Positions 1-42,655 of a stretch of DNA of 42,655 bases are shown one piece after another. The DNA is from a virus. How positions within the stretch are numbered: position 1 is the stretch's first letter; the number at the start of each line of letters is the position of its first letter. Location of the stretch: UHGV virus genome UHGV-0324172. One strand, 5' to 3'. The notes below the pieces were generated by a model, which saw only the letters and a program-made list of their open reading frames with translations, was not told where the DNA came from and did no database searches. Made by a program: the position numbers and the translations under genes.

Positions 1-16
1 TGTGTATACTTCCGTA
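1..16. repeat. Left terminal inverted-repeat arm TGTGTATACTTCCGTA, candidate att half-site (P' arm)
   Basis: It is the reverse complement, with one mismatch, of 42624..42639 (TACGGAAGTATAGACA). A serine recombinase gene ends 6 nt before the right arm. Confidence 0.5.
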
Positions 17-189
17 AAAATAACCACGCTCATAAAGAACGTGGTAGCAAAATTTATAAAGGAGTAAAAAAGATTAAATTGTATGTAATTTAATTGTAGC
101 ACAGACCGTGTAACCAATGTAGTGTTAAACTATGTTTTTTAATATCAATCTAACATCTACATATTATAGACATAATTATAATTTATAAG

Positions 190-212
190 AGGGTAGCCAT
201 AGCGACTACCCT
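190..212 (-). terminator. Hairpin (AGGGTAG...CTACCCT) downstream of the 246..1172 gene, possible weak terminator
   Basis: 7-bp stem 34 nt past the gene stop on the minus strand. The following sequence is AT-rich but not a clean U-run. Confidence 0.25.
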
Positions 213-245
213 TGTATAATGACGTGGTGATTTAATTATATCACA

Positions 246-1172
246 CTAAGATTTTTCGATGTAATCACTATAATACGCCCACCGATATTTTTCACCTGTA
301 TTAGGATTACGCCCTGCATATTTCCTTTTCCCTCTGCAAACCATGACAATGTTATTTTCTTGTTTTAAATCAACTTCATCTATAGCTTCTTTAATACTTC
401 CGAAAATTTTATTATCGTTTAATCTAACAACTTTTCTAGTATTGTTTTTAGCTCCACCCCTCGGATTATATTCACCTAATTTTTTAAGAATAGACACTAT
501 TTTCTTTCTATATAATCCTGTTTCCCTGCTAATTTCCAAAAAAGATATTCCTTTTTTGTGTTGATCAATTAAGTACTTAACATCAACATTTAATATACGC
601 GTCATTACGGCGTTTTTTAAACTGTTTTTGTCGTAAACATTTAATATATCACTTAATTTTGAGTTTTTTATTTCTTTTAAAATATAATCCATATCAGATT
701 TACTGCAGTTTATAGCTACATAGTCCATTTCATTCTTTAAGCAATATTCTTCTTTAATTTTGTCTGAAAACAACATTCTATCGTTATACCACTTAGAGTT
801 TTTTCTAACATCATAATGCTGTTCGCCATGCATTTCTATACATATATTTTCTTTTGGTAAATAAAAATCAAAAGGCAACACATCTTTATAAACGCAATTG
901 TCAAATCTCATTTGTGAAATATAAAAGATGTTGTTATCCTTTAATAATTGTTCCATTAACCTTTCTGAATAAGATCTGTTATCAGCACACACTTTACATT
1001 TAAAACCTCTTCTTTTGATTTCTCCAGGGCTTTTTACTAGTTGTGTTTTACAATTAGGGCATACCCACAATATTTTTTGGGTGCTAGAACTACCTAGTTT
1101 TTTAGCGTGTTCTTTATCTTTAACAAATCTTCTGAGATAATCATTTTCATAAACCGTTTCTTTTATTGGCAT
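246..1172 (-). CDS. Putative homing-type endonuclease: N-terminal Zn-ribbon (CPNC...CKVC), central PD-(D/E)XK-like block (DFYLP...ICIEMHGEQH), C-terminal NUMOD-like DNA-binding repeats (IFGSIKEAID...CRGKRKYAG)
   Basis: Motifs read from the translation. Own extended -10 and RBS (GAGGTGG) immediately downstream of the endolysin terminator. Located at the prophage end where accessory (moron) genes usually sit. Confidence 0.45.
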   Translation of the reverse strand: MPIKETVYENDYLRRFVKDKEHAKKLGSSSTQKILWVCPNCKTQLVKSPGEIKRRGFKCKVCADNRSYSERLMEQLLKDNNIFYISQMRFDNCVYKDVLPFDFYLPKENICIEMHGEQHYDVRKNSKWYNDRMLFSDKIKEEYCLKNEMDYVAINCSKSDMDYILKEIKNSKLSDILNVYDKNSLKNAVMTRILNVDVKYLIDQHKKGISFLEISRETGLYRKKIVSILKKLGEYNPRGGAKNNTRKVVRLNDNKIFGSIKEAIDEVDLKQENNIVMVCRGKRKYAGRNPNTGEKYRWAYYSDYIEKS

Positions 1173-1197
1173 AATTCCACCTCGTTAATTAATACAC

Positions 1198-1212
1198 CTT
1201 ATTATACCATTT
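1198..1212 (-). promoter_or_regulatory. Extended -10 promoter (TGGTATAAT on the minus strand) for the 246..1172 gene
   Basis: Minus-strand sequence TTTTTTTTACATAAAAATGGTATAAT lies about 25 nt upstream of the RBS/ATG. No good -35, so it would rely on the TGn extension. Confidence 0.35.
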
Positions 1213-1242
1213 TTTATGTAAAAAAAGCGGGTTTCCCCGCTT
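1212..1242 (-). terminator. Rho-independent terminator after the endolysin gene
   Basis: Minus-strand hairpin AAGCGGGG-AAA-CCCGCTT followed by a T-run of about 8, directly after the stop at 1250. Confidence 0.6.
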
Positions 1243-1249
1243 GATATAG

Positions 1250-2632
1250 TTATTTCCACTTTATCTTTCCATATAATTTCTTCTCTTTTTTTATCCGTTC
1301 TTGTTTGTCAGTAATTTCACCCAAAGCGCAATAAAAATAACCAGAACTAGGATTAGTCGGGTATTTAAATTTTCCCCACCATAATTTTTTCTTAGTGTCT
1401 TTGTATAATTGAACAATATCTACCCAATCGTCTTTTCCGTACAACCAAGAACCTTTTTCTACAATTTCGCCGTTGGGTTTTTTTCTAACTTTAATTGTTG
1501 TGTTCGGATAAAATCTACCTTTCCAATCCCATGTTTTTTTTACACTTTTAACTTTACCTGCACTTGTACCTCCAATTGGCTTGCCGTTAATAGCGCTTGC
1601 TATTGACTTTGTGAAAGGTTTTATATTTTCATTAATATACTTCATATCTTTATATGAAGTAATGAACCCCAATTCAACAAGTCTATAGTCTATACCAATA
1701 TCATTAGCAACATTACAGTTTAATAAGTCGTTACGTTGAGTTATCCCTCTTATAGTACCAACACTTTGTTTTAGTGCTGCTTGGATGTTTTTATCCGTTA
1801 TATTAGCAGGATAACCGGCTGGAATGATTGTATGTCCACCTGTAGCTTTAGGACCTGCACTATCTAAATGAAATTCAATAACAGTATCATATCCTTGAGA
1901 TTTTACCCAATATAAGCCATAATCTCTGTGATTACCGACTCTTACTCCATAGGCTGTATCCTGATACATATCTTGCTTTTTTCCATATATACCAACAGTA
2001 TGTCCTGCATCTTTCAAATATTTTGATACATTATCAACAATGTTTTTTCTTATAAAATCACGTTCGTTATAACCATTACCAATAGCACCAGGATCATTAT
2101 ACCCATGACCAGCAACGATCATCACTTTTCTTTTTTTAACTTTTTTTACAGGTTTAGGTTTAGTTGTTTTTGCTTTAATTTTACTTACTTTTGTTTCTTT
2201 AGAATACAGAGGTTCTACAAAATACATATCAGGGTGATATTCGTGGTATATTGTTTGAGCAACCTCTGGCGGATTATTTCTTGCCCCGCCATACCAATTT
2301 TGATCCAAACTATAGAAATAATTTTGAGTAGCACTTTCTATAATAGCAACATGACCACATCCGTTACCATATTCGTAAGGAAAAACAACTAAAGTACCTT
2401 TTTTAGGAATATAAGAGTTATAATTTTTTACAACATTCGCGTATCCGTTAAAATCATTAACAAAAGGTATATCTTTAGCGTACATACCACTTAAAGTATG
2501 ACCTGTTACGTAGTACCAATATTGATTGGCTAAATCAAAACATTGTGCGCCATAAACACCGTCGAAATCCCACCAATAACCTTTTAACCTGTCTAAATAA
2601 GCATGCGCTTGATTTCTAGTTTTATTTGTCAT
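1250..2632 (-). CDS. Endolysin: N-terminal CHAP peptidase, central N-acetylmuramoyl-L-alanine amidase, C-terminal SH3b cell-wall-binding domain
   Basis: CHAP Cys/His motifs (YGAQCFDLAN...GHVAII). Amidase block (MIVAGHGYNDPGA). C-terminal W/Y/K-rich SH3b-like region. Position right after the holin. Confidence 0.9.
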   Translation of the reverse strand: MTNKTRNQAHAYLDRLKGYWWDFDGVYGAQCFDLANQYWYYVTGHTLSGMYAKDIPFVNDFNGYANVVKNYNSYIPKKGTLVVFPYEYGNGCGHVAIIESATQNYFYSLDQNWYGGARNNPPEVAQTIYHEYHPDMYFVEPLYSKETKVSKIKAKTTKPKPVKKVKKRKVMIVAGHGYNDPGAIGNGYNERDFIRKNIVDNVSKYLKDAGHTVGIYGKKQDMYQDTAYGVRVGNHRDYGLYWVKSQGYDTVIEFHLDSAGPKATGGHTIIPAGYPANITDKNIQAALKQSVGTIRGITQRNDLLNCNVANDIGIDYRLVELGFITSYKDMKYINENIKPFTKSIASAINGKPIGGTSAGKVKSVKKTWDWKGRFYPNTTIKVRKKPNGEIVEKGSWLYGKDDWVDIVQLYKDTKKKLWWGKFKYPTNPSSGYFYCALGEITDKQERIKKEKKLYGKIKWK

Positions 2633-2904
2633 TAATCATTACCTCCAATTGGTGCTTTACCATTTGTGTTTTCTGTACCTGCTTTAACTTCATGCAATTT
2701 TTGTTGTCCTTTTTGTGCTGCGTGAGAGAAATTATTGTTTTTCCACCAAGTCCACAAAGAAATTGCACCAGTAATAATAGAACTGATAGTCACTTCGTCT
2801 ACCGGAATAGGTGAAATATGTTTCGTAGCTAAAAATTGGTTAACCCAAGCTAAAATAAATACGATTGTTCTTACAATTGAACCTACATCTGTTTTCATAC
2901 TCAT
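2632..2904 (-). CDS. Holin (two-TM small membrane protein)
   Basis: 90 aa with two hydrophobic helices and a charged C-terminus. Stop overlaps the endolysin start. Good RBS AAAAGGAG. Confidence 0.8.
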   Translation of the reverse strand: MSMKTDVGSIVRTIVFILAWVNQFLATKHISPIPVDEVTISSIITGAISLWTWWKNNNFSHAAQKGQQKLHEVKAGTENTNGKAPIGGND

Positions 2905-2918
2905 ATCTCCTTTTAGAT

Positions 2919-2950
2919 AAATTAAAAAGCCAACGCATTGCGTTGACTCG
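2919..2950 (-). terminator. Rho-independent terminator between the tail-region genes and the lysis cassette
   Basis: Minus-strand hairpin CAACGCA-ATG-CGTTG (plus 2931..2945) followed by GGCTTTTTAATTT. Confidence 0.5.
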
Positions 2951-2953
2951 ATT

Positions 2954-3481
2954 TTATTTATTCTCTTTTATTAACTTTTTATCTTCGATAGAATGATCAT
3001 TATAGATATATTTAACCTCTATAGATCCTTCAGAAGTTTCATCTAATATGCCTAAAACATCAGGATTAGTCGTGATATTATCTATCTCTTGTAATTTAAT
3101 AGGTTCGTCTAAACTATCGAATTTTACAATAGCGTTGACTTTGAACTGTTTAGGCAACTCTGTTTTAGTGCTGTAACAATAGTTTATAAAATCTTGTAAA
3201 TTAAAGAGCTTTTTGTTTTCTAGATTAGATACATAACCATTAAACATCCATTCTAAGTTACTTTTTAAGATTTCATCGACTTCATTGCCGTCAGTAAATA
3301 TAGCAACTTGTATAGGCTCAACTACACCCTCTGTATATTGTAATAACCAATAGTCAATTGTTTTCTTATTAGATAACCAATCCTCTTTCATTATCTTAAC
3401 TACTTCTTCGGCGATAGGTTTAGCCATTAGTTCAATCCATTGCCCTTTTTCTTTGTCGAAAATTTTAGGTATAGCTTTCAT
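2954..3481 (-). CDS. Hypothetical phage protein (tail/baseplate-associated region)
   Basis: 175-aa ORF with 1-nt stop/start overlap with the upstream gene. No recognisable motif. Confidence 0.4.
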   Translation of the reverse strand: MKAIPKIFDKEKGQWIELMAKPIAEEVVKIMKEDWLSNKKTIDYWLLQYTEGVVEPIQVAIFTDGNEVDEILKSNLEWMFNGYVSNLENKKLFNLQDFINYCYSTKTELPKQFKVNAIVKFDSLDEPIKLQEIDNITTNPDVLGILDETSEGSIEVKYIYNDHSIEDKKLIKENK

Positions 3482-3990
3482 TATTCATTACCTCCAGTAG
3501 TATCAATCCAAATTTTAGTTGTGTCATTAGGGGCGTTCTCTCCAATAACAAAATTTTCTTCGCTTTCAGTTTGATTCTTAATTAATCCGTTTTTTACACC
3601 GTATTCAATCATTTCTTGCCATAAATCATGATTTTGTGTATTGATCAATTGCCTACCAATCACACTCTCTGTTACTTGAATTTTCGCTTTATTGTCGGAC
3701 GGGAATACATACTTGTTATCCACCCATATTTCTAATGAATACGTGTTTGCAGGGATAATTTGATTGATTACAACATCACACACATAGGCATTGTCATATT
3801 GCCTAACTGTAGTGTCGTAGATATATTTGACACCTGTACTGTCAGTGAGAAAAACTTTTGCAGGCAATCCTTCTAATTTTAAGTCTTCGTTGTTATTGTC
3901 AGACAAGATGTATCGCATGTGCGATAAGTCACCTTGTTTAATGCGATTGCCGTCTTGTGAGTCATTTAAATTAAGTACATTTATTAACAT
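3481..3990 (-). CDS. Hypothetical phage structural/accessory protein
   Basis: 169-aa ORF between the tail hydrolase and the lysis genes. No recognisable motif. Confidence 0.4.
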   Translation of the reverse strand: MLINVLNLNDSQDGNRIKQGDLSHMRYILSDNNNEDLKLEGLPAKVFLTDSTGVKYIYDTTVRQYDNAYVCDVVINQIIPANTYSLEIWVDNKYVFPSDNKAKIQVTESVIGRQLINTQNHDLWQEMIEYGVKNGLIKNQTESEENFVIGENAPNDTTKIWIDTTGGNE

Positions 3991-4043
3991 TAGAAACCAC
4001 CCTTCAATTATTAAAGGCTACCCACCGTCAGTGAGTAGCCTTG

Positions 4044-5945
4044 TTATCTATATTTATCTCGAATGTAGTACATACCTTTTGTACCAACTGTTTTGTATAA
4101 TTTACTAATGGTTGATGCTTGGAAATTACACCATTCGATAGCAGTAGCATATTGCATACGACCTGGATTGCTAGGATTCCAACGCATTCTGTATAATGTG
4201 TTTTTACCTTTGTTAAAGTATTGTTTCCTAACGAACTTAGCGCCACCTATAATACCATTACGTGGACTCGTCCACCCTTGACGTCTAGCGTATCCTATAG
4301 AAGCGTTAGGGTTGTTGTCGTAAGCTGCAATACCAAAGTAGTTGTAGATACCATAACGTCCACTAGCAAAGTTACTACGGCCATATCCACTCTCTAAGAA
4401 AGCGTGAGCGATTAAGTAAATTTCATTTACATTGTACTTCTTACAACCGTCTGCAAAAGCTTTACCTTGTCCAGATAAAGTGCCTTTACCTTTAAGTATC
4501 TTATTCAACTTACTTACTGATATACCTTGATATTTTCCTAAATCTAGCATTTGATAGCGTTGAGTTGAACTATTCCATATAGTGTTAGGATTCATATACT
4601 TACTTGTTTGTGACCTAGAAGCATTACCCCAACCCCAACTATAAGATTTTTGAGGCATGCCATGAGCCATTTGTGCATTAAGCGCTTGTTGGAAAGTATA
4701 TTTACTTTTCTCTACAACTACACGAGGTTTATTTGAAGTTCTGTTTGTCGTTTTACCTGTCGACTTATCGTTCTGTGAAGGATTGTCGACCGAAGTTTTA
4801 GGTTTAATTTTTATCTTTGTCTTTGTAGTTGTTGTAGTAATTGTTTCTGTAAGTAATTTATCTCTTTTCAAATATAAACCGATAATTTTCTTCTCGACTT
4901 CTTTATATTTACTTTCATCAGGAATACCATTTTTGATTAAGTCGTAATTGATTAAATCTTTCATAGAACGCCATATGTTAGGATCTGCTTTGATTGACGA
5001 TTCAGAAAGTTTCACCTTACTCCAACTTAACAACCAAACGCCGTAGATTAACGCTCTGATTTGATTGAGCATGAATTGGCGTTTGCTATCCGTTTGTCCT
5101 CCGCAAACTTCCATAACAAGCCAACCTGGATGTTCTGGTGCTTCTTCTGAATCAGGTCTAGGTGTCCATACACGCTCACGGTCAATATATACATGAGGGT
5201 ATTCATCTTCATTCACATATTTATTACGTTGTAAATACAATTCTTCAACAGAACGCATATGTGTACTCTCTTTGATATATATACCTTTTACCTTCCCTAT
5301 CAACTTTTGCCCTTCAACCATGTAATGATAAATATATTCCAAATCATCGTCTAAATCGTATGCGAATGATGTATAGGAAACTTTGGTAATCTCTTTAGTT
5401 ATAGGTTTTGTTTGTTCTTTTGTGTTTTTAGGAGTGTTGTCATTAGAAGGTTTGGACGGTGTACTACTTGGTTTCGATGGTTTCTTAGTTTCTGCGTGGT
5501 AGGGAGGTCTGACGAACCCACTTATACCGTTATAACTATGTTTAATTTTCGCACCAGGTGAGCCTGTATAACTATTTGCACCAATCCAATTTTGATCCAC
5601 ACTAGTAAAGTAACTTTTGGTAGATGGACCTATGACAACAGCAGTATGCCCAACACCGTTATTAAAGGAGCCCTTTCCCCAAACTGCCATGTCACCAGGT
5701 TTCGGAACAAAGTTTCTAGTGTTCCTATAGAATTTGAAGCCTTTAGGATATCTATACCATGCCATAGCAATCGCATTTCCTGTTGTTTTAAAATGCCAAT
5801 ATCTATTGAAAATGTAGTTTGGTAAATCCCAACACTGGGCGCCATAATAACCGTCTACATCAACTCTTCTGCCAATCATCCTTTTTGCCCATGCTGCAAC
5901 TTCCGAAGCAGTAGGTTTTCTTCTTTTAGGACTAGGTAATCCCAT
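4044..5945 (-). CDS. Virion (tail)-associated peptidoglycan hydrolase: N-terminal CHAP domain plus C-terminal glucosaminidase-like domain
   Basis: CHAP motif (YYGAQCWDLPN...GHTAVVIG). Long K/T/P-rich linker. C-terminal block resembling mannosyl-glycoprotein endo-beta-N-acetylglucosaminidase (YLIAHAFLESGYG...). Size about 633 aa, as in phi11-type tail hydrolases. Confidence 0.8.
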   Translation of the reverse strand: MGLPSPKRRKPTASEVAAWAKRMIGRRVDVDGYYGAQCWDLPNYIFNRYWHFKTTGNAIAMAWYRYPKGFKFYRNTRNFVPKPGDMAVWGKGSFNNGVGHTAVVIGPSTKSYFTSVDQNWIGANSYTGSPGAKIKHSYNGISGFVRPPYHAETKKPSKPSSTPSKPSNDNTPKNTKEQTKPITKEITKVSYTSFAYDLDDDLEYIYHYMVEGQKLIGKVKGIYIKESTHMRSVEELYLQRNKYVNEDEYPHVYIDRERVWTPRPDSEEAPEHPGWLVMEVCGGQTDSKRQFMLNQIRALIYGVWLLSWSKVKLSESSIKADPNIWRSMKDLINYDLIKNGIPDESKYKEVEKKIIGLYLKRDKLLTETITTTTTKTKIKIKPKTSVDNPSQNDKSTGKTTNRTSNKPRVVVEKSKYTFQQALNAQMAHGMPQKSYSWGWGNASRSQTSKYMNPNTIWNSSTQRYQMLDLGKYQGISVSKLNKILKGKGTLSGQGKAFADGCKKYNVNEIYLIAHAFLESGYGRSNFASGRYGIYNYFGIAAYDNNPNASIGYARRQGWTSPRNGIIGGAKFVRKQYFNKGKNTLYRMRWNPSNPGRMQYATAIEWCNFQASTISKLYKTVGTKGMYYIRDKYR

Positions 5946-5971
5946 ATATCCACCTCATTTCCGGCATAATA

Positions 5972-5996
5972 AAAAGCCGACTAAAAAGCCGGCTTT
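5972..5996 (-). terminator. Hairpin (AGCCG...CGGCT / palindrome AAAGCCGGCTTT) upstream of the hydrolase gene, possible attenuator or terminator
   Basis: GC-rich inverted repeat followed by TTTTATTAT on the minus strand, in the 138-bp gap between genes. Confidence 0.3.
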
Positions 5997-6083
5997 GTTT
6001 CTCAATTATTTACATTTACCAAACCAGAAACATTCCCAAAAACTTGCACCTAAAAATAATCCGAACATGGTAACTCACCTCCT

Positions 6084-6416
6084 TTAAACACCGAAAAACA
6101 TTCTTAATACTGCTACGATTAAAGAACCAGCTATAGTGCCAACCAATCCTAAAACCCACATTTTAATGTCTTTGATGTTTTTTTGATTTTCTTTTTTGTT
6201 TTGAGATTCTAATTCTCTCTCTCTGTTGATAGAGTCCAAAGTGAAATTCATTTTTTGATTAATCAAATTTTGATTGTGTTGTCCGTCTTTTATCTGTTCC
6301 AAAGAGTTGAAGATTTTTTCGTCGTTATCTTCCAATCTTTTTATACGTCTTTCGTAATCCCCTCTTTGGCTACTTTCTGTCATATAAACACCTACTTCAC
6401 TTAAAATAAAAACCAC
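6084..6416 (-). CDS. Hypothetical coiled-coil protein with C-terminal transmembrane helix. True start probably at the internal Met (6383)
   Basis: C-terminal hydrophobic segment WVLGLVGTIAGSLIVAVL. The first 11 codons overlap an upstream terminator hairpin, whereas the Met at 6383 has an RBS-like GTAGGTG. Confidence 0.4.
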   Translation of the reverse strand: MVFILSEVGVYMTESSQRGDYERRIKRLEDNDEKIFNSLEQIKDGQHNQNLINQKMNFTLDSINRERELESQNKKENQKNIKDIKMWVLGLVGTIAGSLIVAVLRMFFGV

Positions 6417-6436
6417 AAGCTATTTAACTTGTGGTT
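6400..6436 (-). terminator. Rho-independent terminator after the XkdX-like gene
   Basis: Minus-strand 9-bp stem AACCACAAG-TTAAATAG-CTTGTGGTT followed by TTTTATTTT. Confidence 0.55.
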
Positions 6437-6560
6437 CGTAATCTTTACCTGTAGTTTCTTTAAATTGTTCCGGAGTAATCCAACCAACTCTAACAAACTT
6501 TTTGAAAGTTTCGTCAGTGTATAATTTTTTCTTATATAAATCGATTACTACTTTATCCAT
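6420..6560 (-). CDS. XkdX-like small phage protein (46 aa), not in the supplied ORF track
   Basis: Manual translation: MDKVVIDLYKKKLYTDETFKKFVRVGWITPEQFKETTGKDYEPQVK. The G-ITxEQ...ITG pattern is typical of the XkdX family. Sits directly after the tail-fibre genes. Confidence 0.45.
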   Translation of the reverse strand: MDKVVIDLYKKKLYTDETFKKFVRVGWITPEQFKETTGKDYEPQVK

Positions 6561-6561
6561 A

Positions 6562-6921
6562 TTACGCTTCCCCCAATTTTTGATTTGCTTGTTCTTCAGT
6601 TATTAGTGCGATGTTCTGCTTCAAACTCATAACTTCTTCTTGTAAATCGACAACTAAGCTAGTTAATTTAGCTATAGCAATATCTTTGTCATCAACAGGA
6701 ATTTCTACTTCAGGCAACATCTTTTCTAGCTCATCTTGGGTTTGTCCAACCCATTGTTTACCGTCATAATAGCAAGGTAAGATAATACCTTGAGGAGGTT
6801 GGTTCTCTGTCCATTTTTCATCAGGATAAACATATTCATCTTCTTCGTTTTTGTGAACAATAATTGCTTGTCCATTTTTCCATAAATAAACTACTTTCAT
6901 TTCATCACTCCGTCCATTCAT
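6562..6921 (-). CDS. Hypothetical phage protein downstream of the receptor-binding protein
   Basis: 119-aa ORF whose start overlaps the stop of the upstream gene. Confidence 0.4.
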   Translation of the reverse strand: MNGRSDEMKVVYLWKNGQAIIVHKNEEDEYVYPDEKWTENQPPQGIILPCYYDGKQWVGQTQDELEKMLPEVEIPVDDKDIAIAKLTSLVVDLQEEVMSLKQNIALITEEQANQKLGEA

Positions 6922-8437
6922 ATTGACCGTAAATATAATCTGTATCAGTCCACGCTGATGGATCTACAGTAGCGTCAAAATTCACTGTTCCTGATGTGTT
7001 CAACGAAATACGTCCGCTGTTTTTGTTTCTAGGTGCACTTATTGAGAAAAACATTAAGTTTTTGACGAATTCTTTAGGTAAAAGTGCAATAGTCTGTCCA
7101 TGTTTGATAGTTGTAGCATTAATGCGTAACATTTTCTTAGTAACTCCATTCTGTGTGATTGTTCTGTACGCACTAGTAAATCCACCTTTGGAAACTAAGT
7201 CGTTATGAGGCGACGCACTGTTCACTAGTTGTAAATCAATCCAACCAGTATCTACAACATCTGAACCAACACGTTCCCATTTGCTCCAACTCTTATAAAA
7301 TCTTTTTTGGTAGATTACAGTTGAATTGTAAGGTTGGTATTGTATTAGAACAGCATCTCCATTTCTTTTGTACTTTGTTAACCACCCATTATTATTTGTT
7401 CCAGCTGGATTGTTCAAAGTAAGAACAACATATCTAGTTCCTATCGGTAAAGACATTAATTGTTCGTTATTGTCGAAATCTATTTGTAGGTTGGCATCAT
7501 AAAAATTAGTACCATCATCATTTGTTAATTTAAATTTTTGCCAATCCTTTTCTGTAAACTTACTTTCTACATATTCAGGAGTAGTAAAGCCATCTCTTTC
7601 AAGGGTTTCATTAAATATTTGTAGCTTTTCATCAATTGTTGTGTTAGCTTGATTAACATTTGAATTAAAAGCGTCCACATTGCTATCATAAGTTTTTTGG
7701 AATGTATCTGAAGCTAAATCATAATCCGTTTTGATAGCGTCACGTTTAGCATCAATTTGTCTTAAAGCTTCTTCTCTCTCTAGGTCAATGCTTTGGTTAG
7801 ACGATATTAACGCGTCTGTAATTGAAACAATAGCGTCTGCTTGAGCCTTGTTTATTTTAATGAGGTATTCTTCAGCTGTTTGCTTAATAGATTCAATCAA
7901 CGTTTGTGTATCGCCTATATCTTGCTTAAGTTGTTGCACTTTCTTTTCTAATTCCGAACGCAATTCATCAAACATTCGAATATAAGATACTTTGATATCA
8001 CTTTCGATTTGATTGATAAGACTGTCGCGTACCGTGAATTTAAAAGTGCCTAACACAACAGTGTCGTCTTTTCCTACGTTGTTTACATCGTTGAGTGATA
8101 AGTAAATTTCACCCAACACTTCAGAATCGACAACGTTTTTCAGAAACCATTGAGGTACCGTAACACCTATTAATCCTTTCATTGGATCAATGAATTCTAC
8201 GTCTAATACACCTGATGTACTAGGTCGTTTTTCTTCTGTTCCGTTCGCAGCTTTAAAGAAAGCATAACCTTTAACATTCTTATCGCTGATTAACAAAGGT
8301 TTGTTGTCTTTTTGTACTACAAATTGAAATTTAGCAGTGTTTTTATCGAGATTATAAAAACCGATACCTCTATTAGATATCGGTTGTAAATATGGTTCTT
8401 CGTTTAAATCAAGTTTACCTACTTTTTCTAATTCCAT
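6905..8437 (-). CDS. Baseplate upper protein (BppU-like N-terminus) / receptor-binding tail-fibre protein
   Basis: N-terminal region resembles BppU_N. Central coiled-coil (heptad-rich QQLKQDIGDTQTLIESIKQ...). C-terminal globular domain. Position after the beta-helix protein. Confidence 0.55.
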   Translation of the reverse strand: MELEKVGKLDLNEEPYLQPISNRGIGFYNLDKNTAKFQFVVQKDNKPLLISDKNVKGYAFFKAANGTEEKRPSTSGVLDVEFIDPMKGLIGVTVPQWFLKNVVDSEVLGEIYLSLNDVNNVGKDDTVVLGTFKFTVRDSLINQIESDIKVSYIRMFDELRSELEKKVQQLKQDIGDTQTLIESIKQTAEEYLIKINKAQADAIVSITDALISSNQSIDLEREEALRQIDAKRDAIKTDYDLASDTFQKTYDSNVDAFNSNVNQANTTIDEKLQIFNETLERDGFTTPEYVESKFTEKDWQKFKLTNDDGTNFYDANLQIDFDNNEQLMSLPIGTRYVVLTLNNPAGTNNNGWLTKYKRNGDAVLIQYQPYNSTVIYQKRFYKSWSKWERVGSDVVDTGWIDLQLVNSASPHNDLVSKGGFTSAYRTITQNGVTKKMLRINATTIKHGQTIALLPKEFVKNLMFFSISAPRNKNSGRISLNTSGTVNFDATVDPSAWTDTDYIYGQYEWTE

Positions 8438-11103
8438 TATTTAGCACCCCACAATACTAATGCTATTGCACATCCACGTTCTTCAGTGTATTCAGAAGTT
8501 ATTTTCATGACACGACCTTTACCATTCACATTATCTTTATATCCTACACCTGCTCTACCGTTGATATAGTCGCCTGGTATAACGTCTTTTTCAATGTTCG
8601 TGTAGATTTGACCTAATAATCCGACTACATTCCATTCAGGTCGTTCTGAACGTGATTGATAATCGATTTTGTCGTTATATTCAGGGTTTTCTACTGGTAT
8701 GTCACGCCATTCGAAAGAAACATTTCCTTCATCGTCTACAAATTCAACTTGTTTTCTGTTTGTAATCGTTACTCCATACTCATTTTTTAAAAATCTATCT
8801 TTATGGTGGAATGTTTTTTCATTTGCTACCAATGCAGCAGTTCCAGATATAACGCCAATTGGTGTGTCATTAGGTTGCGCTTTTCTTATCTTATCGCCGT
8901 CTAATGTAACGATAGTTCCTAAATCGATTGCTAATCCATTTTGTGACTCAAATAACTCTGCGATATCGGCACTATCTTGTTTAAGTTGACCGGCTAAAGT
9001 TAAGTTTCCTGAATAAGTGCTTAAATCAAATTTAATGTTAGATGTAGAAGCATTACCACTAGAACCATATCCAGCGACAACATGATAGTTACCAGGTGAC
9101 TTAACACGATTACTATTAAGAATTAATTGTGTGTGTCCTGACTTGTCTGTTTCTGAATTTAACGAGTTGATAATACCACTACGTGATCCATAAGATTTGG
9201 AGTTAGCACCAGAACCTAATACAAAGCTACGATTACTGTATGCTTTCGAACCACCTGTTGACGCAATAACTGCACTAGCATTAGCTACGCCTGCACTTCC
9301 TGTAGACGCTATACTAGCACCACCTTTTCCAACTGTAGGAGGTGTGTCGTATTTTTCGCCGGCTATCCATGCAGGTGTTGAATAATTGTTTGCTGTGATA
9401 CCACTAATCATAGCGTGGTTATTTGTCAAACGTAATCCTATGCCCGAACCATTACCGTATAAGTTACAATTAGTTATTTTAGTATCGTATATTTTACTTC
9501 CAACACCGATACCGATATTGTTAGATGAATTCCAAATATTGATATTGTTTAAAATAACTCTTGAAGGTCTATTATCTCCGCCAAATAATCTAATATCTAC
9601 TTCTGCATTTTTAAAGTTACGCACATTAATATTATTAAGCGAGATGTTTTCGGACATGAATTGGATGGCTATTGCTGGTTGTTTTTTATCTAGTTTTCCA
9701 CCTTCTAATTTTCCGAAATCATCATCACCAATTGCAGTGAAATTATTGACTGATACATTTTTATAAGCACTGATTAATAATGCTCTAGGTGTTGAGCCTG
9801 GATACACACCATTGTATTTAGGGTTTAAAGCTAAGCAATTATTTAGCACCACGTCATAAGCAGTCAAACTTTTATTGTCCGTTTTAGCTCTATGATGACC
9901 GATGTGTCGAATGTTGTAAGCTCTTGTATCTTCGATTGATACGTGACCGTTAACGAACACACCACTTGCAGCACTTGCATTACTGTGTGCTTTGATTTCT
10001 AAACCACCGAAGTTACCTTTGGTTCTGTTGTTTGATAAGAACACATATTGTGAGCCATCGTCAATTTCTACACCGTTGTTATTACTTCCACCTGTTGGTG
10101 TATGTGCATAACAATTAGAAATTGTAATGTAACGAGAGTGATGGGTAGTGATACCATCATCTCCGCAACCATATACCTCACAATTATCAATATGAATATG
10201 CTTACTTTCTAATGCGTAAGGCACTCTGTTTCCATCGCCTTCGTAGTAATAATTGTCATTTGCATATGTTACATCGATACAGTGTAGTAAAGCGTCATAT
10301 GATTTAACGTTATAGATATATCCATTAGTTACACCCGCAAATCTAATGTTAGATGAACGAGAACCACCGGTAGCTTTAAGTGTTTTATTTTGTCTAAACT
10401 TATTCCCGTTGAACGAAAAACTTTCTAATGAAATGTTTTCAGCTCCACCACTCATTTTTAAGTTAGTGATACCAATATTTTCTGCAGGTGTTTCGTCCAT
10501 AAACTTAATTGTAGTAATGTCTTTACCTTGTCCTACCAAACGAGAGTTGTTAGGCATTTTAATACCTGTTGTAAGGTAAGTACCACCACTCATAGTTACC
10601 TGTACATTGCCGTTACCTAATGCGTCTTGGAAAGCTTTCGTACTGTCCTTTTGACCTGTAGGATCTCCGCCAAAGTCATCAACGTTAACAATACGTTGTA
10701 TTTTCTTAGTTAAGTCGGCTCTTAGTTCTTCTCTAGCGTTACTTTCTCTTAAAAAGTCGTGATATAGACGTTGGTGTAAAGAATCGAAACTTTGAGCGTC
10801 CATTGATGTGTGACTAGCTTTTAATTCGTTATTGCCATCACCGTTATGACCTAACACAAGATGTTCAATAAGTTCATCTTGATAATTTTCATGATTAGAT
10901 AATACGACATCTTTACCTTTTGTAGTTTTGTGTTTGATTTGATCAGTTGTATGCGCATTTTTTTGAGTGGTTAAATGCTCGTTAAAGCTATCATCACTTT
11001 TATTAGTCCAGTATTTTATTTGTTCGAAGTTATTCTCAAGTTGACTTACAAACTTTTGACTAAAGTACGAGTGAAGTTTCGTAATTAAGTTATCTAATTT
11101 CAA
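8437..11103 (-). CDS. Tail fibre/appendage protein with pectin-lyase-like right-handed beta-helix (candidate wall-teichoic-acid-binding or depolymerase module)
   Basis: 888 aa. Repetitive N/G/S-rich beta-helix signature (NGNK..., GGS..., NN[IV] repeats). Position after the Tal gene. Confidence 0.55.
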   Translation of the reverse strand: MKLDNLITKLHSYFSQKFVSQLENNFEQIKYWTNKSDDSFNEHLTTQKNAHTTDQIKHKTTKGKDVVLSNHENYQDELIEHLVLGHNGDGNNELKASHTSMDAQSFDSLHQRLYHDFLRESNAREELRADLTKKIQRIVNVDDFGGDPTGQKDSTKAFQDALGNGNVQVTMSGGTYLTTGIKMPNNSRLVGQGKDITTIKFMDETPAENIGITNLKMSGGAENISLESFSFNGNKFRQNKTLKATGGSRSSNIRFAGVTNGYIYNVKSYDALLHCIDVTYANDNYYYEGDGNRVPYALESKHIHIDNCEVYGCGDDGITTHHSRYITISNCYAHTPTGGSNNNGVEIDDGSQYVFLSNNRTKGNFGGLEIKAHSNASAASGVFVNGHVSIEDTRAYNIRHIGHHRAKTDNKSLTAYDVVLNNCLALNPKYNGVYPGSTPRALLISAYKNVSVNNFTAIGDDDFGKLEGGKLDKKQPAIAIQFMSENISLNNINVRNFKNAEVDIRLFGGDNRPSRVILNNINIWNSSNNIGIGVGSKIYDTKITNCNLYGNGSGIGLRLTNNHAMISGITANNYSTPAWIAGEKYDTPPTVGKGGASIASTGSAGVANASAVIASTGGSKAYSNRSFVLGSGANSKSYGSRSGIINSLNSETDKSGHTQLILNSNRVKSPGNYHVVAGYGSSGNASTSNIKFDLSTYSGNLTLAGQLKQDSADIAELFESQNGLAIDLGTIVTLDGDKIRKAQPNDTPIGVISGTAALVANEKTFHHKDRFLKNEYGVTITNRKQVEFVDDEGNVSFEWRDIPVENPEYNDKIDYQSRSERPEWNVVGLLGQIYTNIEKDVIPGDYINGRAGVGYKDNVNGKGRVMKITSEYTEERGCAIALVLWGAK

Positions 11104-11117
11104 ATTTTTTGACCTCC

Positions 11118-12974
11118 TTAGCCATAAAAACCATAAAAGTTTTTAATCAATTCGTACATAATGACCTCGTGCCCTTTTTCATTAGGGTGTACCCCGTCAG
11201 GCATACTCGATTTTCTGTACGAAGGTATATTGGGTTTGAATTGTGTTGAATGATAAGCGTCATAAACAGGTATATCCAGTTCGTTACAAGCGTCTATTTG
11301 AACATCTACATAATCAGCTAAAGTGTGACCTAAATCGTTCTTAGTAGTGTCTTTTCTTACGGTTTTGCCGTCTTTTATATAACATTGTTTAGTAGGTGTC
11401 ATAACAATTATTTTAGAGTTAGGGTTATTACTCTTGATTTTAGTGATAGCACTATAAAAGGCACCGTAAAACGTTTTAGTATCCGTTTTATCAGTGCCTA
11501 TATTAATATCATTAGTCCAATCATCATCTGTACCTTGCACAATGATTAAATCAGATTTAATTTTGGTCGCTTGTTCATAAATGCTATTATCTTTGTTTGT
11601 GCTCATTGTCGCACCACTAACAGCTAAGTTTGTTGATTTAGCCTTTATCTTCTTAGCTAACATTTGAGTAAAGTTAGTTTTAGCACCAGTACCTTTAGCG
11701 ACAGAATCTCCAATAGTACCTATTGTTTTAACTTTCCTAATCTTAGACTTAGGTGTAAAGTCGTGAACAATAGTACCGTTTGCAGTTGTAACACTCTTAG
11801 CATGCGCGCTTTCTAATCTTCTTTTTATTTCATCGGTTTTCTTCTGCAAATCTTGTGCAGTCTTAGTATTTGCGTTGTTTTGAGCTTGAATCATCCTTAA
11901 GTCTTTAGCTGGATCAGATTTGTTAGACTTAATAGCTTTAACATAATTTGCAGCAGTGTTTACTGCTTTCATGTATCTATCTTGTAATCTAAATTCCCCT
12001 AAGACTACGTCTTGCTTGATAATCTTATTGTTAATATCTCGATGTGTAGTGATTTCTATAATTCTTACATATTCATTTAATCCTATTAGGTCGTCAATGA
12101 CATTAACTATATCTCCGACTTTAGGAATTGCTTCTTTAAAATGTTTTTGTAAAGAAATGAAATCTAGTGTTACAGACGTTTTTAAACTTTCTTGTATAAC
12201 TAACTCCATAGCTTTTTTGAGTGTATCACCTTTAGTTATGCGTCCATCTACAACGGGTGGCGCATGCCGTTTGCCTATTAAGTCGGCTAAAGGGTGTGTG
12301 TACTCATATTGCAAACTAGCTTCGTTAAAAGTTTGTTGCTCATCAAAGCCACCATAACCTCTGATATAGGTGTAACACTTAGAAGCATCTTCTTGGACTT
12401 TTACATTATTCGCATTAACACCTGCTTTAATGTAGTAGTTAGCCTTTCTTTGAACAATATCATATAAATGGAACGTCTTTGTTTTAGCGTTGTATTCATA
12501 TTCTAGGTTATATCTTTCCAAACCTTTTTTGAATAGTTCTAAGTTTGTATCATGATTACCTAGATTCTCAAATTTAGATGATGAAACCTTAGCGTGTAAT
12601 TCATACTTATAACCGGTATTTCTAAAAACGAGATCAAAATAATTTTTACCAGTAAAACTACCGTTATATACTTCGTAGACTCGCAAGTTATTTAAATCAT
12701 CTAATTCGACAGGACGCGCTTTGATTGTTAACTTTTCCTTTTGACCTACAGTTGTTTTGTCTAACATAACGATACGGTATTCGTTTAGGTCATCAGCACC
12801 ACCAACACCTGTAATCGTCCACATTTTAGTAATAGCCCCTATAGCGTCAAATGTAGCTTTGTTTTCTACCATTTCTATTTCTAAGGAGCCATCTTCATTT
12901 AATTTCTCGTTTAATTTTGTTTCTACAGGTAGGGATTGCCCAATGCCCTGTAACGTTTTTAATAATATTGGCAA
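11118..12974 (-). CDS. Tail-associated lysin/endopeptidase (Tal-like) with C-terminal SGNH/GDSL hydrolase domain
   Basis: N-terminal prophage-tail endopeptidase-like region. C-terminal block IGTIGDSVAKG...IVQGTDDDWTND...DGVHPN (SGNH catalytic motifs). Position after the Dit gene. Confidence 0.65.
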   Translation of the reverse strand: MPILLKTLQGIGQSLPVETKLNEKLNEDGSLEIEMVENKATFDAIGAITKMWTITGVGGADDLNEYRIVMLDKTTVGQKEKLTIKARPVELDDLNNLRVYEVYNGSFTGKNYFDLVFRNTGYKYELHAKVSSSKFENLGNHDTNLELFKKGLERYNLEYEYNAKTKTFHLYDIVQRKANYYIKAGVNANNVKVQEDASKCYTYIRGYGGFDEQQTFNEASLQYEYTHPLADLIGKRHAPPVVDGRITKGDTLKKAMELVIQESLKTSVTLDFISLQKHFKEAIPKVGDIVNVIDDLIGLNEYVRIIEITTHRDINNKIIKQDVVLGEFRLQDRYMKAVNTAANYVKAIKSNKSDPAKDLRMIQAQNNANTKTAQDLQKKTDEIKRRLESAHAKSVTTANGTIVHDFTPKSKIRKVKTIGTIGDSVAKGTGAKTNFTQMLAKKIKAKSTNLAVSGATMSTNKDNSIYEQATKIKSDLIIVQGTDDDWTNDINIGTDKTDTKTFYGAFYSAITKIKSNNPNSKIIVMTPTKQCYIKDGKTVRKDTTKNDLGHTLADYVDVQIDACNELDIPVYDAYHSTQFKPNIPSYRKSSMPDGVHPNEKGHEVIMYELIKNFYGFYG

Positions 12975-12987
12975 TTAAGCAACCTCC

Positions 12988-13926
12988 TTACAAGTAATAT
13001 CTTTTATGTTTAAACGTAATTTTTTGAAGTTTCTTAGTAGTATGGAAGGTATTCCAACCAGGCATTAATACAGGTTGTTGTTTTGTCTTGTTGTAATCAT
13101 CAATGCGTAAGTTATTACGATATACATGAATGCCGTCAAATTTGATAACATCACCGGCTCTCAATTCTAATCCACTTATTTTCATAATGTCACTATGTGT
13201 CATATAGAAGTTAAAACCATCGCTATCATTTTTACTGACATTTTCTCCAAGTGTCATTTCTACAACACTATCTTGGTAAAATTGGTTAATTTCAGCTGTA
13301 CCACCGTAATATACATCGCCCACTTTAGTGTCATAGAATGTGTATCTACGTTCTTTATGAGATGTGTTGAACGGGTTTTTGTCTGGAATACCCCATTTAT
13401 TCAAATTACCACTCTCTTTTTCTAAATCTGTACTATACCCAATACTCTCAAAGTATGGTAATTCAATCGTTTCGAAATCTAGTGTGAATTCACCTGACGT
13501 TTTAGTAGTATCGAATGACACTTCATTAACTAAGCCAACAAGTATCTGCCTACCGTCTACATATTCAAGTTCAAACTTTTGTTCTTTAGGTTGAAAGATA
13601 TTTTCGAACAATATCTCGTTTTCTGGAGAAGCTAATTCTCTTAAATAGAATTCCCCCCTAAGCATAGCTTGTATATCTGATTTTAGATGAGAAGCATAAG
13701 CTATCTTTTCTACATCGTACCTAACCGTCATAGATATACTTTTCTTTTCTTCTTTAGTAGCATTATGAAATCTACCGTTAACACGATCAATTTCATCAAA
13801 CTTTCGGTCATAGCCTGCACCTTTAACATCGTAAGAAACAACTCTCAACGCAGTACCAGTAAAGCGATTGTTACTAATACGCAAACGTTCTTTATTTTTG
13901 TATACCTCAACATCATGTAATATCAA
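12988..13926 (-). CDS. Distal tail protein (Dit)
   Basis: 312 aa, immediately downstream of the tape measure gene, the canonical siphovirus position. Confidence 0.65.
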   Translation of the reverse strand: MILHDVEVYKNKERLRISNNRFTGTALRVVSYDVKGAGYDRKFDEIDRVNGRFHNATKEEKKSISMTVRYDVEKIAYASHLKSDIQAMLRGEFYLRELASPENEILFENIFQPKEQKFELEYVDGRQILVGLVNEVSFDTTKTSGEFTLDFETIELPYFESIGYSTDLEKESGNLNKWGIPDKNPFNTSHKERRYTFYDTKVGDVYYGGTAEINQFYQDSVVEMTLGENVSKNDSDGFNFYMTHSDIMKISGLELRAGDVIKFDGIHVYRNNLRIDDYNKTKQQPVLMPGWNTFHTTKKLQKITFKHKRYYL

Positions 13927-13941
13927 TTAACAATCACTCCT

Positions 13942-16900
13942 TTAAAATAATCCGAAACTTGCGTCTTTTGAGTTGGAATCTTCAATGTAAGATTTAATAG
14001 CCGGTATATCTGACTCATTGCGAACAGTCACGTTGACGATAGGTTTATTGTTCTCTTGCATGCTATGGCGTACGTCTTTACTCATATGTGCGTTCACATC
14101 GCTATTTAATCCACCTGTTAAGTCTGATGTTAAATCAGTGTTTAAATCAGGGCTAAATGCGTTAGTTACATCTTTCGCTAAACGACGACTGGCATTAATA
14201 GCACTATTGCTTTGTTCCATAATACCAATACCTAAGCCTTGAGAAATATATCCACCTATACCTCTGAATACACGAGAAGGTGAGTGAATACCTAGTACGT
14301 TTTTAGCTGCACTAACTGCTTTTTTAGCAATGTTTGCGGCAGCATTTATAACTCTACTTGCGCCATTTGCAATACCTCGTGCAATACCTGAAGCAATATG
14401 CAATCCTGCAGATACCATTTGTCCGAAGAAACTTCTGACTTTGGAAACAGCTCTACCCATACCAGAAGCAACTTGTGATACAACTCTAACAAAACCACTA
14501 ACCACGCCTTGAACAAATCTACTCATCGCAGAAATGATACTTGAAACCCAACGAGCACCACCAGAAATGATACGACTTAGTGCTTGCATCATTTTTTGAG
14601 CAACGGTTGAAACTACACGTGAAAACCAACTTGATACTGTATTCCATATTCTAGTAACTGCACCTGAAATCGCAGACCAAATTTGGTTCCAACTTGTAAT
14701 ATTAGTACCAAGTATTCTGTTCAAAACATTGAATATGAAGTTAGAAATTTGGCCCCAAATTGACAATATGGTATTCCAAATCGTAGTCATTACATTAGAA
14801 ATCGTAGTTTGTAAAGTTTGCCAAGCGCCAGAAAAATCTCCGGTAAGGAGCTGTATTAATGCAGTAAACAAACCGAAAATCAATTGCGTAGCAGCTTGTA
14901 GTATTCCACCTATCGCAGTGAATACTACTGAAATCACAGTCCAAAGAGATTGGAAAGCAGTTACTAAACCATTGATAAGGCTAATGAATAAGAAGCCGAG
15001 AACTTGGTTTGCAACTTGTCCTAACATTTGTAAGATAGGCATAATTGGTTGGAGCGTTTGTTCGATAGACGCTCTGAACTGATTAAACCAGTTAATCACT
15101 GTTTTTACAGCGTTCATTATCGTATCTTTAATTGTGTTCCAAGCTTCAACACAAGTTTTTCTGAAATTCTCGTTCGTTTTCCATAACCAAACAATAATAC
15201 CTATTAAAGCGACGATAACGCCTATGATAGCCAATACAGGCCATGAAATCGCACCTATAGCTACACCTAACGCTTGGAATGCACCACTTAACATAGGTAA
15301 GATACGCATAATTGTACTAATAGGGCTCATGAGAAGTCTAAATGCGATTTTCACTAGGTTTAACGCACTTCTAAGTATTTGAGTGTTTCTAGCAAAAGCT
15401 AACATTTTAGTCATAGCTTTGAATAGACTACTACTAAAGAATGTTTCTAATAATGTACCTACTGCGATGATTGGTGCTAGTAAAGCCCACAACATACCAC
15501 CGAGTATCATACCTATACCAATCATTCGAGCTATAGCTGGATGTGTTTCAAACAACTTAGCTATGAAACCAGCTAATGCTGTTACTACTTTTAATATCAC
15601 ACTTGCTATTGGAGCCATTGCAGTGCCGAATGCAACCAATACTCTTACAATATTACCGATTAGATCCATAATGACTGGACCATTCTCTTGTACATACTGA
15701 ACAAACTTTTTAAACCCTTCAGATTTACCAACTTGTTCAGACCATTCTCTAAACTTAGCAGTCATTTTAACTAGCCAATCAAAGATATTAGAACTGTTTT
15801 GAGCAAATGCTTTCATCAAGTTACCAATACCCATGAATACATTGCCAAATATTTGACCTATTTTAGGTAAATTAGTTTTAGTGTATTCAATAAATGATTT
15901 AATAGCATTTTGACCTGCTACACTATTCGCCCAGTTTTGGAACTTTTTACCTAAATTATCTAAGCCTTTAGCAGTCCATAAGAATAGTGGACCTAATTGA
16001 GTGAATACATTAATAAGTCCGTCACCAAAACGTCCTGCAGCACTTAATAATGTGTTGAATGTCTTAACACCTGTTGTATTCATCATGTTAAAGAACTTGC
16101 TAGCAGTTTGGCTGTTTTGAGCCCATTTTAAGACACTCTGTGAAGCTTGTTCCATTCCTTTAGAGATACCTGCTAAGAATGGTTTCATGCGTCCTAAAGC
16201 TACGTTAACAGTGTCTAAAGCGTTAGATAACGTATTGAATATTTGAGATTGATTTTGCTTGATAATGCCTTCCCAAGTTGACTTAACTTGTTCTAAAGAC
16301 GCTTGATATCTTCTTGTTTGTGCAGTGGCTTGTAATGTTCCGTCATTCAACATTTTAATTGCACTTACTGCCATAGCACCAAATGCAAACGCACCACTTG
16401 CAGCAATACCAAATGCACCAGCTACACCTAATGCACCACCAGCAACTACGCCTAATGCGTTAGCTACTGCCATGATGGCGGGTACTAATCCAGCTATGAT
16501 AGGAATAAGTCCTTGAAAACTAGCGATTAGCACACCTTTGATTTGTTGTCCAAACACAGTACCAAATGTACGAATACGAGTAGCTAATCTATCCATTTTG
16601 TCGCCGTATTCATCTAAAGACTGACTTAAAGCTCTAGTTAATACTTGAGCTCTTGTCATTCCCCTTGTATCAAAGTTAACTTTTACCGTTTTATCATGTA
16701 AGGTTGCCAACATAGCCTTAGCACCTAATACTGAACGTTTTAAGGGGTTGTTGTTACCTTTTATGTCTACTTCTTTATCTCTTAATTGCTGTAATTTCTC
16801 TTTAACTACTGCAATTGCTCGTTTGATAGGGTTGTTGTTACCGTCTATATCAACGGTATGTTCTCGCCAACGTTGAGCCATTGCTTTTGCAGTGTTTAAG

Positions 16901-17046
16901 GCTCGTTTAAACTTACTGATATTCGCATCGACTTGTGTTTCAATCTCGTCAGGTATTTCAGTTTTAGCCATACGTTGAGCTTTTCTGATATTCCGTTGGA
17001 AATCTGTAATGATCGCCGATATACGAGCCATAAAGTTTTTATTCAT
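13942..17046 (-). CDS. Tail tape measure protein
   Basis: 1034 aa. N-terminal coiled-coil. Long hydrophobic/Gly-Ala-rich transmembrane-like repeats. Located after the G/T chaperone pair. Confidence 0.9.
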   Translation of the reverse strand: MNKNFMARISAIITDFQRNIRKAQRMAKTEIPDEIETQVDANISKFKRALNTAKAMAQRWREHTVDIDGNNNPIKRAIAVVKEKLQQLRDKEVDIKGNNNPLKRSVLGAKAMLATLHDKTVKVNFDTRGMTRAQVLTRALSQSLDEYGDKMDRLATRIRTFGTVFGQQIKGVLIASFQGLIPIIAGLVPAIMAVANALGVVAGGALGVAGAFGIAASGAFAFGAMAVSAIKMLNDGTLQATAQTRRYQASLEQVKSTWEGIIKQNQSQIFNTLSNALDTVNVALGRMKPFLAGISKGMEQASQSVLKWAQNSQTASKFFNMMNTTGVKTFNTLLSAAGRFGDGLINVFTQLGPLFLWTAKGLDNLGKKFQNWANSVAGQNAIKSFIEYTKTNLPKIGQIFGNVFMGIGNLMKAFAQNSSNIFDWLVKMTAKFREWSEQVGKSEGFKKFVQYVQENGPVIMDLIGNIVRVLVAFGTAMAPIASVILKVVTALAGFIAKLFETHPAIARMIGIGMILGGMLWALLAPIIAVGTLLETFFSSSLFKAMTKMLAFARNTQILRSALNLVKIAFRLLMSPISTIMRILPMLSGAFQALGVAIGAISWPVLAIIGVIVALIGIIVWLWKTNENFRKTCVEAWNTIKDTIMNAVKTVINWFNQFRASIEQTLQPIMPILQMLGQVANQVLGFLFISLINGLVTAFQSLWTVISVVFTAIGGILQAATQLIFGLFTALIQLLTGDFSGAWQTLQTTISNVMTTIWNTILSIWGQISNFIFNVLNRILGTNITSWNQIWSAISGAVTRIWNTVSSWFSRVVSTVAQKMMQALSRIISGGARWVSSIISAMSRFVQGVVSGFVRVVSQVASGMGRAVSKVRSFFGQMVSAGLHIASGIARGIANGASRVINAAANIAKKAVSAAKNVLGIHSPSRVFRGIGGYISQGLGIGIMEQSNSAINASRRLAKDVTNAFSPDLNTDLTSDLTGGLNSDVNAHMSKDVRHSMQENNKPIVNVTVRNESDIPAIKSYIEDSNSKDASFGLF

Positions 17047-17048
17047 GG

Positions 17049-17351
17049 CTAACCTCCTTTTTGACTAGTATTGCGTAATGAATTCATAAAGCGTCGTGTA
17101 CCTTGTTTCTGAACATTTCTAATGCGTTTGTTATGTGCTAACTTACGTTCTTTCATACGTTCGTATTCTTCTGACTGTCCACGTACCTCGTATCTTGCAC
17201 GTTCTAATTGCTTCTGTAATCGTTTAAGTGATTTACCAGCTTGCACAAGACCGTTAGCTTGAGCACCAAATAATAAAGTTTCTTGTTCATCAAGTAACGC
17301 CAATCTACGACCTACAACCCAGTCTTTCCATTCATTAGGCGTCAAACTCAT
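17049..17351 (-). CDS. T-like extension of the tail assembly chaperone, probably expressed as a G-T fusion by -1 frameshift
   Basis: The -1 frame relative to 17414..17908 is open from 17519 down to 17049 (hand translation). Classic position between the chaperone and the tape measure. Confidence 0.55.
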   Translation of the reverse strand: MSLTPNEWKDWVVGRRLALLDEQETLLFGAQANGLVQAGKSLKRLQKQLERARYEVRGQSEEYERMKERKLAHNKRIRNVQKQGTRRFMNSLRNTSQKGG

Positions 17352-17413
17352 TAATTCATCATAAGGAAGATAGCCTATGTATTGACCGGTTATCTGCCGT
17401 ATTTCTGAATAAT

Positions 17414-17908
17414 CTAGTAAGGTAGCTCGCCCATGATTTCTTTGTAATTGTTCTTCATGAACTCGATACCGTTCTTCGTAGACTCTTTCTCTTCTTCTTT
17501 GACCATAGATGGAGCCGAGTTCATTTGTGTCCAGAATAGACGTGATTTCTGCTTGAAAAAACCACTATGATTTAAAACTTGCAATGCACCTTGTAACAAT
17601 TCGATAGAGTCTTGTTTTTCATCAATAATTTCCATTAGTGTTTGTTCGATATCTTCACGTTTAGGTGCGTTCTTACCTAGATAAGCTGTTGCACATTCCC
17701 AAAAATCAGCAATTGCGATTGGATCACGTTCTAAAATGCCATTATAGATAGCATTGAAACCAGACACTTTAGTTGTTTTACCATTTTCGTCTTGCTCGTC
17801 TTTAGCAAATTTCTTAGCCGCTTTATCGAATAAGAAAGTAGCTTTTGCTTCTACTTCTTCTCCGTTGAACTCTAATGTAGTAATAGGATTGATTGTATTT
17901 TCAGTCAT
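17414..17908 (-). CDS. Tail assembly chaperone (gpG-like)
   Basis: 164-aa acidic protein between the major tail protein and the tape measure. Downstream overlapping -1 frame ORF. Confidence 0.6.
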   Translation of the reverse strand: MTENTINPITTLEFNGEEVEAKATFLFDKAAKKFAKDEQDENGKTTKVSGFNAIYNGILERDPIAIADFWECATAYLGKNAPKREDIEQTLMEIIDEKQDSIELLQGALQVLNHSGFFKQKSRLFWTQMNSAPSMVKEEEKESTKNGIEFMKNNYKEIMGELPY

Positions 17909-17969
17909 TCTTTAACCTCTTTCTGTTATTTTGTACAAAAAAATAGAGGGCTTAATGCCCTCGTAAAAC

Positions 17970-18509
17970 TTATGCACCAGCACTAGGTGTACGGTTTTCG
18001 TATGAGTCTGTATAAGCTCCCATATCTTCCCATTCAACTGTAGGAGCAGCAGCACTAGGGTTGAGCCATTCTGGTGGTAATGAATCAACAGAACCGTCTG
18101 CACTGTTAAATTTAACTTTTGCAGTGATTTCGATTTTGTCATCCTCATCATCAAATGACCATTCGTGCTCTTCTACAATTACATAAGCGAAAGTACCGTG
18201 ATGTTTACCGTCACGTTTCTTAACTTCCCAAATCCATAAACGTAACTGCTTGAAGTTTTTAACTGACTCTTTTAAAGCTTCTTGACCTTTGTCGCCAGGA
18301 ACACGGTCAACAGTTAACTTGATTTCTTCTTCTACAGAGTTACGACCGTAGTCTTTTTTGCCACCTGTAATCATTTCAGCTAAGTCATTACTGATTGTGT
18401 GTCCACCCTCAGCTAAACTAGCTAACAGAATAGCATCTTCTTCTTTTAGCTTGCTCGCTAAATCTTTGTCAGCGATTTGTAACGCTGCAATGTATTTATT
18501 CTGCGCCAT
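17970..18509 (-). CDS. Major tail protein
   Basis: 179 aa, abundant-structural-protein-like composition. Position between tail completion genes and the chaperone. Followed by the hairpin AGGGCATTAAGCCCT. Confidence 0.65.
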   Translation of the reverse strand: MAQNKYIAALQIADKDLASKLKEEDAILLASLAEGGHTISNDLAEMITGGKKDYGRNSVEEEIKLTVDRVPGDKGQEALKESVKNFKQLRLWIWEVKKRDGKHHGTFAYVIVEEHEWSFDDEDDKIEITAKVKFNSADGSVDSLPPEWLNPSAAAPTVEWEDMGAYTDSYENRTPSAGA

Positions 18510-18933
18510 TCGTTACACTCCTTTGTAAAGTATTGTGTCTGTATTTAAAAACAAACCGGATGATACCGTGTTTCGTGTACTGATCTATGTCAGTTATCAC
18601 TTCTTGTGTATCAATCCGACTTTTAATGAATGAGTAATGTTCGATTTCAAATTCAGTGTTAAGTGCATGACCTAAAAACTGAATGATTTGTGCTACTTCA
18701 TCACGATTTCTCGCTTGACTATACACGTGTAAGGTTACGCCTACATCTTCAAACATACTCGTTGTCGTTTCTTTATTAGTGACGTTTGTTTCACCCACAA
18801 CGATATATGGGTAAACAGCGTCTTTTTGAACGCAATCAAAAACCCTACCACCAAGCTGTTTTTTGATGATAGGGTTGCTTTTTAATTTGTTATATATCTT
18901 GTTAAACAGATACCGTTCTACTGATACCCACAT
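18496..18933 (-). CDS. Tail terminator / tail completion protein
   Basis: 145 aa, in the position of the head-tail joining gene series. Confidence 0.45.
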   Translation of the reverse strand: MWVSVERYLFNKIYNKLKSNPIIKKQLGGRVFDCVQKDAVYPYIVVGETNVTNKETTTSMFEDVGVTLHVYSQARNRDEVAQIIQFLGHALNTEFEIEHYSFIKSRIDTQEVITDIDQYTKHGIIRFVFKYRHNTLQRSVTNGAE

Positions 18934-18945
18934 ATCTTAACCACC

Positions 18946-19359
18946 TTATGAAAAATACTTATTAAAAAACGCTCTACCTTCATCGATTGCAGGTTCCCAA
19001 AAAGGCTGTGCATGTTGCCCTTTAGTTGTGTGCCAATGTCCGTCTGCGTCTTTGTAACGCCACGGGATATTCTTTGCACGACTACCACCCGGACCGGCTG
19101 CGTATATCCCTGTACCGTAGTTGACGTAAACTGCGTACTCACTGCCGATATTAATAACGCCTGTTAATCCACCCTTCTTAAAGTCCATAGAAACACTTTC
19201 TCTAAGATAACCGGTATCAACAGGCATGTTACTAACTATTGAATTGTGAATAATTGTTGTTGTCTTGGCTATACCTTTTTTAGCCCATCTAATCGTTTCT
19301 TTTTCAAACTCTTCAAGTTCCTTAACTAAATCCCAATTTCCGTATTTAACCTTAGCCAA
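18946..19359 (-). CDS. Head-tail joining protein (HK97 gp10-like)
   Basis: 137 aa. Position only. Confidence 0.45.
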   Translation of the reverse strand: MAKVKYGNWDLVKELEEFEKETIRWAKKGIAKTTTIIHNSIVSNMPVDTGYLRESVSMDFKKGGLTGVINIGSEYAVYVNYGTGIYAAGPGGSRAKNIPWRYKDADGHWHTTKGQHAQPFWEPAIDEGRAFFNKYFS

Positions 19360-19681
19360 TAGGACATTCTCTCAATCTTGTTAAGTTGATTTCTTGTTGT
19401 CCGCCTTGGTCGACAGGTTCTCCTACTACTTCGTAAGTTTTACCGTTGTATTTAAATAAGTTTGTGTTAGTTATTGGCAGGCTGTACGGCGTATATAGGT
19501 TTCTGTCGTATGATTGGTTCATTTGATGAAACTTGAGTTGTTCAGATGAAGTAGGCGTATCCATAAATCCTTGTATTGTTTTTTCGCTCTTAAAGCGCTC
19601 TTGTTCACGCGGATACTCTCCTACAACCTCTCTTGAGCCTAATTCGATTGTATGAGGAAACTCATTTAATGGATTAAACAT
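19352..19681 (-). CDS. Head closure / head-tail adaptor protein
   Basis: 109 aa. Position only. Confidence 0.45.
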   Translation of the reverse strand: MFNPLNEFPHTIELGSREVVGEYPREQERFKSEKTIQGFMDTPTSSEQLKFHQMNQSYDRNLYTPYSLPITNTNLFKYNGKTYEVVGEPVDQGGQQEINLTRLRECPIG

Positions 19682-19988
19682 GATAACCAGTCCAACGTAA
19701 GCGTCTAAATGGTTTAAGGTAACCGTATGTTTCCTTAGGTAGATCAGTAACGAAAGTGTAGCTCACAGTACCCATAGTACGTGAAGAAATATTGCTAGTC
19801 GTACCTTGTTTAATACAGTTAGCAATGAATTTCTCTACATTACTAGGTAATGACTTCCTATTGAATGTTTGATTACAATACTCTTCAGCTACATTCAGAT
19901 ACTTTTCAATAAGTAATTCGATTGTTTCGTCATTTGAAGTATCATCGAGTGAGAGATTGTTTAATAATTTAACGTCTTGTGCGTTCAT
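19674..19988 (-). CDS. Head-tail connector protein (gp6-like DNA-packaging/connector family)
   Basis: 104 aa. N-terminal motif typical of gp6-like connectors (LLNNLSLDDTSNDETIELLIEKYLNVAEEYCNQ). Confidence 0.5.
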   Translation of the reverse strand: MNAQDVKLLNNLSLDDTSNDETIELLIEKYLNVAEEYCNQTFNRKSLPSNVEKFIANCIKQGTTSNISSRTMGTVSYTFVTDLPKETYGYLKPFRRLRWTGYHV

Positions 19989-20278
19989 TACTCAACACTT
20001 CCTAATGCTTCAATGAGTTCATCTTTTTTCATACTAGAAAAGCCCTCTATTTCACGTTCTTTAGCGAGTTCTCTTAATTCTGATACTTTCATACCTTTTA
20101 AGTCTTTGTCGCTCTCTACACGCTCAATAAGGGGCTTGTTTTGACGGTTCTCTTTTGTGGATAGTTCAGTTAATCGTTCATTACTTACATTTAAACCTTT
20201 ACGAGGGAACGTATCTCCAACGTTATATTCGTAGTTGTTATCTTGTAAGTCTGTGAAGTATTCGATTACTTTATACAT
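19988..20278 (-). CDS. Rho-N-terminal (SAP-like) domain protein conserved after the capsid gene
   Basis: C-terminal VSELRELAKEREIEGFSSMKKDELIEAL matches the Rho termination factor N-terminal helix-hairpin motif. Confidence 0.5.
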   Translation of the reverse strand: MYKVIEYFTDLQDNNYEYNVGDTFPRKGLNVSNERLTELSTKENRQNKPLIERVESDKDLKGMKVSELRELAKEREIEGFSSMKKDELIEALGSVE

Positions 20279-20294
20279 ACGTCACTACCTCCTT

Positions 20295-21125
20295 TTATGC
20301 GCCTGAGTCTGTAGTTCCTGCGCCTTTAGTAACCTTAACTGCTTTAGATTCATCATATAAGTATGCTACATAATGTTTATCACTGTATAAAGCAGTTGTT
20401 TTAGTTGAAGGATCACGGTCAGTTTCTAAGAAGAAATCACGTTTAGTGATTAATTTAACTGCACCACGTTTAGCTAAAATAGCTTCGCCCTCATCTAATT
20501 TCTTAGAACGTACAATTACTGCACCTAAAGCTTCACCAAATGCACCTTTAACGATAATGTTATCGCCTAATTCAGTCGCACGAGTGAAGTTTGAAGAAGC
20601 ACTAGAACGTAACTTGCCAGCGTCTTTAGGGTTAATGAATAATACCATTGGTTCTAAATCTTCATCGTCAAATGTATCAATAGCAGCTTCTAAACCTGCT
20701 AATGTACCAATATCTCCACTAACTGTTAATTTCGTGCCTCGTAAAGCTTCTAATACGTCGTTATCTACTTTGTTAGCAATGGCTAAGCCATGTTGACGTA
20801 CTGCTTCGCCTTGAGGGTCACCATAACCAGATAATAAAGCTTCATCAGTAATATCAGTACCTTTACCGATTTTATGAATTTTAGCTTCACGTCTGTTAGT
20901 TTCAATTTTGTCTACAGGAATTTTTTGTCCTTCAGGTACTACTGTAGCATCGCCACTGTAAACAAATGCAGGGAAAGTTAAAGTGTCACCTGGTTGTCCT
21001 ACTAATGTACTGTCAATGTCTGCAAATTGTGCAAATCTCAATTTCTTATCTAATTCTGCTTGCATCATAGGTTTTAATACTTCTGGAACGATTTGTGTAC
21101 TTTTAGTTGTTGTTCCTTGTGCCAT
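20295..21125 (-). CDS. Major capsid protein
   Basis: 276 aa, immediately downstream of the scaffold gene. Gly/Ala/Thr-rich composition of a highly expressed structural protein. Confidence 0.65.
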   Translation of the reverse strand: MAQGTTTKSTQIVPEVLKPMMQAELDKKLRFAQFADIDSTLVGQPGDTLTFPAFVYSGDATVVPEGQKIPVDKIETNRREAKIHKIGKGTDITDEALLSGYGDPQGEAVRQHGLAIANKVDNDVLEALRGTKLTVSGDIGTLAGLEAAIDTFDDEDLEPMVLFINPKDAGKLRSSASSNFTRATELGDNIIVKGAFGEALGAVIVRSKKLDEGEAILAKRGAVKLITKRDFFLETDRDPSTKTTALYSDKHYVAYLYDESKAVKVTKGAGTTDSGA

Positions 21126-21142
21126 ATGTTATTACCTCTTTT

Positions 21143-21736
21143 CTAATTGTTTATTAGAGTGTCGTAAGTTTTTCTATCATTAACAAATAGATTAGTTCTC
21201 TCTGCGACACTCATATTGTTAAATTCTTCTTGTGTAATCCCACCATTTACGTTTTTACCGTCGTCTGGTGTGCGTCCACTTGGTTTACTTTCAGCAAATA
21301 AATAAGGCTTAGACTCTTTTAACGATTCAATCGCTTTATCTAAACCTTTAACTTTGCCGTCATCTTGTAGTTCTAGTTCATCTTTGTTGATGAAAGCTAG
21401 AATGTCGTCAGCGTCGTTTGCGTCTTTCGCAACAGCTAACTTAACAGCGTTATTCAATTGTGATTCTTGGTACTTAGTTTGCCACTCTGCGTTTTTATCT
21501 TTTAATTCATCGAGTTCTTTTTGTAACTCGCTATCATCTTTCACAGAGTCATGTAATTTGGCAATTTGTTCATCACGGTTAGTAATCTCTGCTTTTAATT
21601 CATCGATTTCAGCGTTCTTGTCATTCAGTCGAGAACGTGGTACCATACCTGATTTCGATTCATCAATAGCGTCAATCACTTTCTGTTTATCGATTTCACC
21701 GTCTTTAAATTGCCCTAATAATGCGTATAAGTCCAT
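21143..21736 (-). CDS. Scaffolding protein
   Basis: 197 aa, strongly alpha-helical/coiled-coil and acidic (KAEITNRDEQIAKLHDS...ELDELKDKNAEWQ), between the minor head and capsid genes. Confidence 0.7.
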   Translation of the reverse strand: MDLYALLGQFKDGEIDKQKVIDAIDESKSGMVPRSRLNDKNAEIDELKAEITNRDEQIAKLHDSVKDDSELQKELDELKDKNAEWQTKYQESQLNNAVKLAVAKDANDADDILAFINKDELELQDDGKVKGLDKAIESLKESKPYLFAESKPSGRTPDDGKNVNGGITQEEFNNMSVAERTNLFVNDRKTYDTLINN

Positions 21737-21829
21737 ATTTAATTGCTCCTTTTACGTTTTTTACGTGTAACGACACGAAAGATTTGTATAAAAAAGAAGC
21801 CTTTTAACGACGGTGCTAAGGTCGAGTAT

Positions 21830-22777
21830 TTACTGCTTACGTTTATTCTTCTCCCACTCTCTATAGTTAGTGAAAGGTATCACGCCATCTTCTTTAGTTC
21901 TCATCGTTGTAGGTAATTCATCTTCGTCTATGTAATAAAGAAGCTTACAACGACAATTGATGTTCTCTTTCGCACTAGCTACACCTATAAACAACTTAGG
22001 TGCAGGACCTACACAACCACTTGAGTGAAAGTTATCTTCAATATCAACTGAAGTGCCGTCTAAGTGTCTGTGTGTATCACGTGTGCGTGTATCTTTAGTA
22101 GCATACCAACGTTTTTTCATATCAAGTCCGTTATCTTTAGCTACCATTGCACTATCTAATCCAGCTTGTGACAATGCACGTCCTGTTTCTGTACGTGCTA
22201 CTCTTACTGATTGCGCTTTTGCCATTCCTAAGTCATCTCTTAATGCTTTAGCTATCTTAGAATATCCCTCGCCACTCATAATGCCTTGTGTTATGTGTGT
22301 ACGAATACGTTTCAATGTATCATCACGATGTTTCTGTAATGTAGGTACTAACTTAATAAACTCAATAGGTTGTTCTATTGCCGTCTGTATCGTTTGTGTG
22401 GTTGGTATATCAAAGTTCATAGACGTTTGACTTGCTACTTCATACAAAAATAGGCTCATCATGTACTTTTCGATATAGACGTTCTGTTGTGACTGTTTGA
22501 TAGCCTTAGCGACTTCTCTGTAGTCTTGAGATAACATCTGTCCTATACGATTAAGTTCTTTATTGAGCCTGTTGTATTTATTAAATTCAGTCCACGTTAC
22601 TTTCGGTTCATCTCTATCGTACCTTTCGTACATATTCACTATAATCTGTTTAATTTCTTTCAAACGTTTAGCAAATAGTATTTCGATTTCTTTCTCTGCT
22701 TGATTAACCAGTTTGTCGATGTAGTTATCTATGTCATTCTGATTGGTTATTTTCGGATTGTCTTTGTTGTTCGCCAT
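21830..22777 (-). CDS. Minor head / head morphogenesis protein (SPP1 gp7 / MuF-like)
   Basis: 315 aa directly after the portal gene. Start overlaps the portal stop by 44 nt. Confidence 0.7.
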   Translation of the reverse strand: MANNKDNPKITNQNDIDNYIDKLVNQAEKEIEILFAKRLKEIKQIIVNMYERYDRDEPKVTWTEFNKYNRLNKELNRIGQMLSQDYREVAKAIKQSQQNVYIEKYMMSLFLYEVASQTSMNFDIPTTQTIQTAIEQPIEFIKLVPTLQKHRDDTLKRIRTHITQGIMSGEGYSKIAKALRDDLGMAKAQSVRVARTETGRALSQAGLDSAMVAKDNGLDMKKRWYATKDTRTRDTHRHLDGTSVDIEDNFHSSGCVGPAPKLFIGVASAKENINCRCKLLYYIDEDELPTTMRTKEDGVIPFTNYREWEKNKRKQ

Positions 22778-24170
22778 TCAATCCCTCCTCAATGTCAGGG
22801 AGTTGTTGATTGAGTTCTATGTTTTCTTGCTCTATTCTTTCCATTTCAGCTACAGGATCTTGTACCCACGAATGATTACCAAGAATAGTTTCTTTAGATA
22901 ATAACCCTGTAGAATTCATAGCGATTTGAGAGTTTTCTAACTCATTAACCATTACATTGAAGTTGAATGTAATCTCGATGTCTTGCACTCTCACATCTAA
23001 TCTGTAGAAGTCGATAATGTACTGCAATAGCTCTTGTAATGCAGTAAGTGTTTTATTCTTTAGCTTGTTAGCTTTTAAGTCTAAGTTACTGTACATAAAT
23101 TTAAGTGCAATACCACTTGGGCTATTACCAAACTTATCTTGTTGGAAGTCTACACCTTGACCAAACTCTATAATGTAATCACGTAACATCTTCGTGTATT
23201 CCTTAACAGAGTCAATAGGCACTTCTACTTTAATAGTGTCTACGCCGGAACCACTTTCTCCTGCAACACTAATTGCTTTGTAGTATTTTAGGTTATGCAT
23301 GAAGTCTTTCATATCTTCACCTTCATAACCTTTTAAGATATAGATTAACTCTACTGATTCGTCAAAAGTGTTTTGTGTATCTGATAATCGCTTATCTAAC
23401 GCATCTATGATTGTCTTATACATGAATAAGTCAGATACTTCTTGCGGGTTGTTCTTGAACGGAATAAAAGGAACACGTCCCCAACTCATCAATTTATTAC
23501 CTTGATAATAATGAGGTTGTATATGATCATCACTACGATAGAAATCAGGGATAAGTTGTCCTTCTTTCAACTCATAGAATGTCACATCATCTTTCGTCCA
23601 ATACTCAACGCGTTCTGCTCCGTCTAATTCATACACACGGATAAATGCTTGTAATTCATCTCTTTCTTTATTAGTCCAAATAGGAATAGCTTGTTCTGCA
23701 GGAACACGAAACGTTTTAAATTCTCCCTCTTCATCTACATAAGGTTGAACCCATTCGATACCTTTATTACTTGCAGCAGTTAATATATCTACTAACTTGT
23801 CATCCCACTTGTGATTAAGTGTGTGTTGTATTTGCTTTAACGCTTTGTCATTATCTACACCAAATGTCACCGGATTAGCTACTGCATAAGCTACTTTCTG
23901 GTCTACTAAGTTTTGATGATAATTTGTGTACATACGCCAGTCTGGTTTAGTTTCATCATAGTCACCGTTCACATCTCTTTTGAAAGGAGCGTCTAGTATA
24001 TCCGGATGATGATTATAATATCTTTCGCCCATCGTGATATTATCTATGTTCTCTTTATGTTCTCTAACTAAGCGCAATATCATTTCTTCTTGTGTTTCAT
24101 ACTTCGGTTTAATCTGTTCTACCACTTGTTCGTGATATGGTTTATCCCACGGCCAGTTAATGCTAATCAC
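22734..24170 (-). CDS. Portal protein
   Basis: 478 aa directly downstream of terL. SPP1-type portal arrangement. Confidence 0.85.
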   Translation of the reverse strand: MISINWPWDKPYHEQVVEQIKPKYETQEEMILRLVREHKENIDNITMGERYYNHHPDILDAPFKRDVNGDYDETKPDWRMYTNYHQNLVDQKVAYAVANPVTFGVDNDKALKQIQHTLNHKWDDKLVDILTAASNKGIEWVQPYVDEEGEFKTFRVPAEQAIPIWTNKERDELQAFIRVYELDGAERVEYWTKDDVTFYELKEGQLIPDFYRSDDHIQPHYYQGNKLMSWGRVPFIPFKNNPQEVSDLFMYKTIIDALDKRLSDTQNTFDESVELIYILKGYEGEDMKDFMHNLKYYKAISVAGESGSGVDTIKVEVPIDSVKEYTKMLRDYIIEFGQGVDFQQDKFGNSPSGIALKFMYSNLDLKANKLKNKTLTALQELLQYIIDFYRLDVRVQDIEITFNFNVMVNELENSQIAMNSTGLLSKETILGNHSWVQDPVAEMERIEQENIELNQQLPDIEEGLNGEQQRQSENNQSE

Positions 24171-24175
24171 CTCGT

Positions 24176-25438
24176 TTACGTAAGTATGCTAAGTTTATTC
24201 TGCCTCATGTCACGCTCTAGGGCGTATCTAGTGGCGTCAATTGTATGGTCGTTTTTATCTTCTAATTTAGGAATAATATCTCCATCTTTATCAGTTTGAT
24301 AATCTATGTTTTCAAATTCTCTTGCTATATTCGGTGTACGTTTTGGATCTATTATGATAGCTTCTAAATCAGATAACCATTGTTCACCATATTCTCTGCT
24401 ATCAGGTCCTTTTTTAACCGGTCTTACTTTTTTCATGCCATGTTCTTGCTTTAATTCAGCTATTGATTTAGGTTCGGCATGGTCAGCGTAAATGTCGTCT
24501 GACTGATATTTTCTTTTCCACATTTCGTTTGCATATTGCCTATTACTAATCTGAACACCGTAATATTCATCGATAGCGTAAATAACCCGTTTCTTTTTAT
24601 CATAATGCCAACGGACAAACGCTAACGGATCGTCAGCATATCCAAAGTCAAGGCCATTCCTTATGTTGTCAAAACCGTCAATCATTTCTTGGGGTATCGT
24701 TTCTATTTGTAAATTGTTAAACGGTACAACGCCACTCCCTATCGCTTCCCCCATATACTCCCAACGATAACGTTGTTCGTTACGTTCTTTCGCACTCTCT
24801 GCCTCTTGTATAAACTGTTTAGATATAAAAGGGTTATCTAAGTACGTTGAATGATGTACGAATGTATTATCCGGTTGGAATGAGGTTTCGTATTTTTTGT
24901 TAACCCACGATTGTTTTCTCTTAGGTGGATTGTAGCTAAAGAAAAACTTGTAGAACAATCCGTCATCTAATTCACCACGTAGCATAGAGTTAGTAATTGT
25001 TGTAACTTCGTCCTCTGTCTTAAATTCTGCCAACTCCTCTATCCACATGATAGAAAAAGGGAACCGACTATCTTTTAACGACTTTAATCGTTCAGGGTTC
25101 TGTGCCCCTCTAAAGATAATCCGATTCCCTCTGGGTACATATGTGATTTCCATTGGCGACACTTTAACTTTGAACAGGTGTGACACCTTTTGTTCTTCTA
25201 TCGCCCACTTGATTTGTTCAAACACTGATGTAGCTAATGTATTATCTGTCTTACGTACTACAACTGCATTCATAGGATAACGCATGATTAACTGTGTAAT
25301 GATAATAGATATGTCAGATGACTTACCACTACCACGTCCACCTTTAGCTACTATGTTGAGTTTCTCTCTATCCTTAGTTGCCTTCCATAAGCTATGAAAG
25401 TGTTTAGGTAACAGTTCGGACAGTTTAATTGATATCAT
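24176..25438 (-). CDS. terL: Terminase large subunit
   Basis: 420 aa. N-terminal ATPase Walker A (AKGGRGSGKS). C-terminal nuclease region. Overlaps the terS stop. Confidence 0.9.
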   Translation of the reverse strand: MISIKLSELLPKHFHSLWKATKDREKLNIVAKGGRGSGKSSDISIIITQLIMRYPMNAVVVRKTDNTLATSVFEQIKWAIEEQKVSHLFKVKVSPMEITYVPRGNRIIFRGAQNPERLKSLKDSRFPFSIMWIEELAEFKTEDEVTTITNSMLRGELDDGLFYKFFFSYNPPKRKQSWVNKKYETSFQPDNTFVHHSTYLDNPFISKQFIQEAESAKERNEQRYRWEYMGEAIGSGVVPFNNLQIETIPQEMIDGFDNIRNGLDFGYADDPLAFVRWHYDKKKRVIYAIDEYYGVQISNRQYANEMWKRKYQSDDIYADHAEPKSIAELKQEHGMKKVRPVKKGPDSREYGEQWLSDLEAIIIDPKRTPNIAREFENIDYQTDKDGDIIPKLEDKNDHTIDATRYALERDMRQNKLSILT

Positions 25439-25805
25439 CGTCGAAATGCACCGTCGCAGTCGTTTCGATTTGTTGTCTTTCTACAGGAGTATAACCTGTA
25501 CGATCCAATATATCTTTAGAGGCTTGATAGCGTACTAGCTCACTTTTAGCGTCTAATAAGTTAATCATCGTTTGTAAGGCTTTAGGTACCTGCTTAGACA
25601 AATGCTCTGCTTGGTAACCTTTAAAGCCTTCTCTGAATTTATCATTATGTTTCCAACGAGATATAGTAGAACGGTTAACGTCAATTTCAGCAGCTATTTC
25701 TCCCTCTGCTAAATCTGTTTCGTTCTTCAAGCGTATATATTCTTGTTGCTTCTTGGTTAATTCTAAGTACGCCCCGAATGTTGCGTTATTTTGCATGTTA
25801 GTCAT
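25425..25805 (-). CDS. terS: Terminase small subunit
   Basis: 126 aa with HTH-like N-terminal region (DVNRSTISRWKHNDK). Immediately upstream of terL with overlap. Confidence 0.8.
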   Translation of the reverse strand: MTNMQNNATFGAYLELTKKQQEYIRLKNETDLAEGEIAAEIDVNRSTISRWKHNDKFREGFKGYQAEHLSKQVPKALQTMINLLDAKSELVRYQASKDILDRTGYTPVERQQIETTATVHFDDDIN

Positions 25806-25841
25806 CGTATATTACCACCTACTTTACGTTATGCACTCTTT

Positions 25842-25876
25842 ATATTTTTAAAAAAGACACTGCGTAAACAGTGCCT
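25842..25876 (-). terminator. Hairpin + T-run (attenuator or terminator) about 40 nt upstream of terS
   Basis: Minus strand GGCACTG-TTTACG-CAGTGTC followed by TTTTTT. Confidence 0.4.
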
Positions 25877-25944
25877 AATGATTATGTTTTGTTATTTATT
25901 TGAGTTTATGTACTCATGTCACACCTCTATGTCACATCAATACA

Positions 25945-25979
25945 TAAAAAAAGTTACCCGTGTGTTCTCACGGATAACT
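25945..25979 (-). terminator. Strong rho-independent terminator in the rinA-terS leader
   Basis: Minus strand GTTATCCGTG-AGAACA-CACGGGTAAC (10-bp stem, one mismatch) followed by TTTTTTTAT. Confidence 0.6.
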
Positions 25980-26253
25980 TATTAAGGGAGGAGAAAAATT
26001 ACATGTTAAGTATTCATATCATCGTATCGGAAGCCGTGTTGTAAGATTCAATAAAACTACCCGCCACTCTGACGGATAGTTAAGCAATCGGATGTGCAAC
26101 GTCTAATCAAGGACGATAAACACTTATCCAATCACTTCGATATTGAATACCTCACCATAGTGCGAAAGGATAAACACTATGTCTTGTGAGGTAATTCTTA
26201 CAATATCATAATACACCGATTATAAACGGACTTACACACTTCAAAAGTCCACC

Positions 26254-26670
26254 CTACACATAACCTATGAATTCTGCCAATCTATTTATCATCGCGTCAC
26301 GTCGTCTTAATATGCTCGTCTTACTTGTACCGAAGTAGTCAGCTATATCCTCCCACTCACTGCAACCAATCGGACATTCCCAATATCTCAAACGCATTAA
26401 GTCTTGTGTATCTTCGTCCGATTCATAAATAAGTTTGTCTACACCTTTTACAATGTTACGTAAGTTGTTATAACGATTGTCACTTAACTTCTTAATTGAT
26501 TCTCTCTCAATAGGATTGCCTGGTATATTATTCTTACCTGCGCCTACATTCTCGGGTTCGTGGTTTTCTAGTAGTTCATACTCTCTTACTTTTAACTCTC
26601 GTCTGTAGCGTTCTATGTTCTTGATATAATCTTCTAACTTCTTTATATCATGTCGTTCAATCGTTATCAT
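26254..26670 (-). CDS. rinA: Late gene transcriptional activator, RinA/ArpU family
   Basis: 138 aa. C-terminal sigma-70 region-4-like HTH (YWECPIGCSEWEDIADYFGTSKTSILRRRDAMINRLAEFIG). Canonical position immediately upstream of terS. Confidence 0.75.
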   Translation of the reverse strand: MITIERHDIKKLEDYIKNIERYRRELKVREYELLENHEPENVGAGKNNIPGNPIERESIKKLSDNRYNNLRNIVKGVDKLIYESDEDTQDLMRLRYWECPIGCSEWEDIADYFGTSKTSILRRRDAMINRLAEFIGYV

Positions 26671-26687
26671 ACTTACCCTCCATTCCT

Positions 26688-26909
26688 TTAGTTTCCTTTT
26701 TTATTAATTCGCTTTTTGTATTCTTCGTACTTTAAATTTTGAAAATCATTACCGCCGTCATATTCATCCATTTTACTTAATATACTTTCTAAAGCTACAA
26801 TTTCACCGATTTTAACATGGGTACTACGGTCTTTATCGTTTTGCATCATCAAAATTAAACTAAGAACTAGAGTTTTTAATTTAATCCACTTGGATTTATA
26901 AAACATCAC
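26688..26909 (-). CDS. Hypothetical small protein with N-terminal hydrophobic segment
   Basis: 73-aa ORF. TM-like stretch LKTLVLSLILMM. Confidence 0.35.
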   Translation of the reverse strand: MMFYKSKWIKLKTLVLSLILMMQNDKDRSTHVKIGEIVALESILSKMDEYDGGNDFQNLKYEEYKKRINKKGN

Positions 26910-27037
26910 TTACCCTCCATTCTCCAACTTATCTTTAAGTCTTTTGACCTCATACTCTTTCACTTCTAACTGATGTTTTAGATCATTCTGTTCAAGTATC
27001 GAACCGAATAGAAGCAACACCAATATAATGATTGCTA

Positions 27038-27481
27038 TTACACCCCACATTGTTTGACCACCTCTAAATTAGGTTTGTGTTGTAGTACTTGTCCTCCACT
27101 TTTTGTAGCATGTGCTTTTGCCTCTGATAAGCTACGGAAAATACTAGCTTGCTCTAATCCTACAAACGTAAAATAAATACCATCGAAATGATCAGCTATT
27201 TCTATATGATTTGGTATATACATTTTCTTTAAAAATATATCTTTATTAACCTCGACAACATAAGTGCCTTGTTCGTTATTATCCTTATTTTTCAACCAAG
27301 ATACCTCTCTTTCTAAATGTAACTTATCTAATTGCAATCCATGTTTATCTTCCTGTAACTCATTAACTTTTTTTCTCTGCTTTAATCCACTTATATATAT
27401 AGCAAAAATACACAGTACTAACACAATTGTTACCGATAAAAAACTTATCCAAATCACTTTAATAACCTCCGTATATGCCAT
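27038..27481 (-). CDS. Hypothetical membrane-anchored protein
   Basis: 147 aa. N-terminal TM helix (VIWISFLSVTIVLVLCIFAIYI). Confidence 0.4.
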   Translation of the reverse strand: MAYTEVIKVIWISFLSVTIVLVLCIFAIYISGLKQRKKVNELQEDKHGLQLDKLHLEREVSWLKNKDNNEQGTYVVEVNKDIFLKKMYIPNHIEIADHFDGIYFTFVGLEQASIFRSLSEAKAHATKSGGQVLQHKPNLEVVKQCGV

Positions 27482-27629
27482 TTAAATGAGCGTGGTCGTG
27501 TTCGTCGAAGTCCTTAGGCACTTCCACCTCATCATTTGCAGTTAACTTATAGTACAACTCTCTACCAATCCATTTACCTAACTCGTACATTGCGATAGTG
27601 AACCATATCTTTAATATGCGTTTAATCAT
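27459..27629 (-). CDS. rinB: RinB-like small regulator (56 aa), not in the supplied track
   Basis: Manual translation: MIKRILKIWFTIAMYELGKWIGRELYYKLTANDEVEVPKDFDEHDHAHLNGIYGGY. It resembles staphylococcal phage RinB as recalled (AMYELGK...TANDEVEVP.DF). Start overlaps the stop of the 27622..27774 ORF (ATGATTAA). Confidence 0.5.
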   Translation of the reverse strand: MIKRILKIWFTIAMYELGKWIGRELYYKLTANDEVEVPKDFDEHDHAHLNGIYGGY

Positions 27630-27774
27630 CTAAATCATCTCCATGTTCGATATATTCTATAACGTGTTCCAACGCTGATTTATAAGTAAGTGTTATTGAA
27701 TCTTCCTGCTTTGATTCTTCAATATCGCTAATTACACTTTTTAATTTTCCAATTACTTCTTCACTACTTTTCAT
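27622..27774 (-). CDS. Hypothetical small acidic protein (50 aa), not in the supplied track
   Basis: Manual translation: MKSSEEVIGKLKSVISDIEESKQEDSITLTYKSALEHVIEYIEHGDDLDD. RBS GGAGTGAACGGA upstream. Translationally coupled to the RinB-like ORF. Confidence 0.3.
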   Translation of the reverse strand: MKSSEEVIGKLKSVISDIEESKQEDSITLTYKSALEHVIEYIEHGDDLDD

Positions 27775-27786
27775 TCCGTTCACTCC

Positions 27787-27990
27787 TTATCCCAATCTTT
27801 CTTGCAAACGATATAGTTTTCTAAGTTGTAATCTATCGTGCTGACTTAATATACGCTTTGCTTTCTCTTCTGCTTCTTCCTTATCCTCTGCTTCTACAAG
27901 TGTCATTTTCTCGTTAAATCTAGCTTGCTCGATGTGCTTGTGTATATGGCCTGTGCTATCTGTGAATTCTCTGATTAGGAATTGTTTCAC
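27787..27990 (-). CDS. Hypothetical small protein
   Basis: 67-aa ORF, charged/helical. Position only. Confidence 0.35.
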   Translation of the reverse strand: MKQFLIREFTDSTGHIHKHIEQARFNEKMTLVEAEDKEEAEEKAKRILSQHDRLQLRKLYRLQERLG

Positions 27991-28026
27991 TTCCCCAGCA
28001 CCTCTTTCACTTTTTCTAATATGTCT

Positions 28027-28449
28027 TTACTCCCCTGTGCTTCCGTATGCTCCACGTTCTGATTCTTCATCAAACTCTTGCACCTCCGTTGGCTCTGGTA
28101 ACATTACTGGCGCAATGACTAATTGTGCTAAACGTGTACCTGCTTTAACTACGATTGCCTCATCACCGATATTGTCTGTGATAATTCCAATTTCTTTGTT
28201 ATAAGTGTGATCGATTGTACCTAACGCTACACGTAACTTAGTTTTAAGTGAATTACCTGAACGTGGTCTCACTTGCGCCTCATATCCATATGCTAAATCA
28301 ATTGCAATGTGTGTTGGTACTACGACTGTACTATGTGCTGGAATTGTTGTATCTTCTGCGACATATAAATCTAATCCACTATCTGTTGGATTTGCTCTCG
28401 TTGGCAAGATTGCATTTTCTGATAATAATTTAATTGGTAAAATTCCCAT
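28027..28449 (-). CDS. dut: dUTP pyrophosphatase (trimeric dUTPase)
   Basis: Conserved dUTPase motifs (AILPTRANPTDSGLDLY, RPRSGNSLK, GTIDHTYNKEIGII, RLAQLVI). 140 aa, so it lacks the extra insertion of the longer phi11/80alpha-type Dut. Confidence 0.85.
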   Translation of the reverse strand: MGILPIKLLSENAILPTRANPTDSGLDLYVAEDTTIPAHSTVVVPTHIAIDLAYGYEAQVRPRSGNSLKTKLRVALGTIDHTYNKEIGIITDNIGDEAIVVKAGTRLAQLVIAPVMLPEPTEVQEFDEESERGAYGSTGE

Positions 28450-28668
28450 TTATTGTTCCTCCAAATCTTTTCTTTTATTCCAAATTTTTATAAGTTTTTC
28501 TGCATTATTGGTATGAACGTGCATCCATGTAGACGGTTGTATTTTGCAATTTTTATTAGTACATTCAATTAATAATGTATTAAAGCTATAACGTATATCC
28601 GGTAGACCACCACAAAATGGACATGGTTTAAATTTTGGACTACTCATCACTACCACGCTCCAAATCAC
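28450..28668 (-). CDS. Lar-family-like Zn-ribbon protein (possible restriction-alleviation / anti-restriction function)
   Basis: 72 aa. Motif FKPCPFCGG...C..C characteristic of the Lar restriction-alleviation family. Stop/start juxtaposed with dut. Confidence 0.4.
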   Translation of the reverse strand: MIWSVVVMSSPKFKPCPFCGGLPDIRYSFNTLLIECTNKNCKIQPSTWMHVHTNNAEKLIKIWNKRKDLEEQ

Positions 28669-29098
28669 TTATTTTATATTTTATAGCTTTAAATGCAGTC
28701 AGTAAGTTTCCAAAGTATTCAAACTCATTAGAATTTGATGCAAACTCTTGTCTTGTAGTTAACGTTTCTATTTTGTCTAATGTATATTCTTTTATCTCAT
28801 CAAACACCTCTGCCTTACGTTTAATATCTGCAATATCATTGATGAGTTCGTCGCGTTGTTTTTTAAACGACTTACACTGTTTAAATAATTCATGTATGAG
28901 CATTTCTTCTTTACTCATTACTTTTGATGTATGAGTTTGTAAAGGTGAATAAAAATCTAATATAAGCTGCCAACGTAAATCTACTGATCGTTTTGATGCG
29001 TCCACTAATTCACCAAATACACCGTCGTAGTCTAAATGGTTATTTTTAATATATTCCAATATCTTTTCTTTACTTTTCTCTGTCATCAACCATAGCAC
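28640..29098 (-). CDS. Hypothetical early protein
   Basis: 152-aa ORF. No motif recognised. Confidence 0.4.
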   Translation of the reverse strand: MLWLMTEKSKEKILEYIKNNHLDYDGVFGELVDASKRSVDLRWQLILDFYSPLQTHTSKVMSKEEMLIHELFKQCKSFKKQRDELINDIADIKRKAEVFDEIKEYTLDKIETLTTRQEFASNSNEFEYFGNLLTAFKAIKYKISDLERGSDE

Positions 29099-29471
29099 CG
29101 TCCTTCCAAATTAAAGTCATTGTGCCGTCGTCGTTTAAGATATAATAGTTATAATCACTTCTATCTAAAAACTGTCCGATACTACAATTGAAATTTATAT
29201 TAACTTCATTTAAATTGTTTCTATTGATAGATACTAATTTAGGTATCTCCGTTTCTTTCGTAATTTCTTCTTCAATTTCTACTGTGAAAGTGCATGAATG
29301 CGGGTTATAACTTATAACTTCATTTGCAATTATTTCTGGATCGAATGAGTAGTGTTCTTCGTTGTAATTAAACGTATAACCGTCTAACTCTACTTCCGTT
29401 TCTTCCTGCTCTAATAAATGCTTTAAAAATTCTTTAGGTGTCATCTCTACCTTACGTTTAATCTTTGCCAT
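29070..29471 (-). CDS. Conserved early protein, paralog A (same family as 31488..31862)
   Basis: Shares blocks with 31488..31862: N-terminal M-KIK-KVEMT, FTVEI-EEIT--T-IP, DG-TMTLIWK-G--V-D. Confidence 0.45.
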   Translation of the reverse strand: MAKIKRKVEMTPKEFLKHLLEQEETEVELDGYTFNYNEEHYSFDPEIIANEVISYNPHSCTFTVEIEEEITKETEIPKLVSINRNNLNEVNINFNCSIGQFLDRSDYNYYILNDDGTMTLIWKDGAMVDDREK

Positions 29472-29655
29472 TCCTTACACACTCCCTGTTCCTTTTTATG
29501 TCACACTCACTAACTTTCATCGTCACTCTACTTCCTGCTACCTTAACCACAAAGCCTTTAACACCTAGCTGTCGTAATTCACGCTGTATCTCTGTAGGTG
29601 TCTTGCCTTGTGTGTTGTATTTGTATCGTTGAGATACCGTGTCACTTAGCAGCAT
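29458..29655 (-). CDS. Hypothetical small basic protein
   Basis: 65-aa ORF overlapping neighbours by a few codons. Confidence 0.3.
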   Translation of the reverse strand: MLLSDTVSQRYKYNTQGKTPTEIQRELRQLGVKGFVVKVAGSRVTMKVSECDIKRNRECVRNGKD

Positions 29656-30256
29656 TTATTTTGTCCTTAACTTCTTTTTGTTTGTGTAATAATTTAACAA
29701 AGTTGATTCCTGCTTTAGTCAGGTCGCGATCAGTCGACGTTAAATTAAGTTTGTTAATGCGCACTAATTCTTTACGACTTACCAATGCTATATTTTCTTC
29801 GCTACAGTCTGACCTGTTTTGATTCAAATGTATTAAACAATATCCTTTGGGCACAGGTCCGTGCTTTTGTTCCCATAAATAATGTGTGTATTGTTTCCAG
29901 CATTCGTTTTTTGAACCTCGTTTTTTGATTTTTATAAACTTATAACCGTCAGTAGTGATTTTTATCGTTCCTAAAGGAAATGTGTTATCGGGCTTTTGTC
30001 CTTTCTTAAATTGAGTTTCAGCGCTTCTACCTCTGGAAGGAAAGCTTTTACCTTTGTTCCAAGAAGGCACACCTTTTTTAAACTTACAATCAACCCCACT
30101 TCTTATCCTTTTTCTCGAACAAAACCCTTTCATTTTATCTGTAGTAACATCAGTGCCAAACTCCTTATTAAACATTTCTGTCATTTCTTTCTTAGTTTTA
30201 CCTTTGATGTTATTACGAATATATTTTTCATGCTCATCAGTCCATACATGTCTCAT
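29642..30256 (-). CDS. HNH homing endonuclease (HNH_3 type with N-terminal basic DNA-binding region)
   Basis: C-terminal HNH_3 signature (YLWEQKHGPVPKGYCLIHLNQNRSDCSEENIALVSRKE). Free-standing in the early region, as is common for phage homing endonuclease genes. Confidence 0.7.
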   Translation of the reverse strand: MRHVWTDEHEKYIRNNIKGKTKKEMTEMFNKEFGTDVTTDKMKGFCSRKRIRSGVDCKFKKGVPSWNKGKSFPSRGRSAETQFKKGQKPDNTFPLGTIKITTDGYKFIKIKKRGSKNECWKQYTHYLWEQKHGPVPKGYCLIHLNQNRSDCSEENIALVSRKELVRINKLNLTSTDRDLTKAGINFVKLLHKQKEVKDKINAAK

Positions 30257-30261
30257 GGCTA

Positions 30262-30516
30262 TTACTCTCCTAACAACTTAGGGATTTCTGATTCTGCATC
30301 TAATTTTTCATCTTTAAACTTTTGTGCTTGCAGCACTAAACTGCCATTATTAATGATATTTTGAGCTACTTTAGAAACTGCACTAGATCTTTGTAACTCC
30401 TCTTTTAATTCTTCGCCTTTTAAATCTTCATCGCTTAATCTTTCTAATTGTGCAAATAAATGATTGTTTAAATCTGTCAATGTGTTTCTCATTTCATTAA
30501 CCCTCCCACTTCTCAA
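30262..30516 (-). CDS. Hypothetical small helical protein
   Basis: 84-aa ORF. Confidence 0.35.
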   Translation of the reverse strand: MRSGRVNEMRNTLTDLNNHLFAQLERLSDEDLKGEELKEELQRSSAVSKVAQNIINNGSLVLQAQKFKDEKLDAESEIPKLLGE

Positions 30517-30940
30517 ATGCTCTGTTTAGATACCAACGTGCTTTGTCTAAATCTTCTTTACCGTTCTTACGATTAGCTCGACTTATATACTTGATTGCAT
30601 TACCAATCGCAAATGCTAACTCTGGTTTGTAATCTTTAGTGACTTGCTCTATGAAGTCTATAATTTCCATATCTCCATACGTGTAATGCGACGGGTGGTT
30701 AACCTTGTCATCTAATGTCTTTTTAGTTCCTTCATTTCCATTAGGTAATGAGTAAAAATCATAACAATCATCAATAGTCCAAGTTCTCCCGTCAATTGCT
30801 TCTACATCAGCAACCCATCTATCTATATCAAGACTTGACTGAACTAAACGATAAACATTTTTTATTTGCACTGTAATTTCAACACCGTTAACTTCTTGGA
30901 TTCTGATTCTATCGCCTATAATCAAATCTTTAATGCTCAT
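30497..30940 (-). CDS. Conserved phage protein with HPSHY motif (DUF3310-like)
   Basis: 147 aa containing VNHPSHYTYGDMEIIDFIEQV. Family assignment from memory, not verified. Confidence 0.4.
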   Translation of the reverse strand: MSIKDLIIGDRIRIQEVNGVEITVQIKNVYRLVQSSLDIDRWVADVEAIDGRTWTIDDCYDFYSLPNGNEGTKKTLDDKVNHPSHYTYGDMEIIDFIEQVTKDYKPELAFAIGNAIKYISRANRKNGKEDLDKARWYLNRAFEKWEG

Positions 30941-31296
30941 GATCTAACCACCTTTCTAGGGAAGATGTCATTTTCCATAAGGTGCGTGCACCATTTACCA
31001 CGAGGGTGTTTTTGAGGCACTGTGAATAAATGTGGTTTCTTACGTTTCAATTCTTGTAATCTGCGTTGCTCCATTCTCTCTTTATAACTAGCAATTTCGT
31101 CCTCTTTAGGTTTCAAACTATCCCACTCACTACGTCTTACTCCAATAGGTGCTTCTATTGCATCTTCAAACTTCCAACCAGAAGCTAATCTTTGTCTTAA
31201 GATATCTGAATTAATATCTGCTTTTTTCATTTTCTCTACTACATCTGGTGTAATAGAGAAGTATTTATTTTTAACTCTCATTTTTGTCGCTTCCAT
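30937..31296 (-). CDS. Hypothetical early protein
   Basis: 119-aa ORF. 4-nt overlap with the upstream gene. Confidence 0.4.
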   Translation of the reverse strand: MEATKMRVKNKYFSITPDVVEKMKKADINSDILRQRLASGWKFEDAIEAPIGVRRSEWDSLKPKEDEIASYKERMEQRRLQELKRKKPHLFTVPQKHPRGKWCTHLMENDIFPRKVVRS

Positions 31297-31488
31297 TCAC
31301 TCCACCTCTACCAATTCAATTAGTTTAAAATCTTCGCTCATTAACTCTTTTTCAGGATTCTTACTGATTAAATCTAAAATGCGTTCCTTTTCATCACTTG
31401 CAGTAATTTGATTGTTTACCCAAACTGGATACTTACATCTAACTTTCATTGTTGCTTCGACTGTGACTGTTTCTTCTCTATTAGCCAT
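31297..31488 (-). CDS. Hypothetical small protein
   Basis: 63-aa ORF, tightly packed between neighbours. Confidence 0.3.
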   Translation of the reverse strand: MANREETVTVEATMKVRCKYPVWVNNQITASDEKERILDLISKNPEKELMSEDFKLIELVEVE

Positions 31489-31862
31489 TACTCATCACCG
31501 ACCAATTCGCCATATTTCCAGATGAGTGTCATTGTATTTCCGTCTTTTAACCAGAATTCTCTACTAAAGTCGTCTTTTACTTGTTCAATAGAATTCCCGA
31601 ACCATTGCGTTGCATCATTATCTTGAAATATCTCAAGCATTTCTGGAATTTTTGTATTTTCAGTAATCTCTTCTCCAATTTCTACTGTGAAAGTTTCATC
31701 TTTATCAACTTCATGCTCTATAAAAACTCTTTCGGCCATATCAAAATGCACATAATGACCATCAATATTGCTATAAAACATTTCACTTTTAATTCCATTC
31801 TTCCATGCCCATGTAATCAACTCTGGTAATGTCATTTCAACTTTCTTTTTAATCTTTACCAT
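31488..31862 (-). CDS. Conserved early protein, paralog B (same family as 29070..29471)
   Basis: See paralog A. Shared N-terminal MVKIKKKVEMT and C-terminal GNTMTLIWKYGELV blocks. Confidence 0.45.
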   Translation of the reverse strand: MVKIKKKVEMTLPELITWAWKNGIKSEMFYSNIDGHYVHFDMAERVFIEHEVDKDETFTVEIGEEITENTKIPEMLEIFQDNDATQWFGNSIEQVKDDFSREFWLKDGNTMTLIWKYGELVGDE

Positions 31863-32265
31863 CCTTCATCTTCTCCTTCTTACGTTTTTTGCGTACCTTG
31901 ATTAGTTCTTCATACGTTATCCACTCTTGACCTGTGTATTTAGGCGCTTTACATATCCACGTGAGTGGTACTTCTCTGTTTTGATATCTAAATATCTTTG
32001 ATTTTATTTTGGCTTCTGGAGTAGGCATACCTTTTACATCTATCACTTCGATTAGCTTGCCATCTTTCCATAAAGCAAAATCTGCTACATAGTTAATAGA
32101 TCTGAAATTTTCAAATTTAGGTTGTAATTCGTACTTAGGTTGCAACTCTATATGGTCATATCCCTTACCTAAGTTACGTTCTAAATATTGGTAGTAGTCG
32201 CATTCAATTTTGCTATCGAACACAAAACCTTTATATTCAACTTTTTTAGAATTGTATTTACTCAA
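31849..32265 (-). CDS. Conserved phage protein (DUF1064-like, replication-associated)
   Basis: 138 aa with KVEYKGFVFDSKIECDYYQYL block and a C-terminal Lys-rich tail. Position next to the helicase loader. Family from memory. Confidence 0.4.
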   Translation of the reverse strand: MSKYNSKKVEYKGFVFDSKIECDYYQYLERNLGKGYDHIELQPKYELQPKFENFRSINYVADFALWKDGKLIEVIDVKGMPTPEAKIKSKIFRYQNREVPLTWICKAPKYTGQEWITYEELIKVRKKRKKEKMKDGKD

Positions 32266-32274
32266 AACTCCACC

Positions 32275-32520
32275 TCAAAATAATAATTCGTTAATTGTCA
32301 TCTGTTGTTGCAGTTCTTCTTTTCTGAACAACTTGTGCTTACGTTTCAGTTTTTCTAACTCATCTTTCGTTACTGTTCCTGAAAATGTGTTTCTAAAGTG
32401 TATGCCTGCATAGTTACCTAACTTATAAGTATCTTCTCCTAACGGCGTTACACTGCACATCTCCCAACCGTCAATCTGATATAACGTGTATTGCTTTTTA
32501 AGTCCGTCGATAAGCCCCAT
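32275..32520 (-). CDS. Hypothetical small protein
   Basis: 81-aa ORF. Confidence 0.35.
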   Translation of the reverse strand: MGLIDGLKKQYTLYQIDGWEMCSVTPLGEDTYKLGNYAGIHFRNTFSGTVTKDELEKLKRKHKLFRKEELQQQMTINELLF

Positions 32521-32674
32521 TAGGACACCTCCGTTATCGCCTGTCTGTTACTTTTTTCTTCTAGCTTGTCATTAATTAGCTTGATAAGTTTTTCTTGATT
32601 ACCATTCGCACAATCAAGCATTTTTTGAGCATACACATCGGAACACTCAAGTATTTGTATAACATTCTCTTTCG

Positions 32675-33445
32675 TTACCATGCGTCACGCTCCCTGTAAT
32701 CATCACCTAGCACTTTTACTGTCCTAGCGTTATGTTTCATTCTTGAATTGATCCTTTGCCAATTCATATTTTGATTAAGTTCTTTATCACTAAAATTTGT
32801 AGTGAAGATATTATTCTTTCCAACTCTGTTATCTACAATGCTGAATAGTTTATTCAATGTGTGTTCAGTGTTTTCTACACCTATATCGTCGAGTACTAGC
32901 AAATCTATGTTACTTAGCAGTTGCACAAGTTCGTCAGTCGTTTCTGAAGCGTTCTTGTTGTATGTCGCTTTAATACGCTCCATTAACATTGGAATGTGCA
33001 TAAAAGCCACTGAATATCCTTCGTTTTTAATCGCTTTAGCAATGGCATATGCTATATGGCTTTTTCCGGTACCATATGAGCCTTGTAAGATTAAAGACTT
33101 AGGATTGTCTACCGAGAATGTTTTGACGTACTCTATGGCTGTTTTTTTGGCGTATACTTGCTTTTCGTTTTGTGGTTTGTAATTATTTACTGTTGCATCT
33201 CTTAGCGAACCGTTTACGGTAGATTGATTGAAAATATTATTTATATATTTTTGTTTGCGTTTCTTCTCTGCTTCTTTACCAGCTTGTATCATTGAACAGT
33301 CACAACCATGTCTAAACTCATGCCCGTTACTAAACTTGTAATAGTCGTATGTGTTTCCACACTTATTACATTTAAGGTTGTGTTGTTCTTCTACGATGTT
33401 TTTACTAGGTTTGATATTTCTAGCTAAACTTTCCATTGATTGCAT
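32675..33445 (-). CDS. DnaC/IstB-like helicase loader ATPase
   Basis: Walker A (GSYGTGKSHIAYAIA). Walker B (LLVLDDIG). N-terminal Cys-rich region. Directly downstream of the replisome organiser. Confidence 0.85.
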   Translation of the reverse strand: MQSMESLARNIKPSKNIVEEQHNLKCNKCGNTYDYYKFSNGHEFRHGCDCSMIQAGKEAEKKRKQKYINNIFNQSTVNGSLRDATVNNYKPQNEKQVYAKKTAIEYVKTFSVDNPKSLILQGSYGTGKSHIAYAIAKAIKNEGYSVAFMHIPMLMERIKATYNKNASETTDELVQLLSNIDLLVLDDIGVENTEHTLNKLFSIVDNRVGKNNIFTTNFSDKELNQNMNWQRINSRMKHNARTVKVLGDDYRERDAW

Positions 33446-33457
33446 TTATAATCACTC

Positions 33458-34237
33458 CTAGTCCCAATAACTCTCGTCATACTTCATTCTTTCTAATTGA
33501 TCCATGCCACTCGGTTGTAATTCTTGGTTAAGATAACCCTCAAACTTAGTACCGAATAATGTTTCAGGTCTTAGGTACTTCTCCATGTTTGTGCCTTTCC
33601 ACTCAGCAACTTTGTTATCTATAACTCTTTTAAAGTCATCTATTGAAAAACCTTCATCAGTTCTTGCTCGTATGACTGTTTGATTCTTCTTAGTAGTAGA
33701 TTTGTAATTCTTACCTGTTTGTTGGTTAAGGTAGTCAATTACATCTTTGTAAGGATACGTAGTCGGGTTGCCCGACAATATATTTCCATCAATATAAGTA
33801 CTATCAATATTAGTTAAATCATTATTAATACTATTATTATTAGTAGTTCGCCCTTTTCGGTTTTCCGTTTTTCCGTTTTCCGAAAAACCGTTTGCCGATA
33901 ATCCGTTTTCCGAAAATGGCATTTCGGTAGGCTTTTCATAAACTAAATATTCGTACCCGTTAAAAATGCCGTTGTCAGTCCTTTTTTGTATTCTATGAAC
34001 GTACTTACTTTTTATTAACTCTTGTATGCCACTGTTTATAGATTTCTGACCGTCGTTCATGTGCTTAACCACTTCTGATGTGTATATTTGCCAATTGTCA
34101 GGTCTGCTTAAGAAATAAAGCAGTATCCCTTTTGCTTTGGCGCTCAATTTATTATCAAAAACAAAAGCTTTATGGACTGTTACGAAATCCCCGCTTTCTT
34201 TTATCGTTCTAAATGTTGCCATCTTTCTCACTTCCAT
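33458..34237 (-). CDS. Phage replisome organiser / DnaD-like replication initiator with an internal origin (iterons inside the coding sequence)
   Basis: N-terminal replisome-organiser domain (FVTVHKAFVFDNKLSAKAKGILLYFLSRPDNWQ). Repeated ENG/FSENG peptide encoded by DNA iterons at 33851..33932. Followed by a DnaC-like loader. Confidence 0.75.
   Translation of the reverse strand: MEVRKMATFRTIKESGDFVTVHKAFVFDNKLSAKAKGILLYFLSRPDNWQIYTSEVVKHMNDGQKSINSGIQELIKSKYVHRIQKRTDNGIFNGYEYLVYEKPTEMPFSENGLSANGFSENGKTENRKGRTTNNNSINNDLTNIDSTYIDGNILSGNPTTYPYKDVIDYLNQQTGKNYKSTTKKNQTVIRARTDEGFSIDDFKRVIDNKVAEWKGTNMEKYLRPETLFGTKFEGYLNQELQPSGMDQLERMKYDESYWD
33851..33932. repeat. Candidate phage origin: 7-8 direct iterons with core TTT(T)CCG/TTTCGG, including two copies of TTTTCCGAAAA
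   Basis: Sequence CCTTTTCGGTTTTCCGTTTTTCCGTTTTCCGAAAAACCGTTTGCCGATAATCCGTTTTCCGAAAATGGCATTTCGG lies inside the organiser gene, in frame with a repeated peptide. This ori-in-rep-gene architecture is known from lambda O and many Firmicute phages. Confidence 0.6.
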
Positions 34238-34454
34238 TCAGTAACTCTGTTACAGTAATATTCATGTCATCAGCGATTAATTTAAGCCTTTTAGCATTAG
34301 GTTTTGAAATATCTTTTTCCCACCTACTAACGATACTGTCTGACGCATTGTCGATTAATTCTCCGAACTCTCTCATGTTCAGACCTTTATCTTGTCTGTG
34401 TTGTTTAATACGGCTACCTAATGTCATTACTATCACTCCCCGTACAATAGCCAT
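34209..34454 (-). CDS. XRE-family HTH regulator
   Basis: HTH_XRE pattern (SRIKQHRQDKGLNMREFGELIDNASDSIVSRWEKDISKPNAKRLKLIADDMNITVTELL). Likely start at the internal Met (MTLGS...). Confidence 0.55.
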   Translation of the reverse strand: MAIVRGVIVMTLGSRIKQHRQDKGLNMREFGELIDNASDSIVSRWEKDISKPNAKRLKLIADDMNITVTELLNGSEKDGNI

Positions 34455-34663
34455 TCTGGTGTTGTTTTAAATATGAATGCTATCAATTTTATTTTTTCAA
34501 GATTAGGAATTCTTTTACCTTCTTCCCATTGTTTTATGGAGAAAGGAGATACATACAAGATTGCAGCGAATTCGTTTATATCAAAATTTCTTTGTAATCT
34601 TATTTGTTTGATTCTATTAGCAATTTCTTTCTTGTTTTCTTTAGTTATTACTCTCGAATTCAT
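34433..34663 (-). CDS. XRE-family HTH regulator
   Basis: HTH_XRE pattern (IANRIKQIRLQRNFDINEFAAILYVSPFSIKQWEEGKRIPNLEKIKLIA). Confidence 0.5.
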   Translation of the reverse strand: MNSRVITKENKKEIANRIKQIRLQRNFDINEFAAILYVSPFSIKQWEEGKRIPNLEKIKLIAFIFKTTPEWLLYGE

Positions 34664-35327
34664 TTTTAGCTCCTTTCAACATGGCGTTTAAACGATCATC
34701 AACTTTTATCCAGCTATCTTGTAAGATATATTTTTCATCAAAAGACTTAACGCCTATGTTGTGCTGTTCTTGGTGGTGTCGTCTGCATAAAGCCAACACT
34801 TCATAATCGTAATGCTGCATCTTCTTACGGTTAGCACCACGTCCTATTGCGTAGTGATGTGCAAGGTCAGCGTTTGATTCCCCACATAGTACACAGTTTC
34901 GATTGACCGTTGCCCAGTACAACATAGCTTTATCTCCACTTAGCAATTTGCTCGTTTCTACTCTCATTGGTATTTGGTGATGGAACATAAAAGCTATAAT
35001 CAACTCTATTAATTCACTCGCTATTCTCATTGAACAGTCACGTAAACTTATTTCTTCGTAACCATTCATAATTTCAAGTTCTGCTTGAAACCTTTTCCTT
35101 AGTGATTCCACAGGTTCTCCCCAGTGCAACTCAATATCTCTACATAATGCAAAAATCTTTTTACGTTGTTCTATTGATAATTTTTTGTTATCAGGTACTT
35201 CAACTTCTGCAATGAGTGAGTAACCATTTTCTAATAAGTCGATATGACTTTGTTCTAATTCAACACCAGTCGCAACGACGGAATAAGTACCGTCGTTATC
35301 TCGCTGGTATCTTGTAATACGCTGCAT
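34641..35327 (-). CDS. HNH-motif protein (DUF968-like) of the replication module
   Basis: CVLCGESNADLAHHYAIGRGANRKKMQHYDYEVLALCRRHHQEQH contains a C-x2-C...HH...C-x2-HH-x3-H HNH arrangement. Confidence 0.5.
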   Translation of the reverse strand: MQRITRYQRDNDGTYSVVATGVELEQSHIDLLENGYSLIAEVEVPDNKKLSIEQRKKIFALCRDIELHWGEPVESLRKRFQAELEIMNGYEEISLRDCSMRIASELIELIIAFMFHHQIPMRVETSKLLSGDKAMLYWATVNRNCVLCGESNADLAHHYAIGRGANRKKMQHYDYEVLALCRRHHQEQHNIGVKSFDEKYILQDSWIKVDDRLNAMLKGAKNEFESNN

Positions 35328-35338
35328 TTAATCACGTC

Positions 35339-35893
35339 CTAGAAAGGTAAATCATCATCACTAATTTCAATCGGTCCATTAGCATTGGCAAATGGATTTG
35401 ATTGTTGACTCATTGGCGTTTGCTGTCCGTTGGCTTGTTGTTCACGTTGTTTCATTTCATCAGTTTTAGGTTCGGGTTTATTTACGATTTCGTCACCTTT
35501 GTTCCAAACTTTTACAAAAGATAATCTGACGAAATATTTACCTTGATCTTCGTTAAACTTATTTTTAAGTACGATTGTTCCCATTTTGTTTATTAATCTG
35601 TCTGTATCGAAAGTTAAATCAGGTAAATTAAGTTGAATTCCTAGTCTGCTTAATAATTCTATATATTGTTTTTCTTGGAAGTCTTGTTGGAATGGTGGTA
35701 CGAATTGATTATGTTTGTATTGTTTACCTTCGTTATTTTCAAATACGATAGTGAAATATCTTCCTTCTTTGTCATTAAATTCAACATCTTTAACTTTAAC
35801 TGTGAATTCTCCTGCTCCTAAGAAGTCTCCACCTTTCATAAATGCCTCTTGATTAGTTTCTTTAGTGTGTTGTGCTTGTCCTGTAATTTTCAT
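35339..35893 (-). CDS. SSB-like protein with canonical acidic SSB C-terminal tail (DDDLPF) but atypical N-terminal domain
   Basis: C-terminal Q/N-rich linker ending ISDDDLPF (the client-protein-binding tip of SSBs). Located next to the Sak4-like ATPase, as in Sak4-SSB recombination modules. Confidence 0.5.
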   Translation of the reverse strand: MKITGQAQHTKETNQEAFMKGGDFLGAGEFTVKVKDVEFNDKEGRYFTIVFENNEGKQYKHNQFVPPFQQDFQEKQYIELLSRLGIQLNLPDLTFDTDRLINKMGTIVLKNKFNEDQGKYFVRLSFVKVWNKGDEIVNKPEPKTDEMKQREQQANGQQTPMSQQSNPFANANGPIEISDDDLPF

Positions 35894-35924
35894 AATTTTT
35901 ATACCGTCCTTTATGTTATTTTTG

Positions 35925-35930
35925 TATAAT
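35925..35930 (+). promoter_or_regulatory. Candidate -10 (TATAAT, preceded by TG) for the plus-strand gene 35958..36650
   Basis: TTTGTATAAT at 35921..35930, 28 nt upstream of the GTG start. No convincing -35. Confidence 0.3.
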
Positions 35931-35957
35931 ATATTTAATTCTAATTTTTGAAAGTGA

Positions 35958-36650
35958 GTGATATTTTTGAAACGCGAAATTCGGTTGTTAGATACTCAAG
36001 GAACTTCACACGGAAATTATGCGATAGAATTACCAAATTATTGTCCTTGGTGTAAATCTAAGATCAGTCCTTCTATATTAAGTTCAACTCCATTTGATAC
36101 AAGTAATAGAAATTTTCCAGTATCATTAACTCTACAATGCCCTAGTTGTAATAAGCACTTTTTGCAAACCTATAAGGTTACTTTGTCACCGGCAGGTTAC
36201 ATTAATGAACTTAAAATAGATAATGACAAACCTATGCCTGAAACATTGTTCGAATATCCAAGTGAAATTGATGAAATAAGTAAAGAATTCAAAAATATTA
36301 TTACCCAAAGTTCAAATGCAGAAGCTTTAAAATTTGATCATTTAGCTGGTATTGGATATAGAAAGGCTATTGAATTTCTTGTTAAAGATTATTTGATTAA
36401 ATGCAAAAATAAAGATGAAACTAAAATATCAAACCAACAACTTGGGAAATGCATTTCCGATATTGATGATACAAGAATTAATAATTTAGCACGCGCAGCT
36501 AGTTGGATTGGAAATGATGAAACGCATTATGTTAGAAAACACATTGATAAAGATGTTCAAGATTTAAAGAAATTTTTACACGCTTTAACCGCTTTAGTAA
36601 GTTTAGAAATTAGTATCTCTGAAGCAAGCGAATTTATTAATAAAGATTAA
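35958..36650 (+). CDS. Zn-ribbon (CPWC...CPSC) + DUF4145-like (putative HEPN-type) protein: lone plus-strand gene embedded in the minus-strand early operon. Candidate abortive-infection/defence or exclusion gene
   Basis: Two CxxC pairs near the N-terminus. C-terminal block AGIGYRKAIEFLVKDYLIK...ISDIDDTRINNLARAASWIGNDETHYV matches the DUF4145 pattern (R.A.E.L.KD...I..L...GN...H). Orientation opposite to all neighbours. GTG start. Confidence 0.55.
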   Translation: MIFLKREIRLLDTQGTSHGNYAIELPNYCPWCKSKISPSILSSTPFDTSNRNFPVSLTLQCPSCNKHFLQTYKVTLSPAGYINELKIDNDKPMPETLFEYPSEIDEISKEFKNIITQSSNAEALKFDHLAGIGYRKAIEFLVKDYLIKCKNKDETKISNQQLGKCISDIDDTRINNLARAASWIGNDETHYVRKHIDKDVQDLKKFLHALTALVSLEISISEASEFINKD

Positions 36651-36808
36651 ATATTTTTTTCAAATATAAATGTGCCATTTAAGTCATAATATCTTTCAAC
36701 TTTCCTAATAGGATCTTCGTTTCCATTACCTTTAAGACATATGATTTTAATTAATTTAACTACATCAACTGCTTCTGGTGGTTGATGTGTTATATCTCTT
36801 TTTTTCAT
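36647..36808 (-). CDS. Hypothetical small protein (53 aa), not in the supplied track
   Basis: Manual translation: MKKRDITHQPPEAVDVVKLIKIICLKGNGNEDPIRKVERYYDLNGTFIFEKNI. Strong RBS AAGGAAGG 9 nt upstream. Convergent 4-nt stop overlap (TTAA) with the plus-strand gene. Confidence 0.35.
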   Translation of the reverse strand: MKKRDITHQPPEAVDVVKLIKIICLKGNGNEDPIRKVERYYDLNGTFIFEKNI

Positions 36809-36836
36809 AGTATATTACCTTCCTTATTAGTTATTT

Positions 36837-37628
36837 TTAATTTCCATTTCTGATTGCTTGTACTACGTCCGTAATGCTAGGGTTTACAAATTTCTTATTT
36901 TTAATTGTTATATTGCTTGCATGTCTTATTTTGGTTTCAAATAAGTTAGAGGGTTCAGCGTTAAGTACATACTCATATGACTTTTGTCCGTTTTCCTCAT
37001 GCTCTTCAATTGTCATTCTTGCAAGTACATCTGATTGACTTACAACTGCTTTTCTTATTTGATCTTGTGCCTCAATCGTGATAGTGGGATTAATCGTGCT
37101 GCCTTCATCGTCTTTATCTTTGTTGATACCTTCATGACCGCTTATTGCTAAATGAAATTGATATTGTTCTTGTAACTTAGAAACATATCTGTACATATGC
37201 ACAATGCGTGTAGCACATTCTCCCCAATCATTGAATGTAGGCTTTTTTGTCTTACCATTCATGATGTCGTCAATAGTGATATCGCGTAGTTTCTGTATTG
37301 TTTCAATCACTACTACATCTATTCGTTTTCCGTTTTCTCTTAGTTTCTCAATTACTTGAGGTAGCATTTTTATTACATAAGCAAAATGTTTATAATTTTT
37401 TACTTGTACAACTGCACCATCTTCTGTAACTGTTGTTCCATCTTCATTAATATCAAGCACAAGTGCGTTGTTATCTTTTGTTAAAAAGGTTGTTTTACCT
37501 GTACCGAATTTTCCGTAGATAGCGAATTTATAAAATTTGTTAGCATTTTGTTTGCTGATATCTTTAACCCCTAGTTGAGTTAGGATATCTTGCTCTTGTT
37601 TTTCTTCAGTCATACTCAACCTCCTCAT
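36837..37628 (-). CDS. Sak4-like RecA-fold AAA ATPase (phage single-strand annealing/recombination ATPase)
   Basis: Walker A (AIYGKFGTGKTTF). Walker B-like (VVVIETIQ). Core-only RecA-like size (263 aa). Next to the SSB-like gene. Confidence 0.7.
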   Translation of the reverse strand: MRRLSMTEEKQEQDILTQLGVKDISKQNANKFYKFAIYGKFGTGKTTFLTKDNNALVLDINEDGTTVTEDGAVVQVKNYKHFAYVIKMLPQVIEKLRENGKRIDVVVIETIQKLRDITIDDIMNGKTKKPTFNDWGECATRIVHMYRYVSKLQEQYQFHLAISGHEGINKDKDDEGSTINPTITIEAQDQIRKAVVSQSDVLARMTIEEHEENGQKSYEYVLNAEPSNLFETKIRHASNITIKNKKFVNPSITDVVQAIRNGN

Positions 37629-37890
37629 ATTCAGTTGTTTCAGTTACTTTCTTTTTAATTGCTATGTGTTTTGTCATGTCGATACTCACATCTTCTAGTC
37701 CTGCAAATTCTCTTGCTCTCCGTCTATCTCTTGAATAAGAAGTATCTTCTTCGTTGTTAGGTTTATTAGTGATATACAAGTCAAAAGGAGCGTCTTTCAG
37801 TTTAATTAGATATGTCACTGTTTCTTTCAATGCCAACCACTCCTTTATGCAGCATGTCGATTGTTCTATCCATGACTTTAATTGTTTCAC
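37606..37890 (-). CDS. Hypothetical small early protein
   Basis: 94-aa ORF. Confidence 0.35.
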   Translation of the reverse strand: MKQLKSWIEQSTCCIKEWLALKETVTYLIKLKDAPFDLYITNKPNNEEDTSYSRDRRRAREFAGLEDVSIDMTKHIAIKKKVTETTEYEEVEYD

Positions 37891-38077
37891 TTTGTGTTTC
37901 GCATGATTCTATAGCTTTTCTGAAATCTTTTCTAAGTTCAAAATATCTATCGCACATATCTTCGTAACGTTTGTTTAAATAATCGTAATCGCTTTGCAAG
38001 AAATCTAAATCTGTTTGGCTCTTGATTAGTTGAGAGTATTCTTCTCTAGTCATCTTGACTGTGATTAACTCTTGCAT
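37802..38077 (-). CDS. Hypothetical small helical early protein
   Basis: 91-aa ORF. Overlaps the downstream ORF in another frame. Confidence 0.35.
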   Translation of the reverse strand: MQELITVKMTREEYSQLIKSQTDLDFLQSDYDYLNKRYEDMCDRYFELRKDFRKAIESCETQSETIKVMDRTIDMLHKGVVGIERNSDISN

Positions 38078-38414
38078 TTTCTCTCCTCCACTTGTATATT
38101 TAAGTTGTATATTTTAGTTAGTGTTTGACTGTTACTTGTTGGCGCAAGTTTCAGTCTTTTTTGTTATCTCAAGCCACTTCTCCCAGAAGAAACTGCTGAA
38201 AATAAGGGTTAACATTGAAAATGCTATTACCGTAAAGAAACCACCTCCTAAAAGTAATGTGATAATCATTGCGATAAACATCGTCATGTAGCTTAATAGA
38301 TATTTCATTTATCATCCTCTCCTTTCATTTCTAAAAGTTTTTCGATATATCCTCTCTCTAATGCGAAATCGAACAGCATTTGTTGAATGTGTTCAGGCAT
38401 TACAATCACTCCTT

Positions 38415-39155
38415 TTACTGACCGTTTTCAATCTTTGTTTCTAATTGTTTAATTCTGTACAACGTAGCTTGTGACGGGAACCAGTTAGCGACCATTGACA
38501 GAACATCATCAAAGTGTTTTTGTCTTACGTTTGTTCTTGATGTTGCGCCTGTCATCTTTTTGACTTCTGAATTGATATCTCGGAATAATTCACTTCGTTG
38601 TTTTTGATTTGTAATTGCATGTATCTTTTGGATATGAGCAACTCGTTGATTAATTGTTCTGGATAACAAGTTGTAATCTCCTGTGTCTAACTTTTGATTT
38701 TCTTTCAAATCAATAACATCTGCTTTAACTGTTGCGATTTCTTCTTTAGTTTGTTTTTGTGCGTCGAACATAAGTTGTAATGCGTCCATTGGATCACTAG
38801 GAACTTGATAAGAACCTGTTTTACGAATAGATGGTAATACTTCGTTAGTTATCCAACGTTTGAACGCTTTGGCTTTTTCTTTAATACTTCTATTGTTGCT
38901 TTGTCGTGCTGCGTCTATTACTAATGTGTACAAACCAGATTCATTAATTAAAGAAGCTTTTTGATATCTTCCGGTGCGGTCCTGAATTGGGACTACACGA
39001 ACATCTTCTTTATCGATATGATCTTGTATTGCTTTCGCTCCTCTTGAGTAACCTAAGATGTCAGCCACATCTTTTCCTACAAAGTAAGGTTCGTCGTCTA
39101 TGGATAACGTTCTTACTGGTAATTCTTCAAAATTGAATGTTTGTAATTCGTTCAT
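38415..39155 (-). CDS. ant: Antirepressor (BRO-N / Ant family)
   Basis: N-terminal BRO-N motif (FNFEELPVRTLSIDDEPYFVGKDVADILGY). 246 aa. Directly downstream of cro. Confidence 0.8.
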   Translation of the reverse strand: MNELQTFNFEELPVRTLSIDDEPYFVGKDVADILGYSRGAKAIQDHIDKEDVRVVPIQDRTGRYQKASLINESGLYTLVIDAARQSNNRSIKEKAKAFKRWITNEVLPSIRKTGSYQVPSDPMDALQLMFDAQKQTKEEIATVKADVIDLKENQKLDTGDYNLLSRTINQRVAHIQKIHAITNQKQRSELFRDINSEVKKMTGATSRTNVRQKHFDDVLSMVANWFPSQATLYRIKQLETKIENGQ

Positions 39156-39166
39156 AGTTACGCCTC

Positions 39167-39433
39167 CTAAAATTTCGGTTTTTCCGAATCATCGCCTAAA
39201 AAAATATCATCAACTTTGATTCCTAAAACTTCTGCTAATTTGTGTAAAGTTTTGAAATTAGCGTTCTGAACATTTTTTTGAGTTTCTTCAAGTCTGTAAA
39301 TAGTTCTTTCAGTAACTCCAGAATCCCTTGATAACTTAGCTTTGCTCATTCCTTTAAGTGATCTCCACTGACGAATTGTCAACTTAAGTTTTTCTTTTTC
39401 GTTTACTGTCATTTTGTTTAACACCCCTCTCAA
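39167..39433 (-). CDS. cro: Cro-like XRE HTH regulator (likely true start at the Met at 39412)
   Basis: HTH (LKGMSKAKLSRDSGVTERTIYRLE). Divergent from the cI-like gene. The RBS GAGAGGGG precedes the internal ATG rather than the first one. Confidence 0.7.
   Translation of the reverse strand: MRGVLNKMTVNEKEKLKLTIRQWRSLKGMSKAKLSRDSGVTERTIYRLEETQKNVQNANFKTLHKLAEVLGIKVDDIFLGDDSEKPKF
39174..39188. promoter_or_regulatory. Operator-like inverted repeat TTCGG-TTTTT-CCGAA between cro and ant
   Basis: Same half-sites and spacing as the TTCGG-TAATT-CCGAA site at 39457..39471 in the cI/cro intergenic region. Confidence 0.45.
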
Positions 39434-39578
39434 TCAAGTTAACTACATGATAACATTTCGGTAATTCCGAAGTCAATACTTTTATTTCATTTTTTTCGAA
39501 ATTATTTTCGGAAAATCTGTTGTACATTTCCGGAAATAATGTATAATATAGGTAGAAACTTTCCAGGAGGTACAACAA
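39434..39578. promoter_or_regulatory. Divergent cI/cro switch region: candidate promoters and operator palindromes
   Basis: Plus-strand promoter: -35 TTGTAC (39520..39525), 17-bp spacer, -10 TATAAT (39543..39548), RBS AGGAGG. Minus-strand promoter: -35 TTGACT (revcomp of 39471..39476) and -10 TATCAT (revcomp of 39446..39451). Palindromes: TTCGGTAATTCCGAA (39457..39471), TTTCGAAA (39493..39500), TTTTCGGAAAA (39506..39516), ATTTCCGGAAAT (39527..39538, between the -35 and -10). Confidence 0.6.
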
Positions 39579-39893
39579 ATGTTTAGTCAAAACCTAAAAT
39601 ACTTAAGAGAGAAAAAAGGAATGGAACAGCTGGACCTTGCAAAAGCATTAGGTAGAAAAAGTGCATCAAGTATTAGCGAATGGGAAAAAGGCAAATACAC
39701 ACCTAAGATGAAAACCTTAAATGAAATTTCTAAAATATTTAACGTGAACATTGATGATTTAATGACAAAAGATTTATCTAACAATCAAAAAACTGAAACG
39801 GTAGCAGCACATTTGGATTATTCAGATTTAACAGAGGAGGAACAAAAAGAAGTAGAGAATTTTATTGATTACATAAGAAACAGAAGAAAGTAA
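39579..39893 (+). CDS. cI-like XRE-family repressor (ImmR-like)
   Basis: N-terminal HTH_XRE (LREKKGMEQLDLAKALGRKSASSISEWEKGKYTPKMKTLNEISKIFNV). Followed by an ImmA-like protease gene. Confidence 0.75.
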   Translation: MFSQNLKYLREKKGMEQLDLAKALGRKSASSISEWEKGKYTPKMKTLNEISKIFNVNIDDLMTKDLSNNQKTETVAAHLDYSDLTEEEQKEVENFIDYIRNRRK

Positions 39894-39906
39894 GGGGAGA
39901 TAATAA

Positions 39907-40377
39907 GTGGGTAAATATGAAGATTTGATGATTAAATACGACCATTTACCTATTACAGAAACTAAATATATGCCAGACTTCATGTCCGGTCTGTATTTAG
40001 ACGGGGAAATATTTATCAATGATAATAGAAGTGTTAGGCAGAAGTTAGAAACTTTAGCAGAAGAAATAGCTCATCATAAGTTAACACACGGGAATATAAC
40101 AAACAGTGATGAGTACAACAATCGTAAGTTTGAGAATTATGCTAGACGTTACGCTAAAGAAACAGTGATTTCTTTAGACGGTTTAATAGAAGCACACAGA
40201 CGAGGAATCAACAGTCTTTATGAATTATCAGAGTTTTTCGAAGTTACGGAAGAATATGTTTTAGATTGTTTGAATCATTATAAAAGTAAATATGGTTTGT
40301 CTGTGATTCACAATGATCACACGATACATTTTGAACCATTAAGCGTTATCAAAAATAAAAGGAGAGATGCAGAATGA
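39907..40377 (+). CDS. ImmA/IrrE-family metalloprotease (anti-repressor protease)
   Basis: HEXXH-type motif (EEIAHHKLTH). 156 aa. Immediately downstream of the XRE repressor, the ImmR/ImmA arrangement. Confidence 0.7.
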   Translation: MGKYEDLMIKYDHLPITETKYMPDFMSGLYLDGEIFINDNRSVRQKLETLAEEIAHHKLTHGNITNSDEYNNRKFENYARRYAKETVISLDGLIEAHRRGINSLYELSEFFEVTEEYVLDCLNHYKSKYGLSVIHNDHTIHFEPLSVIKNKRRDAE

Positions 40378-41189
40378 AAAAGGTTATATTTTTTATTTTA
40401 AGTTGTTTGTTGGTACTAGGAGCATGTAGTAATAGCGGTAATAAAAGTACTACCGTTAGCGAAAATAAACCTCAATTTAAAAATGATACATTAGTATTAG
40501 ATCAAGCTGTTTTATATATTAAAGACGCGTTTATTATTAAAGATAAAGAATCTGGAAACAAAGAAATTGCTATCAAATATGAGGTTAAGAATAAAACTAA
40601 CAAAGAAGAAATAACACCGTCTAGCGTATGGACTGCAGGTGTAACAGTTAAACAAGATGAAGGAAGTACAGAAAGCGAATTAGACACAGGTATGACAGTT
40701 GTAGATAATGGTAAATACAAAGAATGGTTAGAACATTATAACGATACAATTAAAAAAGGCGAAAAAGCTAAAGGTTTAGCTACTTATCAATTAAAGAACG
40801 ACAATAAAGTAGTATTACATTTCTCTAAAGGTATTAGTGGAGATAAATTAGGTACTAAAGAATATGACTTATCTAAACTTAAAACTGTTGATTATTCATC
40901 AAACAAAGATTTAGAAAACACTTATCAAGAATCTTCTGCAAATGAAAACAATACAGATAACAACCAGTCTAGCGAAGTTGCTAATAATACTGAAAGTAAA
41001 GACACAAACACTAACGTACAAAGTAACACTCAAAAACAAGGAAATACTAATAAAGAACAAACACAACAATCTGCACCTAGAGAACATAGTGGCGGACACC
41101 CTTCTGCTTTCGGTGGCGAAGATGTTCCTGTAGGTACTGAAAAAGTTGATGATCAAGGAGAAAGTTATATAGACGCAACAGGTGAATAA
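40374..41189 (+). CDS. Prophage lipoprotein (DUF4352/DUF5067-like), candidate superinfection-exclusion factor
   Basis: Signal peptide with lipobox (LVLGACSNSG). Beta-rich central domain. Low-complexity N/T/Q-rich C-terminus. Located between the repressor cassette and the integrase. Confidence 0.65.
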   Translation: MKKVIFFILSCLLVLGACSNSGNKSTTVSENKPQFKNDTLVLDQAVLYIKDAFIIKDKESGNKEIAIKYEVKNKTNKEEITPSSVWTAGVTVKQDEGSTESELDTGMTVVDNGKYKEWLEHYNDTIKKGEKAKGLATYQLKNDNKVVLHFSKGISGDKLGTKEYDLSKLKTVDYSSNKDLENTYQESSANENNTDNNQSSEVANNTESKDTNTNVQSNTQKQGNTNKEQTQQSAPREHSGGHPSAFGGEDVPVGTEKVDDQGESYIDATGE

Positions 41190-41237
41190 AAAATGGGTAG
41201 CATGCCTACCCTTATTATTTTTTTACTTTTTTAAGGG

Positions 41238-42617
41238 GTGATGAATTATGAACGTAGCTATTTACGTTCGTGTCAGGTCAGTACATTAGAACAAAAAGAA
41301 CATGGATATTCTATTGAAGAACAAGAAAGAAAGCTCAAATCATTTTGCGAGATAAACGACTGGAGTGTATCAGACGTATTTATCGACGCTGGTTTCTCTG
41401 GCGCTAAGCGTGACAGACCGGAATTACAACGTATGATGAATGATATTAAACGGTTTGATTTAGTTTTAGTGTATAAGTTAGACAGGCTTACACGTAATGT
41501 GCGTGATCTACTTGATTTATTAGAGGTATTCGAACAGAATAACGTAGCATTCAGAAGTGCTACTGAAGTTTATGATACATCTACAGCTATGGGTAGACTG
41601 TTTGTTACGTTAGTTGGTGCTATGGCAGAGTGGGAAAGAGAAACCATTAGAGAGCGTGTTATGATGGGTAAACGCGCAGCGATTAAACAAGGTATGATAC
41701 TCACACCACCACCCTTTTATTATGATCGTGTAGATAACACTTACATTCCTAATGATTATAAAAAAGTAGTTTTATGGGCATACGACGAAGTGATGAAAGG
41801 TAATAGTTCAAAAGCTATAGCTAGAAAATTAAACGATTCAGATATACCACCTCCTAATGGCAAAAGGTGGGAAGATAGAACAATAACGAGAGCGCTAAGA
41901 AACCCTATAACAAGAGGTCATTATACTTGGGGAGATGTATTTATAGAAAACTCTCACGAGCCTATTATTACCGAAGAAATGTATCAACAAATAAAAGAAA
42001 GATTAGAAGAACGAATCAATACAAAAATAGTCAGTCACGTATCAGTGTTCAGAGGTAAATTTATTTGCCCGAGATGTGGTGGCACATTAACAATGAACAC
42101 AGCAACAAGAAAGAGAAAGAAAGGGTATGTTACTTATAAAACATATTATTGCAACACATGTAAGACTAAAAAACAAAGTTTCGGTTTTTCAGAGAATGAA
42201 GCATTGAGAGTGTTTCGTGATTACCTATCTAAACTAGACTTAGATAAATATGAAGTAAAGACAAAACAAAAAGACGATGTCGTTACTATTGATATAGACA
42301 AAATCATGGAACAACGTAAAAGGTATCATAAATTATATGCTAAAGGGTTAATGCAAGAAGAAGAATTATTTGAATTGATTAAAGAAACAGACGAAACAAT
42401 AGCAGAATATGAAAAGCAAAAAGAATTAGTACCCAGAAAATCACTAGATATAGATAAGATAAAAAAATTTAAAAATGCATTATTGGAATCATGGAAAATA
42501 TTCTCGTTGGAAGATAAAGCAGATTTTATTAAAATGGCTATTAAATCTATTGACATAGATTATGTAAAACTTAAAAACAGGCATTCTATCAAAATAAATG
42601 ATATAGAATTTTATTAA
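41238..42617 (+). CDS. int: Large serine recombinase (integrase); N-terminus disrupted by a 5-bp tandem duplication (possible pseudogene or sequencing error)
   Basis: Resolvase-type catalytic domain (VSTLEQ...YSIEEQ...VYKLDRLTRN), recombinase domain and Zn-ribbon (CPRCGG...CNTCK) plus C-terminal coiled-coil. The canonical MNVAIYVRVSTLEQ N-terminus is split across two frames by GTCAGGTCAG at 41272..41281. The track ORF starts at a GTG and reads MMNYERSYLRSCQVSTLEQ. Confidence 0.75.
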   Translation: MMNYERSYLRSCQVSTLEQKEHGYSIEEQERKLKSFCEINDWSVSDVFIDAGFSGAKRDRPELQRMMNDIKRFDLVLVYKLDRLTRNVRDLLDLLEVFEQNNVAFRSATEVYDTSTAMGRLFVTLVGAMAEWERETIRERVMMGKRAAIKQGMILTPPPFYYDRVDNTYIPNDYKKVVLWAYDEVMKGNSSKAIARKLNDSDIPPPNGKRWEDRTITRALRNPITRGHYTWGDVFIENSHEPIITEEMYQQIKERLEERINTKIVSHVSVFRGKFICPRCGGTLTMNTATRKRKKGYVTYKTYYCNTCKTKKQSFGFSENEALRVFRDYLSKLDLDKYEVKTKQKDDVVTIDIDKIMEQRKRYHKLYAKGLMQEEELFELIKETDETIAEYEKQKELVPRKSLDIDKIKKFKNALLESWKIFSLEDKADFIKMAIKSIDIDYVKLKNRHSIKINDIEFY

Positions 42618-42623
42618 CTTATG

Positions 42624-42639
42624 TACGGAAGTATAGACA
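42624..42639. repeat. Right terminal inverted-repeat arm TACGGAAGTATAGACA, candidate att half-site (P arm), 6 nt after the integrase stop
   Basis: Reverse complement (one mismatch) of 1..16. Confidence 0.5.
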
Positions 42640-42655
42640 CTCGATTAATATTTAA

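Follow-up and report, generated by a model that had tools for sequence, protein, structure and literature searches.

A short gene in the early region of a temperate staphylococcal phage raises two questions: what kind of dUTPase (Dut) does it encode, and could the product, which lacks the insert of the phi11 and 80alpha enzymes, derepress the Stl repressor of SaPIbov1-type islands? Very probably, the protein is a minimal dUTPase of the canonical homotrimeric kind that belongs to the PH15/CNPH82 lineage and would not act as an effective SaPIbov1 derepressor.

The gene lies in the UHGV virus genome UHGV-0324172, analysed here as one stretch of 42,655 nucleotides, referred to below as the window. 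The window represents a temperate S. epidermidis siphovirus of the Rockefellervirus type; its bases 1-25000, which form the structural half, are 100% identical to vB_SepiS-phiIPLA7, and its early region (25001-42655) is mosaic, with segments from other S. epidermidis phages. Read in the direction of transcription, the genes of the minus strand are, in order, anti-repressor, Sak4-like annealase, SSB, replication initiator, DnaC-like loader, resolvase, nucleotide kinase, HNH endonuclease, Lar-like protein, dut, DUF1381, RinB, and RinA-like activator. The features that place dut within the genome are as follows.

28027..28449 including the stop codon, minus strand: dut, PH15-type insert-less homotrimeric-type dUTPase (ORF list, profiles, and model)
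28458..28462, minus strand: Shine-Dalgarno sequence GGAGG, 8 nt 5' of the dut ATG (read directly from the sequence)
28450..28668, minus strand: gene for a Lar-like restriction alleviation protein of 72 aa, upstream of dut (PF14354, E=3.2e-8)
27459..27629, minus strand: RinB homologue, downstream of dut (PF06116, E=2.8e-15)
26254-26670, minus strand: RinA-like regulator (phrog_36)
41238-42617, plus strand: ORF matching regions annotated as integrase in related phages (comparison with related phages)

The position of dut relative to rinB is common to phi11, 80alpha, PH15, and CNPH82, and RinB marks the dut slot of staphylococcal siphoviruses. In PH15 and CNPH82, as in the window, dut lies upstream of both rinB and rinA. 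The upstream neighbour differs; where the window has the Lar-like gene, CNPH82 and PH15 have a DUF1024 gene or a small hypothetical one. A promoter and terminator scan around dut returned a number of sites not above that obtained with shuffled sequence, and the tRNA and Rfam scans of the window were both empty.

The dut reading frame encodes 140 aa and extends on the minus strand from an ATG at 28449 to a TAA stop ending at 28027. The ATG abuts the TAA stop of the upstream 72-aa reading frame, and both are read in the same frame. Fusion of the two genes in homologues of 150-215 aa was considered and rejected; these homologues are longer through heterogeneous, unrelated extensions at the N-terminus or through frameshifts at the C-terminus, as gene-calling artefacts would produce.

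The product matches the Pfam dUTPase family PF00692 (E=1.3e-27, 96.6 bits, cut-off 22) and PHROG 135, also dUTPase (E=1e-53), and it scores above the cut-offs of both TIGR00576 (118.7 bits against 102.55) and the equivalog model NF001862 (106.3 bits against 103). None of the other reading frames scanned in the window matched a dUTPase family. AlphaFold2, given 47 homologues, produced a monomer model with a mean pLDDT of 88.9 that shows the all-beta jelly-roll fold of dUTPases. The best 50 matches found for this model in the PDB with Foldseek are all dUTPases, with TM scores of 0.76-0.81 normalised to the query; the top structures are the trimeric dUTPases of 80alpha, phi11, human, Arabidopsis, and M. 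tuberculosis (TM about 0.8). A dimeric all-alpha phage dUTPase was ruled out, the protein having a Pfam match of the trimeric type alone and an all-beta model. By family, motifs, fold, and genome context, the product of 28027-28449 is a dUTPase of the homotrimeric type, and it is predicted to form a trimer and to be catalytically active.

All five dUTPase motifs were found in the protein by alignment.

28366..28389, minus strand: motif I, PTDSGLDL, residues 21-28 (alignment)
28249..28269, minus strand: motif II, RPRSGNS, residues 61-67, with R63 and S64 binding phosphate (alignment)
28186..28221, minus strand: motif III, GTIDHTYNKEIG, residues 77-88, with the catalytic D80 and Y83 (alignment)
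28117..28140, minus strand: motif IV, GTRLAQLV, residues 104-111 (alignment)
28033..28056, minus strand: motif V, RGAYGSTG, residues 132-139 (alignment and homologue listing)

They supply the catalytic Asp and Tyr of motif III, motif II's Arg and Ser, the Arg and Gln of motif IV, and the glycine-rich C-terminal arm of motif V. We propose, from the conservation of these motifs and from the fold, that the window Dut hydrolyses dUTP to dUMP and pyrophosphate and so would keep uracil out of replicating phage DNA. Catalysis would be carried out by R63 and S64 (motif II), D80 and Y83 (motif III), R106 and Q109 (motif IV), and the C-terminal arm R132...Y135-G-S-T-G (motif V). The gene, which lies among the early genes a short way upstream of rinB and the RinA-like activator, would thus provide a housekeeping phage dUTPase.

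Two of the motifs depart from the form seen in phi11 and 80alpha. Motif III reads Y-N-K-E in the window Dut versus Y-H-G-N in these two, and the variant is kept throughout the family. Motif V lacks two residues relative to the usual R-x4-F-G-S-T-G, and a Tyr stands where that form has Phe. The exact string RGAYGSTG occurs in 75 of the 120 homologues listed, and the remaining forms retrieved have the same short length; a short motif V is, judged by these sequences, a family-wide trait of the PH15-type Duts. Among 149 diverse representatives, which gave 112 motif V matches, the spacer has two residues in 9 matches, three in 16, and four in 87.

These departures bear on a very improbable reading, in which the protein would be a catalytically impaired member of the dUTPase fold with a regulatory or moonlighting role. 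The spacing R-x2-Y-G-S-T-G instead of R-x4-F-G-S-T-G, seen in so few of the diverse matches, would favour it, as would the replacement of Gly by Lys in motif III. Against it, every residue directly involved in catalysis is present, and the score exceeds the NCBIfam equivalog cut-off. The short spacing recurs in other lineages, and a Tyr at the lid also occurs in 3so2, there within a motif V of the usual length. Moreover, hundreds of sequences from staphylococcal phages and prophages keep the variant strictly, suggesting that purifying selection acts on a functional C-terminal arm. The shortening of motif V shifts its Arg with respect to the aromatic residue of the lid, so that full catalytic competence of the window Dut is a prediction from sequence. 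The probability that the protein is instead a dCTP deaminase, or a bifunctional dCTP deaminase-dUTPase, can be regarded as negligible. It is suggested by a weak match to the Pfam DCD family (PF22769, E=0.001, 19.6 bits), but this score lies below the Pfam cut-off of 27, and the dCTP deaminase identity was rejected on that account. The protein is also too short, the TIGR02274 profile spanning 180 positions; it carries the dUTPase-specific motifs III and V, and its best structural matches are all dUTPases. The preferred reading thus remains a working dUTPase of minimal size.

The region that bears on the insert lies between motifs III and IV, where phi11 and 80alpha carry motif VI. The window Dut was aligned with the phi11 Dut (AAL82253), 80alpha gp32, PH15 ph62, CNPH82 cn60, the Dut of IME1365_01, and phiIPLA5 gp63, and the insert segment was measured between the conserved Asn that follows motif III and the initial Gly of motif IV. 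It comprises 12 residues in the window Dut and in the PH15-type proteins, versus 38 in phi11, 39 in 80alpha, and 50 in phiIPLA5. The window Dut thus has no motif VI insert at all, and a short turn occupies the site.

28156..28170, minus strand: tight turn IGDEA, residues 94-98, at the site of the motif VI insert of phi11 and 80alpha (alignments and AlphaFold2 model)

In the model this turn joins the strands formed by residues 86-93 and 99-101. The profiles reflect the same difference, as TIGR00576 and NF001862 match the window Dut in a single contiguous stretch but the phi11 Dut in two. The distance between motifs III and IV is 27 in 112 of the 120 close homologues listed, and this spacing is by far the commonest among the 149 diverse representatives taken at 50% identity, the insert-bearing forms making up a long tail. 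Judged by the sequences sampled, the 26-38 extra residues of the phi11, 80alpha, and phiIPLA5 Duts are therefore the exception among these relatives. The initial annotation had described a short trimeric dUTPase devoid of the 80alpha/phi11-type insert, which the alignment confirms. Its further statement, that the 140-aa protein has all core motifs, holds for their presence and needs qualifying for motif V, with its two missing residues and its Tyr for Phe.

The closest relatives of the window Dut come from phages of coagulase-negative staphylococci and from further staphylococcal sources. It is 94% identical to the Dut of IME1365_01, 92% to that of IME-SA4, about 75% to those of CNPH82 and CNPx, and 72-73% to that of PH15; identity to the Duts of Twort-like myoviruses is 55-59%. 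The proteins of the S. epidermidis phages PH15 (ph62, ABI21781) and CNPH82 (cn60, YP_950658) and of the S. haemolyticus phage IME1365_01 are, like the window Dut, insert-less, 140-141 aa long, and endowed with the motif RGAYGSTGE. These three differ from the window Dut by point substitutions alone; motif IV, for example, contains TRL in the window and ERL in PH15. The window Dut belongs to the PH15 type, defined by a length of 140-141 aa, a motif III-IV spacing of 27, a motif V of the form R-[GS]-x-[YF]-G-S-T-G, and an identity of about 70% or more to the Dut of PH15. Eighty phage records match it at E<=1e-30, and those that are annotated are nearly always labelled dUTPase. A large protein collection gave 7717 matches at E<=1e-10, with 852 members in the top cluster; proteins named 'dUTP diphosphatase' come from S. 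hominis, S. capitis, S. haemolyticus, S. epidermidis, S. pasteuri, S. simulans, Mammaliicoccus, and others. It is also worth mentioning that S. aureus phage 37 (AY954958 / NC_007055, 41806-42225) encodes an insert-less Dut of the PH15 type, 73.6% identical to the window Dut.

More distant comparisons set the PH15 type apart from the Duts for which Stl binding has been described. The trimeric Duts of phi11 and 80alpha (PDB 4GV8, 3ZEZ, 6H4C) share with the window Dut the fold, the five motifs, and the slot in the genome, but they carry motif VI and a motif V of the usual length with Phe, neither of which the window Dut has. Identity over the shared columns is 39%, and the window Dut lies outside the highly conserved core of the S. 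aureus phage Duts. The cellular Duts of human, M. tuberculosis, and shrimp (PDB 7PWJ, 8C8I, 7DLV) are minimal like the window Dut and have no insert between motifs III and IV. The human enzyme, among the closest relatives of known structure, is about 41% identical to the window Dut, above the value for phi11, but its motif V, R-G-S-G-G-F-G-S-T-G, has the canonical length, unlike that of the window Dut. For these cellular proteins the evidence concerns Stl binding in vitro or in heterologous settings, not induction of a SaPI by a helper phage.

PH15-type Duts are already annotated in many phages, the gene being routinely recognised, and for the PH15 homologue the failure of an insert-less Dut to induce SaPIbov1 was published as early as 2010, the original source being Tormo-Mas 2010. 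In three secondary sources, the insert-less PH15 Dut is given as unable to induce SaPIbov1 (PMC4914113 Maiques et al., PMC6770826, PMC10815766).

The initial annotation held that phage Duts derepress Stl by way of an additional motif, a view that has been superseded. In crystal structures Stl binds trimeric Duts mainly via motifs I-V, and insert-less Duts bind it as well. In the co-crystal of the phi11 Dut with Stl, helix alpha8 of the repressor fills the active site and mimics dUTP (PMC6695447). The contacts described are D81 and Y84 of motif III, R64 of motif II, K133 of motif IV, and H21 and D24 of motif I, and motif VI contributes one only, I110 (PMC6695447). The human and M. tuberculosis Duts, which have no motif VI, form 1:1 complexes with Stl as phi11 does, the insert-less fly Dut is reported to interact with Stl, and motif V embraces the repressor, adding affinity (PMC9927489). 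The PDB matches found with Foldseek also include the insert-less Dut-Stl complexes 7pwj and 8c8i and the shrimp complex 7dlv. Removal of motif VI has different effects in the two S. aureus phage proteins: the phi11 Dut keeps Stl binding and induces weakly (PMC4914113, PMC6770826), whereas the 80alpha Dut shows neither detectable Stl binding nor induction (PMC4914113). The contrast between the two traces to a patch of three residues in motif IV (PMC4914113).

The core of the Stl-binding surface is conserved in the window Dut. R63 and S64 correspond to R64 and S65 of phi11, D80 and Y83 to D81 and Y84, and R106 in motif IV to K133 of phi11 and R134 of 80alpha. D23, the equivalent of phi11 D24, which contacts Y106 of Stl, is also kept. 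At the periphery the match is lost, with I14, T17, and N20 in the positions of the phi11 contacts R15, E18, and H21. Of these, R15 and E18 are not decisive, since phiIPLA5 gp63 lacks both and still induces. The initial annotation predicted that the window Dut would not induce SaPIbov1-type islands. This agrees with the published non-induction by the PH15 Dut (72% identical, 141 aa) and is probably correct, but its rationale is incomplete. The behaviour of the PH15 Dut cannot be attributed to the missing insert alone, because its core is only about 39% identical to the phi11/80alpha type and its motif V is shorter. Non-induction by PH15 has served as an argument that motif VI is needed; with about 60% of the core positions and the length of motif V differing from phi11 and 80alpha, the PH15 type is not a clean test of motif VI.

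It is most likely, by analogy with the PH15 Dut, that the window Dut is not an effective derepressor of SaPIbov1-type Stl. Since the core contact residues are conserved, it may be bound weakly by Stl in vitro. A stronger form of this, in which a normal dUTPase would bind SaPIbov1-type Stl through its catalytic motifs and either induce weakly to moderately or have its activity inhibited by Stl, is unlikely, although several observations speak for it. Stl is a substrate mimic that touches motif II's Arg and Ser, the Asp and Tyr of motif III, and the basic residue of motif IV, all kept in the window Dut; insert-less Dut-Stl complexes have been solved, and the phi11 Dut deprived of motif VI retains binding and some induction. 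It is opposed by the PH15 Dut, which has the same motifs and is reported as non-inducing, and by the 80alpha Dut minus motif VI, which has an Arg-type motif IV like the window Dut and no detectable Stl binding. The loss of the three peripheral contacts also argues against it, and with its shorter motif V the protein may 'embrace' Stl less tightly. A further reading, improbable on the present evidence, regards the short PH15-type Duts as 'escape alleles' that islands governed by SaPIbov1-like Stl (ShoCI794_SEPI and ShaCI51-48, for example) would maintain by selective pressure in phages of coagulase-negative staphylococci, or as cognate inducers of another island repressor in these species. If they were escape alleles, the loss of motif VI, the short motif V, or both would cut the affinity for Stl and leave catalysis intact. 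Such an arms race would fit the pattern of the dut slot, as among otherwise near-identical phages phiIPLA7 has no trimeric Dut there, phiIPLA5 a long one, and the window a short one.

The state of the slot was established by comparing phiIPLA7 (region 36000-42123) and phiIPLA5 (region 38000-43581) with the window. The slot upstream of rinB varies in these near-identical S. epidermidis phages, phiIPLA5 having an insert-bearing Dut of 180 aa and the window its Dut of 140 aa. In the phiIPLA7 slot no trimeric dut is annotated, and neither trimeric Dut gave a significant tblastn match there. The phiIPLA5 protein, gp63, shares with the window Dut the S. epidermidis host, the phage genus, and the genome slot. 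It differs in having a 50-residue segment at the insert site, where the window Dut has 12 residues, and in its phi11-type core, which is 67% identical to phi11 versus 43% to the window Dut.

This distinction matters for the one apparent counterexample. Induction of SaPIbov1, and of two SaPIbov1-like islands from coagulase-negative staphylococci, has been reported for a trimeric Dut of S. epidermidis phage 'IPLA6' (Bowring 2017, PMC5779228); this 'IPLA6 Dut' is the sole S. epidermidis phage Dut reported as a SaPIbov1 inducer. Its identity with the window protein was considered and rejected. The primers designated IPLA5_0063 encode the ends MSKKLEIKL... and ...GFGSTGF, which are those of phiIPLA5 gp63, the insert-bearing protein of 180 aa. 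There is consequently no conflict between the report of Bowring 2017 and the non-induction by PH15-type Duts. As regards the labels, the text and Table 1 of PMC5779228 speak of the 'IPLA6 Dut' and the primers bear the name IPLA5_0063; the extracted column headings are ambiguous between dimeric and trimeric, and the sequence is that of a trimeric Dut with an insert.

Other genes of the window phage may also be relevant to SaPI induction. A Sak4-like ssDNA-annealing protein is encoded upstream in the early cluster.

36837-37628, minus strand: Sak4-like ssDNA-annealing protein (phrog_124, E=6.8e-57)

Sak4 recombinases are reported as inducers of SaPI2, whose Stl targets phage recombinases (Bowring 2017, PMC5779228). 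The window phage might therefore induce SaPI2-type islands whatever its Dut does. Finally, the gp32 dUTPase of 80alpha is labelled 'Na/K ATPase' in RefSeq NC_009526 (1895-2407 of the region compared), which looks like a misannotation.

Follow-up and report, generated by a model that had tools for sequence, protein, structure and literature searches.

The 914-nt cassette that lies between the SSB-like and Sak4-like genes of this temperate Staphylococcus epidermidis phage is an accessory insert, and it carries, antisense to the early lytic operon, a gene for a protein with an N-terminal zinc ribbon and a C-terminal HEPN (DUF4145-like) domain. In kind it belongs with something already known, a prophage moron carrying a RAZR-like zinc ribbon–HEPN protein. 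The subfamily without the canonical catalytic arginine, the fixed antisense placement in the early operon and the conserved small convergent partner gene appear to be undescribed in the searchable literature. With moderate confidence, we regard the cassette as a prophage moron that would comprise a lysogen-expressed, RAZR-like sensor RNase and a partner gene on the lytic strand.

An accessory cassette between the SSB and Sak4 genes

Bases 1–25000 of the window (the whole stretch of DNA that was analysed, 42,655 nt), which form the structural and lysis half, showed 100% identity with Staphylococcus epidermidis phage vB_SepiS-phiIPLA7 (JN192401). In the remainder (25001–42655), which holds the early and lysogeny genes, a match to this phage extended over only 39% of the length, at 96% identity. 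The comparison points to recent modular exchange in the early region, which is mosaic and had no full-length match among deposited phages. In a greedy ORF map, all credible genes from 246 to 39433 (ca. 60) other than the HEPN gene were on the minus strand, and the plus-strand ORF of 230 aa (35958..36650) that the initial annotation had singled out among them does exist. The remaining plus-strand ORFs in that span (25791–25985 and 34213–34470) were both short and overlapped minus-strand genes. The second is probably spurious; it overlaps tandem small Cro/cI-type HTH-like genes (81 and 76 aa; 34209–34663, minus strand) that have the replication-protein gene on one side and the HNH gene on the other. 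The early lytic operon on the minus strand includes a cro-like HTH gene, a Bro-N antirepressor, DUF2483, the Sak4/AAA_24 gene, the SSB-like gene and an HNHc_6 gene, and the plus-strand block at 39579–42617 encodes a cI-like HTH protein, an ImmA/IrrE-type peptidase, a DUF5067 protein and a serine-recombinase integrase. Since this block holds the lysogeny genes, the HEPN ORF shares their orientation and is opposed to the early lytic operon. Its position between the SSB-like and Sak4-like genes was also as first described. The cassette and its surroundings comprise the following features.

35339..35893, minus strand: SSB-like gene, named via its homologues (Pfam gave no match)
35903..35911: left-hand member of an imperfect direct repeat of 9 nt, ACCGTCCTT, which is the complement of the ribosome-binding site of SSB (from empty-site junction comparison)
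35912..36825: accessory cassette, 914 nt, an insert relative to phage PG-2021_93 with junctions read directly
35925..35930, plus strand: TATAAT −10 element, with TG directly before it
35950..35958, plus strand: ribosome-binding site GAAAGTGAG, conserved 8–9 nt before the TTG start
35967..36650 (or from GTG 35958), plus strand: zinc-ribbon and HEPN (DUF4145-like) gene
36647..36808, minus strand: ORF53, gene for a 53-aa small beta protein, convergent with the HEPN gene
36757..36792, plus strand: terminator-like hairpin with a U-rich tract after it, located within the opening codons of ORF53
36817..36825: right-hand member of the imperfect direct repeat of 9 nt, ACCTTCCTT, which is the complement of the ribosome-binding site of ORF53 (from empty-site junction comparison)
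36837..37628, minus strand: Sak4/AAA_24 gene, flanking the cassette on the other side

In PG-2021_93 (locus L002), the closest phage, SSB and Sak4 adjoin, and the flanks share 95% and 93% identity with those of the window. The same empty site was found in ASZ22RN, 3MRA, phi77 and phiNM1/4, which makes the locus variable between Sak4 and SSB. Because of these empty sites in relatives, the reading of the gene as a core replication component was ruled out and dropped. The GC content was 27–29.5% in the cassette and 32–38% in the flanks. Among staphylococcal phages, the cassette occupied the Sak4–SSB junction in every case, and the flank proteins of the phages carrying it were diverse (28%–100% identity for SSB and 43%–99% for Sak4). 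In phages of other genera, the cassette occurred at different places. An integrated prophage in chromosome CP121509 showed the same arrangement as the window, the homologues in SM1, phiARI0460-1 and phiRS7 were all antisense to early genes, and at 80 IMG/VR loci of the window's subfamily nearly all upstream neighbours were on the opposite strand.

The TATAAT element proposed as the gene's own was kept in all 10 Staphylococcaceae cassettes aligned, even amid differing neighbouring bases. No −35 element was recognisable at the TATAAT, the position being taken up by the SSB ribosome-binding site, and a scan for the consensus two hexamers did not call the site and returned fewer promoter-like sites than in shuffled sequence. 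The GTG start given by the initial annotation had to be abandoned. GTG 35958 falls within the conserved ribosome-binding site, the homologues are mostly 227 aa and begin at the equivalent of TTG 35967, and in one cassette (L012) a stop codon closes the GTG frame. Judging from these alignments, the gene probably starts at TTG 35967 (227 aa) rather than at GTG 35958 (230 aa). On the plus strand, ca. 110 nt beyond the stop codon of the HEPN gene, the hairpin (−16.5 kcal/mol, z −4.8) was called by a terminator scan and was retained among the Staphylococcus and Macrococcus-type cassettes, in which compensatory changes occurred, e.g., CAAC/GTTG to CGAC/GTCG.

A self-contained plus-strand unit of −10 element, ribosome-binding site, coding sequence and hairpin is therefore located between Sak4 and SSB, in the orientation of the repressor and integrase genes and against the direction of the early lytic operon. 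With a promoter element, a ribosome-binding site, a coding sequence and a terminator, the unit has the anatomy of a moron, i.e., of an insert that brings its own promoter and terminator and is present in some relatives but not in others, albeit with a −10 element lacking a −35 element. The earlier proposal of a moron-type accessory insert was thus borne out by the empty sites, the conserved signals, the low GC content and the lysogeny orientation. We infer that the HEPN gene may be expressed from the repressed prophage, as suggested by the orientation that it shares with the cI-like repressor and integrase genes. Classical prophage morons and superinfection-exclusion genes, such as lambda rexAB, lactococcal sie2009 and Streptococcus thermophilus ltp, are usually located within the lysogeny module or at the ends of the genome. 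The window cassette resembles them in that its accessory gene has a promoter and a terminator to itself, a lysogen-type orientation and variable presence in relatives, whereas it lies head-on within the early lytic operon and is hence crossed by lytic transcription.

The zinc ribbon–HEPN protein and its relation to RAZR

The protein encoded by the cassette has the following parts, all on the plus strand.

35967..36218: N-terminal beta-rich Cys4 zinc-ribbon domain, aa 4–87, with CxxC pairs at 36042–36053 and 36138–36149
36267..36641: C-terminal helical domain with the HEPN fold as predicted, aa 104–228
36510..36527: GNDETH motif, with H190 invariant and Ser at the residue eight positions before it (= R146 of RAZR)

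The ORF is not a chance one, because 677 homologue clusters, mostly from Firmicutes, were retrieved at E ≤ 1e-3 and the protein matched PHROG 1305 (E 9.8e-40, profile positions 12–220 of 226). In the AlphaFold2 model (pLDDT 90.4), a beta-rich N-terminal domain with four invariant Cys is joined to a helical C-terminal domain. Both CxxC pairs recognised initially (C29/C32 and C61/C64) were invariant in 32 homologues; variation within the family is greatest in the zinc-ribbon domain, and the HEPN domain is conserved. The C-terminal domain has, in the predicted structure, the four-helix up-down bundle of the HEPN fold. Structures listed against the model were 2hsb (11.2), the sacsin HEPN domain (10.5), 4nqf (10.0), Csm6 (9.1), a HEPN toxin (8.5), AbiA (8.5), HepT (8.4) and LsoA (8.2). 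The DUF4145 match reported in the initial annotation fell just short of the Pfam cut-off for the protein itself, which scored 21.2 bits against Pfam DUF4145 (PF13643; E 3e-4, aa 129–207) with a gathering threshold of 23.1; several homologues (P0022, P0029, P0032 and others) carry PF13643, and NCBI calls many homologues DUF4145. As the initial annotation stated, DUF4145 is classed within the HEPN superfamily and linked to defence (PMC3710099).

PHROG 1305 is labelled “DNA binding protein”, and the RefSeq label agrees. A regulator that binds nucleic acids and controls lysogeny or replication of the phage itself could also be imagined from the location of the gene within the replication and recombination module and from the frequent binding of nucleic acids by zinc ribbons. 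However, no experimental basis was found for the label, close relatives without the gene replicate normally, the position of the gene differs between phages and the fold is that of HEPN proteins. We consider such a regulatory role very unlikely.

The combination of zinc ribbon and DUF4145 domain is known from abortive-infection defence, as the initial annotation had suggested for DUF4145 proteins. In RAZR (PD-T7-4) of Escherichia coli UMB1727 (219 aa; PDB 9y9c), a Cys4 zinc ribbon is combined with a DUF4145/HEPN domain (Zhang et al., Nature 2026; PMC13017515). RAZR polymerises around phage portal or Erf-like rings and then cleaves RNA, an abortive infection mechanism that was shown experimentally; the cleavage is nonspecific and acts on ssRNA, with phage ring proteins as the trigger, and activity requires higher-order oligomers (PMC13017515). 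R146 and H154 are essential, alanine substitution of R146 abolishing defence, and overproduction of RAZR is not toxic (PMC13017515).

The window protein shares the RAZR architecture of an N-terminal Cys4 zinc ribbon and a C-terminal DUF4145/HEPN domain in ca. 220 aa. Both also have a conserved G-N-x3-H motif with an invariant His, a sensor domain that is far more variable than the HEPN domain, and a location on mobile DNA. Unlike RAZR, the window's subfamily has T, A or S at the R146 position, beside an invariant Trp, and is placed antisense within a phage early operon. The HEPN catalytic motif R-x4-6-H (R-x7-H in DUF4145 and RAZR) was absent from the window protein, in which S182 aligned opposite R146. 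This position was occupied by T in 84, A in 66, S in 23, V in 18 and R in three of 202 family members, so that the canonical Arg was replaced in ca. 99% of them; the His was invariant. A nearly invariant Trp follows the Arg-equivalent position, and the signature of the subfamily reads W-x-G-N-D-E-T-H-Y-x-R/K-K. The Arg-less site may reflect either reconfigured catalysis, involving the invariant H190, N186, D187, Y191 and K194, or an output unlike that of RAZR. HEPN families that keep the His without the Arg do exist, the c2405 family having a “conserved H but lacks R” (PMC3710099).

Database searches placed the window protein at some distance from RAZR. NCBIfam and PADLOC searches with the window protein gave nothing useful, and a PDB sequence search with the protein alone and with the family profile returned zinc-finger noise only and did not find 9y9c. 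Neither the window protein nor SM1 gp14 was matched by the PADLOC PD-T7-4 model (PDLC04109) at E ≤ 1; proteins that it did match were SM1 gp7 (1.5e-15), a further phage protein from locus L157 (2.5e-18) and a fragment of RAZR (1e-57). The connection was made through SM1 gp7, which alone led to the RAZR structure 9y9c (E 6.5e-7). In an hhalign comparison, the A1 profile aligned with gp7-type proteins at E 1.9e-4 over 143 columns covering both CxxC pairs and the HEPN motif, and PHROG 1305 is common to the window protein and SM1 gp7.

Proteins of the gp7 type, as in the window, fall into PHROG 1305, are placed antisense in the early region and have a small beta partner (gp6 in SM1) convergent at the 3′ end. 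They differ from the window protein in retaining R-x7-H (77 of 79), in scoring 54.6 bits against Pfam DUF4145 and in matching the PD-T7-4 HMM. SM1 gp14 is closer to the window protein (37% identity) and lacks the R-x7-H motif, a passing Pfam DUF4145 score and a PD-T7-4 match; SM1 (locus L003) thus encodes both a canonical copy and a copy of the window's subfamily. As the PD-T7-4 model does not match it and Arg is absent from the R146 position, the window protein is best filed, from these alignments, as a member of a divergent sister subfamily of phage-borne RAZR-type proteins and not as RAZR itself. Other DUF4145-type HEPN domains in conflict systems include BxaP, which is associated with BREX (PMC10799925), the anti-plasmid protein Ishtar (bioRxiv 10.64898/2026.07.06.735840) and the c2405 family. 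Unlike the window protein, these have other partner domains (HEAT-like, a beta/alpha C-terminal domain and AbiTii) and other genomic settings, and the arrangement of a zinc ribbon with a small convergent partner was found in none of the three.

The loss of the canonical Arg throughout the subfamily also bears on whether the protein is a catalytically altered RAZR look-alike, serving as a phage regulator or as a counter-defence decoy that, e.g., poisons RAZR-type proteins of the host or of prophages by co-assembly. Given that RAZR needs higher-order oligomers, incorporation of a defective subunit could have a dominant-negative effect, and the presence of both types in SM1 would be in line with such a role. 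Nevertheless, the gene is oriented with the lysogeny genes and not with the early lytic genes, and GNDETHY..RK is so strongly conserved that an active site is more plausible than an inactive one. A decoy function is therefore regarded as highly improbable.

The small convergent gene ORF53

The TTAA stop overlap of 4 nt between the HEPN gene and the small minus-strand ORF (36647..36808) was real, as initially described; the conservation of this ORF as a partner had been missed. ORF53 belongs to phrog_14088 (E 1.5e-11), and its homologue in SM1 is gp6, a small ORF that converges on gp7. Its AlphaFold2 model (pLDDT 90.8) is a three-stranded beta meander, for which no structural match and no Pfam match were obtained. 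The family profile retrieved 443 clusters, and the family comprised 2916 representatives at 50% identity. The motif of the small protein gave multi-stretch matches to WD40 repeats, so the protein looks like a single propeller blade. An Rhs/YD-repeat reading of the motif was rejected when the large multi-stretch matches turned out to be WD40-repeat STAND NTPases.

The linkage between the two genes was evaluated from several sets of loci. At the 80 IMG/VR loci of the window's subfamily, a small convergent 3′ ORF was present in 75, and it belonged to the small beta family in 44 (28 of 46 clusters at 90% identity); no beta-family ORF occurred at these loci away from the 3′ end of the HEPN gene. 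The other 36 genes had no small beta partner within 4 kb and were accompanied by other small ORFs or none. Among 79 loci located from the small beta protein, which were collected with a narrower small-protein alignment, 53 adjoined the window's subfamily, two adjoined canonical PD-T7-4-type genes and ca. 20 were orphans in early operons; none adjoined an unrelated convergent gene. Canonical (gp7-type) phage genes had a convergent beta ORF at 74 of 77 evaluable loci (21 of 23 clusters at 90% identity). An obligate 1:1 pairing in the window's subfamily was ruled out by the 36 loci without a partner, and together with the ca. 20 orphans these loci indicate that the partnership is not obligatory for this subfamily. 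In the streptococcal phages, the small gene is the first after the cI-divergent promoter, followed by the HEPN gene in antisense. Judged by this linkage, ORF53 is a conserved partner of RAZR-like genes rather than an incidental neighbour. The presence of a small convergent gene also distinguishes the window cassette from RAZR, which is described as a single-gene system (PMC13017515) and had no small beta gene within 5 kb at any of 23 chromosomal loci, mainly in Proteobacteria, a comparison confounded by phylum (Proteobacteria versus Firmicute phages).

Several other arrangements were observed at these loci. In SM1 (3953–7139), three antisense genes each have a small convergent ORF overlapping the 3′ end (gp7/gp6, gp11/gp10 and gp14/gp13); gp11 belongs to phrog_3634, without known function, and gp10 and gp13 have the first ca. 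16 residues in common and differ in their tails, being antisense to different partner genes. In CP121509.1 (locus L272), a second antisense gene on the lysogeny strand (9095–9625) encodes a 120-aa DUF2513 protein, and a 58-aa convergent ORF overlaps its 3′ end. Antisense morons with small overlapping 3′ ORFs may be a general layout, and since SM1 gp11 and the DUF2513 gene also end in small ORFs, the pattern may partly reflect tight gene packing. Long overlaps (38–67 nt) at L016, L017, L034, L061 and other loci give small proteins with Ser/Ala-rich tails, e.g., ...ASSIANS and ...ASSTASS, which are probably not functional, as they are read from the antisense of the last codons of the HEPN gene. 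At L121 (2407–3108), an orphan small beta gene had no RAZR-like gene downstream; a different zinc-ribbon protein (233-aa ORF with CxxC pairs) was encoded upstream on the opposite strand. At enterobacterial RAZR loci of several genera (L246–L249, L251, L254 and L255), an ORF of ca. 490–540 aa is located ca. 1.6 kb upstream on the same strand; it may be conserved next to RAZR or belong to the mobile element on which RAZR is carried.

These patterns leave some room for a small ORF that is functionally unconnected to the HEPN gene and is simply one of the early genes or a “landing pad” for insertions. Orphan copies in early operons, the pairing of gp13-like small ORFs with unrelated antisense genes and the small-ORF overlaps at other antisense genes would all be compatible with this. 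On the other hand, the linkage with PD-T7-4-type genes reaches 96% in clusters down to ca. 50% identity, a single small family partners two divergent RAZR-like subfamilies, and the small beta gene was not found beside an unrelated convergent gene. Thus, we consider a mere landing pad rather unlikely.

The tight conservation of the gene pair, with its overlapping 3′ ends, could alternatively reflect a toxin–antitoxin-like addiction module, in which the HEPN protein would be a latent toxin with the small beta protein or the overlapping antisense RNA as antidote, and the pair would mainly stabilise itself or the prophage rather than defend the host. HEPN toxins are commonly paired with antitoxins (PMC3710099), and the cassette enters different phage backbones as one unit. 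Type II modules consist of adjacent, co-transcribed toxin and antitoxin genes, whereas these genes are convergent and belong to separate transcription programmes; moreover, the nontoxicity of overproduced RAZR and the absence of the partner from 45% of the window's subfamily are difficult to reconcile with addiction, which we judge improbable.

Proposed working of the cassette and its implications

The orientation of the gene, the conservation of GNDETH and the 96% linkage fit the interpretation as a lysogen-expressed sensor RNase with a lytic-strand partner better than each of the four alternatives discussed above. According to this interpretation, the early operon would be repressed in the lysogen and the HEPN gene transcribed from its own promoter. 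The protein would remain idle until a superinfecting phage makes a multimeric protein that is bound by the zinc ribbon, comparable to the portal or Erf-like ring sensed by RAZR, whereupon the HEPN domains would cut RNA and abort the infection. Upon induction, early transcription must cross the gene in antisense to reach SSB and the genes downstream, so lytic growth should silence the HEPN gene and at the same time make the small protein. The 53-aa beta protein, encoded just upstream on the same early transcript, may then neutralise the RNase against the phage's own rings.

That the small protein neutralises the sensor in this way, with orphan copies serving as counter-defence genes, is put forward tentatively. 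Caution is warranted because 45% of the subfamily lacks the partner, because phylum confounds the comparison with chromosomal RAZR and because small ORFs overlap further antisense genes as well. A fuller version, in which phage-borne RAZR-type sensors are two-gene units with the blade-like beta protein of the lytic strand as a dedicated inhibitor that spares the prophage's own lytic cycle from its suicide RNase, the orphans as anti-RAZR counter-defence and the subfamily as an active HEPN nuclease with a rebuilt Arg-less site, is doubtful at present.

Our results delineate a large set of phage-encoded RAZR relatives in Firmicutes, with at least 532 loci of the window's type and at least 305 canonical loci in IMG/VR, which have a common layout, antisense in the early operon and adjoining a small gene on the lytic strand. 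If the partner is an inhibitor, this would explain why the prophage does not trigger its own ring sensor, and the small beta protein would be the first candidate anti-RAZR protein. The HEPN site, Arg-less yet highly conserved, is a test case for alternative HEPN chemistry or output. For work on staphylococcal and streptococcal phages, including therapy and host range, the cassette represents a widespread candidate exclusion gene that is now labelled “DNA binding protein” or “hypothetical”.

Follow-up and report, generated by a model that had tools for sequence, protein, structure and literature searches.

The two ends of the window, by which we mean the whole 42,655-nucleotide stretch of viral DNA analysed here (UHGV-0324172), very probably form a single phage attachment site. 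The 16-bp inverted repeats found there are best read as the outer halves of the P and P' half-sites of one serine-integrase attP, 48 bp long, whose sequence is divided between the end and the start of the window, a reading to which we give a probability of about 0.93. By direct reading and by recomputation, TACGGAAGTATAGACA at 42624-42639 matches the reverse complement (TACGGAAGTATACACA) of bases 1-16 (TGTGTATACTTCCGTA) at 15 of 16 positions; they differ only where G42636 meets the partner of base 4. Arm A begins 6 nt downstream of int, whose stop codon, TAA, occupies 42615-42617. When the end of the window is joined to its start, the arms are separated by the 16-nt spacer CTCGATTAATATTTAA (42640-42655). 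A sequence-only reading of the same DNA had claimed the repeat, its position behind int and the length of the spacer, and all three hold.

Chance does not readily produce such a repeat. We circularised the window, cut it elsewhere at 8,491 points and, at each, scored the closest inverted 16-mer match across the cut, comparing 40 nt from one flank with 40 nt from the other. Three of these cuts scored 14/16, the highest value seen, and 15/16 was never reached. This null was used instead of a listing of inverted repeats over the whole window, which held mostly long, low-identity chance pairs and left the terminal repeat unranked. A symmetry scan found 19 of 26 positions complementary about the axis 42647|42648, with no more than 12 of 26 at the 16 other axes. 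In the attP layout this axis splits the 8-bp overlap into equal halves, which points to AA as the central dinucleotide (Table 1).

Table 1. Features of the attachment site, its host counterpart and the adjoining integrase gene.
Feature	Position in window	Strand	Sequence or remark
attP	42624-42655 + 1-16		TACGGAAGTATAGACACTCG-ATTAATAT-TTAATGTGTATACTTCCGTA; 48 bp, 16-16-16 arm-spacer-arm
Arm A, outer P half-site	42624..42639		TACGGAAGTATAGACA; half-site positions 9-24 from the dyad
Inner P half-site bases	42640..42643		CTCG; phage-specific, absent from attB
8-bp overlap	42644..42651		ATTAATAT; common to attP, attB, attL and attR (alignment of all four)
Central dinucleotide (putative)	42647..42648		AA; dyad axis of attP
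First 4 nt of phage-specific P' half-site	42652..42655		TTAA; marks the window as the attP form
Arm B, outer P' half-site	1..16		TGTGTATACTTCCGTA; outer edge of attP
attB			..GGTACATGC-ATTAATAT-CGGATGTATACC..; in host pyridine-nucleotide-disulfide oxidoreductase gene
attB, ~40-bp form			GATGTATGGCGGTACATGCATTAATATCGGATGTATACCGAC
int, large serine recombinase	41241..42617	+	Annotated ORF of 458 aa; canonical ATG 41248 lies in another frame
Tandem duplication in int	41272..41281	+	GTCAG GTCAG; Val-Ser(nucleophile) codons

The prophage junctions carry much of the argument. The exact Int protein is carried by many S. epidermidis prophages, and the exact 458-aa sequence is indexed in 282 blocks of an assembly collection. 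Among the matches listed, the right neighbour of int was a truncated Pyr_redox_2 gene in 10 of 10 places. At all ten the int-proximal junction, attR, was identical to attP through ..TACGGAAGTATAGACACTCGATTAATAT and then ran on as CGGATGTATACC.. into the Pyr_redox_2 gene, leaving arm A linked to int and fused to host B' DNA. The attL end was located through a 308-aa ORF adjoining base 1 of the window. In the four prophages read there (L016, L019-L021), the junction at the end of the lysis genes was ..GGTACATGCATTAATAT|TTAATGTGTATACTTCCGTA.., with arm B fused to host B DNA that is the other half of the same host gene. These junctions support the earlier proposal that the arms are the P and P' sequences of a serine integrase, flanking the crossover and parting to opposite ends of the prophage. 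Alignment of attP, attB, attL and attR leaves only ATTAATAT common to phage and host, centred on the dyad of the repeat.

An uninterrupted attB, which the sequence-only reading had proposed looking for, was found. The reconstructed empty site, ACATGCATTAATATCGGATGTATAC, is present in nine metagenome contigs, where it reads GGTACATGC-ATTAATAT-CGGATGTATAC and so shares the core ATTAATAT. It sits in an intact 455-aa oxidoreductase ORF (..GGTCINIGCIPTK..), which in one contig (L089) spans 1604-2971 with attB at 1763-1787. The attB codons encode ..GGTC-INIGC-IPTK.., the redox-active CxxxxC motif (CINIGC). Judging from these junctions, lysogeny splits the host oxidoreductase gene at the codons of its redox motif. 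The exact 28-nt attB pattern had no match in the species-representative genome contigs, the S. epidermidis representative included; the Staphylococcus representatives may be lysogens at this site or differ there by SNPs. A codon-degenerate form of the pattern matched 66 loci in the same contigs, all in unrelated genera and none in Staphylococcus; these matches are paralogous or orthologous coding sequence of the GGTCINIGCIPTK type. Most lay in genera as distant as Bacteroides and Escherichia, indicating that the coding motif is highly conserved.

Within the 8-bp overlap, the point of exchange can be narrowed by a related phage. Phage 48 has T at the position of 42643 and C at that of 42651, and the published attL of its laboratory lysogen carries the phage base at the first of these and the attB base at the second (PMC8125051). 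This base pattern places the exchange within 42644-42650, ATTAATA(T). The symmetry of attP goes further and suggests a central dinucleotide at 42647-42648, the non-palindromic AA. The attB site is only weakly symmetric (12 of 26 positions), its best axes lying 0.5 and 1.5 bp away from the attP axis.

Exchange at another dinucleotide of the overlap in this same attP, such as TA at 42646-42647 or AT at 42648-42649, is unlikely, although it would fit both a comparison that narrows the site to 42644-42650 and an attB symmetry that, weak as it is, is highest 0.5-1.5 bp rightward of the axis in attP. The dyad of attP is unambiguous, 19/26 against at most 12/26. A palindromic central dinucleotide confers no polarity on the reaction, as is understood from the central dinucleotides of Bxb1 and phiC31. 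Both TA and AT are palindromic and would lack polarity, which AA would provide. Finally, characterised serine integrases cut at the centre of their sites (PMC3783163).

With exchange at the central AA, recombination would proceed as established for large serine recombinases. With both half-sites of attP bound by one Int dimer, synapsis would follow with a second dimer on attB. All four strands would then be cut at the central dinucleotide with a 2-nt stagger, one pair of half-sites would rotate, and the ends would be religated. The products, attL (B-P') and attR (P-B'), are present in lysogens, with arms B and A at opposite ends of the prophage and the host gene split.

Comparison with related phages supports a role for the arms as functional half-sites. 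Nine related phages keep the 48 bp, with changes at three positions only (42642, 42643 and 42651), all within the overlap or next to it, and arm A is identical in all nine. The inner bases 42640-42643 vary to CTTG in BE20 and HOB 14.1.R1 and to CTCT in phage 48. Beyond arm B the DNA falls into three unrelated flank classes, and the break comes exactly after ..TTCCGTA. StB20, a phage of S. capitis, has an identical attP site. The same 16-mer, which the earlier reading had suggested looking for next to int in other staphylococcal phages, is thus identical in the nine relatives and in StB20.

More distant phages show the arms changing together. In the coagulase-negative staphylococcal (CoNS) phages StB12 and StB27 (S. 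hominis), and in the loci L113 and L111, attP again lies right after the int stop codon in the 16-16-16 geometry, with arms TATGGAAGTATGCACA and TGTGTATACTTCCATA that carry matched changes relative to those of the window: in StB12 and StB27, TACGG becomes TATGG in one arm and CCGTA becomes CCATA in the other. The Int of this group is about 69-70% identical to that of the window at the protein level, and the int genes of StB12 and StB27 are about 77-78% identical to it at the DNA level over the aligned part. The spacer and core sequences of this group differ from those of the window (ATTAATCAATGTATAG in StB27). In L111, whose Int is 70% identical, the insertion as read by eye lies at the orthologous ..INHGCIPSK.. 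codons (approximately 3930-3990), in a different oxidoreductase gene copy or species. The Int lineage thus seems to follow this conserved coding motif.

The outer motifs of the half-sites may also be set differently in attP and attB. For the LI integrase of Listeria phage A118, the outer motifs, which contact the zinc-ribbon domain, sit about 5 bp closer to the centre in attB than they do in attP (PMC3783163). With the dyad fixed, the outer half-site motifs of the window's attP matched those of attB at 26 of 60 positions when shifted 5 bp outward, and at 11-19 positions for other shifts. Most of this signal comes from the B half-site (9/15 and 8/15), while B' matches best at +2. The pattern is consistent with a 5-bp outward displacement of the outer attP motifs, without proving it.

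Co-variation of the arms with Int also bears on a rival view, in which the repeat would be a terminator, or some other hairpin of no function, in the space where int and the lysis-side genes converge, and would lie at the window ends by coincidence. The site does lie between convergent genes, its 15/16 stem could fold in RNA, and a true terminator-like hairpin is nearby. Yet intrinsic terminators have a G+C-rich stem, a short loop and a T run, whereas the repeat has a 16-nt loop and no T tail, and our terminator scan passed it over and flagged that other hairpin instead (window 23-45, minus strand, outside attP). In lysogens the arms stand a whole prophage apart, each joined to host DNA, an arrangement a hairpin would not tolerate. 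Adding that the arms co-vary with Int in StB12 and StB27 and that 0 of 8,491 other cut points yield such a repeat, we regard this explanation as very improbable. The flagged hairpin, ACCACGTTCTTTATGAGCGTGGT followed by TATTTTT, just outside attP, probably ends the lysis-side minus-strand transcript.

It is equally hard to maintain that the window represents a prophage after excision, bounded by attL and attR and with some host DNA among its terminal bases. The int gene at one end and the lysis genes at the other do resemble a prophage map, and many databases cut prophages at their att repeats. However, the window ends in TTAA, the P' sequence, where every prophage junction that we read has CGGA; there is no direct repeat of ATTAATAT at the left end; and the joined end and start are 100% identical to unbroken virion DNA of phiIPLA7. 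A tyrosine-integrase (lambda-like) att site, for which we would look for arm-type sites over about 200 bp, a 6-8-bp overlap cut at its edges and often a tRNA target, was rejected: Int contains a Resolvase domain, no Phage_integrase domain was found in it, the conserved element is just 48 bp, and the target is a protein-coding gene.

The attP reading, in contrast to that of an excised prophage, agrees with the state of the window as a phage genome. In phiIPLA7, CNPH82, 456, 459, 27, CNPx and PG-2021_93 the end of the window runs directly on into its start, at 98-100% identity; in the phiIPLA7 record, at 100% identity, the last base of the window corresponds to position 26044 and the first to 26043. 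Adjacency of end and start in at least seven sequenced phage genomes identifies the window as a circular permutation opened inside attP. By these comparisons the window holds a complete circular phage genome whose opening point lies 4 bp past the right edge of the att overlap. The proposal that the element had been cut at its recombination sites is therefore close in that the cut is near the crossover, and off in that the 8-bp overlap ends 4 bp to the left of the cut, with the likely central dinucleotide about 8 bp to its left. That reading had also held that phage DNA continuing beyond both ends would speak against it. Taken literally this is what the continuous virion genomes display, and the att assignment is unharmed by it.

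Other records have been opened in similar places. StB20 is cut 1 nt from the cut point of the window, and IME1348_01, StB12 and StB27 are also cut inside attP, which suggests that the start of the window was probably chosen on purpose rather than arbitrarily. The window itself belongs to a CNPH82/phiIPLA7-like Staphylococcus epidermidis siphovirus of the genus Rockefellervirus, and its ends match phiIPLA7, CNPH82, PH15, 27, 48, 456, 459, E72, CNPx, IME1348_01 and BE20. In INPHARED no record was identical over 18000-42655; the best, IME1348_01, reached 61% coverage at 95% identity. On this comparison the phage is another mosaic member of the Rockefellervirus group with the known int-attP module.

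Mosaicism is also seen next to attP. The 308-aa ORF (window 246-1172, minus strand) lies between the endolysin gene and attP and has weak zinc-finger and I-HmuI NUMOD-like matches; its product may be endonuclease-like. The exact 308-aa protein also occurs in tyrosine-integrase prophages with different cargo (L014, L017), indicating a mosaic, mobile gene.

This attachment site has been described before. Fišarová et al. (2021, mSphere) reported the overlap ATATTAAT, which is ATTAATAT on the strand of the window, flanked by imperfect inverted repeats; in every laboratory lysogen of the related phages the integration is at this site, and for one of them attL was amplified by PCR and sequenced (PMC8125051). 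GenBank KY653120 (IME1348_01) annotates ATATTAAT as attP-L and attP-R. The S. epidermidis phages 27, 48, 456, 459, E72, PH15, CNPH82 and IPLA7 (formerly phietaviruses, now Rockefellervirus) have the same site. Compared with the Rockefellervirus attP, that of the window has the same FAD-dependent/pyridine-nucleotide-disulfide oxidoreductase target and a near-identical serine integrase, with no substantive difference (PMC8125051). The attP reading is thus a correct rediscovery of what PMC8125051 and KY653120 had already placed on record.

Outside the staphylococcal phages the likenesses are more general. The attP of Streptomyces phage phiC31 is also a serine-integrase site with inverted repeats around a short core and a minimal length of about 40-50 bp; its sequence is unrelated, and its integrase belongs to another, much larger subfamily. 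The resemblance to phiC31 that the sequence-only reading pointed out is real, though it is generic to the family and not specific to these two sites. Phage A118 integrates into comK. The LI integrase of A118 shares with the Int of the window the Resolvase, Recombinase and zinc-ribbon domains, integration inside a host gene, and an attP of about 50 bp with an imperfect dyad about the central dinucleotide (Rutherford et al. 2013, PMC3783163). It differs in that the sequences are unrelated, and in that phage and host here share 8 bp rather than the dinucleotide alone. The +5 shift of the window, moreover, is clear for only one attB half-site, and its Int is known from sequence.

The integrase has the domains of its class, and one of its features is less ordinary. 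Pfam matches are strong for Resolvase (E 3.1e-41, 141 bits) and Recombinase (E 6.9e-22, 78 bits), with Zn_ribbon_recom at 23.6 bits (E 6.8e-5), just under the curated cut-off of 25.3 bits. The 5' end of int contains a 5-nt tandem duplication at the codons of the catalytic serine (Table 1). In StB20, StB27 and StB12 the gene begins ATG AAC GTA GCT ATT TAC GTT CGT GTC AGT ACx, encoding MNVAIYV/CRVST, the canonical N-terminus of serine recombinases. The window and every S. epidermidis relative examined, including ten integrated prophages (L004-L013) and the phages reported to form laboratory lysogens, read CGT GTC AG GTC AGT instead. From the canonical ATG at 41248 the frame encodes MNVAIYVRVRSVH and then stops at TAG 41287-41289. 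The product from the annotated ATG at 41241, MNYERSYLRSCQVSTLEQ (start MNYERSYLRSCQVS), is without the Arg at position -2 from the nucleophile, a residue that all non-duplicated homologues compared have kept. The duplication thus breaks the canonical int frame, which suggests translational recoding. The anomalous frame of int counts against the main attP reading, as do the weak symmetry of attB, the optimum of B' at +2 and the lack of an exact attB match in the S. epidermidis representative.

This duplication is widespread. Scans of IMG/VR yielded about 60 loci with the same 5-nt insertion (GTCAG|GTNAGT); the carriers are L004-L013, L103-L108, L109-L113 and approximately 45 IMG/VR loci among L114-L174. 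The first copy is always GTCAG, and the second Val codon varies synonymously among GTC, GTG and GTT. The gene bodies behind it fall into no fewer than four clearly separate Int lineages, whose identity to the Int of the window ranges from 42 to 100%. We found the single-copy 5' module in IMG/VR solely with gene bodies of the StB20 type and never with an int of the S. epidermidis type. Phase variation by reversible DNA slippage, back to a single GTCAG ahead of integration, is unlikely on this account and as the integrated prophages L004-L013 all keep the duplication. An Int that is 84% identical and has the same anomalous N-terminus (P0002) comes from a 3.6-kb contig under the label 'Pseudomonas aeruginosa' (TPA); it is probably contamination or a mislabelled staphylococcal sequence.

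Three features of the sequence favour the canonical start together with recoding: Shine-Dalgarno (SD) spacing, the pattern of substitutions and the Pfam scores. The SD sequence (GGAGGTGAT in several loci) overlaps the annotated ATG at 41241 and lies 9 nt before the canonical ATG at 41248. Upstream of the duplication there are four polymorphic positions (five variant alleles). Read in the annotated frame, all are non-synonymous (N>Y/H, E>G, S>R, C>R); read in the canonical one, each is untranslated, synonymous or conservative. The annotated product scores 145.2 bits against Pfam Resolvase (positions 7-143), the product of a +5 hop 157.2 bits (1-143), and that of a -1 shift 151.0 bits. While the attP itself appears ordinary, we hold tentatively, at somewhat less than even odds, that Int may need translational recoding.

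The most economical hypothetical route to an active enzyme would be a +5 ribosomal hop. With AGG in the A site, peptidyl-tRNA-Val would leave GUC (41272-41274) and land on the GUN that follows (41277-41279), and the hop would restore exactly MNVAIYVRVSTLEQ, that is, the wild-type protein. AGG is fairly rare in the genes of the window (3.4 per 1000 codons). Short hops (+5, +6) and rare-codon-triggered bypassing in a phage gene have precedents (PMC10732093 and references therein). As alternatives, a -1 shift would give ..VRVRVSTLEQ (N-terminus MNVAIYVRVRVSTLEQ), or an active enzyme might be made from the annotated ATG 41241 without the conserved Arg at -2. Reading by eye found no X XXY YYZ slippery heptamer in 41248-41289, which speaks against classical -1 frameshifting. 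Termination and reinitiation at the overlapping GUGA of the L109 and L113 variants was rejected, as its product would start one residue before the catalytic Ser. The fold of the int 5' region as a whole was not significant (z = -0.92). Our literature searches found no mention of the anomalous N-terminus.

Two further observations concern structure in this region and its relatives. An 11-bp RNA hairpin, UAUGAACGUAG / UUACGUUCGUG with three G-U pairs (window 41247-41272), encloses the canonical AUG and extends to the opening G of the first GTCAG. The hairpin is part of the 5' module that does not vary, and StB27 lacks it. In L109, whose Int (P0044) is 42% identical, the GTCAG insertion has GTGAG as its second copy, which brings frame 0 to an immediate stop (AGG TGA). 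The int stop codon of L109 is directly followed (3910-3960) by a different palindrome, TAGTGTTACA, 14 nt, TGTAACACTA, then TTTTTAT, which may be an attP, a terminator or both.

For the attachment site, the value of the analysis lies mainly in annotation: it sets the limits of attP (48 bp) and the likely crossover, AA at 42647-42648. Defined attP/attB pairs of serine integrases are useful orthogonal tools for genome engineering. The site was recognised correctly from sequence alone, and as it stands this adds little new significance. The frame of int would have more to offer. If it occurs, a +5 hop would be a built-in throttle or sensor on the synthesis of the integrase. Confirmation would reveal either natural short translational bypassing or a serine recombinase that works without its conserved Arg, and in either case the anomaly would be one fixed in a temperate-phage family of a major skin commensal.
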